Below, piece after piece: positions 1 to 64,000 of a DNA stretch of 64,000 nucleotides. A program made the position numbers and the translations under genes. How positions within the stretch are numbered: position 1 is the stretch's first letter; every line of letters begins with the position of its first letter. The notes below the pieces were generated by a model. That model saw only the letters and a program-made list of their open reading frames with translations. It did no database searches and had not been told where the DNA came from. Source of the stretch: Owenia fusiformis (taxonomy: Eukaryota); the NCBI GenBank assembly GCA_903813345.2, contig CAIIXF020000001.1:12648001-12712000 (forward strand). Direction: 5' to 3'.

Positions 1-44
1 CATATGATTTCCATGAGCTAAATTGATATATCTGCTGGGGTCAA

Positions 45-194
45 CCCAGTTGTCCGAAACCCAGTTCTCCGAAACCCAGTTGTCCGAAACCCAGTTGTCC
101 GAAACCCAGTTGTCCGAAACCCAGTTGTCCGAAACCCGGTTGTCCGAAACCCAGTTGTCCGAAACCCAGTTCTCCGAAACCCAGTTCTCCGAAA
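45..194 (+). repeat. 15-bp tandem repeat (CCCAGTTGTCCGAAA) x10, left TIR of the Mutator/Foldback-like element
   Basis: Units start at 45, 60, ... 180. Confidence 0.95.
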
Positions 195-1770
195 ATTAAA
201 AAACTAAATGTCTTAGTAACGAATCTTGTCGCAACTTCGCGAATCAGGACAGCATTGGTATCACATTGACATCGGTTAGCCCGGTCAATAATGGGTCCGA
301 AAGTTCACGATCATATATATATATTCTTACTAGATTCTCGGCACATAGACTTATATGGACATTCTACAAATTTTGAACCGCATTGTCCAGCACGAATCGC
401 ACTCCTTCTTGGTGAAAATTCAAGACTGCCGCCAACATTTTAGACAATTATCACAGTCGAAGAGAATATTCTGGCGAAAGGAATATCTATCTCATTAGAA
501 TAACGTATGGACGTCCGTGACAATTATATATATTCATTTGATAATTTTTTTCATTCCCTTTTCTCAATAAAATATGGTTAATTATGTTTTCCAATATCAA
601 TTGATAATATTTCTACCCTGAAAAATATCTAAAAAGAAGATTTTGGTTGTTCAGTACCACCCATTGATTTCGTCCAAATTTTCGATAAATTAATAAAATA
701 TGCTCATTTCGTATAACTTATATATGTGGCATATATACATATCAGATGTCTATCCTTTTTTCATCATAATATAAGAGGTTTGTATGTTTTAGTAGAAACG
801 TATTCCTTTCCAAACATTTAGATTTAAGAATTTCTCCCATTGGTGATATTGTTCAAAATCAAAACTGTGTTTTGCGATATATTGAACTGTTGAAGTAAGT
901 GTGTAATAGTTTGTAGTAGAGCCAAGATTTGATCTGTATCATGTACGTACCCTGCATAAAAAAATTCGTTTTTAGTGTGCCATAGATGTCAACCATTAAC
1001 TATTGCAGAATCAAAAAAAGTTTTGTGAAAAATTAGGATAATGTTTCAAAAGTTATACACCGGACAATAAATAACTATACTCAATGCAGACAGGGAGTTT
1101 TAATTGCCCAAAAACTGAGTATCATAATGCATTTGTATCTCTTTAGTATCTTGCATGACTCGTTCATATGAATTCTTTATTTCTACCTCGTTCCTTATAC
1201 ATTCTGAGACAGTTCAACCTTTGCCCCACGTCCTGTTCGTCGTTAGTATGTTGTGACTCGATATAATAGTATAGTTTCCATATAGTTTTTGAAATCTCGC
1301 TAAATCTCGTTTTTCGTGAGATTTTAAGAGACTTGCATATTAGACCTCTAATGACTTACATTACCTTCTTTTAAATGGCATATTTGATTTCAGTGAAATG
1401 TTTTCTCCTTTAATAGCTTTGATTTACACAGTTATGTAATTTGAATAATTTTCTATGACAATTTAAAAAAACTTGGGCCAAATGTCCATAGATGCAATGC
1501 TAAAATTCTTTAAATCCGTGGATTATTTGTATGTCAATCAACATTTGCATGTTTAATCACATCATGTACATAAACAGGGTCATCATGTGGTATATCATTC
1601 AAGTTTTATACAGATTCAACAAACACATTTTGATAAATCATGAAATTAAGCCATTTTCCAAGATTTTAACATGTAAATGAATGGAGCTCTAGCCCAAGTT
1701 AAAAGCTGAATAAAAGATGGCAGCACGAGATTTCATTGATTTTTCTGCTATTTAGAAACTATCCTATTGC

Positions 1771-2175
1771 CACGCGGTCCTAACTTCGACCGTTAATTTG
1801 AATTTTTGACCTACCGGATATTTGAAAATCAATTACGAGTCTCATACTGCACCGTTTCTCTTCAAACTTGTTCCATTCAAAGCATGACAAAAATCTCTTT
1901 CTGATGGTACGTTATTATCTTAAACAGAGTTCCTACTTCCAGCGTAATTTTGGTCCCCAGCTGTAAGAAGGCCTTCTAACAGCTGGGGAGTGGGGACCAA
2001 AACGCTGCTAGAACGAGGGACTCTTTACAATAAAGTAATGCACTGACAGAAGTGCAATTTTGTTTTGCTTTTAATGGTATAATGGAAGAAAAACGGTGCA
2101 GTATGAGACTCGCAATCCTTGATTTTCAAGCATCTGGTAGGTCAAAAATTCCAATTAACGGTCGAAGACCGCGTG
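1771..2175. mobile_element. Transib-like MITE nested in the Mutator-like element
   Basis: CACGCGGTC...GACCGCGTG termini, ~90-bp imperfect inverted arms, exact 5-bp TSD ATTGC (1766-1770, 2176-2180). Confidence 0.75.
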
Positions 2176-2540
2176 ATTGCAGAAAGTCAGAGACAGCACT
2201 CCTTTTTTTCTTTTTAAATCATGTATATATTTCTTATTTTATAACTTTGTATACATCAGGTCATTTTACAATATTGCAATATTTTTTTTAAATAGATACA
2301 ATTGCAATTATTTAAAACATTATTACAATAGTTTACAAATATAATGTAACATAAGTTGTTTAACCATTCATCAAAATAAGTATACTTAGTGTCTTGTACC
2401 TTATAGCCAAAGACAAGAGTTTTATACTTTTTCAAGCTTAATTCAATTTTAAAATCATCTAAAATATAATTTTCAAGTGGGTCTATTACATTAGTAGGCC
2501 TACTCTATGATATTGAAAGAACAAATGTTTATAGTATTCT

Positions 2541-2754
2541 CAGGCCCGTAGCCAGGGGGGGGGGGGTTGGCAGGGTTCGGGTGAACCCCCCCCCCTGGCC
2601 AAAAATTCTTTCAAAATCATGCAGTTTTTCACCATTTTTAGCACTTTTCAAGTGATTTTGATCATATTTGGGCCTAAATTGTCAAATGTGAACCCCCCTG
2701 CGAATTTTTGAAAACTGAACCCCCCCTCCTTGGAAAATCCTGGCTACGGGCCTG
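2541..2754. mobile_element. hAT-like MITE (CAGG termini) with 5-bp TSD
   Basis: TIR CAGGCCCGTAGCCAG / CTGGCTACGGGCCTG, TSD ATTCT. A second copy lies at 39438-39618. Confidence 0.8.
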
Positions 2755-4571
2755 ATTCTACTTGTCTGAAAATATCACACTTGTCATTAACAATTAGTTT
2801 CCATCATGATCTTAGGAGTCACTGGCGAACCCAGAAAAAGCCTAAAAAGACCCTTTTGGTCAATACTGGGCCTTTTAAGGCCTTATTTTTCAATTTCAGG
2901 CCAAATTTTTAAGAAAACGGTCCTCAAAATTTCAAAATTTTGGCCAACTTTTGGGTTTTAGGGAAGTTTTTTCTCATGACCTGAATTTGACCCCCTTGTT
3001 GGTTTCCAGATCCGCCCCTGGAAGTAATTGTTTGCATGGTAGAATGTAATGTAAAAGTTTGTATTTGAAATTGGCCACTTTTTATTTTTGGATTGCTTTA
3101 AAAGAATCCAAGTATGTTGAAACAGCATTTGACTATTTTGAATTTCACAAAGATTAATTCAAAATGATTCCAAATATGTTTAGTTGCTATAATTTCCAGC
3201 AAGATTGAATATATGTCTGTAGGACTTGCATGTTTATCCAAAAATCTATAATGCTTCAATTTACAGTCATAAAACCTTAAACTTACATTTGTATTAACAT
3301 ATATACGTACATCTGCTTGCCTCACTAAATATTTTAACTATATATTGAAATGGCAAAGATTGCTTAACAGTTATATATTCTGCCATCCGTTTGACCCTAG
3401 ATTTGAGCTTCAGACCCTATATTTAAGGGGTCAGTACCCGGTGTTTGTAACAAATGGCAGGCTGTAACAATGTAAATGTTAATGCCTTAATCGTTAATGG
3501 ATGAAGTGGGATGGGAGGTATCCCACTTATAGAGGTCCATTTAACATTAATGAGTTGGTCTTGGCACTCTGAAATGTTCCACTTGACATATTTCACTCCA
3601 ATCCATCTAGCTCTATGAACGAGCACTCTTTCATTGGTAAAGGGTGTATTTGAGAGTAAATATCAACTGAACGATTCCTCCATCATGTCCATGGGCTAGT
3701 ATTTAGCCTAATAAAAACTGTCGAAAGATGAAAATACAGGTGATACAGATCTTCAAATAAACAAAGTTAAATTATGCTATTCTCATTGCAAAGTGGCGTT
3801 TACATATTAACATACATGATAGGGGTCTACAATTTTTAAACCAATTTTCTTTATGCCCCATGGGGCTTTTTGAGAGGGAACAACATTTTTCCAATGCGTG
3901 ATGGGCGTTCATAAAAGGGAAATAGTTTTCCCAAGCCAGTGGGCATTTATTTAGTAAAGTTGACGTCGTGTACATCTTTTGAAACCAAAAATTATTCTTC
4001 ATTTAGGTACTCTGTTCGAGAAATAGAGATTAAATTCAAAAAGATGAAGTGAGTACATGGCGAAAATGAAACTTCTTGCGAATGGGAGAACATCCAATTT
4101 GATACGAGGACGGCCTGTCTTCGTTTCCAGTTAATCCCAAGTGATTACGTTTAGAATGTTTTGTTCTTTTACATTTTACGATTTGATAAGAGACAGAGAC
4201 TAAGAAATTAAATGCGACGAAACATTTTGACAACGTAATATGTGTACTGTTTATTCTTAAAGTGTTATGCGTTAACTTATTTTATCGGTTTCAAAATGTT
4301 TCATTTTATTTTTCCTATATAAAATGTATTGAATAAGATAAGATCAACTGTTCCGTAATATATATTGTCTTTTGATGACCTTTTTTAGAATCACAATGTA
4401 AAATAAATCCCCCGTTCCTGTCATTCTGGTAACGCCGTGTAATGGATGCAATACAACGTGAGAGAGAGATCTATACATCAGAATGCGTCCATGCCATTAA
4501 TTTTGCCAAATACATGACATGAAACTGGCTTGAGGTGCGTCCCCCTTTATCTGGTAAATTATGACTAAATT

Positions 4572-4766
4572 TTTCGGACAACTGGGTTTCGGACAACTGG
4601 GTTTCGGAGAACTGGGTTTCGGAAAAATGGGTTTCGGAGAACTGGGTTTCGGGAAAATGGGTTTCGGAGAACTGGGTTTCGGACAACTGGGTTTCGGAGA
4701 ACTGGGTTTCGGACAACTGGGTTTCGGACAACTGGGTTTCGGACAACTGGGTTTCGGACAACTGGG
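4572..4766 (-). repeat. 15-bp tandem repeat x13, right TIR of the Mutator/Foldback-like element
   Basis: TTTCGGACAACTGGG units, reverse complement of the 45-194 array. Confidence 0.95.
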
Positions 4767-6810
4767 GTGCACCCATATCTGCTTCTTTATTAAGAATGAT
4801 TGAAAAGCCAGGGCAAGCTGACCAATAGCTATTTTCAGCCTTACACACAAATACATGTCAATACTTTAAGACATAATGGCGAGTCTCATTACTATCTTAT
4901 TTCATCTATGATGGAGATAAGGTCTTCCATATGGTATCTGTGCATAACCAATATAGATCTTATCAAGTTAACATTACTTAAGCATATTTTACATAAAGGC
5001 ATGCCTATACGCCACCTCAGCATATTTTAGCATGTGCACGAACAGAAGACATGAATGTTTCAATAATGCAAGTTCAATAAAAATAATCTACATATGTATT
5101 TTAATATATTAATTTCCATCCAGAGTATATGATGAGAAACATGTGTGAATGACATATAAAATCAATTAACCATTCACTGGCATTCAGTATATAAACAGAT
5201 TCAATAATTCAACAGATGCAACATTTATACAATTTCAAATGATTCTACTGAATACTTGATTCACACATCTAAGACCCAATCATGCAAAATTGCAGTATGT
5301 GCCGACCACAAAAGTAGTTGTGTGCAACTCTCTACAAAAATGCTATTCACAGAGATCCAGTGGCAGTGACATACGCAAAAGTGAGGGAAATAGAAATTTG
5401 TCAACTAGTGTTTCTGTACATCTACTATCTCATTATATCTCTGTATAGCTTGTATTGAGAAACTATCTGCAGAAGATTCAACGCACGATACCCTGTATCT
5501 AGAGAGTATTGATATTTTTTGAGTTGTATCATTTACATGTTATGTATAGTGAATGCTGCATTCAGTCGGGATTTTTAATATTATTCATTTGGAAAAGAGA
5601 AAACCGCATCAACCTGGATGAAATTCCTTGACAGCACATAAGTTCCACCAGTTATAAAGGAAAAGATGAGACTTGTAAACGGAAATATATAAATAAATAT
5701 TATGGTATGTCGTAATTTCATGTTTCAAACAAGAAATAAAAGAATGCATCAATCACTTTCAGAAGGATTATACAGTTGTCACCAATGATGATAATTTGTA
5801 GTAGAATACTATTATGAAGCAAATCAATATTTCTATGAACAGCTAAACTTAGATTATATATCAGTTGACGAGGTCTAATTTGCTCTATATAAGTTCAAAC
5901 TTCATTAAGAATCAAATTATAGCAATAAGACATAGTTATCAATTCATAGTTCACGTTTGAACGTGACTTTCGGGATCAAAACATTTATAGTAAAGCCTGT
6001 AAAGTGGAACACCACTTTCACTAGAACATTACAGAGTCACAAGATCTATAAATGGAACACCTCCCAAGTAGAACACCTTTTAAAGGTACCAATGGTGTTT
6101 TAATTAGACATCTTTTACTACATTGTACTATATTTTAAACATGATATAAAGGTATAACTCAAACAACTTCATATCAGCAAATAACATTAGGAACACCATG
6201 ACATCAAACTAAATCGATATGATTCAAGAGTTACAATGCTTTTCTGTGAATACAATTCATAACAAGCATCCATGTGTACATATGGTGCAATGTTTTTTAT
6301 ATGTAACAAGATCTTTGTCATGATTCCATGATATACAGTATGAGTATATTGATCTTAACCACAACAAACACACATTTTTTACACAGAAGCCATTAATAAT
6401 GCACTGATCAATATCTGCAATATTGTCATCATATCCACCTTATTCCAATCAACAGCTTGGGTGCTTTCTATTTCTTTTCTTTCCTTACAGTGTATATATA
6501 TTTGAGATCGAAATACTTTATATGGATACATTTCAAAAATGAAAACATTTCAATAGTCATAGAGGATTTCGAATTAGCTACCAATGTTGACAGAAGAGCA
6601 GGGCACGCCTTTAGCGTCGGACAGCTGGTCATTATCTGGTTACTTTTGATACTGACCAGTTGATTTTTTCACTAGGTATAGGAAAATAACATTGCAACTG
6701 GTCAGTAATGCCTTTTTGACCAGCAGCTCTGGAATCCTTAGGGCATACACTGCAGAAGAGTCGACGATTACAATTAGCTCACCCATGTGAGCTAATAATA
6801 AAGTGTATGC

Positions 6811-7703
6811 AAACCTTCACTTAGCACATAAGAAGCCATATATTCGTGAAATCTCTGAATTACTGTAATTTCAAGGTTTGGATGGAAACCTTCACTTAGC
6901 ACATAAGAAGCCATATATTCCTGAAATCTTTGAATTACCGTAATTTCAAGGTTTGGATGGAAACCTTCACTTAGCACATAAGAAGCCATATATTCCTGAA
7001 ATCTTTGAATTCAATTTCAAGGTTTGGATGGAAACCTTCACTTAGCACATAAGAAGCCATATATTCGTGAAATCTCTGAATTACTGAAATTTCAAGGTTT
7101 GGATAGAAACCTTCACTTAGCACATAAGAAGCCAAATATTGGTGAAATCTCTGAATTACTGTAATTTCAAGGTTTGGATGGAAACCTTCACGTAGCACAT
7201 AAGAAGCCATATATTCGTGAAATCTTTGAAATACTGTAATTTCAAGGTTTGGATGGAAACCTTCACTTAGCACATAAGAAGCCATATATTCGTGAAATCT
7301 TTGAATTTAATTTCAAGGTTTGGATGGAAACCTTCACTTAGCACATAAGAAGCCATATATTCGTGAAATCTCTGAATTACTGAAATTTCAAGGTTTGGAT
7401 AGAAACCTTCACTTAGCACATAAGAAGCCAAATATTGGTGAAATCTCTGAATTACTGTAATTTCAAGGTTTGGATGGAAACCTTCACGTAGCACATAAGA
7501 AGCCATATATTCGTGAAATCTTTGAAATACTGTAATTTAAAGGTTTGGATGGAAACCTTCACTTAGCACATAAGAAGCCATATATTCGTGAAATCTTTGA
7601 AATACTGTAATTTCAAGGTTTGGATGGAAACCTTCACTTAGCACATAAGAAGCCATGTATTTGGTGAAATCTCTAAATTACTGTAATTTCAAGGTTTGGA
7701 TGG
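6811..7703. repeat. 75-bp minisatellite, ~12 units, with a duplicated 4-unit (296-bp) higher-order block
   Basis: Unit AAACCTTCACTTAGCACATAAGAAGCCATATATTCGTGAAATCTCTGAATTACTGTAATTTCAAGGTTTGGATGG; 71-bp variants start at 6961 and 7257. Confidence 0.95.
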
Positions 7704-8309
7704 TTGTCAATTTTACAACCCTTTCAAGTTTAGATTTGAGCAGACACAATTACAAAATATTTCAATTTTGAAATCCTTATTTTTCAAGTCAAAGGAATGA
7801 TTTTAATTAACTTTCATATAGATAGCACCAAACCTTTACACCATGATACCTACAGTAGATGTAACTTGTTGATCTATTGGCTCAGGGCTGTGAACTATTA
7901 TTTCTACAAGCTATTTATACTTCTCTTTTAGTAAGTGACTAGTTAACAACTTCCCTAGGGAACTGACATTCATGTTATGAAGTACTACCCGTCTATAATT
8001 GCTAACAATAATCTAATTCTAGTATAGCGACTAACAACAAGACAAGAATAGCTCTAGCAATATCAAGGATATCAACTATGAAAACATTAATCAGCATTCA
8101 AGCGAATCTGTAATACCAGCTAATTTAACATGATATACTAGTAAGGGATTCCATATTCAATATTGCGTAAGAGCAATAAGAAAGAGAGAGAGTACATATT
8201 ATAAGTCTGTTAAATATTTCTATACAAGTGCTGCAAGTGACATCAAATTTCAATACTGGTATGACGTATATCTGATTTCGTACTCATTTGCAGTGCCTCG
8301 AAAAGTAAA

Positions 8310-8825
8310 AAAAAAGGCACTAACATGAGAAAATGTCAATTTAAAGCAAGTTGAAAAAAGACCCTTTTTGACCCTGAGAAGATCATTGAAGGTGAAATCT
8401 TAAATCTTAAGTCAGATTTGACCTTCTGAGAACTTCTAGATGATTTTGAAAAAAAAAATATTGGTCAATTTGAAGCAAGATGAAAAAAGACCTTTTTGAC
8501 CTTGAGAAGGTCATTGAATGTCAAATTTTTTTTTACCTTGGGATTGTCATTGAAGGTTATAGTCAGATTTGAACTTCTGATAACTTGTAGATGATTTTGG
8601 TTAATTTGAAGCACGTTGAAAAAAGACCTTTTTAACCTTTTTTTGACCTTGAGAAGGGCAAATCTTATAAAGTCAGCTATAAAGTCAGACTTGAACTTCT
8701 GAAAAAAAATTAAGTCAGTCTGAACAGTATTTGTTAAATTATTGGAAGTTGTAAGAATTTGTTACAGACGCCGATTGCCAAACGCCATAAAAAAAACAGA
8801 GACCACTTTTTGGTGGTGATATAAA
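8310..8825. mobile_element. Interspersed repeat with internal tandem units (probable Helentron/HINE-like family H3)
   Basis: TTTTGACCTTGAGAAGGTCATTGAAGGTCAAATC...AAGTCAGATTTGAACTTCTGAGAACTTGTAGATGATTTTG units recur at ~41912-42300 (reverse) and 59748-60181. Terminal hairpin-like ACCACTTTTTGGTGGT. Confidence 0.6.
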
Positions 8826-9430
8826 AAAGTGATTCGTTTTTGATCCCTATGAAAACCTTATTCTTAACCTTTTATTCTAATTCCGACACTCTTTTGACCT
8901 TCTTTATGTGCCTCATATTCCACCTATCATACCAAAAGAGTCTGAATGAGAGAATTTAAGCTGTTAAACTAATCTTTGAAGAGCATTTGAAGAGCAATGA
9001 ACCAAACACTTCCTGGTAGAAAATTTAGGATAATTTCTTGCTAATTGATGCTGTTTTACAAAAGAACAATGCAAAATCAGAGCACATCAATAGCCCATTT
9101 AGGGAGAGGTATGTATTAGCATCTTCTTAACATGCTATTGTCTTCACACAACATCCAGCTACTTCTGGTAATACTGTGCACTAGTCTAAACTAAGTTACT
9201 CAAAAATGTGTAATTAAAATACATGAATACAATGGCATTGGTAAACTAAAGGCTATATTCTGTCAGAGGCTTATATTTTTTCATGTTAGAAAGGATAAGC
9301 CAGGCATATTGATGAAGTAACAATCATTTAATCGAAAGTCAATGCTCTTGTTCTCTTGGTTTACAACTGTCAGCAAAATCATAAGTTATTGAGCATGCTG
9401 CACTTTAAGAATTTTTTCTGTTCTATTGTA

Positions 9431-10338
9431 CACGGGTAACTAGAGTATCCGTGTATATTGAGTATGACCGGTTCTTAGGCTACGAATATGACCTGTTTTG
9501 GAAAGTCATGAGAGGCACAGCTGCTTAAAAATGGAAAATAAAGGTTAACTTCTATATTATCCTTTTTGAAATTGTGTTTGTTGAATATAGTTTATGCTGT
9601 ATTTAATAGTAATGTAACAAAAAAATGTTAAACATGAGCTATTTTAGCAATGTAGCTGTTCATAATGGAATATCAATCAGAAAGTACAGATTTCTCGCCT
9701 TAGAGCCAAATCATTAATATCACAGTAGAAAAAAACAAATCCCAAACCTTTTTATGGCTAACCTGAACAAGATCTCCAAATCTCAGTTTATATGATCCCC
9801 CGTAGAGTGAGCAAGAGAAGGATTTATCTTTTCCCAGAGGATACGCTTGTGAAATGTCATGGAAACGAGTGTAACACGGCCCACTGATTGTTTCACAATC
9901 GTATTGTCGAATAATGGGGCACCAGTGACATTCGTATTCTCAAAAATTCAAAGATGTATCATATTTGGACAGAGCAGGCTAAATTATTTAAAATATTCAT
10001 GACTAATTCGTAGATCTAGCTATACATAAGATGTGTCATCCTCTTCGGAGTTGCGTTGTGTTAAACAAAAACTGATCAAAGATGCTGGAAACTAGGATTT
10101 TACGGCTTCAATCTAATATTAATACTTTTTCTCTTGATTAAGGCCCCTTGTGATATGCCTGGCATTATAAGTATACCAAGTATCATTCATTGACCAAGTA
10201 GGATAAAAAGAAAACGTTCGAAAGTGTTCATAAAAAGCAAGTACTCACCTCGTCTGTTTATAGGAACAGAAATACATTCACACTCGTAAGCTTAGAACCG
10301 GTCATACTCAATATACGCGGATATTCTAGTATCCCGTG
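9431..10338. mobile_element. Transib/Chapaev-like non-autonomous element
   Basis: CACGGG...CCCGTG termini, ~55-bp imperfect TIR; flanks TTGTA/TTGTT (4 of 5 match). Confidence 0.65.
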
Positions 10339-10827
10339 TTGTTTTTGCTTTGAGATCTTTAATTTATCTCTAGATTTACAGCGAAACCTGTATATCCAAA
10401 CAACTCTCAATGTGAACACTTTTTGTCTTGGTCCCCAGTTTGTTATAAACCTGCTGATCCGAATACTTTTGGCTGGTCGCTGACGCATTCGGAATAGACA
10501 GGTTTTTACTATATCACATTTTGTAATTATAATTCTTTAAAATTTCAGAATATTAATCTATCCTCTCTATTAAATTATCTTCACCCTGCTTAAAATAGAA
10601 TACTGTGTCTCAAAGGATGAAGGTCACATTGAAATGTCAAAATTCCTAAATAAACCTGGTCACATCCTTTATTTTCTGGCTTAATATGCCATGATATAGT
10701 ATGTGAGGTTAAGCAATCCATTTAAGAATCTAGCTAAAACATTGAAATCTTTCATCTTGGCTTATATATATCATTTAATTGGAAGTCACAAATATATTAA
10801 GATATCACCTGTATCTAAATCTATATA

Positions 10828-11298
10828 CTGTACTCCGGGTAAATTTCGACGCTATAAAATTTCGCGAGTTTTCAAAATTGCAATTTCGCGGATATTTAAT
10901 ATCGCGGATTTGAGTTGATGACATTTCGCAGATTGCACATGTTGAATTTTTTCTGATTGCCGTGAATCAATGCGAGAATCCGAATAATGTTTGTATTTCC
11001 CACGTTTATGGCATTTATTTGAATATTCTTGAATGGCTTTTTCAACTTCAATTTGTAGGATATCATTGTCGTCAACAGTTCTTGCCTTTGTTGGCCTAAT
11101 AAGCCAATTCAAAATGATTTTAGGCCTTCGCCCAACAACACTGGAAGAAAAGTTTCACACTGAACGAAACATATCAAAAGCCCCGGGTCAAATCCCCGGG
11201 GATTTAAGACAAATTTCGCGACGATAAATGTTCGCGATTTTACTACATTCGCGAACAAAGCAAAATTAAATCGCACGCGAACATTACCCGGAGTACAG
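10828..11298. mobile_element. pogo/Tc1-type MITE with TA target
   Basis: TA|CTGTACTCCGGGTAA ... TTACCCGGAGTACAG|TA. The internal minus-strand peptide KRGKYKHYS resembles a transposase N-terminal remnant. Confidence 0.75.
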
Positions 11299-11436
11299 TA
11301 TAAAAGAATTAGAGCTACTCTAAAATAAATAGACATTCCATTTTCCCATTGCCTACTTCTAGTCATAAAATACATTAACACCAAATTTGATAAAAATGTT
11401 ACTTTTGCAACTCTCTATCCATAAAAAATCTAACAG

Positions 11437-11645
11437 ATTGGGAGCACACTGTTTATTTTCATGATCTACTTATTTTTGCAATCCCATGTAAGGCTAAGTC
11501 ATATACTCATTTGTATAAAGCCAGCTTATAATGTTAATAGCCTGGTTTTAATGAGGAAGGTTAACTATACAAGGAGTATATGACTTAGCCTTACATGGGA
11601 TTGCAAAAATAAGTAGATCATGAAAATAAACAGTGTGCTCCCAAT
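11437..11645. repeat. Perfect 72-bp inverted repeat with ~65-bp spacer
   Basis: 11437-11508 is the exact reverse complement of 11574-11645. Confidence 0.9.
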
Positions 11646-12021
11646 GTATTACACATTTAATCCACAAATTATAACTATGATGGAATTACACAAGTGTATA
11701 TCAATTAGGTTAATGTAAATTTCAATGAATATGTCATATAAGACTCATATCAGAAGTGACAAAGTTGCTAATAAATGAACCAATATGTGATGCACTATTT
11801 TTTTTACAAGTTTTATCAAATACTTGATTTTTGCCAATTATCTAATAATTATTTTTGAGTACATTATGGACATTACCAAAGTGAGATTACATCCGGTTTC
11901 TTTGGTAGGAATTTACCAGATGTAACCTCTCTCTGTAAAAGAAGCAATGTATTCCGCAATTATTCCCCGACGCCTATGTTAATGGTGAACATTTTGAACT
12001 ATCTAAAGATTGAAGTGTATA

Positions 12022-12258
12022 CAGTTGGGGACAAAAATAAATGACAGGTCGATTTTCGATCACCATTTCCTAATTATGGTGGTCTGAAAGCCCATAATTT
12101 CCAATATTGTCTAGATACATATCGCTTAAAATTTGTATATTTTACATTTTGTATAATCTCATCCACTGATTTATGGCCTCTTGTAAATTCTCTTATTTTT
12201 AACATGGGAAATCCTCACTTCTGCAAATCCACCTGTCATTTATTTATGTCCCCAACTG
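12022..12258. mobile_element. Tc1/mariner-like MITE
   Basis: TA|CAGTTGGGGACAAAAATAAATGACAGGT ... ACCTGTCATTTATTTATGTCCCCAACTG|TA. Confidence 0.8.
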
Positions 12259-14032
12259 TACCTCTGTAATGTGTGACAACCACATATTTTAGAACTTTGC
12301 ACCACATCCGATTTGAATTAGCCAATAAACATGATAGGGGTGTGAGAACTTGAAATTTTTTCTGACGATGTGAATGACGGAACAAAGGTGATATGGTTTC
12401 ATTAAGATTCGGGTTCTAACCTTTAGAAGGTAAGTCAGACTCCCAAACGTCAGCTAACTCTTATATTTAGCATGTTAGCGACGCAGTCAGGCCTTGAAAA
12501 AAGTAGTACCATTACCTATTTAAATCAGGCAGGATTGCATGATTTGAACTAATCTTTGACTGACCCATCTTATTGACCATGTACTTAGATCTAAATAAAC
12601 TTAGCCTAAATTACAACATTCGGGTACCATTACCCCAACATTCAAACATGGATTATGGCAAACTTATCTCAGTTTCTCACTGGGCTTTGAGATGCTGCAT
12701 ATCAATTATCATCTTCAAAAAACTAGTACAACTGTTCAAACATTATATTTTGGAACTAACTTTTAGCAATATAAATGTTTAGCTAGGTAAGAATCAAAAT
12801 ATCAAAGTAACAATGACTCACTTATCTTCCAAGGCTACACTTACATTACAAATTCGACCAAGGTGTGTGACGTGGACAAACTTTACGAAAATACTTCTAA
12901 AAATTATCCAATTATTTCGTATATAAGCATTCCAAACATCGATGAATTTTAAATTTAAAATGTATATTAATCTCCGAGTGGTTTCAGCCATAAATCTTTA
13001 TCTTGTGTATTGTTTCCACACGCAAAAAGATGAAAAGAAATTGATCTTCTTTTTGGCCCAGAAAGTTGCCAAAGTTTCAAGATGGACAATTTTAAAAGTT
13101 ACTCACAGTACTGTATCCGCAATAAATCCGTCCTAATGTCAGCTATCTTCTTTGATATGCTCCAATGTGGCTGTTAGTCAGTCTAAAAATAAAAACAAAT
13201 GTTTAGAAACAGGTAAATTGTGATAAAATCGACAAACCAATTTCGAACATCGGCCATTACGTACCACGGTCAAAGTAAAAGACCTCATTACCCGGTGACA
13301 CAAATATATCCTTCCGAAGAAAATAAGTATCGTTTTCAATTAGTGATTTGTAAACCTCTATATTTTAATATTGGTCATATAATATTTTAACATATTATGC
13401 ATAATAACTCAAGATATGAAACAAAATAAACGAAGCATTAGAAGTACAAATATGGAACTATATATTAGCGGAGTGATATAAATAAAGCAAGGGTCAAGGA
13501 CTACCTGCGTTCAATGATATTTAGGGATGACATCTTTTGAACTTTAATAAAGTTAAAATAATCAAAATTCTTGCAGAGAATTACCTTCTTCATCCAAAAA
13601 GGCATTATTTTCCATTTCTCTATTTGTAGTGGTAAAACATGGTGCAAATGTATAATTTCTGTGTAAATTCATCACTCTGGTAATATATTGATAATAACTT
13701 AAGTTCATTTACTTCAGAGTAAAATGTTTTATTTTGAACATTTTACTCTGAAGTAAATGAACTTAGTAGACTACTCTTAGTTATTATTTTCCTATTATTC
13801 TGATAGTTCAGCTAACAATATGCAGTAATCAAATAAAATCATGTGCTTTCAAGAGGATTGGGAACAGGCCCAGGAAGAATATTTAAATCCCCCCACTCAC
13901 TGCATAATAAATGTAATCTTTTTTCTACCTAATACGGCCCCATATGCCTACATGTAATACATGATGAGTGGGAGGGGCCCTAAAACCCCAAAGTGGGCCC
14001 TTTTGAAATTTGGAGGCCCATTTTCTTCAAAA

Positions 14033-14420
14033 GGACGATTCTCGGTTTGGAGAACGAAGTTCATCAATCTAAATGAGCATTATCCCTGCTTCGTACAAAT
14101 TTGATTTTTTTACATAATATAGATTTGAATGTCTTCTTTTAAATAGTCATAATTTAATTTGGGTAATATTTCTAGATTTTTCGCAAAAAAATATTCGCGC
14201 AGTACACTGATGAACTTCTTTCCCTAAATCGAGACTTGTAATTTATTGAATCGGTCAAATTGAGCGTTATCCCTGCTTCAGACCAATTTGTTATTTTTAC
14301 ATCTTGTAGATCTAAATGTCCTCTTTTGAATATTCATAGTTTAATTTGGGTAATATTTCTAGATTTTTCATGAAAACAATTATTAGCCCAGGAGACTGTT
14401 CTCCAAACCGAGAATCGTCC
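14033..14420. mobile_element. Spy-like (PHIS group) MITE inserted at AAA|TTT without TSD
   Basis: Perfect TIR GGACGATTCTCGGTTTGGAGAAC / GTTCTCCAAACCGAGAATCGTCC flanked by AAA and TTT. The empty paralogous host site is at ~2897-2935 (reverse strand). Confidence 0.75.
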
Positions 14421-15821
14421 TTTGGCCTGAAATTAAAAAATAAGGCCTTAAAAGGCCCAGTAATGATCAAAAAGGCCCACTTTTTGGAGCCTTAAAGGCC
14501 TTTTTTGGCCCAAAATCTTTTTTGGGCCCACCCAAGTGAGGGGGGCCCAGGCCCACAGATGTGCCAGTAGGGATGAACTCTTGTTCCCGTGGCTGTGCTC
14601 CAATACTTAGTCTAAATATATGAGATTCAAACATGACATTTGTCTAATTGAGTTTCTCAACCAATCAGAATACAGCATAGCCGTGCATAATTCCCCACAC
14701 CATGCATCTATTCATGCCCGTATATCATATATATGATAGGCAAAGGCCATTCAATATTCCTTAATATCAAATCACTCACAAGATAAGTAAATGATCATAT
14801 AATGAACCATCATATGAACTTATTAAAAATGTAACAATCTGGTAAAAATTTGTTACAGAAGTTGATGCTGACAGTGACAACACTGAAAACTGGTCACAGA
14901 AATACAGTGGTTGTAACAATACAAATGAGTCAATGTCAAATGAGTCTCATCTCCATCTACAGCCAAAATATGGTACCAAGTGTGGTATATCATTGGAATG
15001 TTCGTCCAAAGTTATGTTGATTGGTGTATCTGGTACCTGTCAACCAATGTCTCAAATTGTGACATTGTACTAATTGATGTAACAGACAATAGAACTAGAA
15101 ACAATTGGCAATTGGCGCATTTGGAAGGGTTTTAAGAGAGCCAAATAACTTCAAGATGACAACATATATAATATATATTACAGTGAATTTAACCAATTTG
15201 TAGATAGGGTTAGATGTGCAGAATAAACTTTTGCTGATGTCATATTTTCATTTTGATGCAATAAAAGCTGGAGGAGGGCACACTAACTACTACAGTCTAA
15301 GGTATATCACATTTCCACCGCATGTAGGTCACAAATTTAGGGATCAAATGTGCCCGACCTCAAGTGACCTACGTAAGATTTTTTGTGTTTTACTCTCATA
15401 TTCTGATGTATGAAATATTGTTGCCATCTTTATATTGAAGCAGCTATCATTCCAAACAATAAGAGGAGGGCATGTACTAAGGACATCATGAACATATAAG
15501 TAAATTTCATCCAAAATACAATGTATATACTTGAGAATTGGTGAGTTAATGCATTTGGTTTTCAAATTACTTTTGTGTAAAACTAAGCTTTAATTTTGGT
15601 AAAACACTACATTTTGAAATGCCTGTAACTTTTTCCCATTTGTGAGTTGAACCATGATACTTGGCAAATCAATGTAACTTTGGATAAGCTTTAAAGTAAT
15701 ATATGATACATACTATGGGGACATTGGTGTATGTCTGCCTAGGGGGGGGGGCCCATGCTTTCGGGACACCCTGTATATTGGACATTTTTGAAAGGGCTAA
15801 CAGAGGCTTGTAGCTAGACTA

Positions 15822-16041
15822 CTGCACTTCTACTTTATTTGGCAGATAATTTGGCAAATCCACCAAATTGTTTAAGTCCGCCAAATTAAGTTGCTGCCAA
15901 AATACCCAGTCATTTTACTACCATGTAAATTAGTACTATTAGTAATATTCCAAGTCTGCCAAATTAAGTAACCGCCAAATGTTCAAAACAGCGAATCCAC
16001 TAAAATAAGTACATGTAGTGCCAAATTAAGTAGAAGTACAG
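15822..16041. mobile_element. pogo/Tc1-type MITE
   Basis: TA|CTGCACTTCTACTTTATTTGGCA ... TGCCAAATTAAGTAGAAGTACAG|TA with internal GCCAAATT motifs. Confidence 0.65.
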
Positions 16042-16596
16042 TATGTTGCTTCAGTCGATACAAAAACAATATTTTCGATTAAATTGGAATTTTTTATTTG
16101 ATTATCAATATCTTAAAAAATAAATATTAACATCTAATCAAAAATGCAATCCAGTTGCATATCGTTATGATGTGTACTTACTACTACATGTATAATTAAA
16201 AATCATACATGTACATGTTTATATATAAAACAATAAAAATACATCAATAAAATACCATTTTATGTAATTATTGCCACTAAAAATGGTTGAAAAGAATTAG
16301 AAATGTCTTAATGCTGAATCTTCTACAGTAGGCCTATATACTCTATATAGGCCCATCCAAAGGGGGTTAGGGGCCATATTTTGTTAAAGAAAATTCTTTT
16401 TACAGAGATTTGTATTTGTATTTAATGATGCAAATAAGTCTCTCAGATATGCTTGCAACCCCTAGCTTGAGGCCCTCCACAACGTCCATGCTGGAGACAC
16501 AAGCCATCCAAACGATCTTAGGCTATCAGAATTTTCAAAATTGAGCCCTTTTATATCCTATATATATATATATATCAATGTAATGTATATATACCA

Positions 16597-16975
16597 TTAT
16601 CCTATGCCAAGTAGAGTTTTAGGGAGATAAGTTGGTAAGATATATCCCTTATCCTGATTTTGAGGTTTCCATATCCAGAACCTCCATATCTATCTCCCGC
16701 CATATCTCCTGCTTCGGTGCGTATCTTCCCACTTTGGTGCATATCTTCCCGCTTCCGGTAAGTAGTGGAAATGCAATAAAATGACTTTGCATATGAATGA
16801 ATTGTTTATTACACCTTGTACTACTGAAATGGCCATATGCCCCTGAAAACTCTACTTGGTATAGGATAAAGCAGTTATGTACTGTCAGTTTGGATATTGG
16901 GTTCATCCCTCGTGAGATATGCATATCTCCCTCTGGATAAACCCCATATCCAAAACCTCCAGTACATAACCCTTA
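16597..16975. mobile_element. Interspersed repeat family H4 (HINE/Helentron-like architecture)
   Basis: Inverted pair TATCCTATGCCAAGTAGAGTTTT / AAAACTCTACTTGGTATAGGATA plus a 3' GTTATGTAC..GTACATAAC pair. The family recurs as a tandem dimer at 49286-49875. Confidence 0.6.
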
Positions 16976-17837
16976 TATACATTATGTGGTGGGGACATAA
17001 TAAAATGGTTAAACATATAACTGATACACTACATAATGTATTACAGCAAAACATTGTTTATTATCATAAACATAAAAATAATGTTCATGATTTCATCATC
17101 ACTGAACAGAAAACTACTTGTTGAATACAATTAATGTTGTACAATTTCCATGATAAATAAAATTAATGCAAAAATACCATTAATGTCAGATTGTAAGCAG
17201 CTATAATAAGAAGCACCAACACTTATTTTTTAAAACAATTCAAGACAAGGCTTGACTAGAAGCCAAACAAATTAACATAATTTTTACAGTGTGATGTGAT
17301 TCCTGAATGGCTAGGTAAGGGGGAGGGTGTTAAACATTGTTTCTTAGTGTTTGATCATAGCATTGTGATATCAGGGGTTTGATTTCCTTATGACAGCTTG
17401 CTTCTTTTTGTATATATTGTAATACTCTTACGTCTTTCACATTTTGGCACTTGTGCTACATATTGTAAACATAACACATATTAATTTTTTTAATTATCGG
17501 ATGGTAGGTCATATAAAATACATTTCCATATTTGAGTATAGATGGTTGGAGGGGCAATTTTATGCTCCATTCTATAACTGATAACATTCAACACATCATT
17601 CTAACAAGGCATTAACATGCAAAATGTCACCACTTGCCATTTGTTACAGATTCAAATGCCAACCACCAAACACTGAACACTGTCCAAAAAAAAGTTGATG
17701 ACTTTAACAATATGCCATGACTTCTACTAGTGGTGACATAAAAATATGAATGAAAAAGACACACATCGTAAAAGCAAAGAAGCATAAATCCATAGATGGC
17801 AAAAAGCAATGGCATAACATAACATGCATTATATAAA

Positions 17838-20800
17838 TTACAATTCTGTTGTAGGGTAAGAATGGACGGAGGGGACATCAATATTTACACCACCTGGCAC
17901 AGCATCATAGGGCTCTATGGCCCTCTCTGTACAGTCCCTGAGAGTTTCACTATGTTCATATGCACTACTTGGACTGTCTAATATAGTCCGATGTAGAAAG
18001 TTCATCTTCTCTTGCTGTGAACTTAAAGTTTGCATTTTTGCTGCACGTTTCAGATATTTCTGTTTCAATTTTTGTTTCTCTGAGTGTGATATTTCCTCTT
18101 TGAGTTCAATTTCTTGGATCTGTTCACTGTTGTTATTTGTACTGCTTTTTGTATGATGGTCATCCCACAGTTTCTTAGGGTGGAATGTTTTTTCAATGGT
18201 TTCGTTAGATTGCATTGATGATATGGATGAGACATTTGTGGTAGCTGCTGTATCCCTGGGAGATGGAGTCTTAGCCCTCACTCTGTCCCCAGTCCTGGCT
18301 CTGTAGGGATTCGGTGAGTTAGGAGGGTGGGGCTGATTAGGGCTAGGTATGGGAGGAGGTGGTTCTGGGGTAGATTTAATAGCCTTCACAAAGTCTACCA
18401 CAGTGCTTTGAAGTTCTTCAAGTTTTCTTGGACTACTGTCTGGTGTTTCAGGCAAGTGACGTCTCCTAGAAGCTTTAACAGGGGTCTTATCAAGTTCATG
18501 GACAGTAGCATATGTGTGTACTTCTGCAAAGGAAGTGTTTGGTGAATTCTCCTTTGATCTCATTCTCCTGTGTCTACTTCTAGGGGATCTAATAGGAGAT
18601 CCTAGTTGTGTCTCTTCTTCAGTAGTGAACTTTAAGATATCATTTCCTGGCTCTTTCACATCCTTAAGTTCTATAACCTCCGTACTACCCACTGTCTTCG
18701 CTTTCATTTTCTTTCCTTTTTCAATCAATGAATACACATCTTTCTTTCCTTTTGCTATTGCTTTTGCAAAAGTACCATGTTGCTTACTGAGACTATTCTC
18801 TAATTCACTCATATCGGAATCTTCGGTGCTAGATAAGTCTGGTGTACTTTTTGATTTCTTTATTTTATTTGGCACTTTTTCTATACTTATATTCGGCAAG
18901 TCAATTAAATCTTCATCTGAAATCTCTCCTGGCATATGGACCAAGTTTGATGTACTTTTACTCAAATATTGTTTGGTTACAGGATCAAGTTCCTCTAGTA
19001 TTGTGATTTCCTCAAGAGGAGACTGACCACGGTCATCTTCATCTGGGGGTAATGAGAGAGTAATAGATGGTGCTTTTGACACTTTAACAACTTGGACCCG
19101 TTTCAGGTCTGAGTCACTGGAAGCACGTTCTGAGGATTGGGCAGTTAAATTCGCTAATGATGGATTACGTATGTCAGGGTTACTGCTAAAGTTTCTCGCA
19201 GAGCTAATAATGGACAATTCATGTGCGCTGTAGACTTTCATGTTTTCTGGTATGCCCGTTGATAAACATGGCCTAAGAGGTATTTTTTCACGTACAAGTT
19301 TTTTCACTGCAGATTTCAGTGGAAGGTTCATGTTTGCTATAACAAAACTTTTCCTAGTGTATTTCTGGGTTATACACACCTGTAGATCAACTGTCTTACT
19401 CGCTACAATCTCAGGAGTAATATCTTTATATTCTAATGGCTTTGAGAATTTAAACATGGATGGTTTAAAAATCGTCTGTATTGCAAATTCAGGCAGATTG
19501 TCTGTAGATTTTGGTGAATCCACCTTTACTTGAGGGGGTTCTGGCTTTTCAATTTTCACTTCATCAGTTTTGCGTTTTGTTACCCTTTTCTTGTCAGGAA
19601 GAAGATAGCCTTTCACATACACTGATTGTATCATTGATGTATCAGCTGGAAAACATAAATATACAGAACATGACAAGTCATAATAAAAAGTCATATGATA
19701 CAAGTCATAATAACTCTAGCATCAATGTTACAAATCTCTATTTTACATATTTTTTCCCAGTGTTTCTCTAAGGATTATACCCTATTGATATGAATGGAAT
19801 ACAACTTTGACAAAATGAATAAGTAGGGCTATATCCTTTCCAATCACTGATTAGCAAAAGAGAAATCACGCCCAGTGATCGGAAGAAATGAATGGAGGGG
19901 GAGTAGCTGATTTTCCATTCAACTTTCTCTTAAAAAAACAAATCTTCCAGATTTGTTGAATTTTCTAGCGAAAATCAGCTACTCCCCCCTCCGTTCATTT
20001 CTTCCGATAATGGAATAAACAGAACTGAGAATTAATTGATTTTTTACTCACCAGGAGGTAGAAGTATATCAGATAGCTGCCATACTCTTACTTTTAGACT
20101 AGATTTACGAGAATTGTACTCAAATGATAACTGCAAGAATCCCATGACTGAAAAATGCAATAAAATAACATAATAACACTACGTGTATTAGGGTTTATAA
20201 CATAAGAAACTGATCAAGTGTGGAAATTATGACAAACATTGTTTAACTTTTCAGAGAAGCAAAGTTCATTCACTTTTGTGATATTTGCATATACGTAAAT
20301 GGCACCCTTCTGCACAAGACAATGTTATTCAAAATTTCAATTAAACATTTGTAAGGCCAGATACAAGTATATTTGTTCAAATAAGTGGCTTACTTGTTTC
20401 TTTTTTCTCTTTTGGTTTCTGCCATGCTTTCTCTGGCATTTTTTCTGTTGCACATTTATCAGCCTCCTGCTTGCTTTCATCTTTGGGCTCATTTTCATTG
20501 TTATTACCAGGTGGTTTACTGTGCTCAGTAGCGTTGTCAACATGTTGTAGTTTGTTCCAGTTTTTCTCCTCCACCTCAAGACTGTCCTCTTTAGCTTGTT
20601 TAACAGTGGTCTTAATGAGATCCTTTACTCCTGAAAAACATGTACATGTAGTTTATCAAGACCTTTTTGAATTGACCTTTTTCCATATGGAAAATAGATG
20701 GCATCATGGGTATCGATGGGGCTATGGTAGCGCTAGAATACATGTAAATGTATTGCCAGAGTCACTTAATTTTTTGATTTAAGAAGTAATTCCATTTGGA

Positions 20801-22895
20801 TAAACTTAAAACACCATTGGAATGTAACTATATGATCTTAATGACATATGGATTGTGATTTCACATTAAAATTGTGATCCTTGTAAGAGTAAATGAAGTT
20901 TTAAAGGTTTTTCAGCATTGTGTCAATGGGGATTTAGCCCGACCTTCTAGACAACTAGAAAATCATTAGAATTTGAATAAAGGCAAATAACAGTGCAAAT
21001 CAAAGTTGTTTTGATAGAAAATTACACAGGGAATTCAAATATGCCATCAAATGGAAGAAAATTTTAGTCTTTAATGGTTAAAAATGCAGATCTCCTAAAA
21101 TCTCATTAAAAACCAGACTTTAACAAGATTTCAAAGCTATATGGAAAAAGGACCATTCCATATGAAACAAAATAAAAAATAAAAAAGGCACCAAAAAAAG
21201 TCTCACAAGTCGAGTTTGTATACTTTGAAAAATGTGATATTTTAATGATAAAATGGATATGAACATAAGTTCAGAATGTATGAGTGGGTTATTACTATTA
21301 GTATTACATAAACTCACTATGAAATCCAAAATGCAGTTCTAATTAGAAGTTTGAAGTGTGATTTGAAAAATATTAACTTTTATCAGTCTACTGCTGACTT
21401 TTCAAGTGTCTAATGAGCCTATTTATTAACAGTCAGATCATATATTCCTACAGCATTTATAACATGTTTCTACTTGATAATTTTTTGATATAATATTGTG
21501 TTCCTTTGATTTCATGATTATACAAACTGAGATACTAGATACCTATACACTTGAGCAATCATTTTACACTCCATATTTATCAATCTTTGTACAAAGTCTG
21601 CCACAAGATTAGAGCAGACATAAAGTAATATAATGCCACTTTCGTAACTTATGTAATATTTGAGAATGAGATACACTTGAAATGTAGTACCCTAGCAGCC
21701 AGATAAAGACCCACTCCATGAATTTATTAAGGAAATGAGAAACTCAAGTTCATGTAACACTACCAATTTCTTAAAGGCTGTATCAAATATCAATTTTGTT
21801 ATGGGGATAGAGGTAAAATGCCACATTTTGTTTTGAAACAAATCAGGGAAACAATCATAATGAAAGTAAATTCTAGATGGTCAAATCTTTGACCATGGGT
21901 ATTTTCTGACCATAAAACATTTTGTATCCTTTTCAATATGTTTTTCAACAATATGTCCTTCTCCAAAGCAAGTCCTTAGAATAACACAAATATCAATCAG
22001 ACCCTGACATCCTATGAATCAGGAGCCCACCTTGACATCTATTAAGAGTATTAAAATCATATATTTACTCTATACATATTGTGATGACCATAAAAACGAT
22101 GGAAGGGGTTACTGTCCTTCAGCGATTATGATCAAACACTTGAAGATTTAGATCAGACCTTTTAACATACAAACAATTGCAAATGTTGTATAAGTACAGC
22201 AAGCATTTACAGACAATCATACACTCTTCGAGCCAACCTCTTGTTCTAGATTTCACCAACCTGTGTTAAAGAAGGCGGATGGGGCTACAGAATGGCCTTG
22301 TGTGGTGAATTGGTGAATTGGTTTTAACACTTACTCTGTTTCTGAAGGAGCTCTTCACAGTTCTTCTGAGCAACATCCAATGGAGTTTTGCCATCATTAT
22401 TTTTAGTATTGTATCTTCCTCCATATTGTATAAGCATTTCAAGGCACTCTTTGTTATCCTCCTTGGCGGCATAGTGAACAGCTGTGTTTCCCTTTAGCTT
22501 GTCCTTTTTGTTAGGATTACCTGGAGAAATAAATAGTACATATTATATAATCAATTAGCAGGTATATAATACATATCATATACACGTACATGGTAGTGTA
22601 CAAATGATTTCAGAAGATTGTGTTTATTAAGTCTTGATGGTTAGTCGTTTTGTAAATAAGAACAACCAGTTATGTAATGATCATTATATTGACATATACC
22701 TTTATGCTTCAGCAACAATTTCAAAACGTCCATGTCACCATTACTTGCAGCTTCATGAACACAAGTCCAAGAGTACAATCCTACTTTATTTGGATCTAAA
22801 CCATCTTTAAGTGAAGCTTTAACGTCATCAATATCTCCATACCGCACTGCTTCATGAAGTTTTGTATCTGATAGTTCTCCATCTGACAATCCCAT
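17838..22895 (-). CDS. Ankyrin-repeat and C2-domain protein with long low-complexity C-terminus (~840 aa, 5 coding exons)
   Basis: Exons 22895-22700, 22520-22335, 20630-20394, 20147-20052, 19645-17838; all GT-AG, all phase 1, frame continuous. Ankyrin motifs TKLHEAVRYG, WTCVHEAASNG, GNTAVHYAAKED, GKTPLDVA. C2-like GFLQLSFEYNSRKSSLKVRVWQLSDILLPP/ADTSMIQSVYVKGYLLPDKKRVTKRKT. Confidence 0.85.
19878..20008. repeat. Short inverted-repeat element (MITE-like) in intron 4 of the ankyrin-C2 gene
   Basis: ATCGGAAGAAATGAATGGAGGGGGAGTAGCTGATTTTC vs GAAAATCAGCTACTCCCCCTCCGTTCATTTCTTCCGAT. Confidence 0.75.
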
Positions 22896-23269
22896 CCTTG
22901 TGTAACTTCACACAGTGATTACGTCCACTTAAAGTGGGACTACTTCCTATTACAGTGTCCACTAAGCCATGTTATCTATTGAAAATAAAAAAATACTTTA
23001 TCTGATTTATAGATCTACCAATAATGCAAATATCTGATGTGCTTGTTAATTTCAACTCATCTAATCGTAACTATTGTGCTATTATTTACTGGTAATGTTT
23101 GTTTTGATCATAAATTTTTGATGACCTGGTTTTGATTTGGCAACAGGACATGCCATTCCAATATATCTGATTAGAATATTCAATGTAGATTTTAAAACAC
23201 ATTAACCATATAGAAACACTGCAGCCAATATATTGAATAATGTATTACACAATGAGAGATTTGGAAAAT

Positions 23270-23490
23270 CCTACCTTATGAGCTATTATTGGTCGAAACG
23301 CTGTTATAATTTGTTTGATAACTTTTTATTAGAGTACGCCATCTTGTTTAAATTGACAACTGTCAGACATGATCTGTCGAGAACACCCATTTCAAATAAC
23401 GAATCAAACCTTGTATCTTGTAATAACTCCAAAAGATTAAAAAAAGAAAAAGAAAACAATTGTTCAATTTGTACATTCAAGGTGAGACCA
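23270..23490. promoter_or_regulatory. Probable bidirectional promoter between the two divergent ankyrin genes
   Basis: Start codons are only 715 bp apart. Candidate 5'UTR donors on both strands (minus AAG|GTAGG ~23275; plus AAG|GTGAG ~23482) with acceptors at ~22976 (-) and ~23578 (+). YY1-type CGCCATCTT at 23337-23345. Confidence 0.55.
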
Positions 23491-23609
23491 GTTTATTTTA
23501 TTCATTAATTCTATTTAACAAATTGTTATTGATCGAGTAGTTTAGTAGACTAATTACTTTTCCATCCCTTTCGTTCAGTGCAAAAATAGGCTCCAATGAA
23601 AATCAGAAG

Positions 23610-26600
23610 ATGAATCGTAAACGATCTGATGAAGTTAATAACAAGGCTCTTGAAGAAAGACTGAGATATGCTGTTACAAATGATGATCTCCAGACAGTTA
23701 AACGTTTATTGAAGGGTGGTGTTGCTACTACATCTCAATATTGGGTAACAAATACCTTGTCTGTTTTTTTCAAAATTGAAAAATTTGGCAAGATCTTAGT
23801 TTCACAAATTACCCGGGAATTTATTCTAGTCTGTTGCAACTCCATCATTGATTCATTAGTTGTACTGCTGGGGTTTCTTGAACCTTTCACATTTGTTGTA
23901 TATGTCTTCTTCCGATGGCTTCACACGACACTTCATAATTTTGGCAAACATGAGGATAATGTGCAAAACTTTCTGATGTTTTGCAGAGGATATAGGGAGG
24001 GAGCCGCAATATTGTGTTGTCATCCATATAGGTACATGTAATTGTCGTACAAAGGAAAGCCTGCATTGAGTGTCCGAGAATATTACCTACATGGACGGCA
24101 TTGCCTTCCTGTACTCTTATCTGAGAATCTATGTCACCAGAAGTGGTGACTGGTGACATACATGCATTGGCGTCAGAAGGGGGAGGGCGTTGGGGGCGAC
24201 CGCCCCACCCCCTTTCCCTGATTTTTTAGATTTCAAACCTAGCCTAGGTACTATAGCTAATTACAGTTTCTCATGAACCCATACAGTATGTAAATGCTTT
24301 GAAGAATAAGTGCAAAATGTATATTTTAGTAAAAGTTTTTTAGTCAAAGTCAAGTTAGTTTTCTTGGGAATATTGAGCTGAGATATGTTCAGAATGAACC
24401 AGAGAGGGTCTAATTTTGAAAATTTTCTGAGAGAACGCCCTCCGACCCCCCTAGATCGCGCTTCGCGTGCGGTGCGCTTCACGCATGACCCATCCATACC
24501 CATGCAAAAGTCGCCCCCTCCCTTTGTAAATCCTTCTGACGCCCCTGTACATGTATTGTTACTTATCTTGCCCTTTATGTATATGATATGATAGGTTTGA
24601 GAGCCTTTAAAAAGGGAATCCCCGTAAAGACATCAGGATCTGATGCTGCAAAACCTGGATGTACCAATAGATGGCGGAATTTTGACAGTTAAAATAAGTT
24701 AAGGCCAGTTAACATGCAAAAATTGCTATTAAAAATGAAAATTTCCTTGTTCTGCTGATAAACCCATCGAGGCCATGCAATAAGGGATTCAGCTTCATAG
24801 AAATAATTTTGAAATACCCAGGAATTTATTGAGGTAGGTCATTTAAGTGTGAAAAGTGTGGGGAATTCTTCCATATTGTTATCATAGGGACAACCTAAGC
24901 TATAGGGACGCTCTCAGGACTATAGTCCTGGCACAGGATAAATTGTTACAGTCTCCAATGTTTTTTGTGGCTGGTGTTTGGCAGTCGGCATTTGGCATAT
25001 GAAACAAATGGTAGGTGGTGACATTTTGAATATTAATGCCTTGTTTTTATGTCTCTGCTTTTTATTTCTCTCGCATACTGTAGTTACGTTTGTAATGACC
25101 TTCCATAGCAAGTCACTACTACTGTCTCAGCTGTAGTGGCTAGCCTTTATGGCTCAGGGGTAGAGCATCTGACTCTGAGAGCGGAAGGTCCTGGGTTCGA
25201 TTCCCCCGTACGGGGCATTGAATTTAGCACATTCTCTTTCGAGTCTAGTATCTGGCTCGGTACACTACAGCCCCCCAACGATCGTGCCCAAGGGTCGATA
25301 CACATTCAATTTGCCTGCTGCTGATGTGAGTCAAATGAACCCCATAATATATAGGCAACACATATTTTATTTGAAATCTTACAAAAGGATGTACAGGTAT
25401 CTTTAAACTCCAAGCATATTAAGTAAAGTGCTCAAAAGAGATATTGTGCATGGGAATATAAAAGTTAATGTTTACATAATAAACCTTCTTTCATCCAAAC
25501 TTGTATGTAAGGAATAATTCAAGGAGTTAGCGGCCAAAAGTGATGATCATTAATTTGTATATTCTAAAATGCTTTAATTTTTTATATAGAATGTTTCTTT
25601 TGCACCATGTGAGCCCCATAATGGTGAAATTTTTAATACACACAGTAGGAACATCTGATTATTTACAGTTTGATGGCAGCTTACTCCATGAAGCTGTTGG
25701 TCGCAGTAGAGAGGAGATGGTCAGACTCCTGATTCAAGGAAAGGCTAATGTTAATGCAAAGTCGAAAGTAAGTTAAACATATTTTGAACTGCCTGTTACA
25801 AAGGATTTGAATTTTTGAAGTTCTTGTTGTCAATAGGATTCCCTTTTTAAGTTATTTTTGTTCAACATCAATATAGAAAACCCCCCTATGACTCCTGGTT
25901 CAAAAGCTCGCCTATTTTCAAAGTGGCGCCCATTTTTGTCTCACGAAATTAAATTCACTTTTGGACCATTTGCTTTAAAACCTGTGTCGATAAGATTCCT
26001 GTTTTAGGTTATTTTTTTTCAACATCAATACAGAAAACTTCCTTATGACTTCTGGTTTAGAAGCTCGCCTATTTTTTCCTCGCAAAATTCACTTTTGGCC
26101 CATTACCTAGCTCTACAAATAATCTCAGGTGTTCTGCATTGTAAAAATTGTCACCGTAAAGAGTTGTTGTATGAAATAATTTTGTTACAAAAAATCGGCA
26201 AAAAGTTATATCCGTTTTTTAAGTTTAAGCCAATTTAGTTAACATTGATTTGTCCATCTGTCTCACATAATCCACTTTTGGACCATTTGCCATAAAACCT
26301 CTGTCGATAGGATTGCAGTTTTAAGTTATTTTTGTTCAACATCAATACAGAAAACTCCCTTATGACTCCTGATTCAAAAGCTTGCCTATTTCCATAATGG
26401 CTACCACTTTTGTCTTGCGGAATTCACTTGTGGCCCATTTCCTAGGTTTACAAATAGTTTCAGGTATCCTGCATTGTAAAAAGGGTAGTGTATGAAATAA
26501 TTTTGTTACAAAATATCGGCAAAAATTACATCCAACTGCCATTTTAGCCATCATTCTCTTTTGAGCTACACCCATGGTACTGTTTATTTTTTTAGAGAGA

Positions 26601-29600
26601 GTATTAATGAAGGAATTTCATTTTGTTTTTCTAGGATGGTAGAACTGCCCTACATGTTGCTTGCAGAATTGGTAATGAAGCCATTGTGGACCAGTTGATT
26701 AAAGGGGGCGCTGACATCAATGCCAAGTCAAAGGTATGCTGTTTTTTAATTGAAACATGTTCTGTATAAAGTGTCGAATCGTGATGTTATTATTGGACAA
26801 AATTAAATCCCCCGAATGCAGGCATCCAGATATATCATCCATCTTCCCCTTTTATAAGCTGGTTTGGATAGGGAAGAAAAAAGGAACAGAGTGGATAGTG
26901 TTTGGAGACCTGCTTTCAGTGAATGTCGCACAAATAATTTAAGCTTATATTTCTGATTGAGTTAAATAGTTGCTCACTTGTCCTGATTTAAATTGGGAGG
27001 AATCCAGATTTTTAGTGCTAACTCCAATTTTTTTTCATATAACCCCCCGATTTTTCATAAAACCTACTGATTTTCTCCCAATTTGTTTTTCAAGAGAAAG
27101 CCCATGGTCTTAATCAAACTAAAAGTCATTCCCTGTGACTTTATTCCACAGTTTGTATATACAAAAACGGTTAGCAAATTGGTGGGCTATATTTGTCTGA
27201 GGCTTTTGAACATTATATCTTTCATAATATACTATAAGTTGTAAAAGATGGCTCAAAAGATATACTGTTTTTTTAATTCAAAATCAGGGACATACAACAT
27301 GTTCATATTTTTGATGAAATCCAAATACTGTACATTCATGTTCTTTATTACACGAGGCATACATAGGATATGTTTATATTATTTAATTGGGTGGTTGAGA
27401 GGTCAGAAGCATTACTTAACTACAGTAGCTGGTAATATCACAAGTACGACTGGCAGCTTTCCTTGTTCAAAATTTAAATTTAAGAATCTGAAAGGCTAGT
27501 TTGTCATAGTGCAAAACATAGGCCAAGGGTAAAGTAATAGTAAGCCATATATAGAAGAGACAGGTGAACAACTCTGACTTGGACTACTTGTTAAGATGGA
27601 GATTTCAACAATATTTAGTGTATTATTTTCAAAAAGCCATGGGGAGTTGATAGAAAATTGATAGTTTGTAGCTCTTACCTAAGATTGAAACTCAGTCAGA
27701 TGATATTGAGTGAATAATGCTGTCTAAAAGAGAGAATTTCTGAAAACCTGCAATTGCCTGGCAAGTTCATTAGTAAACAAGTGATCTGATTGGTCACTGC
27801 TGACCTCCCTGACCTCCAACAGTGACAATCAGTTTCAGCTTGCCAGGCAATTGCAGATATCCATAGTTGTTGTTTTATATGCAGTATTATATGCAGTTTT
27901 TAGATAAAGATTTGAAAAAAATAATGATATAAGTTTGAAAAACACTTTGAAGAAGATTTTGCAGAGATTTGGGAATACAATTTGATACCAGTAAGGAGAA
28001 CTAGTGCCAAGACTAAAAAAAATTGAAAAATTTTCAATCTTACTTGTGGACCTGTCTCTTCTATATTCAGCTTACTATTACTTTCCCCTTGGCCTATGGT
28101 GCAAAATGTGCATAGTAACAAAATGTCACCCTCCAGAAGATATAAAGCATTGCTATTTTGCAATAATCTTTTAACAAGAGTATGAGGTATTGTAATATTG
28201 AAAGAGAAGTGTAGTTTAGACCTAAATCAAGATGGCCATAGTCTTAGATTAAGTGTTATCCATTTACACCCAGGAGGAGCATATAGTCAGAACATACTGC
28301 TGTTAATTGAACTTCAATATATGTTATCCTTCAAGTGTGTTATTCTCTTCAGGCTCTTCTATCTTTGTTACAAACACATTACTCTCTCCACACAGTTTCC
28401 CTCCAACACGGATTAGCATTTTCCTCAGATGTTTGAAGTTTGACTTAAAGACTAAGTCCTCGCTACCAGCTATTCCAAGCCATTCCTCCTCGCCAACTAT
28501 TGAGCCATCTGACTGGGGAAGACCAATTGTCAACACTGTAGCACCACTTTCTCTCAGAAGCTCGGCGAATTGAAGAGTTTGGCTTGCCTTTCCTGTCACA
28601 ATAACAAAGACACTTATTTTCAAAAAGAACAAATTCAGGCTCTCTAGTACAATTCAACATGCAGAATCTTATGTGTTGAATTGTGTTGAAAGTGTTTATG
28701 GTATTATAGAAAGAATTTAAAAAGTCCTTCTTACCACTTGGGACAGTCTTTCCATCTGTCAACACAATTGCAACATTTGACACACCTGGTCGGTCACCAT
28801 TTTCGGGTGAGAAATATTCTGATTCCACTTTTTTAAGGGCAGTAAATGTATTTGTTTTACATCCATTTGGGGTCAGACTCATTGTTTCAATTTTATCCAA
28901 TAATTGGCTACTGTTATCTGCCCCATCCTGTAAATAAGCCACGTGTTGGTATCCTTGATTAAATGTTAGTGCCCCCACTAGGATACCATCCTGTGTGTTT
29001 TTATCAATGTTAAACGCCCTGACAGTCTCCGTCATGAAGGTACGAATATGTGTCTTGTCTGTATCTGCGACTGAACATGAGGTATCCACAGAGAAGACAA
29101 TATCAAGTGGTTTATCGCACTCTATTCTTGTACCTATGAATGGAGAAGACAATAAGAAGTGGTTTACTGTACTTTTACTTAATTTGGCGCTACTTGATTT
29201 GGGGGATTTGCTGTTTTGACCTCTTGATGGCTACTTCATTTGGTGGACTTGCAATGTTGAAAATATTGGCGAACTTCAAAGGTTCCACTTATGAGCCCAG
29301 TTTTAATCTGTTGACTTTCATTTGACTAATAAATTGTCATTGGTTCATTCAAAGTAGTTGAAAATGGACATATTGTTGTTGTTGTACAAAAGTGACGATT
29401 TTGAACACATTTTGAAAGATATTGTTCAACCGGAACAGGTGGTAAATTTCGTTCCATGGGAATCCCCAGGAATTTTGGAATTTGGCAGTCTTATTGAACA
29501 AACTTAAACAATTTGGCACCAATTCAATACACAGAAAATACCCATCCAGCAGACTTTTTTAAAGATCAACCAAATTGTGAAAAATTTGGTTGATGTTGTT

Positions 29601-32600
29601 TATGTCTTTCCAGCGTGGCTATACTTACTAGGTACACATTTATTTTCATGGCATGATAGACCTCGACAACATTCATCATCACTGGAACATCCTCCTTCTT
29701 CAACGCAACCTACAGAATAATATAATAAATTATTACATTGTATAGCCATAATAGACCGATGGCGGTCATATCGTGTACCATGCATACGGTTATATCAGAC
29801 AACCGCGGGTACGCGAAGCATTGACACGGTTATACTCAGCTGCAGTAAGAATCTTAAATCGTAGATTCAAAAATGTTTCAAAAAATAAATTGTGGGACGT
29901 CCATCCTTTCAATTGCTTATTTAGAAGTCTATTTCCAAGTCTGATCGGTGGTATTCGTTGACAAGTGCATATATTTTAAGAAAAAAGGTATGGCGAAGAA
30001 GATATTAGGCCACACGTTGCACTTATAGCTCGGGAAAGGTAAAATGACTCCCAAATTTCCTCTATGGTCTTTATTGGACATTTAAATCTTGACTGAGGAC
30101 ACACGTACTTGACCAATTTTATTTCACCACCAAGAAGTGGTCATATTGTTATGGTCACTTGTTTTGTGGTATGAGTTCACTGTCTCTAACAAATGCTTAA
30201 AATGTGGTGGTAAGATTTAGGTGGTAACATTTTGTCATGTTAAAGTCTGTTTTAATCTCACCAATCTCATAATCTTACCTTACTGCCTAAAACAGTATAT
30301 TGGTTCAGAAAATAAAAAAACAATGCTTTTTCCTCACTCGAAAATGGTTTCCCTTGCTGAAAATGAATTTAATACTCAAACCGGGGCTTACATATCTTGT
30401 CAAATGAGCAAGTAAATCCTACACAACATTCAGGACTTAAGTCATCTCCACAACTTCCTTTCACCTTAGAGCAAACCTCTTCTACAGGTGATTCTAAAAT
30501 GTAAACCATGACAAATACGTTATACTTTCTCAGTTGTACAGAGGAACACTATCAAGTGAATACAAAAATAGTCTCATTTTCGATACAACTTTAAAATTAT
30601 CTGAATGATCGAGTTGATTCAGCTGACTCATGAATCCATGGATTATTTAAGGATTTAGATCCTGGACTCAGTGCTTTGTAGACTGATTACCATTCTCAAA
30701 GGTGTTGTTTCAAAATTTGCATGAGATACGTAGCATTGAGTGCTAAGTTTAAGAAATAATGCCCAAATGTGAAATTGATCAGCTTATCGGTTTCATCAGT
30801 TTCACTAGAATCTAAAAATGAATTTGAGTGCATAAGATTGTATACTTCACACTTTACACTTCCTAATATTTCATAATCAGCTATTCTAGGTGCTTATGTG
30901 GATTTAATAGATCTTAGAACAGTAAATACATATACCGGTAGTTCACATTATAGGGAAATTATCGAAATGGGAAGTTATCGAAATGATTTAGAACAAACAT
31001 AATCTGTCTTGCCTGGTAGAAGACATTCTGGTGCCTCTTGGTTCCATCCATCTTCAGTACACTCAATCTCTGAAGGCCCGGTCAGTTGGTAACCTTCATC
31101 ACATTCAAAGCTTATCGCACTGTCACACAAGTCAGCTCCTCCAACCATGGGTGAACGGGAACCATTTTCAGGTGCTGGTAGATTTGTACATTCTTTTACT
31201 GTTCAAAAGTGATGGAATATAAAAATGATTTGTTTTCTACCTATTTGCTCCCTAATATAAATATCAACATCAACATTTCTATACAGTGTGTCCCAAAAAA
31301 AGGAAACCAGCGATAGATTGCTTATTTCTCAAATATGAATAATAATAGGAAAATTTCACAGCTACCATCTGATAGGTTATGATGTCCTCCTTTGTATGAT
31401 ACCAAAGTTGTCTATTTTCCTTCACGGATGATTGAGTTATAAGGGATTTAAGTGACCATGTCAGAAATGAGTTTGTACCACTTTCAGCCAAGTCGATTTC
31501 ACCATCATAACAAAGTGATAAGTAACAACAAACATCAGGATATCACTCTTTTACTCATTTATTCCAATCAAAATTACACATATCATATTTAACACCCCTT
31601 TTAAATACCAATGTCCATTCAAAGTTGTTTTAACCCCAGTGTCATCATCAGGGATGCAGTACTTGCGATGAGATCAAGGGCAGACATTTGCATTGAAAGG
31701 AATGGGGGTCATGTGAAATTTTCCTATTATTATTCATATTTGAGAAATAATCAATCTATTGCTGGTTTCCTTTTTTTTGGGACACACTGTACATGTACAT
31801 GGAAATATGTTTTGAAATATCACATTGATCCTTTTTATTGATGGATGAATCAACTTGTTATGCAATCAGCCTAAAAAGTAAGAGATTTTCAACAACCTAT
31901 GGTCCAGCAGGTGGGATATAGATATCTTAATGGGACATACGAGTATATAATACAGTATGTTAATTGTTAAACCTGTGTTATTATAGCGTTATGTTATAAT
32001 GTATAGCCAAATTGTATTGTAGACACACCGGAATAGCCTGACAACGGTAAAGTCAGATACTGTTGTCACAAATGGCGGACACAACCGTCGCTTCAACTGT
32101 TTAATCACTTGGTTCTCATTTAATGGGACTTTATCGTCGCTAATTCTGTGCATGTATTAAGCTCTTGTGATGATGTTGCATATGAAATCCCAATTTCGAT
32201 CAAATTGGGTCGTGAATCACCATAATATACTAGTAACGTCTTCGATATCATCAATGAAAACTGAATATAAATTTGAGTAAGACAACGGCATATGGTAATT
32301 ACAGCGTCCATTGTCCCATATCTCATTTTGATCGGTTAAATGAAAGATTTTGTTTTGATGGTAGAACATTATTAACTGTACAATGAGTATTAAGACACTT
32401 TGATTGATTGTTGTTCCAAAGGAATTTAGTCTAGGTGCTCTATTAAACATACAGTTCATGAAAATCTAATTGAAGCGACAGTTATGTCCGCCATTTGTGA
32501 CAACGGTATCTGACTTTACCGCTGTCAGGCTATTCCAGTGTGATAGAGTAAACTATGTTATTTATAATTATATCAAGGATTTGATACCTTTACATGTAGG

Positions 32601-35600
32601 TACAGATGGGGAAACAGTTCCCCCTGGCATGCATGTCACAAAATTCTGGCTTACTCCATCAGAAGTGTCTAATGTATAGCATGAATCAGGCCTACAAAAA
32701 TAAGTAAAAATGCATTTGTAGGTCAAGGTCACCAGAGAGGTTAAATGTCAAATATGCAGGCATGTCAACTCTCCTGCAATTTGCATGCTGGTAACTCCTT
32801 TAAAGAATTAGAATTGATGGAAGAATAATGACAGTTACTCTGAACATTAATGAATATACTTAATGAAATAATACTATTCCATATACAGGACACTGTATGT
32901 CACATATTCAGCAATGAATACAGTGTCCAAACATAATACAAAATTACTGTTGTTTTTCAATTTTGGTATTTTTTCTGAGCTCCACCTTGTCGCATCACCA
33001 GTTACCATGGTAACAAAAATAATAGAATAATGATGTCAAAGAACAATGAAATCGTCATGGTGTGTATGGCATTATTTTTGCTTCTTTATTCATTAAATTC
33101 AAATATATTCGATATATGAAACATTTATATTCGCTAAATCATTTTTCCATTCGGTAAAAACGTTTATATGTTTGTTTCAGCAAATTAAGTTTTCAAAATA
33201 GGCAATCACTTAATACAATGTGCATTAAATTACATATTTCATTCGTTAAATGACATTTTTTGCGTAAATATTATGGTATTCCTTAAGAGTAACACATTAT
33301 ATGCACAATATTGAATTTCTATTTGAACCCTACCGAAATAAGTTTGCCTATATTTACCAAATGGTTTATTTTTCTATGACATAGTTAATGCATTTTACCG
33401 AAAGCTAATTTGCTATTTACCGAATGCAATAAAGTAATATTCGATAACTTGCGTTGTTGTTCGATATTTTGTCACGTGACTTCGAGATTTGCAAAATGGC
33501 CGCGTAGCTATTCTAGGTGTCACTCCGATAAATAGCACTTCCGGGTAGGACTTCCGGTTAGTGTTTTTTAATACTTTAAAAACGAAGCCATGCCAACTTC
33601 AATGGTGTGTATAGTAGGTTTAAGTGTATGCAATGTGGCCATTTGAGGTATGTATGTAAAGCTGAGGCCAAGTACTTTCTAAATGTGCCATTTTAAGAAG
33701 CAAGAATTCGCAAGAATATAGTCCCGTAAACTGGAACTACTTTATTCGTTAATTTTCATCGGTGAAGCAGGGATTTTACCTGAAAATGAGTCCCTATGTT
33801 GGCGTGGTGATATATAAAAATCGAGACGCAAACCCTATGTTAAATATAGTGTCAAGATGAAGGTTGTGTATAGGGGAACGCAGAAATATAGTCATTGTAT
33901 GGGCTAGTTCGTTCGAAAATGGCGATATGTACCCCAGAACTTGAATTTTGTGATTTTTTTCAATATTTTTCAATGATTTACAGGAGTGACACCTCTACAT
34001 CGTACAAATATATCACGTGACTGAAAGTCTCGTAAATTATCGAAAAATAACGAAATTTATCGAATGTGGCATTCGGTATTTACCAAATATAAATAATTTA
34101 AGTACCGAATGTACAAATAATTAATTGAATTATATGTGCGTTAAGGAAAACAAATTGATTCGCTGCATCACACAAATACATGTATAAATATCAAATGTGA
34201 ATGTCAATACAAAGAACAAGTGAAACTATTTAGCGAATATAAATTGTATAGATTATTACATTTGATAAAATAAAAAAACATTCGATAGATTGGGTAAAGG
34301 TTTGGTAAATTGTTTGTTTTATTTGGTATTTATGGAATATTAATGTACCGAATAAAGAAGCAGTTTAAACACCATAGGTGTGATCCTATATATTTGGGTT
34401 ATATTATGTATTCTGTTACACAAAAAAAAACTGGCGTGACTTCAAATTTTCCAGCGAATGCGTGACAAAAACGCAAATTGCGGGACAGTTGGACGGCCTG
34501 GAAGCTGTTTAATTTATGACAAGAGTATGATCATATATGTTTTTATTATTCTGTTGATAGAAATTCAGTGTTAATTTTAGCATTATTGGTGATGAAGGTG
34601 CAGAGTCATTGTCAAATTCATCAAAAGGTCAAGTTGTTTGGAATTATTTTACTTTGAAAGTTTTACAATTTCAACAATTTTTAGAGTTCAATATTTATCT
34701 TTTACAGAAAACATGAAACAATTCATTTCCATTCAAATGTTGATTCTGTAGTTGCTAAATTAAAATCAAATTAACACTATTATATTCAATTTTCATTCTT
34801 TTGACCTGGGTTAATTTGGCTTGAATTTGTGATTCATATGTGCATAATAGATTTGATAAACAATAGTATATCTAGTTACACTGATGTTCCCTGACATTAA
34901 GTGCATTTCTGGTCAGTGAGGCACTGGGTTCCGACCTAGTTTTACGAAAAGTTCTGCATCTTATGTTCCAACAGTCACACCAAAATTGTTGGAAATATGG
35001 ATGTAATTGTTTTCTATGGTTAATCTGTCTAATCTATGTAACTTACTCAAAATAAACTTTTTCTCCAACATTAAACCGTCCTTTTTTATTTTCTGCACTT
35101 CGTTGGATGTTATATCCACAATGGTCTTCTGCTTGTGGGTACTCACAGGTTACATCTATTAAAGAGATGCTGAATTAGTTCATCAGGAATATGTTATGTT
35201 ACATAATCGTTAAGCCAATGGTACACATGATTTAGTTAAATTGTCTTACGTGCTATTGTTATTTTAGATGTAGTCAAGTTTATCCCCTCCCAAATATCTA
35301 TTCATCAAATCTGACTAGAGAGATAATGGGGGAAGGAATATATACAGTATGCAGAAGGTTGATTCAAGACTACATATTTGTACGGTTAAGTTATGTTAAG
35401 TTATGTTGTATTATACCTGCACATGCTCCATTCTCACAGACACCAGTGCAGCAATCTTCATCTTTCACACACACCTGGGTAATCTGGCCACAACCTGAAG
35501 AACATTTCTATTATTTTACTTTTAAAGGTTTTTTTAAATTCCCATTTACCCTATTTGAGTGTAGGCCACCGTAATATCGACATTTCTGAATATAGGTCAC

Positions 35601-38600
35601 TGTAATACTGACCTGTTTAAATATAGGCCACTGTAATAGTGACATGTTTGAGCTGTGATCATTTATATTACATGCTCCAATTTGCCACAATTGAGACCAA
35701 GGCAGAACTGGATTCATATGGCAAGATACCCTTACATATTCAGCTCTTGTAATGGCATTACATTTGCAGTTATTGCCTTCTTTAGGTCAGCAATTGTCTG
35801 AGGACTGTTTTGGAATACAATTTGTCTTTCAAAAACCCCCACAAAATGAAATCAGGTGGATTCAAGTGACAGTGAGTACCAAAACAATCCAGACAATTAT
35901 TGCTGACCTAAAGAAGGCAATCACTGCTAACGTAATGCCATTATAAGAGCTGAATATGTAAAGGTATCTTGCCATGACATATTTTTAGTATATTTTAATG
36001 TGATATTGACATATCTAACTGAGAATAGCTCACTCTGATGCTTCATGTGTTAATATAATTCACTATAATAATACTGACATGTTTGAGTTGAGTCACACTG
36101 AAGGAGATAACTGATGGTTGCATCTTCAGGGTCTTGGGCACAGCATCCCTGTCCTGTCTTATGTCGTCCATTACATCCTTCACCCAGCCTTGCACATGCA
36201 AAATCTATGAACATATAATTTTATGTTGACACATATGTATTAAAGGTGATTTATCTCATCTAAATTTCATGGAATATTTTGAATGCCCCTCATATTTTAT
36301 CATTGACTGTGATATGTCATGTAATAAGGTATGTCCTTTCAAAGACAAAAAAGAGGTTGTATCTTACTATAACGCTCCTTATTGGAAGTATACTGTACCT
36401 TCTTCTGGGGTGCATTTCTGCATGAAGCATTTCAAGCCCTTGCAGCATTGCTCAGTTGCCCTACAGAACTCATCCATGAGAACACATTCAGGGAGAGGAT
36501 TGGGTGTAGCCTTCACTCTTACCTTACCAGCTAGCAATAATAGCAAATACAGCTGTGTGATCATTCTTGTTTTCACCTTTAGGGTGAGTCTTGTCAAGGG
36601 ATCCAATCATAAAGGGCATTGTACAAAAGACCATACAGTATTCCCCTTCCCATTTTTGTTTGAATAATACATGCAAGCCATGAGGAAAGGTAGGGGGCAC
36701 CAGTCTTTTAAGATATCATCAGGATGTGTAGTTTAATGGTTGCATTGATATGTATTCAGTCATATGGTTCACCATTTGTCATTTTCAATATCAATTTATT
36801 TTGTCACCACCATAAGTGGTGAAGTATTGCTATTATTATCCCCAACTTTTTGCGATGGTGTCTTTTGGCGTTCAGCAACTGTAACAAATGCCGGGTGGTG
36901 ACATTTTTTAATGCCTTATATTTAAGTATAATCTATTTTGTTTGATAATTTTATCTTAGTTGACTTACTCTTTCTCTCAACTATAGAACTATATTCTTGG
37001 CACACCTTTTTACGTGCATTTGTGCATGGGTTGAGTCTGGTGGGTGTTTGACTATATCTCTTCCTGTATGTTTTTGGGATGGCAAACTGAAGACATGTAT
37101 TTTGTAGCCAGCCTTTAAAAGTACATCTGTAGTATATGCACTCTTCTTCAGGATCTGTTGCAAACTTCCCCACATTTTGTGCTCTACTTCCACCACATTC
37201 TAGTAAAAATGATTGTGATTAGATGAGAAACTTCAATGAAATCGACTCTCCCCATAATAGGTTTTTTACATCCTCCCCAAATATAACTGATCATGTGGGG
37301 ATATACATTCGTCCCTAAATAAAGTACACTAAAAATTAAAGACTTGAACACCAGAAATTCTCAAAATCTCAGATTTTCACAGAAAATTACACAACAGGTG
37401 CCCATTTTGGATTTTGTGAGGCAGAATCAGAAAAACGATATAATATTTGCTTAAAGTGCCTTTCATCCAAGTATAATAAAATTAAGAGATGTGAAAGTGA
37501 AAATTTCTATTTTCTCCCCAATACAATCATGGTCCTTGAGGTTTAAGCTAAAAAAAACAAATCATATTTGACTATGGGTATATTATATTAACTAATACAT
37601 GTACATAAAGTACTTTTTCATATTCATTGGAAAGATAAATAAGATCAGTGAGTTTGTGGAAAAATGCTCTCATTTCAAAGGCTTTCTAATCAAATTTTCA
37701 CATCACATCCAAAAAGATCTGGGGGTCATTAACAGAACTTTCATAAAGTTACGAATTCGCAAATCAATTGTTAATTTTACGAATTTGGTAAATATGCATT
37801 AACTGAACTTTCATTAAGTTATGAACGATTTCGCAAAGTTATGAAAAAATGATGTCCCATATGTCTTCGTTTGTAACTTTAACTCAGGGCTCAGACCCCT
37901 TCATAACTTTGCGAATGCCGCATATTTCTCATTCATTTCTTTATGTAAGGTATACAGTTTGACAAAAACAAATAATTTTTTATATGCATGCAAAGTTTCA
38001 AGCTGAAATATCCACTAATTCTTACATGATTAGCAGATATGTTCCTGAGCTGGGAATCTTTGAGATCGCGGAGACAGGTTTATTATTATTTATTAAGCAC
38101 AGCGCGCAATGATATTAAATGACGGCATGTTTTTATTTGTGGTAAATAATGATGTAAGATGATGTCACAAGTCCAAATTTGTTTAAGAATGATAAAAGTT
38201 ACGAATGACTTGATGATTCTTTAAGTAGTTTATTCTATTTATTAAGCTGCAGACATTTAATATGGAATTCTTTGTAAAATAATAAGCATATAACATGTAT
38301 AATTCTATCTGTTTTTGAAATTGTTCTTGCAAACATTTAAACAGTTTTATACATTTTTATTCAACAATCAAATTTTGATTACCTATTGAAGGGATGTCAG
38401 CATTTGCCTTATGTAATCCATAAGAAAATATTACAATGATTGATGACCAAACTATGACTTCCATCTTGAAAAACTAGCTGCTGTATAATGTATATGTATT
38501 GGTTCCTGCCAGACTTGCGTAAATGTGTTATTTCAAAACTTTTTTTAAATCAATAATTCACCAGATAATTTATCTAATGAATGGATTTGGACTGTCAGTG

Positions 38601-41600
38601 ATTATGTAGTGTTTAATGAACCATTATTAATTTTGTCACTGGTAGACTATTATTTTGATAACACATGTAATATCCGAGAGAAAAAGCAACACATTCTGCA
38701 TAATGTGGAGGTTTTATGTGATATTTGATATTTTTGTTGATAGGTTACAACTGACCACTTGAGGTTAATAACAAATTCACGTGACTGCATCTTGATTAGT
38801 TCAAGTTTTTTTAATATGATCAAAATTGAATACATTGCTCTAAAGAGAACATGTCTCTTTGCAAATGTATTAGTAGTTGGGCAATGTTTACAATGTTTTG
38901 TAGACTGTGAGACTGATATGAGCAAAAGAGGCAAGTGAACATTTTTCATGAATTTAAAAAAAGACAAGGGATGTATTTGTTTGTTTGTTTGTTTGTTTGT
39001 TTGTTTGTTTGTTTTCAGCATTTTTATCTTTTGTGCTTTTAGGACTATCGTACATGCCTCCATGTGGCTGCCTGGAAGAACAAGGTTAACATTGTCAAGA
39101 AGTTAGTGGATGCAGGTGCTAAAGTCAATGTTAAAGATGATGTAAGTTATTTAATGTTAACAAGTATTGTCTGTAACAAAGGTAGCACATTTGCTTGCAT
39201 CAATTCCCCACCTTATATAAGATACAATTAATATTAGAACAATGTTTTGACAGCTTTACACTTTCAACATTTGAAATTTCCCACTAATTCTTTGTCTTTT
39301 GGATTATTTTTTGTCTCAAATCTCCTCCTGAGAGGACTAAGATATGAGTAGGTAGTTTAACTGTTTCACCGCCAGGTGGCTCATTCGAATCAGATAGCAT
39401 GGCAAGTATAGTAGAAAGTTCCCTTTAACTTATATATCAGGCCCGAACCCCCCCCCCCCCCCCGGCCAAAAATTCTTTCAAAATCATGCAGTTTTTCACC
39501 ACTTTGAGCACTTTTCAAGTGATTTTAGCCATATTTGGGCCAAAATTGTCAAATGTGAAACCCCCCTGGAAATTTTTGAAAACTGAACCCCCCTTGGCAA
39601 ATCCTGGCTACGGGCCTGTATATTTATATGTTTAGAGGTTCAATATTCATATCACCTTAATGTATCAAATCGTTATGCAAATTAAAATATGTCCAGTAAA
39701 AGAAAATGTTACCTGTCTATTACAAGAAAAGGTATTTCACTTTTTGTGATTTTTAGCTCACATGGTGAGCTTTTGCAATCACTCACTTGTCCGTCTGTCT
39801 GTCCGTCCGTCTGTCTGTCCGTCTGTCTGTCCGTCTGTCAACAATAGTGGCACGTTTTAAAACCTCTGTCGATAGGATTCCTGTTTTAAGTTATTTCTGT
39901 TCAACATCAATACAGAAAACTCCTCTATGACTCCTGGTTCAAAAGCTCGCCTATTTTCAAAATGGCCGCCACTTTTGTCTCGCGAAATTCACTTTTGACC
40001 CATTTGTTTTAAAACCTCTGTCCATAGAATTCCTGTTTTAAGTTATTTCTGTTCAACATCAATACAGAAAACTCCCCTATGACTCCTGGTTCAAAAGCTC
40101 GCCTATTTTCAAAATGGCCGTCACTTTTGTCTCGCCAAATTCACTTTTGACCCATTTCCTAGCTTTACAAATAATTTCAGGTGTCCTACACTGTAAAAAT
40201 CCATGTCAATGTAAAGGGTAGATATATGTAATAATATTGTTACAAAAAATCAGCGAAAAATTATATCCATTTTTTTATTTTCAGCCATTTTAGTTAACAT
40301 TGATTTGTCTATCTGACTCGCGAAATCCAATTTCCGTCAATAACAGTGGCACGTTTTAAAACCTCTGTCGATAGGATTCCTGTTTTAAGTTATTTCTGTT
40401 CAACATCAATACAGAAAACTCCCCTATGACTCCTGGTTCAAAAGCTCGCCTATTTTCAAAATGGCCGCCATTTTTGTCTCGCGAAATTCACTTTTGACCC
40501 ATTTCCTAGCTTTACAAATAATTTCAAGTGTCCTACATTGTAGAAATCCATGTCAATGTAAAGAGTAGATGTATGAAATAATTTTGTTACGAAAAATCAG
40601 CGAAAAATTGTATCCATTTTTTTATTTTCAGCTATTTTAGTTAACATTGATTTGTTCATCTGTTTCGCAAAATCCACTTTTGGACCATTTACCTTAAACC
40701 CTCTGTCGATAGGATTTCCGTTTTAAGTTAATTTTGTTCAACATCAATACAAAAAACTCTCCTATGACTCTTGTTTCAAAAGCTCGCCTATTTTCAAAAT
40801 GGTCGCCATTCTTGTTCCGCGAAATTCACTTTTTGCCCATTTCCTAGCTTTACAAATAATTCCAGCTGTCCTGCATTGTAAAAAACCGTGTCACTGTAAA
40901 GAGTAGTTGTATGAAATAATTTTGTTACAAAAAATCGGCAAAATATTATATCTGTTTTTTTATTTTCAGCCATTTTAGTTAACATTGATTTGTCCATCTG
41001 TCTCGCGAAATCCTCTTTTGAACCATTTGCTTAAAACCTCTGTCGATAGGATTCCAGTTTCACATTATTTTTGTTCAACATCAATACAAAAAAACTCCCC
41101 TATGACTCCTGGTTCAAAAGCTTGCCTGATTTCAAAATGGTCACCATTTTTGTCTCGCGAAATTCAATTTTGACCTATTTCCTAGCTTTACATATAATTT
41201 CAGGTGTCTTGCATTGCAAAAAGCCATGTCACTGTAAAGAGTAGTTGTATGAAATAATTTTGTTCCAAATAATTGGCAAAAAATTATATCCGTTTTTTTT
41301 CTCAGCCATTTTACTTAACATAGATTTGTCCATCTGTCTCTCAGTCAGTCCAAAATAGTGGCAAGTGGCTTGAAATAATTTCAATCAGCAAAAAATTATA
41401 TCCTGTTTTTCTGTCACCATGTGAGCCCAGTACCCACGGTACTAATTTTATATAACATGGTGTCTATGGGGAATCTCCCCGAACTAGATGTCAGATTTTT
41501 AAAAAATTTCAAAGTTGATAAACAATTTTAAAACCATATTTCTAGACATACTTTTACATGTAGATTTCAAGTTAGACTTTTGACTGAATTTTGAATATTT

Positions 41601-44600
41601 AATGATGTAAATTAAGATTTTTTCTACTCGCATCTAATCAATTGAAACACATTTTACTACTGTATGTTTATATTCTTGTTTGTTTTCTAGGATCTGTGGA
41701 TGCCTCTACATTGGGCAGCAAATCTAAATGCTATGGAAAGTGCTGAATACCTCATTAAAAATGGTGCCATAATCAATGCAGCTGATAAGGTAGTCACTCT
41801 TCCTCGGGTTTTTGCGTGCGTGGAGCACAGAATGGAATAGACTTTCAGGCATAGAATTGCAGAATCTTGAATTTTGATCATTTCTCTTGAATTCTAATCA
41901 TTTCTGTAATTATGTCACCACCAAAAATTGGTGACATATTGTTATGGTCTCCATCTTTTGTGAGGGCGATCCATTTTTTTGTGAGGGCGATTGGCAGATG
42001 GCACTTGGTGGTGGTTGGCGGTTGGTGGTTGGCAATCGGCATCTGTAACGAATTCTTACAACTTCCAATAGCTTAACAAATACTGTTTAGACTGACTTCA
42101 ATTATTTTCAAAATCATCTACAAGTTTCCTGAAGTTCAAATCTGACTTAAAATTTAAGATTTGACCTTCAATGACCTTCTCAAGGTTAAAAAAGTTAAAA
42201 AAATTAAAAAAGGTCTTTTTTATACTTGCTTCAAATTGACTGATTTTTTTTCTTAAGGTCAAAAAATATTCATAACATTTTGTCATGTTAATGCCTTGTT
42301 TTATACATGCTGCAGACAAATTACTGGTAGAAATCACTCACAAATACTGTACCCCCAGTAATTTTTGCGTGCTACTATATTTCGTGCTTTTCTGAGTACC
42401 GTTAACTGAAATTTCACAAAAATTAATATAGTGTACATGGCAATACACAACCCCACATTTCTTGCACTCAGATTCAAATCAAAAAGGTTTCTTGTTTACA
42501 AATATCAAATAGTACAATATTTTCTTGGAAGTATGCCTCTCGACCTAGTTGGTTGGTCCCATTCCCTGAAGGGCATACTAATTCCAATTAAGTGCAAAGC
42601 CCATGCATGCAAAAGAGTATTTAAAATTAGGTTGATATTAGAATAACAAAAATGTAACAGGAATCTCATTCGATGCCATTTGTGTGCTAGATATCTGGTT
42701 TCCTATTAAATGTTTTGTTTGACAGCTTCATATCCAGATACTTGTAACTTAATACTGAATTAACAAAATGTTGCATAGCATTATTAGAATTAAATACACA
42801 ATATCATGAGCAACTGACATAAATACATTATTGATCTTGGATACAAATTTAAAAGTGTTTATAAACTCATCTTACCAAATTTTTCACCTTTTTTAAAACA
42901 TTTTTGGTTTAACTTTCTGGCTTATTTTATTCAGTGATTCTCAGATACAGTAGTAAGTTCAGAAATATGTTTTAATGCTTTTTTATTTATACTTTTGTTA
43001 TAAATGGTCTCTTAAATTCACATTTTACATGAATGTCAACGATGTACAGGGTGGTCAAAAAAAATAGAAACCCTGCATTTTCCTTATATCTTTGTCACTT
43101 TAAAATATTACTCCTTGATATTTCACACATTTGTACATCATTCAATTTCCTACCACCCTACCATATGTCATGACCATCAGATTGATAGTCACAATTTTAC
43201 AGCACTTTGAATAACATGCTTCAGATTTGGCCATTATCGCGCTGAAGGCAAAACAGCAGTTGTCAATGACCCAAATGCATTTCTCAGCAGGTATGGCCTG
43301 AATGACATGAATGATCTCACTTTTGAGGTTTAAAATTGTCCTGATGTCATTCTCATATACTCTATCTCTGCTGTATCCCCACAGGTAGGGACATTTTAGA
43401 CGATGAGTACAGGTTTCCCAACAGGGCAATAATGGCCACTGGGGCATGTTCTTTAAAGTACTGACTGTAACATTGTGACTATCAAGCTGATGGTCAGGAA
43501 ATAAAGTAGGCTGGTAGCAAATTGAATGATGTACAAAAGTCCAAAATATCAGGGAGTTATTTCTTAAAATGACAAAGATATAAGGAAAATGGTATTAGGG
43601 TTTCCATTTTTTTTAACCACCCTGTATATTATCCACATAACAAATATATGTAAATATATTTTCAGCGTGGAAAGTTACCTATTCATGAAGCTGCCGCTGG
43701 AAGTCATACAGACATAATTAAATTGCTCATAAGACACGGCTCAAATGTACAGACAATATCAAAGGTATGATGATCATCAGTTAGTTTGTTGAAAGGACAC
43801 ACGTTTCTCTTAAACCAGTCATAAAAATCTAAAAATTTAACACATCGTCAATTTAATGGTCATCTTTTGAATGGTAACAGTAGACCTAGAAAGATTATGG
43901 ATTCGTGTTAAAATTAATAATAATTTTCTTAATCTTGGAGTTACTTACTTTCCCGTAGATGGAAAAAATTCAATTTTAAGCGAAAAGTTAATGGATGAGT
44001 TGATCTCTAATGTTGCAGAGGTTGAATCAGATGACACATATACTTTATTGATGGGTGATTTTAATGGGAAGGCAACCAAATTTTGTAAAGGGCAAAGCAG
44101 CCAAAATGGTAAACTTATCGATCTTTTCAGTGATGTCACAGGCATGCACATGTTAAACTCTATTAACTGTCAGGGTGAGATAACATGGTCAAGGGGAACT
44201 CAACATTCATCCATTGACTATTGCTTCGGTAACCATAATTTTATGAAGGTGTACCAATATATGATTATTGATGAAACCCACGAAGAGGCAAGTTTAGGTA
44301 GTGACCACTCTTTTATGATTATAAATGCTATACTGCCCTCTCAGTCAGGTAACCTTAAGACCAATGTTCCTCCTGATAATAAAGATGAAGATACTGTAAT
44401 TTGGAACATTAATGATAACACAGATTGGGATTGCTTCAGAAACGCCATTAATACTGAATTTAGTTCCTGGGACATTTCCAAGTGCAGTAACATTGAAGAT
44501 GCATGGTCCTCATTCAAAGAGAATATAATGAAGGCTGCTCATATAGGGGTTGGGATTAAGAGGGTACCAACAAACCATCGTTCATTTTGGGATAAAGAAA

Positions 44601-47600
44601 TTAAATTATTAATAAATAATCGTAAAGAAGCATCACGCTTCTACCGATATTGGAGTCGTTCAAAGTCAGCTGACCCTGACATACTTCGAGAAATTTGGAA
44701 CTTATACCTCGAACGTAAAAAACAAGTTCAGTTGAAAATAGTTGAATCACATGTAAAGAATCACATTAAAGTTTTAACTAGTAATGCTAGGTCACTTTCT
44801 AAATGTTCAAGATCCTACTGGAAAAAATTGAAAATGTTCAATGAAAATAATGGATATCCCATTCAAATCCAAGACCCTAACAACAAAGATATGATCTTAA
44901 CTGACCCCAAAGCCATATCTGAGGCTCTACATTTGTATTGGGAAAGGGTGGGGCGTAATAATCGTAATCCAAAGTTTACCTCCAATAATCTATCAGATAA
45001 GATAGATTCTTTATTAAAGGAAACTAACTATGATAATAATGCCTTAAACAGCTTCTGCTTTACATATGCTGAACTTGTGCAATGTCTCAGAAAGCTTAAT
45101 AATGGCAAGAAGTGTGGTACGGATAATATACCTAATGAATTTCTTAAATACGGGGGAAATACAATGTTTTCTTCCCTTTTTGACCTTTTTAACAAAGTAA
45201 AATCCCTAGAAGTTATCCCTACAGAATGGAAAGAAGGATTACTTGTTCCTTTATTCAAACGAGGTTTAAACATTGACTTAAATAATTACAGAGGTCTCAC
45301 CATGAATTCCAATGTCTATAAAATTTATACTAGTCTACTTGATAGTAAAATTAAACTTAACTCAGAGTCATGTGACCTTCTTGGTGATTCCCAGGGAGCT
45401 TTCAGGGAAAATCTTAGACTTGAAAACCACATTTTTGCTCTAAAAGGTTTATGCTCACTTCGTAAATCCTCTAAGAAAAATACATTTTTATCATTTTTTG
45501 ATATTTCTAAGGCCTTTGATGTTATTGACCGCAATATGTTATTTGTGAAACTTTGGGAAATGGGTATTCAAGGAAAAATATGGCGGTTGCTCCATGAGGC
45601 TTACAGGGATGTTTGTAATAAAGTTATTTTTGGTAATTTTACCTCTCCATGGTATTCTAGTACTTCTGGTTTAAAGCAGGGCTGTTGTTTATCCCCATCC
45701 CTATTCTCACTAGTCATGACTGACTTAGTTGATAGACTGAATAAAGAAAACCTTGGTATTCCATTTAATAACATTAAAGTCCCAACATTACTTTTTGCTG
45801 ATGACATTGTTCTTATGGCCGAAAGTGAGAGCCAACTGAATCATATGCTAAAAATTGCAGATCAGTTTGGTTCTTGCTGGGGATTCAAATTCGACCCCAA
45901 TAAAACTAAAGTAATGGTTATTGGCAAGCGAATAGATAAAAATAAAACTTGGGTATTAGGTGACCTTGAAATCAAAGAAGTTGATACTTACAAATATCTT
46001 GGCATCCATCTAAATAGGCAATTAAGAGATAACTACCACGTGAATGTTGTTTTAAAAGAAAAGGATAAGAAGTTAAGAAATCTAGTTGCATCAACCCTAA
46101 CTAAGCATATTAACTATAATAGAATATCATTTGGTAATACATTATACTACTCCCAGTACCTCCCTGCTTTGTTGCATGGATGTGGTGTTCTAATTCTTGA
46201 CAAGACCTCTGAAAAGACCCTTTCTTCAATGCAATATAAATTGGCCAAATCAATTTTTCAACTTAAATGTAACCCTGCCAAAGCAGCAATGTTAGGTGAC
46301 CTTGGCTGGAGAAGCATTATTAACATTATTCAGAAAAGACAAATTGATTATTTTTTATATCTTAAGTTCTCCATGAGGAACGGCCTACATAAGGCAATTT
46401 TTGATAAACTGTTTGAAAATTTCAAGGGAAGAGTAAAAACATGTTGGCCATATTTTGAAAACATACAAGACATTTTAATTGAACATGGCCTTGATGATGT
46501 TGTGTTTAGAGATGACAATGAATGGTATGATTCTTTTTTGACCATATCCTCCCAACAACACAAAAGTAATTTTCTATCTGAATGTTCCTCGAAATCTTCA
46601 CTAGAATTTTATGAATCAATCAAACAAACCCCATTTCTGGAGAATTACCTTACTTCAAGTAATGATTTTGTTGGACAGAGATTGAAGTTCAAAGCCAGAA
46701 CTGGGTGTTTAGGTATTGGAACTGACCTCAAAAGAAGGAAATGCGATGATGGTTTTTGCAAACTTTGTTCCCTTTGTCACAACCAACGTGAAAGGATTGA
46801 TTTTTACAACAGAATTAAAACCTCATGCTCCCCTGATGTATTTAATATGTTCTTAACGCTTCCTTTAAATGAAAAATTAAAGTGGTGCCTAGGAGATGTT
46901 GTTTTTAGTATTTGGGGCAAAGACCAAGGATTCTTGTTTGACAAGTGTGTCAAACAATTTTTAGTGACTATTAATAACGATATTTTAAACTCATAACATA
47001 TGTACAATTTAACATATTTATTTTATCTATCTGTATTGTATTGTATTGTATTTTATGAATATGTATTTGTTCTATGTACTGCCGCACTGGAATTTTCCAT
47101 TGTGCCACTGATTAAAAAGTGTTTGGCAAATAAATAAATAAATAAATAAATAAATAAATAGCAAAAATGGCAGCCATTTTTCAAAATGACCACCTTCTAC
47201 CAAGACAGTGTGCCATCTACATTTCTAGCTTTAATAATGTCCTATATAATTTTTTACATTTAAAACATATTGCTATTACAGTTTTACATATTGTACCTTA
47301 ATTACTGTAAAATCGCCACTAAAATGGCCGCCATTTTTGAATGAGTGGCCATTTTGAAAATCGGTAATCTTAGTATGCTTGTCTAACCATGCCTGTCCAT
47401 GTACTCTTGCCGAGCATTTGCATCGTCAAATGTTTCCCACTGTTATCTAGCAGTAGCCGGGATCTCTGAAAATGCACCACATATATTAGGCAACTCTCGG
47501 TTATGGGAAGGATGTCATAAGCAACGCGATGGATAGATGTTCAAAGCGTCTTCCATCCATATTATTATTATGATCGGACGGAGGGAGGCGTTCCTTATAT

Positions 47601-48099
47601 CCCTCCGAACTTCGTTCGATGGGATGAAAAGGTTCAAAATCATCTACAAGTTCTCAGAAGTACAAATCAAGATTGAACTCATAATATTGCGAGCAACTAG
47701 GTGGTGACATTTTATCATGTTAATGGCTTGTATTTGTATGCTGGAATGATTCTTTTATAATATAATAGATATATTTATAAAGCAATTATTTTTCAGGATG
47801 GGTCCATCATATCTCTATTTAGAAATGACATTCCAAAGGACATCATTCCTATAGTGGTTGGTGCAGGATTCAATATTCAACAAGACAAATACAACTGGAA
47901 ATACAGGAACTTACACACTGATATAGAAAGGGAACAAAAAAACAAGAGCCTTGTGGAGATATGTAGAATTGTAATTAGGCGGATACTTATAAGATGCAGT
48001 AGGGGACGTAGTATCTTAAATAGTATAGATGAACTTCCATTACCTTTGACAGTTAAAGGATTTGTCCATCTAGAAGACCTCCTAGATTCAACTGAATGA
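23610..48099 (+). CDS. Ankyrin repeat and SOCS box-containing (ASB-like) protein (~310 aa, 7 coding exons)
   Basis: Exons 23610-23744, 25669-25767, 26635-26733, 39043-39141, 41691-41789, 43666-43764, 47797-48099; all GT-AG, phase 0. Five 33-aa ankyrin exons (e.g. DGRTALHVACRIGNEAIVDQLIKGGADINAKSK). C-terminal SOCS box KSLVEICRIVIRRIL...IDELPLPLTVKGFV. Confidence 0.9.
24165..24547. mobile_element. hAT-like MITE with 6-bp TSD
   Basis: CATTGGCGTCAGAAGG / CCTTCTGACGCCCCTG termini; TACATG direct repeat at 24159-24164 and 24548-24553. Confidence 0.7.
25142..25330 (+). mobile_element. tRNA-derived SINE
   Basis: Pol III A box TGGCTCAGGGG and B box GGTTCGATTCC, then a non-tRNA body GGGGCATTGAATTTAGCACA...; partial second copy from ~50612. 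Anticodon arm does not pair well. Confidence 0.7.
25830..26590 (+). mobile_element. Partial copy of HINE/Helentron-like family H1
   Basis: Same TTTTAAGTTATTTTTGTTCAACATCAATACAGAAAACTCCCCTATGACTCCTGGTTCAAAAGCTCGCC units as 39751-41446. Confidence 0.7.
28324..38464 (-). CDS. Nested antisense gene: secreted mosaic protein (signal peptide, chitin-binding type-2-like, 3 cystine knots, 2 Sushi/CCP, 2 cystine knots, vWA; ~637 aa, 12 exons)
   Basis: Exons 38464-38383, 37199-36969, 36530-36399, 36204-36064, 35494-35417, 35155-35047, 32691-32588, 31198-31013, 30493-30392, 29709-29629, 29133-28735, 28592-28324. Phases join into one open frame. N-terminus MEVIVWSSIIVIFSYGLHKANA. Canonical Sushi CTNLPAPENG...FECDEGYQLTGPSEIECTEDGWNQEAPEC. 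vWA DIVFSVDTSCS...TNT...AIVLTDG. One GC donor (31012); the donor at ~30392 and the last exon end are less certain. Confidence 0.8.
31284..31789. mobile_element. Tc1/mariner deletion derivative
   Basis: ~75-bp TIR CAGTGTGTCCCAAAAAAAGGAAACCAGC..., TA TSD; internal remnant RADICIERNGGHV resembles the transposase C-terminus. Confidence 0.85.
32024..32542. mobile_element. Transib-like MITE
   Basis: CACACCGGAATAGCCTGACA... / ...TGTCAGGCTATTCCAGTGTG, ~73-bp TIR; flanks GTAGA/ATAGA (4 of 5 match). Confidence 0.7.
33065..34376. mobile_element. Unclassified TIR element with TATGG...CCATA termini and 6-bp TSD
   Basis: GGTGTG at 33059-33064 and 34377-34382; subterminal TGCTTCTTTATTC / GAATAAAGAAGCA; internal inverted motifs (GGTGTCACTCC / GGAGTGACACC). 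Confidence 0.65.
35718..35975. mobile_element. MITE with ~43-bp TIR
   Basis: ATGGCAAGATACCCTTACATATTCAGCTCTTGTAATGGCATTA vs TAATGCCATTATAAGAGCTGAATATGTAAAGGTATCTTGCCAT. Confidence 0.7.
38976..39013 (+). repeat. (TTTG)n microsatellite upstream of the ASB exon 4 acceptor
   Basis: About 9 TTTG units read directly. Confidence 0.9.
39438..39618. mobile_element. Second copy of the CAGG-terminated MITE, 5-bp TSD TATAT
   Basis: Body nearly identical to 2541-2754 with a deletion near the left end; TATAT at 39433-39437 and 39619-39623. Confidence 0.8.
39751..41446 (+). mobile_element. Full-length DINE-1/HINE-like (Helentron non-autonomous) element with internal tandem array, family H1
   Basis: 5' subTIR GCTCACATGGTG (39756-39767), (GTCY)n microsatellite 39789-39838, five related internal blocks (~150 and ~340 bp spacing), 3' subTIR CACCATGTGAGC (41415-41426), hairpin AGTACC-CAC-GGTACT (41429-41443), T-rich flanks. 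Confidence 0.85.
43047..43624 (-). mobile_element. mariner/Tc1 deletion derivative
   Basis: TA|CAGGGTGGTCAAAAAAAA ... TTTTTTTAACCACCCTG|TA; minus-strand remnant WPLLP...YLWGYSRDRVY...LKSEI resembles the catalytic C-terminus. Confidence 0.8.
43871..46996 (+). CDS. LINE ORF2: partial AP endonuclease + reverse transcriptase (1041 aa)
   Basis: Uninterrupted ORF in the supplied track; the N-terminal endonuclease motifs are missing. Confidence 0.9.
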   Translation: MVTVDLERLWIRVKINNNFLNLGVTYFPVDGKNSILSEKLMDELISNVAEVESDDTYTLLMGDFNGKATKFCKGQSSQNGKLIDLFSDVTGMHMLNSINCQGEITWSRGTQHSSIDYCFGNHNFMKVYQYMIIDETHEEASLGSDHSFMIINAILPSQSGNLKTNVPPDNKDEDTVIWNINDNTDWDCFRNAINTEFSSWDISKCSNIEDAWSSFKENIMKAAHIGVGIKRVPTNHRSFWDKEIKLLINNRKEASRFYRYWSRSKSADPDILREIWNLYLERKKQVQLKIVESHVKNHIKVLTSNARSLSKCSRSYWKKLKMFNENNGYPIQIQDPNNKDMILTDPKAISEALHLYWERVGRNNRNPKFTSNNLSDKIDSLLKETNYDNNALNSFCFTYAELVQCLRKLNNGKKCGTDNIPNEFLKYGGNTMFSSLFDLFNKVKSLEVIPTEWKEGLLVPLFKRGLNIDLNNYRGLTMNSNVYKIYTSLLDSKIKLNSESCDLLGDSQGAFRENLRLENHIFALKGLCSLRKSSKKNTFLSFFDISKAFDVIDRNMLFVKLWEMGIQGKIWRLLHEAYRDVCNKVIFGNFTSPWYSSTSGLKQGCCLSPSLFSLVMTDLVDRLNKENLGIPFNNIKVPTLLFADDIVLMAESESQLNHMLKIADQFGSCWGFKFDPNKTKVMVIGKRIDKNKTWVLGDLEIKEVDTYKYLGIHLNRQLRDNYHVNVVLKEKDKKLRNLVASTLTKHINYNRISFGNTLYYSQYLPALLHGCGVLILDKTSEKTLSSMQYKLAKSIFQLKCNPAKAAMLGDLGWRSIINIIQKRQIDYFLYLKFSMRNGLHKAIFDKLFENFKGRVKTCWPYFENIQDILIEHGLDDVVFRDDNEWYDSFLTISSQQHKSNFLSECSSKSSLEFYESIKQTPFLENYLTSSNDFVGQRLKFKARTGCLGIGTDLKRRKCDDGFCKLCSLCHNQRERIDFYNRIKTSCSPDVFNMFLTLPLNEKLKWCLGDVVFSIWGKDQGFLFDKCVKQFLVTINNDILNS
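43871..47160 (+). mobile_element. 5'-truncated non-LTR retrotransposon (APE-RT LINE) with (TAAA)n tail, in ASB intron 6
   Basis: ORF has endonuclease motifs MGDFN, SIDY, GSDH and RT motifs YRGLT, FFDISKAFD, GLKQGCCLSP, LLFADD, YKYLG. Short 3'UTR ends in a TAAA repeat at ~47130-47160. No TSD found. Confidence 0.95.
47161..47628 (-). mobile_element. Truncated HINE-like family H2 copy abutting the LINE tail
   Basis: AAAATGGCAGCCATTTTTTCAAAATG... body and terminal TATATCCCTCCGAACTTCGTTCGATGGGAT. Confidence 0.7.
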
Positions 48100-49285
48100 T
48101 TTGTGATTGTTCTTCAATCTGAATATCCAAGTATAAGTGCCAAAGTGCCTTTTTTGACTGGTTCCCATTATGACTTATAACAGAATGGATGAACTACCAT
48201 AAGAGGTTGATTTGTATCCAAATATATTGCTGTAATAATGTATGCATTCACACAGACAACTCTGTGCATATTGGTCGGCCTAAAAGATGGTACTTGCCAT
48301 CCTGCTATAAATGCTGCCAAATATAATATTCCATATATATAAGCAACAGTGTATATTTACCATTTACTCTAACCTTGATTTGCAGTAAGACAGACATATA
48401 ATTACGGATAATTTTCTTAGGCACAAATCAGATAAACAATACAACAATTGTGATCATCCTCCTAAACAGGTGTCCAGAATCCGTACCTCCTTCTTCCCTC
48501 TGCTATAACCAATTTGGAAGCGCCCGATTAAACTGAATCACGTGATCTAATTATGCGCAATGACTTACACATGATTTCTGTCGCAGTGTTGCGACAGCCA
48601 ATCAGACTGCGGGTTCTTAATCGGGGAAATGCTAACTGCTTATAGCAGGGTGTAAAAAGAAAGAATATATTCTGGATTTTGAAGCCCTGTGATTGGAGGA
48701 TGATTGTGATCTACGCTAAATTTCCTTCAATTTGAGTATAATATAGCCATACTTTGAATAGATCAGGAAATTATTGCATAATCACACATTAGGCGGCCAT
48801 TTTGAATGATATTTTCGAGGCCCAAATCAGAAAAACGATACAATATTTGCAATCTACTCTGAATTGCCTTTCATTTGAGTATAATGAAGCTATACTTTAG
48901 AAAAATCTCAAAATTAACCAATACACAGCCCTTGGGGGTCAGGGTGAAAAACACGAAATATATGTGAAATAGATAGATGTTTTGAATATACTACCAAAAT
49001 TTCAAACAAAAATATTTATAACTTTGGTTTAAAATGAAAAACATAAGATTCTCGCAAAAAATTCCCTAAGGTAGATATATCCCGTAAAGCAGCGGCCATC
49101 TTGAAAAAATATTTTTTTGGTAAAACTATTTACCAATTTACATCTTTCCACCAAATATGAAGAAAATTTGTCCACTAGTATTTGAGTTATCTTCTGGATG
49201 GACATGCGGACGGACTGAGGGCTTCACTTTTTCCCTACCGAACCTCGTTCGTTGGGATAACTCAATGACTATTGAAATATGACTA

Positions 49286-49875
49286 TTTATCCTATGCCAA
49301 GTAGAGTTTTAGGGAGATAAGTTGGTAAGATATCCCGTATCCTGATTTTGACGTTTCCATATCCTGAACCTTCGAAAAAAAAAATTGAAAAATAGGAAAA
49401 AATTGAAAAAAAGAAAAAATTAGAAAACTCTACTTGGTATAGGATAAAGCAGTTTATACGGTCAGTTTGGATATTGGGTTCATCCCTCGTGAGATATGCA
49501 CATCTACCTTCGGTCCCTAAGGTAGATATGCATATGTCCCTCTGGATAAACCCCATATCCAAAACCTCCCAGTACATAACCCTTATTTATCCTATGCCAA
49601 GTAGAGTTTTAGGGAAACAAGTTTGTAAGATATATCCCGTATCCTGATTTTGAGGTTTCCATATCCAGAACCTCCATATCTCCCGCTTCGGTACATATCT
49701 TCCCGCTTCGGTGCATATCATCGGCTTCCAGTAAGTAGTGGAAATGCAATAAAATGACTTTGCATAAGAATGATTTGTTTATTTTTACACCTTGTACTAT
49801 TGAAATGGCCATATGCCCCTGAAAACTATATTTGGTATAGGATAAAGCAGTTATGTACGGTCGGTTTGGATATAT
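49286..49875. mobile_element. Head-to-tail dimer of repeat family H4
   Basis: TTTATCCTATGCCAAGTAGAGTTTTAGGGA starts at ~49286 and again at ~49586; same family as 16597-16975. Confidence 0.7.
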
Positions 49876-51169
49876 CAAATAAATGTATAGAGTGAAACAA
49901 TCGAACGATGGGACATCTGCCAAGTTGGGTTTATACATTCTGTAGACATTTTCTGAGACTGATAAAAATTTCACATTTTCACAGGAAGTGAACCAAAAAA
50001 TCTTAAATGTTTCTTTTTGCATTTCTTGAAAATATAAATATTTATCTACAATTTGATCCTACATATTAAGGATATTAACAACATTGCATTTTTCACAAAG
50101 TTTAAGTGCCCCCGGGGGCGTCTATAGCCATTCGTTCTTTTCACAATTGGAGGCGATTACCTCTACATCTTTATAACCAGTACAGATGGTATAAGAACGT
50201 TTATTCTGGGTACACTATCCTAGCCAGTATACAGGGTGGTTCAAAAAAGTGAACCCCTGCAACAGGCTATATTTTCCTTAATACATGCATGGATTGGCTC
50301 ATATTATCACATCTTGTAGAGAAAGGTCTAAAATTTTTGTTGATACCATAATTTATTCGCAGTCTTGAATTTTTAAGAAATTACAAGACTTACACAAACA
50401 TGCCTAAAATTAGATATTGTGCATAACTTCACCAATGTGATGCACGGAAATTGTTGAAACACAGCTTTGTATAAAAAAACACCTCATACCCATCTACCCA
50501 CGTACGTTGGACATGATACAGTCTTTGAAGGGTTCAAGATCTTGGTTTATTAAATCTTAGTTTTAGAAGCATTTGTAAAGACACATGATAAGTTGCTACT
50601 ACAGCCCAGCTGGGTTCGATTCCCATTCGGGGCATCGAATTTAGCACACTTTCTTTCAATTTCTTTATATGGCTTGTTGGACCTATGCTCACAGACGATA
50701 GTTAGTTAGTTATTCCCCTGGGGCGCCCTTGGGTCATTACACATTACAATGCACCCACATGCCTTTATTTATGGATCTGTACGTCTAGTCATAAAATAAA
50801 GCGGGGATTGCGGAAATGTTAATAATTAGAGCTGTTTCGAGATATCTTTAAAATTAAACCCTTCAATGACTGTATCATGTCCCACGTAGGTGGGTATGAG
50901 GTTGAAGGTTTTTTATACAAAGCCTTGAAACACATCAGATGATCTTAAAAAGGTTTCGGTGAGAGATATTAGTTTAAAACCCTACCATATGACAAATGGG
51001 ACGTGATTTGAGTAGAAAACACAATTTTCATTTCCATTGACCATTTGGAGGCAGTTTTAACCATTCAACAGTTAAAGGGCATCTTAAAAATGTCTTACAA
51101 AAATCAAAAAGAAATTTAATATTCAGTGTTTTGAGCCATATTTTATTAGAATTGGTGCATAATTAACCA

Positions 51170-52157
51170 GAACAACGGCAACGCCAAAGCGTAGCGAATC
51201 CCATCGAACAGAAATGGCTGGTATTTTTACAAATGAATAGCAAATATCATAAAACAACACACCAGAAAGGCCACCATTTTCAAAATGGTTGCTCACTAGC
51301 CAAGTTGTCATCAGGAGAAATAATATGCTTTTAAGTAGCCACCTCTAAAATTTTTGAAAAATCGCACACGTACTTGTAAAATAACACACATAAAATGGTG
51401 GCCATTTTTCAAAATGGCCGACTACTCCCCAAAGTTTTATTAGACAATGTGCCATGCTTAAAGTATTCACATATCAAATATGAACAAAATCGCTCCACTA
51501 CTTTTCGAGTTATAGTAAAATACGTTAAAATGGCTGCCATTTTTCAAAATGGCCACCTTCTACCAAAAGTGTCATTAGAAAATTATGTTAAAATTGCGGC
51601 CATTTTTCAAAATTTTTTCAAAATGGCCGCCTTCTACCAAAAGTGTCATAGGACAGTGTGCCCTGCTTATAGTATTCACATACCAAATATGAACAAAATC
51701 GCTCCACTACTTTTCGAGTTATAGTATTTTTTCACATTTTTCTCAAAATGGCCGCCTTCTACCAAAAATGTCATAGGACAGTGTGCCAAGCTTATGGTAT
51801 TCACATACCAAATATGAACAAAATCTTTCCACTACTTTTCGAGTTATAGTAAAATACATTAAAATGGCGGCCATTTTTCAAAATGGCCGCCTTCTACCAA
51901 AAGTGTCTTTAGACAGTGTGCAATGCTTATAGTATTCACATACCAAATATGAACAAAATCGCTCCACTATTTTTTGAGTTACAGCAAAAATCGTAAAATG
52001 ACGAGTAAAGGCCGCCATTTTTCAAGTTGGCTGCCATGTGCTTCTTTAATATCTACATTTGTAGCATTATTAATGTCCTTTATAATTTTTTTTACATTTA
52101 AAACATATTGCTATTGCAGTTTTACATATTGCACCTAAATTACTGTAAAATCGGCAC
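51170..52157 (-). mobile_element. HINE/DINE-like family H2 copy with ~125-bp internal tandem repeats
   Basis: Begins AACAACGGCAACGCCAAAGCGTAGCGAATCCCATCGAAC; repeated AAAATGGCCGCC...TATTCACATACCAAATATGAACAAAATCGCTCCACTACTTTTCGAG. Near-identical to 58466-59746. Confidence 0.8.
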
Positions 52158-52442
52158 CGTGTAAATGGATATGTACCTTGACTCTGTTCTCTATATTTCA
52201 GGAAATTTTCAATTTAATCTCTCTATTACAATAGGTCAAAAATTGATGTCAAAGTTGAGGAATTTTTAGAAAATGGCAGAACACATGTTAACCAATGGGA
52301 AAATGTGGGTTAGGGGCAAATCAGATTTTTGGATATCTATTCGGTAAAACATTTATTAAAAATAATTTCTGAGTAGACAATTGATTTGTTTTACTTTCTG
52401 CATGTTTGGTGTTAAGCTTACTTTGTGAGAATTACAGATAAA

Positions 52443-55400
52443 CAGTGCGTATAAAAAAAACGCAACAGGCCAAGAAATATGTTCGGAAACAAGGAAATGG
52501 TGGTTCGCGGTCAGAGATTTCACGTTCGCGATGTAAGAATCGTGGTTCGAGCGCAAGGAACGTAGTTCGCGGTATCAGAACTGATGTTCGCGTTGTTGGA
52601 AGTCTAGGAGGCCTCAGACCTCATCATCCGCTCGTCGCAACGCAAGCGCACCGCAACGCAAGTTTTGGCAAATCGCATTTCAGGATTTGTATCATCCGCT
52701 CGGCGCAACGCAATCGCAAATTGGAAGATTTTCAATCGCAACTGACCAAAATGTTGCGATAGCTCTTACCCTGTCGCAAATCGCAAATATTACCCATCTT
52801 TAAGACAATTGTTATCTATTTCAAATGTGTCAATCTGGGAGTTTCTTTATTGATTGCGTAAGTGTGTTCTTTTCTCAAGGCGACTGTGTAATAAAAAGTT
52901 AGTTTATTTATTTATTTTATTTATTTATTTAGATATAAACTTTTTTAACAGTGGCACTCTTACATTAAGGTGCATCTAATCGAAAGTATCCACAATGCCA
53001 TGTTGGTTAAAAACAGAACCTTTTATCAAAATAAAATGAGTCTTATTTTATGTCTTAGTTTATGTTTTTTGAAAGTGCTTAAATCAAAGGAAACGTTAAT
53101 GGTATGAGGGGTGTTTAAAACCTTCGAATTTTATAATTAAATCCAAATTCTGATCGCAAATCCAAGAAAACGAAACGCAACATTCATTCCCAGCATCGCT
53201 AAAAATTAGCATAACTTTGAGGTTCTTTCCAAGTATCTGTCTCGAGGTGGTGGGAGAGGTGTCAACTATTATGTCAAGGTACAGTGTATTGTAATTCTCG
53301 ATTATGCAGGCTGACTTCCGTGGATCAAGGTATTTATATTAAAAGGTAATAGTATAAAGTAGAGTAAATACTAGCATGTAGATAACATCCAGGAATTTCA
53401 CTTAATGAAACCCTTGGCCAAGGTCAACTTGAATGTATAATTTCCCTCGAAATACGTCCATGGGGGTATTTTGAAATGAAATGAGAAATTACATTGACCC
53501 ACCATCGAACGAAAATCGGTATTTGTTAAATTGGAGGTTTCGATGGCATCATATACGTTCATTTGCGTTGGAATATTGGAATTTTAGTAGAAAGGTGCAA
53601 ATGGTCCTTTACTTCCCAGCCACATTATCTATGGCGACCGTGCGGTCTATCATTTCTGCGGTCGTCAGTAACATTTCTAGTTTTCTACGCTCTCCGTAGA
53701 ATTTCTGAGTCGGATACTTCTTTTACAGTCACATTTTCTACGGCAGCCGCCCTGTGAGTTCTTGAATTTCTGTTGATTAACGTTAATTTTGCTTTTTATT
53801 TTATCTACATCAGTACTTAATGGTGTTTGTAGTGTTGGGATATAGTATCGAATAAAAAGTTGCTGTGGTATAAGTGACCTCACATCAAACAGTATACGCA
53901 TTGTTTATAGCAAATATATCACCGAAAACTGACATAAAAACTGTTTTCAAAGGTACATTACCCATCAAACCCTACAACAGAAGCAAGTTAACGGCAAAAC
54001 CGACGTGCGGCCACCGTTAGACCTTTCTGCGGTCTGGCAACGGTCTATTGATTTCTACGGGGACCGCAGGAATGAACAAATATTATCTCCGAGTTCAAAT
54101 TTTTACAGCTACCCTGCGGACTGTAAAAAACTGGACGCCTTACGGAGACCGCAAGGCTCGACCGTAATTTTTCTACGCTCGCCGCAGAAATTTACTGAAT
54201 TGATCTGCGGTCCATCCTCTCGACCGAGTGGACAGTCGTCAGTCAGAACACGCTCTTATCCGAGTAAAGTTTCGTCTGTACAGACTTTCATCTGAGTGCA
54301 TCCTTCTCGGTACACTCTCTCACCGGTGTAAAACCACGTCATACATGCTCTAACCTGCGACCCGGGTGCACCTTCGACAGTAAATACTTTCACAAGACGA
54401 GTGCACCCTTGTGGGTACACTCTCAAAACTGGGGCACCCTCGTGATAGCACACTCAACTACGATGCACCCGAATGAGAGTGTGTAATGACTAGGGTGCAC
54501 TAGGATTAGAGTATGTGATGACAAGGGTGCACTCGGGTGAGAATTTGTACTGATATTCAACTATTAATGGGTTCCCGATCGCGAGATTCATGTAATGACT
54601 GAATGATGTACAAGAACAATATACTTAGAAATAAAGCCCATGAAGATTGTACTTTAAGACCAGTGATTATGTGTTATATCGTTACACGTTAATTGATATT
54701 TTTTGAGATAAGTATTTGATTAATAAGCCCCGGTTAGTCCATGGGCATCAAAAAAGTTCTGTGACACGGACATTGTATTTTATTAATGACTTCCCCGCCA
54801 ATTTATATATTAAGTTGGAATTATAATTTTGCGATCGCATGTGGTAATCTACCACTTACGTTGCGATCTGCGTTGCGATGGGTGTGTGATGAGACGCAAC
54901 TCACAATGACTCGGGAGTTGCGCTAGCGCAAATTGTCGATTCGCAAACGCAACGCAAATCTTGCGACGAGCGCGTGATGAGGCCTCTGCTCTTTACAATG
55001 ATATATCATTCATTGATATTTGGTCATGGTTGGGTAAGTAATCATTCCATTTGCAAAGTGATTCCATTTGCAAAGTGGGCCAAAATTAGCTTGGGACCAA
55101 GTTATAAACATCGCAAAAGTCGGTGTTCGGAGCCCGGTGCAATATTGGAAGAAAACATAAAACCAATGCGGACTGCATCCTTTTCCTTCAATGTACCAAA
55201 AAGCCAAATTACTCCTCTTTGCAGTGGAATATCGTTCATTCACAGCGAGTCATCTCTGGCCGAATAATCATTAATTTTGCAAAGTGGGGCTCGAACCCAA
55301 GTTTTAAACATTGCAAATGTCAGTACAAGGTGTAGCATAGACAGTAAACTGAGGTGTTCATACTCTTGCAATACATCCTATACCCTTCCAAATTGCCACC

Positions 55401-55788
55401 ACTTCCTTGCACATTAAGATGCACTCATCTGTCCCAACATGCATGGTTCAGCCCCGAGTCATCTGTGAGTTAAAGCAGGGAAAAGCAGCCTGTTGGCGAT
55501 TCTTTTTCGAGGTTTTGCAATATCTGGTGGAGGAATTGCGAGGGCAGATGCTTCTGAGATAGCTCCAAAAGAAAAAGTCACAACAAATCAAGTCGGGGGA
55601 ACTTCCATTGGCACTCAACCCTTTCACTGATTTTTTCAATTTCTAAAACTTGGTCCAAAGCCGATTTTGACCCACTGTGCAAATGGAATGATTATTCACC
55701 CAACCATTACATGTGAATGAATGACCTAGTCCTCACAAGTTTTGTGATTTTACGAGAGAACTACTTGTTGCGTTTTTTATACGCCCTT
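52443..55788 (-). mobile_element. Degenerate mariner/Tc1 element nested in 52164-56123
   Basis: TIR GCGTATAAAAAAAACGCAAC / GTTGCGTTTTTTATACGC; remnant SPDLICCDFFFWSYL (ORF 55448-55639) matches the SPDLxPxDFFLWGYL motif. Confidence 0.7.
52616..54985. mobile_element. PIF/Harbinger-like TIR element nested in the mariner remnant
   Basis: CCTCATCATCCGCTCGTCGCAA / TTGCGACGAGCGCGTGATGAGG termini with many subterminal CGCAA motifs; TSD not clear. Confidence 0.55.
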
Positions 55789-56360
55789 TAGAGCATCAAC
55801 TCATTTTTGACCCCTGTGTTAAGGTGTTATTTCAATGGGAGGTTTATGGAGAAATGATCTAGACTTTTGATATTCACAACTTTGTAAAACCTGGAGAAAC
55901 AAATCAATGTTTTGTTGCAGACAAGTTAGCAAATTCAATAGTCTTTTTAAATTCCATATTTGAGAGCAATTGAATGGATGAATGTTTTCTCATGACTTTT
56001 GGCAACCCAACTACTTCCCATTGGTTTACGTGGGTTCTGCCATTTTTTAAAATTCCTCAAATATTGTAACGGAGATGGAAAATTTTCTGAAATACAGAGA
56101 ATAGAGTCCGGTACATATCCATTGACATTATCAGTTTTTCTTTTGTTTTAGGCTTTGAAAATCATGTAAACCTATGAGGAAAAATACTGGTCCGTAACTT
56201 TTTTTGAGGAGTATATCTAAATACCACATATACAGATATAGTAAGTGTCAATCTTTTAACAATGGCACTACGGAAAAGTTAGATACATGGATTTTAAATG
56301 TCATAAAATAATTTCAAGTTACAAAACAAAATGGAGTGAGATGTATACATAAGACCATAG

Positions 56361-56366
56361 TTTATT
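56361..56366 (-). terminator. Candidate polyadenylation signal for EF-1alpha
   Basis: AATAAA on the minus strand ~380 nt after the stop codon. Confidence 0.5.
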
Positions 56367-56743
56367 TAGCATAATTGTGTGTACATGATCGTACATTGTT
56401 TAAAAAAAATAAAATCATCACCACAGCATGTTACATTGCAACAAGCACATAAGTTAAGGTACTTGGTTTAGCTACCTTTCCTTCGGAATTCTTTCCGATG
56501 GTGTTTAGACCTAATTAACCATACTGGTAAAGAAATTAAAATCACAAGCGGCATCGGTTGATTAATCATTCTATACTGTCTCTTCATCTGATTAGACTGA
56601 TGATCACGTACAATGTTCTCTGCATGAATAAACATAGCTCTACTTGAAATACATTTAGTTTTTAAGTTTTTTAAGTTACTCCTGGGGTTCTGGGTTCTGC
56701 TGTCATTTTTGGACTGACTGAGATTAGGCAATGTCCACAACCA

Positions 56744-59700
56744 TCACTTCTTGCCGGCCTTGGCTGCAGCCTTTGTCACTTTGCCAGCCTTTTCTACCTT
56801 CTCTACAGACTTGATGACTCCAACAGCCACAGTCTGCTTCATGTCACGTACAGCGAAACGTCCCAGGGGTGGGAACTCAGAGAAAGACTCCACACACATG
56901 GGCTTCTGGGGTGTCATGTTGACGATGGCAGCATCTCCAGATTTGACAAACTTGGGGGCATCCTCAAGTTCTTTTCCAGATCGTCGATCAATCTTCTTCT
57001 GGATCTCACTGAATTTGCAGGCAATATGCGCTGTATGGCAATCCAACACTGGGGCGTATCCATTGCTGATCTGTCCAGGGTGGTTCAGGATGATAACCTG
57101 AAATAGAATAGAAACATGGTTTAATTAAGATCTACAAAATTAAAGTATCTCCGATTCATCCTTTATTTGAAAATGTATTTCATAAATCCACTCTACTAAA
57201 CCTTGCATTTGGTGTTCATGAGCAACCAATTGGCTTATTAGTAATGATTATGTATTTGTTTTTATTTGTCTGTTCCTTATTAATATTTTATCGGTTGAAT
57301 GTTAGATGTTACTAAGGCACTTTCAAAAAAAATATACTAAACAATACAATCAGACAAAGTATCTTATGCCTTTCTAGGTGTTTTCGGTTTCGTAGAATGA
57401 AATCCTTGAATGCATGCATAATCTTGTGAATCTGCATGGGACACAATGTTTAAAATCATTCAGTAGTTATCCAGATATTTATCATAAGTCTAGAATATCA
57501 TTTTTGCAAAATAAGTCAATCACTTGGTATACAATGGCCAAAATAAATCGGCATTCTTAAGGTTGAACTATTCACCACAGGGTTCTCACCAGGAAAAGAA
57601 AATTCTAACATTCGCGCTATTTTTTCCAAAAAGTATGAACAGTCAGCCTTACCCCAGTAATTTAATATTTTCCTTCAATTCAATGTAAGTATCACTTACT
57701 TGCAAATTACATACAAAATGTCCTTTATCAAAAAAACTGGGTTTATTACATTGAGTACATACCTGAGCAATAAAGGTCTTGGCCTCTTTAGGGGGGTTAT
57801 TCTTGGAGTCTCCGCAAACATTACCACGACGGATTTCCTTTACTGATACGTTCTTGATGTTGAATCCGACATTGTCTCCTGGAGTAGCCTCAGTAAGGGA
57901 TTCATGATGCATCTCTACAGATTTGCACTGCAATCGAAAGTAAAGCAATATCTTACACAAAATTTTCAATGAGCAGATACATCGTTAACTAAAGAACTAT
58001 GATAAATTAAAAAAAAAATTATAATGGATTTGAAATCATAATTTTCTTTTTTATTCTTGTCAATGATATTCATATTATGTTTTATAATCAGTTTACTATC
58101 ACAATAGTAATGCTTTTGTCATCAAGCAAATAATTTAGAACAAGATTACAGCACCACCATAGCAAATCCCATCAAACAGTCATGGCTGCCATCAAAGAAA
58201 TCGCTCTATTACGTTTTGAGTTATATTATATTAATAACACACAAATAGTCGCCTTCTAGCCGAAGTGTCATAAAACAGTGCCATGCTTTAGTATTCACAT
58301 ATCAAATAGGAACAAAAACGCCCTACTACTTTTCCTAAAAATTACAGCAAAATTCGAACAAGGCATTAACATGACAAAATTAAGAGTTCAACCGTAAGTC
58401 AGATTTGAATTTCTGTGAACTTGAACATGATTTTGAAAAAATAAACTGGTCAAGTTGAAAAAACAGAACAACCGCAACGCCAAAGCGTAGCGAATCCCAT
58501 CGAACAGAAATGGCTGGCATTTTTACAAACGAAATATATAGCAAATATCATAAACTAACACACCAGAAAGGCCACCATTTTCAAAATGGTTGCTCACTAG
58601 CCAAGTTGTCATCAGAAGAAATTATATGCTTTTAAGTAGCCACACATAAAATTTTTGAAAAATCGCACACATGTACTTGTAAAATAACACACATAAAAAT
58701 GGTGGCCATTTTTCAAAATGGCCGAGTACAAAGTTTTATTAGACAATGTGCCATGCTTAGAGTATTCACATGTCAAATATGAACAAAATTGCTCCACTAC
58801 TTTTCGAGTTATAGTAAAAAATGTAATAAAAATGACATCCATTTTTTAAAATGGCTGCCTACTATCTGAAGTGTCGTGAGACAGTGTGCAAGGCTCATGA
58901 GTATTCACATATCAAATATGAACAAAATCGCTTCACTACTTTTCAAAAAATTATAGTAAAAAACGTAAAAATGGTGGCCATTTTTCAAAATGGCCACCTA
59001 CTACCCAAAGTGTCATTAGACAGTGTGCCATGCTTATATAGTATTCACATATAAAATATATGAAACATACCAAATATGATCAAAATCGCTGAACTACTTT
59101 TCAAGTTATAGTAAAATACCATGGGGCCATTTTTCAAAATGGCCACCTTCTACCAAAAGTGTCATTAGACAGTGTGCCGTGCTTTTAGTATTCACATACC
59201 AAATATGAACAAAATCGCTTCACTACTTTTCAAGTTATAGTAAAATATGTTAAAATGGCAGTCATTTTTCAAAATTTTTTTCAAAATGGCCGCCTTCTAC
59301 CAAAAGTGTAATAGGACAGTGTGCCACACTTATAGTATTCACATACCAAATATGAACAAAATCGCTCCACTACTTTTCGAGTTACAGCAAAAATCGTAAA
59401 ATAACGAGTAAAGGTCGCCATTTTTCAAGATGGCTGCCATGTGCTTTTTAATATCTACATTTCTAGCTTTATTAATGTCCTATATACTTTTTTTTACATT
59501 TATAACATATTGCTATTAGAGTTTTACATATTGCACCTAAATTACAGCAAAATCGACACTAAAATGGCCACCATTTTGAAATGAGTGGCCATTTTGAAAA
59601 TCGGCCTTCGAGCAGAACTTCTACCCCCATAGGGTATATGTGTACAAAATATGAACAAAATCGGGCCAACGGTATTTGAGTTATTGCCCAGACGGACATA

Positions 59701-62680
59701 CGGAGGCGTTCCCTATATCCCTCCGAACTTCGTTCAATGGGATAATAACTTTTTTGAGCCTGGGAAGGTCATTGAAGGCGAAATCTCGAATCTAAAGTCA
59801 GATTTGAAATTCTGAGAACATGAAGATAATTTGAAAAAAAATTGGTCAATTTGAAGCAAGATGAAAAAGACCTTTTTGACCTTGAAAATGCCATTGAAGG
59901 TCAAATCTATAGTCAGATTTGAACTGTTGAGAACTTGTAGATGATTTTGAAAAAAATGGGTCAATGTGAAGCAAGTTGAAAAAAGACCTTTTTGACCTTG
60001 AGAAGGTCATTGAAGGTCAAATCTTCAATATAAAGTCATACTTGAACTTCTGAAAACATGTAGATGATTTTGTAAAAAAATTGAAGTCAGTCTTAACAGT
60101 ATTTTTTAAGTTATTGGAAGTCGTAAGACCACCGTCAAAAAAGGACACCATAACAATATGTCACCACTTTATGGTGGAGACTACGGGTCCCGCGATTCAT
60201 CGATATATCAGCTCGTTTGGTGACGATACGAGCGTATTGATACGAAGACTCAAATATCGATACACCAAAAATACTATTAACATACCTGAAATCCATCATA
60301 TTTTGCCGAAATCTACTGAATATTTGGCTTTTTTGAGAAATTGTTTTTATATCTTTTGTTTGGTTTCTCACTGAACATGACACGCCCAAAATGTTGTATA
60401 AATGCGAACAGAATGCTTTGCGGATTGACAGTCTTAATGCGAACAAATAACTTGTGCCTTCTATGTCTTCGTATATCAACGTACTTTGTTTTATAATTCT
60501 ATATACTTTTTGACAATTTAGTATGAATAAATATAATCTTTGAACTTTTTATTGGATAGAACGCGTTCAATTTATTGATAACTCTAATAAAAAAACGAAC
60601 AATATTTACGTTCTGAGTATTAATGTTGACCGGAGGTTAGAAATTGAAACTTTTTGAAAGTTTTGAACACACTTGATAGAATTATGGCCGTGTAAGCATC
60701 AAACATGGGTAGTTGTGTTATCATTATATCCCCCAATAGAAAATCTACTGTAGTACTTTTGAACATTCCTCAGCCTAAAGGGAAAGCACAGACGGACTTA
60801 AAAAAATTGCAAAATGCAATGCATAGACTAGATAAGGGACTACTATACAACAGGTAGGCTTGATACTAGACTAAAGTTTTTATACTGCATCTGAATCAAA
60901 TGTCACAGCAAGTGATAGACTTTAAAACTCGACCTCAGCTACGTCAGTGTTGCACCCCCCCCGGTTCAACTACACGCTATTTATGTATCGTATCGTTGCT
61001 CGTATCGTGACCCGAGTATCGAGATACGTATCGTATCGTTTCATAATGTATCGTGGGACCCCTAGTGGAGACAAAAAATAGCGTGTAAAGGCCCACATTT
61101 CTCAACATGACTGCCCAAAGTATTTTTTAAATATCTAAATATCTTCATTTCTAGCTTATTAATGCCCTATCTATTTTACATTTAAAAGATATTCCTATTA
61201 AGTTTCATATACAGGATCTAAACTACTGTAAAATCGCCACTAAAATGGCTGCCATTTTTAAATAAAAGAGCAGCCATTTTGAAAATTGGCTGTCGAGCAG
61301 AGAACTTCTACCCCATAGAGCACCCGTGTACAAAATATGAAAAAATCGCATCAATGGTATTGGAATTATCACCCGGACAGACATACGTTTGTACAGAGAC
61401 GTTCCCTATATCCCTCCAAACAATATTCGATGGGATAGATATCAAGATTGATCAACATTTATTAGCACTCTTACCTCAGTGGTAACTACATTAGGGGCAA
61501 ATGATACCACCATACCAGGCTTCAGCACACCAGTCTCAACACGTCCTACTGGTACTGTTCCAATACCTCCTATCTTGTAAACATCCTGGAGGGGCAGACG
61601 GAGTGGCTTGTCTGTGGGACGTTTGGGGGGATCAATGTTGTCAAGAGCCTGAACAAGAGTTTTTCCTGAAATACAAAGAGGACATCAAATTTACATAAAA
61701 TGTATATTTAAACCAAAATTTGATATTTTCCATCAGACAAGGTTCTTGTAAACCTTTAAATTGTTAAGAGGTAAGAATCTTTTTAATAACTTTTTTTGTA
61801 ATTTGTCTTTTGATCTTATACTGGCTTTTCTTAAAACTGAACTAGAAAACTGCAACTCCATGGAGTTGCGAATCCCAACGAACACTATAGCATATATGAA
61901 TCAGTAGCGGCTTGTTTTTATAGTGTATATTATATAAGAATTATGAAATAAATAAATTGAATTGAATTTGTCACAAAAATATAAATATTGGAAACATCAG
62001 AGATATATCAGAATTTCTTCTAACAATTTGAATTTTCTGAGGCACAAATCAGGAAAACAATAACAAATAGTGATCTGCCCTACATTTCGTTCAATTTGAA
62101 AAGAATATAGCCATACTTTGAAGAGATCAGAAAGTTATTGCGAAATTCAATATAAGGCGTCGGCCATTTTGAATTTTATAAGGCCCAAATTACAAAACCG
62201 ATACAATATATCTACTTTCCTCTTGTCAAGGTTAGTGATATACCCAAATTGTCAGAAGTTTCTACTTGAAACTATAAACCCCTGTGTTCTTAAATATGAT
62301 CAGTTCAGGGTTTACATGCATGATTACATACCACTGTACTCTTTCTTAGCCTTTGTGACCTTCCATCCGCTGAACCAAGAGGTATTGGCACTTTCTTCCA
62401 ACATGTTATCTCCATGCCATCCAGAAATTGGGACGAATGGTACAGTATCTGGGTTGTAACCGATCTTCTTAACATAAGAGGACACTTCCTTTTGGATTTC
62501 TTCAAAACGTGCCTTACTGTATGGTGGTTCAGTGTTGTCAATCTTGTTGACTCCAATGATCAGCTGTTTTACACCAAGGGTGTAAGCAAGCAGAGCGTGT
62601 TCTCTGGTCTGACCATTTTTGGATATACCAGCTTCAAACTCACCAACACTGCTAGCACAGATCAATACAGCACAATCAGC
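56744..62680 (-). CDS. EEF1A: Elongation factor 1-alpha, last four coding exons (5' part beyond window)
   Basis: Exons 62680-62332, 61665-61475, 57927-57763, 57097-56744 (TGA), all GT-AG and in frame. [74 protein letters not shown]. Confidence 0.97.
58466..59746 (-). mobile_element. HINE/DINE-like family H2 copy in EF-1alpha intron
   Basis: subTIR pair ATCCCATCGAAC / GTTCAATGGGAT, GACGGAC short repeat near the end, internal ~125-bp tandem units. Confidence 0.8.
60182..61064. mobile_element. hAT (Ac-type termini) non-autonomous element with 8-bp TSD
   Basis: TACGGGTCCCGCGAT / ATCGTGGGACCCCTA termini; exact GTGGAGAC at 60174-60181 and 61065-61072; subterminal CGATAC/GTATCG repeats. Confidence 0.85.
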
Positions 62681-62831
62681 CTGAAGACAAAAAAATGATA
62701 TAATAAAAAGTCAACAATTCCCTTCACAAAGCTAGATCAATTTAAAATATAAAAATACCCTAAGTATCATGTAATAAAACATTCTTCGTTAATGAATCGT
62801 CAGTCACTGCCTTATTGATATCACATATGAA

Positions 62832-63786
62832 AAACAACAGCAACGCCAAAATGTAGCAAATCCCATCAAACAGACATGGCTGGCATTTTTACAAACAAGC
62901 AACGCCAAAGTGTAGCAAATCCTATCGAACAGCCATGGCTGGCATTTTTACAAACAAAGTATGAAGCAAAAATGGCAGCCATTTTTCAAAATGGCCACTT
63001 TCTACCAAAAGTGTCATTAGACAGTGTGCCATGCTTTTAGTATTCACATACCAAATATGAAAAAATCGCTCAACTACTTTTCGAGTTATAGTAAAATACG
63101 TTTAAATGGGGCCATTTTGAAAAAAGGCAAACTTTCTACCAAAAGTGTCATTAGATAGTGTGTCATGCTTATAGTATTCACATACCAAATATGAACAAAA
63201 TCGCTCAACTACTTTTCAGTTATAGTAAAATACGTTCAAATGGCGGCCATTTTTCAAAATAGCAGCCCTCTACCAAAAGAGTCATTAGACAGTGGGCCAT
63301 GCTTTTCGAGTTGCAGCTAAAATCGTAAAATAGCACATAGAGGCCGCCATTTTTCAAGATGGCTGCCATGTGCTTTAATGTCTAATTTATTAATGTTCTA
63401 TAAAATTTGCCGCCTTCTACCAAACAAAAGAGTCATTAGTATGCCATGCTTATGGTATTCACATACCAAATATTAACAAAATCGCTCAACTACTTTTAGA
63501 GTTATAGAAAAATGCATTAAAATGGCTACCTTCTACCAAAAGTGGCATTAGACACTGGGCCATGCTTACTTTAATATAGTGTACCTGAATTACTGTAAAA
63601 TCGGCACTCAAATGGCCGCCATTTTGAAAATCGGCTTTAGGGCAGAACTTCTACCCCCATAGGATATGTGTACAAAATATCAACAAAATTGGGCCAACGG
63701 TATTTGAGGTATTGCACGGGCGGACAGATGTACCGACAGACAGAGGCCTTCCCTATATCCCTACAAACTTTGTCCGATGGGATAAT
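62832..63786 (-). mobile_element. HINE/DINE-like family H2 copy in EF-1alpha intron
   Basis: Same termini and tandem units as 51170 and 58466; GGACAGAT..GACAGACAG and CCCTATATCCC...CGATGGGATAAT end. Confidence 0.8.
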
Positions 63787-64000
63787 TAACATATTATTCT
63801 AAAGCTGTTTGAAAACCATCCCTTGTGATTAGATTAGTAGTGGTGTAAGTACTGGTCTTAATATCCCAGTTCAAAGTGCTTCTTGTGAATGCTTGTACTT
63901 GTATAAATGCACAGTGCAGAAAATCACTTGTGTGCTTTTAAAAAGCACCAAATGAACAGTAAAAAAGGTATTAACATGACAAAATGTCACCACCTAGTTG

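Follow-up and report, generated by a model that had tools for sequence, protein, structure and literature searches.

What is encoded by twelve minus-strand exons that lie inside an intron of another gene in the nuclear genome of the annelid tube worm Owenia fusiformis, and what might the product do for the animal? The locus was analysed within a window of 64,000 nucleotides, the whole stretch of DNA considered here, and both parts of the question were taken up by splicing the exons, comparing the product with the public record and searching each of its modules against sequence and structure databases.

Gene structure, host intron and transcription

The twelve-exon gene is real and intact. When open reading frame (ORF) blocks were joined by script, the exons from 38464 to 28324 spliced into a single frame. 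All 11 minus-strand stop-to-stop blocks needed for the joined model were present in the ORF list, and block 35043-35174 of the same list supplied the one remaining piece, which encodes the opening half of Sushi 1. With the exon 4 donor placed at 36064, the coding sequence is 1914 nt long and specifies 637 amino acids and one stop, with 50 Cys, exactly reproducing the frame of about 637 residues that a sequence-only reading of this DNA had proposed. Apart from a single GC-AG intron the boundaries are GT-AG, with AG acceptors throughout, and 10 of the 11 introns are in phase 1, the other being the phase 2 intron inside Sushi 1. P0002, a paralogue from another locus of the same genome, gave tblastn matches in the window at these exons only, reaching an E-value of 8e-73 over the VWA exons. 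A structure of this kind is far beyond chance.

The sequence-only reading had called the gene hidden, but it is not, because a near-identical protein, CAH1773091.1 (P0001 below; 632 amino acids), is already held in GenBank/UniProt as "unnamed protein product [Owenia fusiformis]". The gene is thus publicly annotated, yet uncharacterised. The two models differ solely by five residues where exon 4 ends, the donor being at 36079 in P0001 and at 36064 in the earlier model. Donor 36079 restores a Cys codon across the junction (T/GT), like that at the exon 9/10 junction, and yields a "CC" junction as in the paralogues; it is probably the right choice on these sequence features, and is the one used in Table 1.

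Table 1. Exons of the nested gene and the intron that encloses them (window coordinates)
Feature	Position	Strand	Content and boundaries
Exon 1	38383..38464	-	Start codon, signal-peptide-like N-terminus, 27 aa + 1 base; identical to P0001 residues 1-27 (tblastn); donor gtaatc, phase 1
Exon 2	36969..37199	-	Six-Cys N-module, Cys gaps 18-4-9-22-7; CBM14-like candidate
Exon 3	36399..36530	-	ICK-like unit 1, Cys gaps 6-5-0-4-4
Exon 4	36079..36204	-	ICK-like unit 2, Cys gaps 6-9-0-14-5; end as in the public model
Exon 5	35417..35494	-	ICK-like unit 3, Cys gaps 6-5-0-3-4
Exon 6	35047..35155	-	Sushi 1, first half; donor gtaagt, phase 2
Exon 7	32588..32691	-	Sushi 1, second half; lacks the usual Trp
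Exon 8	31013..31198	-	Sushi 2; followed by the GC-AG intron (donor gcaaga), junction the same in P0001
Exon 9	30392..30493	-	ICK-like unit 4, Cys gaps 6-7-0-4-5; last Cys codon split T/GT
Exon 10	29629..29709	-	ICK-like unit 5, Cys gaps 5-5-0-4-4, motif CCRGLxC
Exon 11	28735..29133	-	VWA, N-terminal two thirds; MIDAS D-x-S-x-S and later T, D
Exon 12	28324..28592	-	VWA, C-terminal third; acidic tail; TAA stop (28324-28326)
Host intron	26734..39042	+	Ankyrin/SOCS-box gene; encloses the entire nested gene

The host is a plus-strand ankyrin/SOCS-box gene, with ankyrin repeats on either side of the 12.3-kb intron and a SOCS box at 47761-48096, and the nested gene sits entirely within that intron. 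The earlier label "antisense" is correct in that the two genes lie on opposite strands, but it means intron nesting only. Three Owenia fusiformis RNA-seq runs from unspecified tissue were consulted, with 6-12% of each run read. The joint across the host intron (26731->39041, GT..AG with a cut of +2) was carried by 8 to 11 reads in every run. The exons of the nested gene were almost uncovered in these fractions of all three runs: bin 28501-29000, almost wholly exonic, showed zero depth in two of the runs and a depth of about 1 in the remaining one, and the few reads over exons 2-4 had the orientation of the host transcript. Spliced reads across the 11 predicted junctions had been proposed as a check, and none of these junctions is among the 15 joints listed, besides which there are 88 weaker ones.

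The near-zero depth on the exons raises the possibility of a silent or decaying paralogue that is annotated but unused by the animal. It is joined by the lack of AATAAA or ATTAAA within 727 nt downstream of the stop, by an accession that lies some 1500 numbers away from those of three clustered paralogues (P0002, CAH1774616; P0004, CAH1774624; P0003, CAH1774632, all within 16 numbers), and by a Sushi 1 that is without its Trp and has one Cys shifted relative to the paralogues. Decay is nevertheless improbable in our judgement, given a frame that stays open across 12 exons with good splice sites, an even number of Cys (50), intact MIDAS residues and intact columns that are invariant in the family, and silence would be read from only 6-12% of three runs of unspecified tissue.

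Modules of the encoded protein

P0001 is an acidic mosaic with a mature pI of about 4.7. The order given by the sequence-only reading, an N-terminal six-Cys module (N-module), three inhibitor-cystine-knot (ICK) units, two Sushi domains, two more ICK units and a von Willebrand A (VWA) domain, was correct, and the Cys spacings that it quoted for the first module and for the C-C-CC-C-C units were recovered from P0001. The hydrophobic core and A-x-A-type site claimed for the N-terminus are also present, and from them we infer a signal peptide and secretion. A second hydrophobic stretch was not found in P0001, so the protein would not be membrane-bound.

The N-module had been described as a type 2 chitin-binding domain (CBM14/peritrophin-A), a claim towards which weak leads from profiles and a protein language model point, but which is unproven, as searches of Pfam, PDB and fold libraries came back empty. 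Pfam CBM_14 (PF01607) did not match exon 2 or P0001-P0004 at E-values up to 1, and no solved CBM14 structure was matched in a PDB sequence search. Seven proteins were matched by an N-module profile, of which four are from Owenia, one is a beetle protein with eight CBM14 repeats (E 7.8e-5) and two are repeat proteins whose matches, at comparable E-values, are plainly spurious. Aligned by hhalign with the beetle repeats, the module reached a probability of 45% (P 2e-4) over 30 columns. The CBM14 framework is one of six Cys in which an aromatic hairpin lies between Cys 2 and Cys 4; the N-module and the beetle repeats share the motif C-x-Y-Y-x-C...W...C, with Cys gaps of 18-4-9-22-7 in Owenia versus 12-5-9-12-8 in the beetle. 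Seven of the eight real CBM14 repeats score above all 2000 Cys-preserving shuffles, a test that is biased because the beetle protein had been preselected by score as the best pick out of 1.84 billion. The top ESM-Atlas feature matches were all CBM_14 (0.84-0.85), which is a lead only, and the structure rows to CBM14 proteins had TM values of 0.42-0.49, under the bar. With a predicted model of low confidence (pLDDT 56.4), Foldseek found no match with an E-value of 0.001 or lower, and VIA-align returned one of 48161 chains at Z of at least 2, which was unrelated. In the reading preferred here, the N-module is probably a lectin module of the CBM14/peritrophin-A type that has diverged.

Sushi (CCP) domains are recognised by four Cys and a conserved Trp. 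Sushi 2, with its Trp retained, matches the whole of the Pfam profile (PF00084, positions 1-56 of 56; E 1.2e-10; 42 bits, cut-off 20.7). For Sushi 1 Pfam gave no separate match, P0001 showing one Sushi stretch only; this domain is supported by its alignment with residues 185-252 of paralogue P0003, a Sushi that Pfam does recognise. Both Sushi domains of P0001 contain five Cys.

The C-terminal VWA domain was confirmed by Pfam (PF00092) at residues 421-592 of P0001, with an E-value of 4.8e-24 and a score of 86 bits, where the cut-off is 23.8; exon 11 by itself gave 2.8e-21 and 76.9 bits. A metal-ion-dependent adhesion site (MIDAS) consists of D-x-S-x-S followed by a Thr and an Asp, and the corresponding residues (D427-T-S429-C-S431, T504/T506 and D537) are invariant in an alignment of five proteins. 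The site is complete in sequence, and metal binding is predicted. The solved sequences nearest to the VWA exon are collagen VI alpha-3 (3e-23) and the mussel protein PTMP1 (5.4e-11), and by sequence the domain is of the matrix type. The nearest relative outside Owenia in a large database is a Capitella protein with multiple VWA and EGF domains, 30% identical.

Sushi domains that precede a MIDAS-bearing VWA bring to mind complement factor B and C2, which carry CCP repeats, a VWA and a C-terminal serine protease. On this model the protein would be a humoral recognition or agglutination factor, loosely a factor B/C2 without the protease, with the CBM14-like module on microbial or fungal polysaccharide while Sushi and VWA recruit partners. 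A lineage-specific, multi-copy family in which the number of repeats varies (0, 2 or 4 Sushi) is common for immune genes, and near-silence in three unstimulated RNA-seq runs would fit an inducible gene. Sushi is dispensable, however, being absent from P0002 and P0008; Pfam found no protease, lectin or death-type domain; and the VWA exon has 32 matches in PDB (E up to 0.001), headed by collagen VI and PTMP1, which include neither factor B nor C2. Such a role is judged unlikely, if somewhat less so than decay of the gene. Membership of the factor B/C2 family itself was rejected, P0001 ending about 40 residues past the VWA with no protease.

The five knottin units have the C-C-CC-C-C framework in common (gaps in Table 1), and their proposed ICK-type nature was supported when a profile of units 4-5, built from three paralogues, matched the double-ICK toxin Xt3a in two stretches (E 9.3e-5). 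This profile had 23 PDB matches with E-values of 10 or less, all of them short venom peptides by their depositors' names; one fell below E 0.001 and the other 22 are venom peptides of 31-82 residues. One of the 23 is labelled "KvAP CHANNEL" (34 aa). Matches to Pfam toxin families were all under the curated cut-offs: unit 1 gave sub-threshold hits to UPF0506 (0.004), EB (0.013), Conotoxin_I2 (0.13) and Toxin_12 (0.89), unit 4 to Toxin_7 (0.019) and unit 5 to Toxin_12 (0.016), with no Pfam match for unit 2. As regards the knotted 1-4, 2-5, 3-6 disulfide topology of ICK peptides, a low-confidence knottin model (pLDDT 54.5) had ICK structures as four of its five Foldseek neighbours, Xt3a at the top and the trypsin inhibitor EETI-II and a conotoxin among the others, at non-significant E-values of 1.5 to 9.3. 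The ICK-type relationship is shown above all for unit 5, and is assigned to units 1-4 by their Cys framework.

In other settings knottins are known as free peptides that serve in venoms or in defence, and the units might themselves be the active parts, as protease inhibitors, antimicrobials or channel blockers, with the rest of the protein displaying or anchoring them. The profile resemblance of units 4-5 to spider and remipede ICK toxins, the Foldseek neighbours EETI-II and a conotoxin (not significant) and the multivalency of five units per chain would suit such a function. Dibasic or other obvious processing sites flanking the units were not found, which argues that they are not released peptides. 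Two junctions between modules have zero linker, one of them where units 2 and 3 abut via a split Cys codon, P0008 is without knottins, the Pfam toxin matches stay below threshold, and Owenia is not known to be venomous. Activity of the knottins as such is given as little credence as decay of the gene.

An Owenia family and its possible role

The N-module was seen in six Owenia proteins only, and the family is limited to Owenia in the databases searched. N-module and VWA occur together in all six, and the paralogues have kept the MIDAS residues and every Cys. P0008 consists of two copies of the N-module followed directly by VWA, with neither knottins nor Sushi; since it keeps the N-module and VWA without them, the knottins are not part of the family core. 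The family probably began as a simple N-module-VWA pair, as still found in P0008, and knottin and Sushi exons would later have been shuffled into the phase-1 intron between the two.

The explanation preferred here, at roughly even odds, is that the protein is a lineage-specific cross-linker of an extracellular matrix. The N-module would bind polysaccharide or glycan, with chitin as the first candidate, and the VWA would use its metal site to bind a protein of the matrix, whether collagen-like or of another kind, while the knottin and Sushi modules would serve as stiff, disulfide-stapled, protease-resistant spacers. The tube lining, the chaetae or another secreted matrix may be the site of action. 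The kinds of ligand, the function as spacers and the place of action are all put forward by inference. A fuller version, in which a private Owenia matrix family arose by shuffling of knottin and Sushi exons into an ancestral CBM14-like and VWA gene, with knottins as load-bearing spacers of a chitin-protein linker in tube or chaetae, is more speculative and is offered only tentatively.

If the matrix reading is true, ICK knottins would be structural repeats here rather than toxins, and such genes could be a genomic reservoir for free ICK peptides. It would also add an annelid branch to the lophotrochozoan matrix proteins with VWA and chitin-binding domains, known from shells and vestimentiferan tubes, and Owenia belongs to the lineage that is sister to the remaining annelids. 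The locus is a clean illustration of probable exon shuffling in phase 1 and of one gene lying within an intron of another. No long-standing open question turns on it, and mosaics built from extracellular modules and specific to one lineage are common.

Comparison with known systems

A close parallel lies in the mollusc shell matrix, where VWA and chitin-binding domains are combined, in some proteins with Sushi repeats, and where degenerate "CBM_14-like" modules are also graded (PMC11291548). Pif/BMSP proteins, including bivalve PifCCP, are likewise secreted, join VWA to a peritrophin-A-type six-Cys module, with Sushi/CCP in PifCCP, and show lineage-specific expansions and domain shuffling as in the Owenia family; that source makes no mention of annelids. 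The Pif/BMSP architecture is an N-terminal VWA, then CBM14 and laminin-G (PMC11291548), whereas in Owenia the order is reversed, laminin-G and a low-complexity mineral-binding region are lacking, knottins are added and the N-module falls short of Pfam CBM_14. The comparison drawn by the sequence-only reading therefore stands as an analogy, and membership of Pif/BMSP is ruled out by the C-terminal VWA, the N-terminal CBM14-like module and the absence of a laminin-G match.

Among annelids, the tube of the vestimentiferan Paraescarpia echinospica contains 35 matrix proteins enriched in VWA, ChtBD2, LamG and TSP1, which were read as chitin scaffolding (PMC8476170). Compared by description, they have the VWA domain type in common with the Owenia protein and, in ChtBD2, a type for which the N-module is a candidate; they pair LamG with either VWA or ChtBD2, and knottin and Sushi are not mentioned in the available part of that paper. 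The N-domains of collagen VI alpha-3 and PTMP1 of the mussel byssal thread matrix are, as here, MIDAS-bearing VWA domains of secreted structural proteins, but both are multi-VWA and are without the knottin, Sushi and CBM14-like modules. Double-ICK toxins such as remipede Xt3a and tarantula DkTx, and single ICK peptides, have the same C-C-CC-C-C framework with its CC-x-G-L-x-C core, and the double toxins, like the Owenia protein, carry tandem units in a single chain. Those toxins are free peptides of 31-82 residues, whereas here five units without processing sites are embedded in a 632-residue protein of the matrix type.

Gene structure and genomic setting

The window is AT-rich eukaryotic DNA (GC 32–42% per 2 kb), and on its minus strand a chain of cysteine-rich stop-to-stop ORF blocks runs from 38473 to 28324. 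AG acceptors and GT donors were tabulated with their phases, and twelve exons were then spliced in silico (see table) into 1914 nt, that is, 637 codons and one stop, with 50 Cys. The twelve exons and approximately 637 residues proposed in the sequence-only reading were thereby reproduced. Ten introns are of phase 1, with phase 2 found in the intron that splits the first Sushi domain; of the eleven donors, only the one 3' of exon 8 (gcaaga) is GC, the other ten being GT.

Features of the candidate gene, its host gene and their surroundings
Feature	Position	Strand	Remarks
Exon 1	38464-38383	-	AG/GT phase join
Exon 2	37199-36969	-	AG/GT phase join
Exon 3	36530-36399	-	AG/GT phase join
Exon 4	36204-36064	-	AG/GT phase join; public model ends at donor 36079
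Exon 5	35494-35417	-	AG/GT phase join
Exon 6	35155-35047	-	AG/GT phase join; part of Sushi 1
Exon 7	32691-32588	-	AG/GT phase join; part of Sushi 1
Exon 8	31198-31013	-	AG/GT phase join; donor gcaaga after exon
Exon 9	30493-30392	-	AG/GT phase join
Exon 10	29709-29629	-	AG/GT phase join
Exon 11	29133-28735	-	AG/GT phase join; VWA
Exon 12	28592-28324	-	AG/GT phase join
Host gene	25531-25773, 26640-26733, 39043-39231, 47761-48096	+	ankyrin repeats and SOCS box (last segment), ASB-like; very long introns
1041-aa open frame	43871-46993	+	RVT_1 (1.8e-30) and Exo_endo_phos_2
Elongation factor 1-alpha-like exons	56747-62710	-	Pfam GTP_EFTU, domain 2, C-terminal domain
625-aa open frame	17841-19715	-	no Pfam family; GC raised (0.38), AT skew strong (-0.19)
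Pentapeptide-repeat ORF	4474-4857	-	Pfam Pentapeptide, 4.5e-13
Two-stranded depth regions	31500-34500, 39000-41500		high RNA-seq depth on both strands; very high word depth in DNA-like run
Regions of odd joints	26536-26568, 41300-41415, 39861-40498
Tetranucleotide repeats	38965-39020, 39779-39842

The gene had been thought hidden, and it is in fact already annotated publicly. With the exon 11 translation as query, three proteins were retrieved at E up to 0.001 (564 candidates), each entered as 'unnamed protein product [Owenia fusiformis]' and all on one 62.2-Mb contig. One of them, P0001 (CAH1773091.1 / A0A8J1UDP6; 632 aa), is 100% identical to the query and is the unnamed public entry for this gene, while the paralogues P0002 (507 aa) and P0003 (739 aa) are 69% and 55% identical. 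P0001 and our joined model differ solely by five residues where exon 4 ends; there P0001 uses donor 36079 and splits a Cys codon after its T (T, GT), as also occurs at the exon 9/10 junction. This donor produces a 'CC' junction between neighbouring knottin units, the paralogues show 'CC' too, and the 632-aa form is taken as the better model. When P0002 and P0003 were compared with the window by tblastn, the matches were confined to exons of the candidate gene, and so their own loci lie elsewhere.

The candidate gene sits inside intron 26734–39042 of an ankyrin/SOCS-box gene and is read from the other strand, as established by the ankyrin repeats and SOCS box in the plus-strand ORFs that flank it and by an RNA-seq joint from 26731 to 39041 that spans 12309 nt. 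The joint has GT..AG ends (cut +2, giving the splice 26733/39043) and is backed by 8–11 reads in each of three same-species runs, with the first mate always on the minus strand. The earlier term 'antisense' thus holds for the opposite strand within the host intron, and for nothing beyond nesting.

Other elements share the neighbourhood. The 1041-aa frame is a LINE-type retrotransposon, apparently within another intron of the host gene, and the 625-aa frame could represent a gene without introns or else a mobile element. The two regions of two-stranded depth are repeats or transposon fragments lying in introns, one of which is the 2.4-kb intron between the two halves of Sushi 1. Some RNA-seq joints are odd: 26568 to 41415 skips ~14.8 kb, and 41300 to 26536, 40164 to 39861 and 40498 to 40347 'go back', many having unknown letters between. 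Copies of a repeat at the two places, or back-splicing of the host gene, could account for them.

The same three runs (X13, X14 and X15, with 6–12% of each read) were used to look for expression, and their depth was concentrated on repeats. In bin 28501–29000, almost all exon 11 and exon 12, X15 reached a depth of about 1, and X13 and X14 had 0. Between 36001 and 37500 the RNA depth did not exceed about 1, and the first mate was mostly on the minus strand, matching the host gene's pre-mRNA in orientation. The 15 joints shown include none from the candidate gene (88 weaker joints lie beyond these), and the spliced-read check suggested for the gene thus returned nothing positive within that 6–12% of three runs. 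The rival reading of a silent paralogue is to be weighed here, with these depths on one side and the fraction of each run that was read on the other. Twelve runs guessed as RNA had 0.10–0.36 of the words present; one run, X1, looks like DNA, because its contiguous pieces cross introns. Neither AATAAA nor ATTAAA is found within 727 nt 3' of the stop.

Domains and the identity of the small modules

The C-terminal vWA domain was borne out by Pfam (4.8e-24 over P0001 residues 421–592, and 2.8e-21 for exon 11 alone), and its MIDAS residues are invariant across the family. Among solved sequences the VWA exon comes closest to collagen VI alpha-3 (3e-23) and to PTMP1, a mussel byssal protein (5.4e-11), the remainder of the 32 solved matches being integrin I domains, von Willebrand factor and collagen VI. 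Two Sushi domains had also been described. The second matches the whole Pfam profile at 1.2e-10; the first, which exons 6 and 7 encode between them, is not matched by Pfam in its own right and is recognized by its alignment with P0003 residues 185–252, a Pfam-validated Sushi, although it is without the usual Trp and has one Cys displaced relative to the paralogues. A factor-B-like complement protein was considered and rejected, as the protease domain is absent.

The Cys gaps of the five knottin units are 6-5-0-4-4, 6-9-0-14-5, 6-5-0-3-4, 6-7-0-4-5 and 5-5-0-4-4. In Pfam, four of the five give sub-threshold matches only (UPF0506, EB, Toxin_12, Toxin_7, Conotoxin_I2, Dickkopf_N and Toxin_23), and one gives none even at that level. 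A profile of units 4–5, built from three paralogues and run against PDB sequences at E up to 10, matched 23 distinct sequences, led by the remipede double-ICK toxin Xt3a (9.3e-5, two stretches), and the others are all venom peptides of 31–82 aa. The AlphaFold model of units 4–5 is poor (pLDDT 54.5) and Foldseek found nothing significant with it; at E up to 10, four of five matches to this low-confidence model were ICK knottins, Xt3a first, none of them significant. In the ESM Atlas, units 4–5 had no usable feature match, and the structure rows held Dickkopf_N models at TM about 0.5, below the acceptance bar. When exon 3 was aligned with the full-length paralogues, its unit fell across two repeats, and this alignment did not go into a fold prediction. 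Of the proposed inhibitor-cystine-knot units, unit 5 is accepted as ICK-type by sequence and units 1–4 by their Cys framework, with the knot topology predicted in each.

The assignment of the N-module, the six-Cys module of exon 2, to chitin-binding type 2 (CBM14) fared less clearly. Even with E allowed up to 1, Pfam CBM_14 did not match it; solved structures gave no match by sequence at E up to 10, and the predicted model (pLDDT 56.4) had no Foldseek match at E up to 0.001 and a single, unrelated chain at Z 2.2 in a wide VIA-align search. The leads in its favour are weak ones from profiles and from the ESM Atlas, where the top feature matches are all CBM_14 (0.84–0.85, a lead only) and the structure rows reach TM 0.42–0.49. 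A profile from three sequences, searched against 1.84 billion representatives at E up to 0.001, had seven matches. Two of these were obviously spurious repeat proteins and four came from Owenia (P0002, P0001, P0004 and P0008); the seventh, at 7.8e-5 and in eight stretches, was a beetle protein bearing eight CBM_14 repeats. By hhalign the N-modules align with the beetle repeats at a probability of 45% (P 2e-4) over a C-x-YY-x-C...W...C hairpin, and seven of the eight repeats score above all 2000 Cys-preserving shuffles, in a test that is biased since the beetle protein was selected by score. With slightly more for it than against it, the N-module may be a diverged CBM14 relative.

Family, probable role and known counterparts

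The N-module and VWA are carried together by six Owenia proteins, including P0011 (partial, 533 aa). The number of Sushi domains is zero in P0002, two by alignments in P0001, P0004 and likewise P0011, and four in P0003, while P0008 (CAH1792232.1), on another chromosome-sized contig, has two tandem N-modules followed directly by VWA, without knottin or Sushi. The accession numbers of P0002, P0004 and P0003 are at most 16 apart, and that of P0001 is about 1500 away. Outside Owenia no N-module was accepted, either from the profile search of the representatives or from word-based searches, which found the family in Owenia only and otherwise Sushi-only proteins and a Capitella VWA protein, the closest foreign VWA (30% identical). 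We infer that knottin and Sushi exons were shuffled between the members of an older N-module–VWA pair, a history that agrees with the phase-1 intron found at each module boundary; P0008 may show the ancestral form.

The N-terminus of P0001 is hydrophobic and includes an A-x-A site, a second hydrophobic stretch is absent, and no dibasic sites were found beside the knottin units; for these reasons the protein is predicted to be secreted and intact as a multi-module product, and not a toxin precursor. A released-toxin precursor was accordingly rejected for want of flanking dibasic sites. The rival in which the knottins are the active parts has to be set against this layout and beside the venom-peptide matches. 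The mature protein has a pI of about 4.7 and three N-glycosylation sequons.

The constant pair of the family is the N-module and a matrix-type MIDAS VWA. PMC11291548 describes molluscan proteins with VWA and chitin-binding domains, some with Sushi repeats, as components of the shell matrix that bind its other proteins through their VWA, and for the annelid Paraescarpia PMC8476170 reports enrichment of VWA and ChtBD2 domains in the tube proteome. By analogy with these we propose a matrix cross-linker, of which one end would hold glycan or chitin and the opposite end protein, the modules between serving as rigid spacers. An immune recognition protein is a less likely rival reading.

The sequence is public, unnamed and, as far as our searches reach, undescribed in the literature. 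No paper was found that joins knottin, von Willebrand, Sushi and chitin-binding; searches on annelid inhibitor cystine knot repeats in extracellular matrix gave only an unrelated review, those on an Owenia tube or gland proteome nothing relevant, and the Owenia genome paper has nothing on the gene under the terms searched. It should be of moderate interest to workers on annelid tubes, chaetae and knottin evolution, and beyond that is an extracellular mosaic of the ordinary, lineage-specific sort. Membership of Pif/BMSP was rejected, there being no laminin-G and a reversed domain order. Secreted lophotrochozoan proteins with VWA and chitin-binding-like domains are a known kind, from which the present one differs in its reversed order, its added knottin repeats and its annelid lineage.
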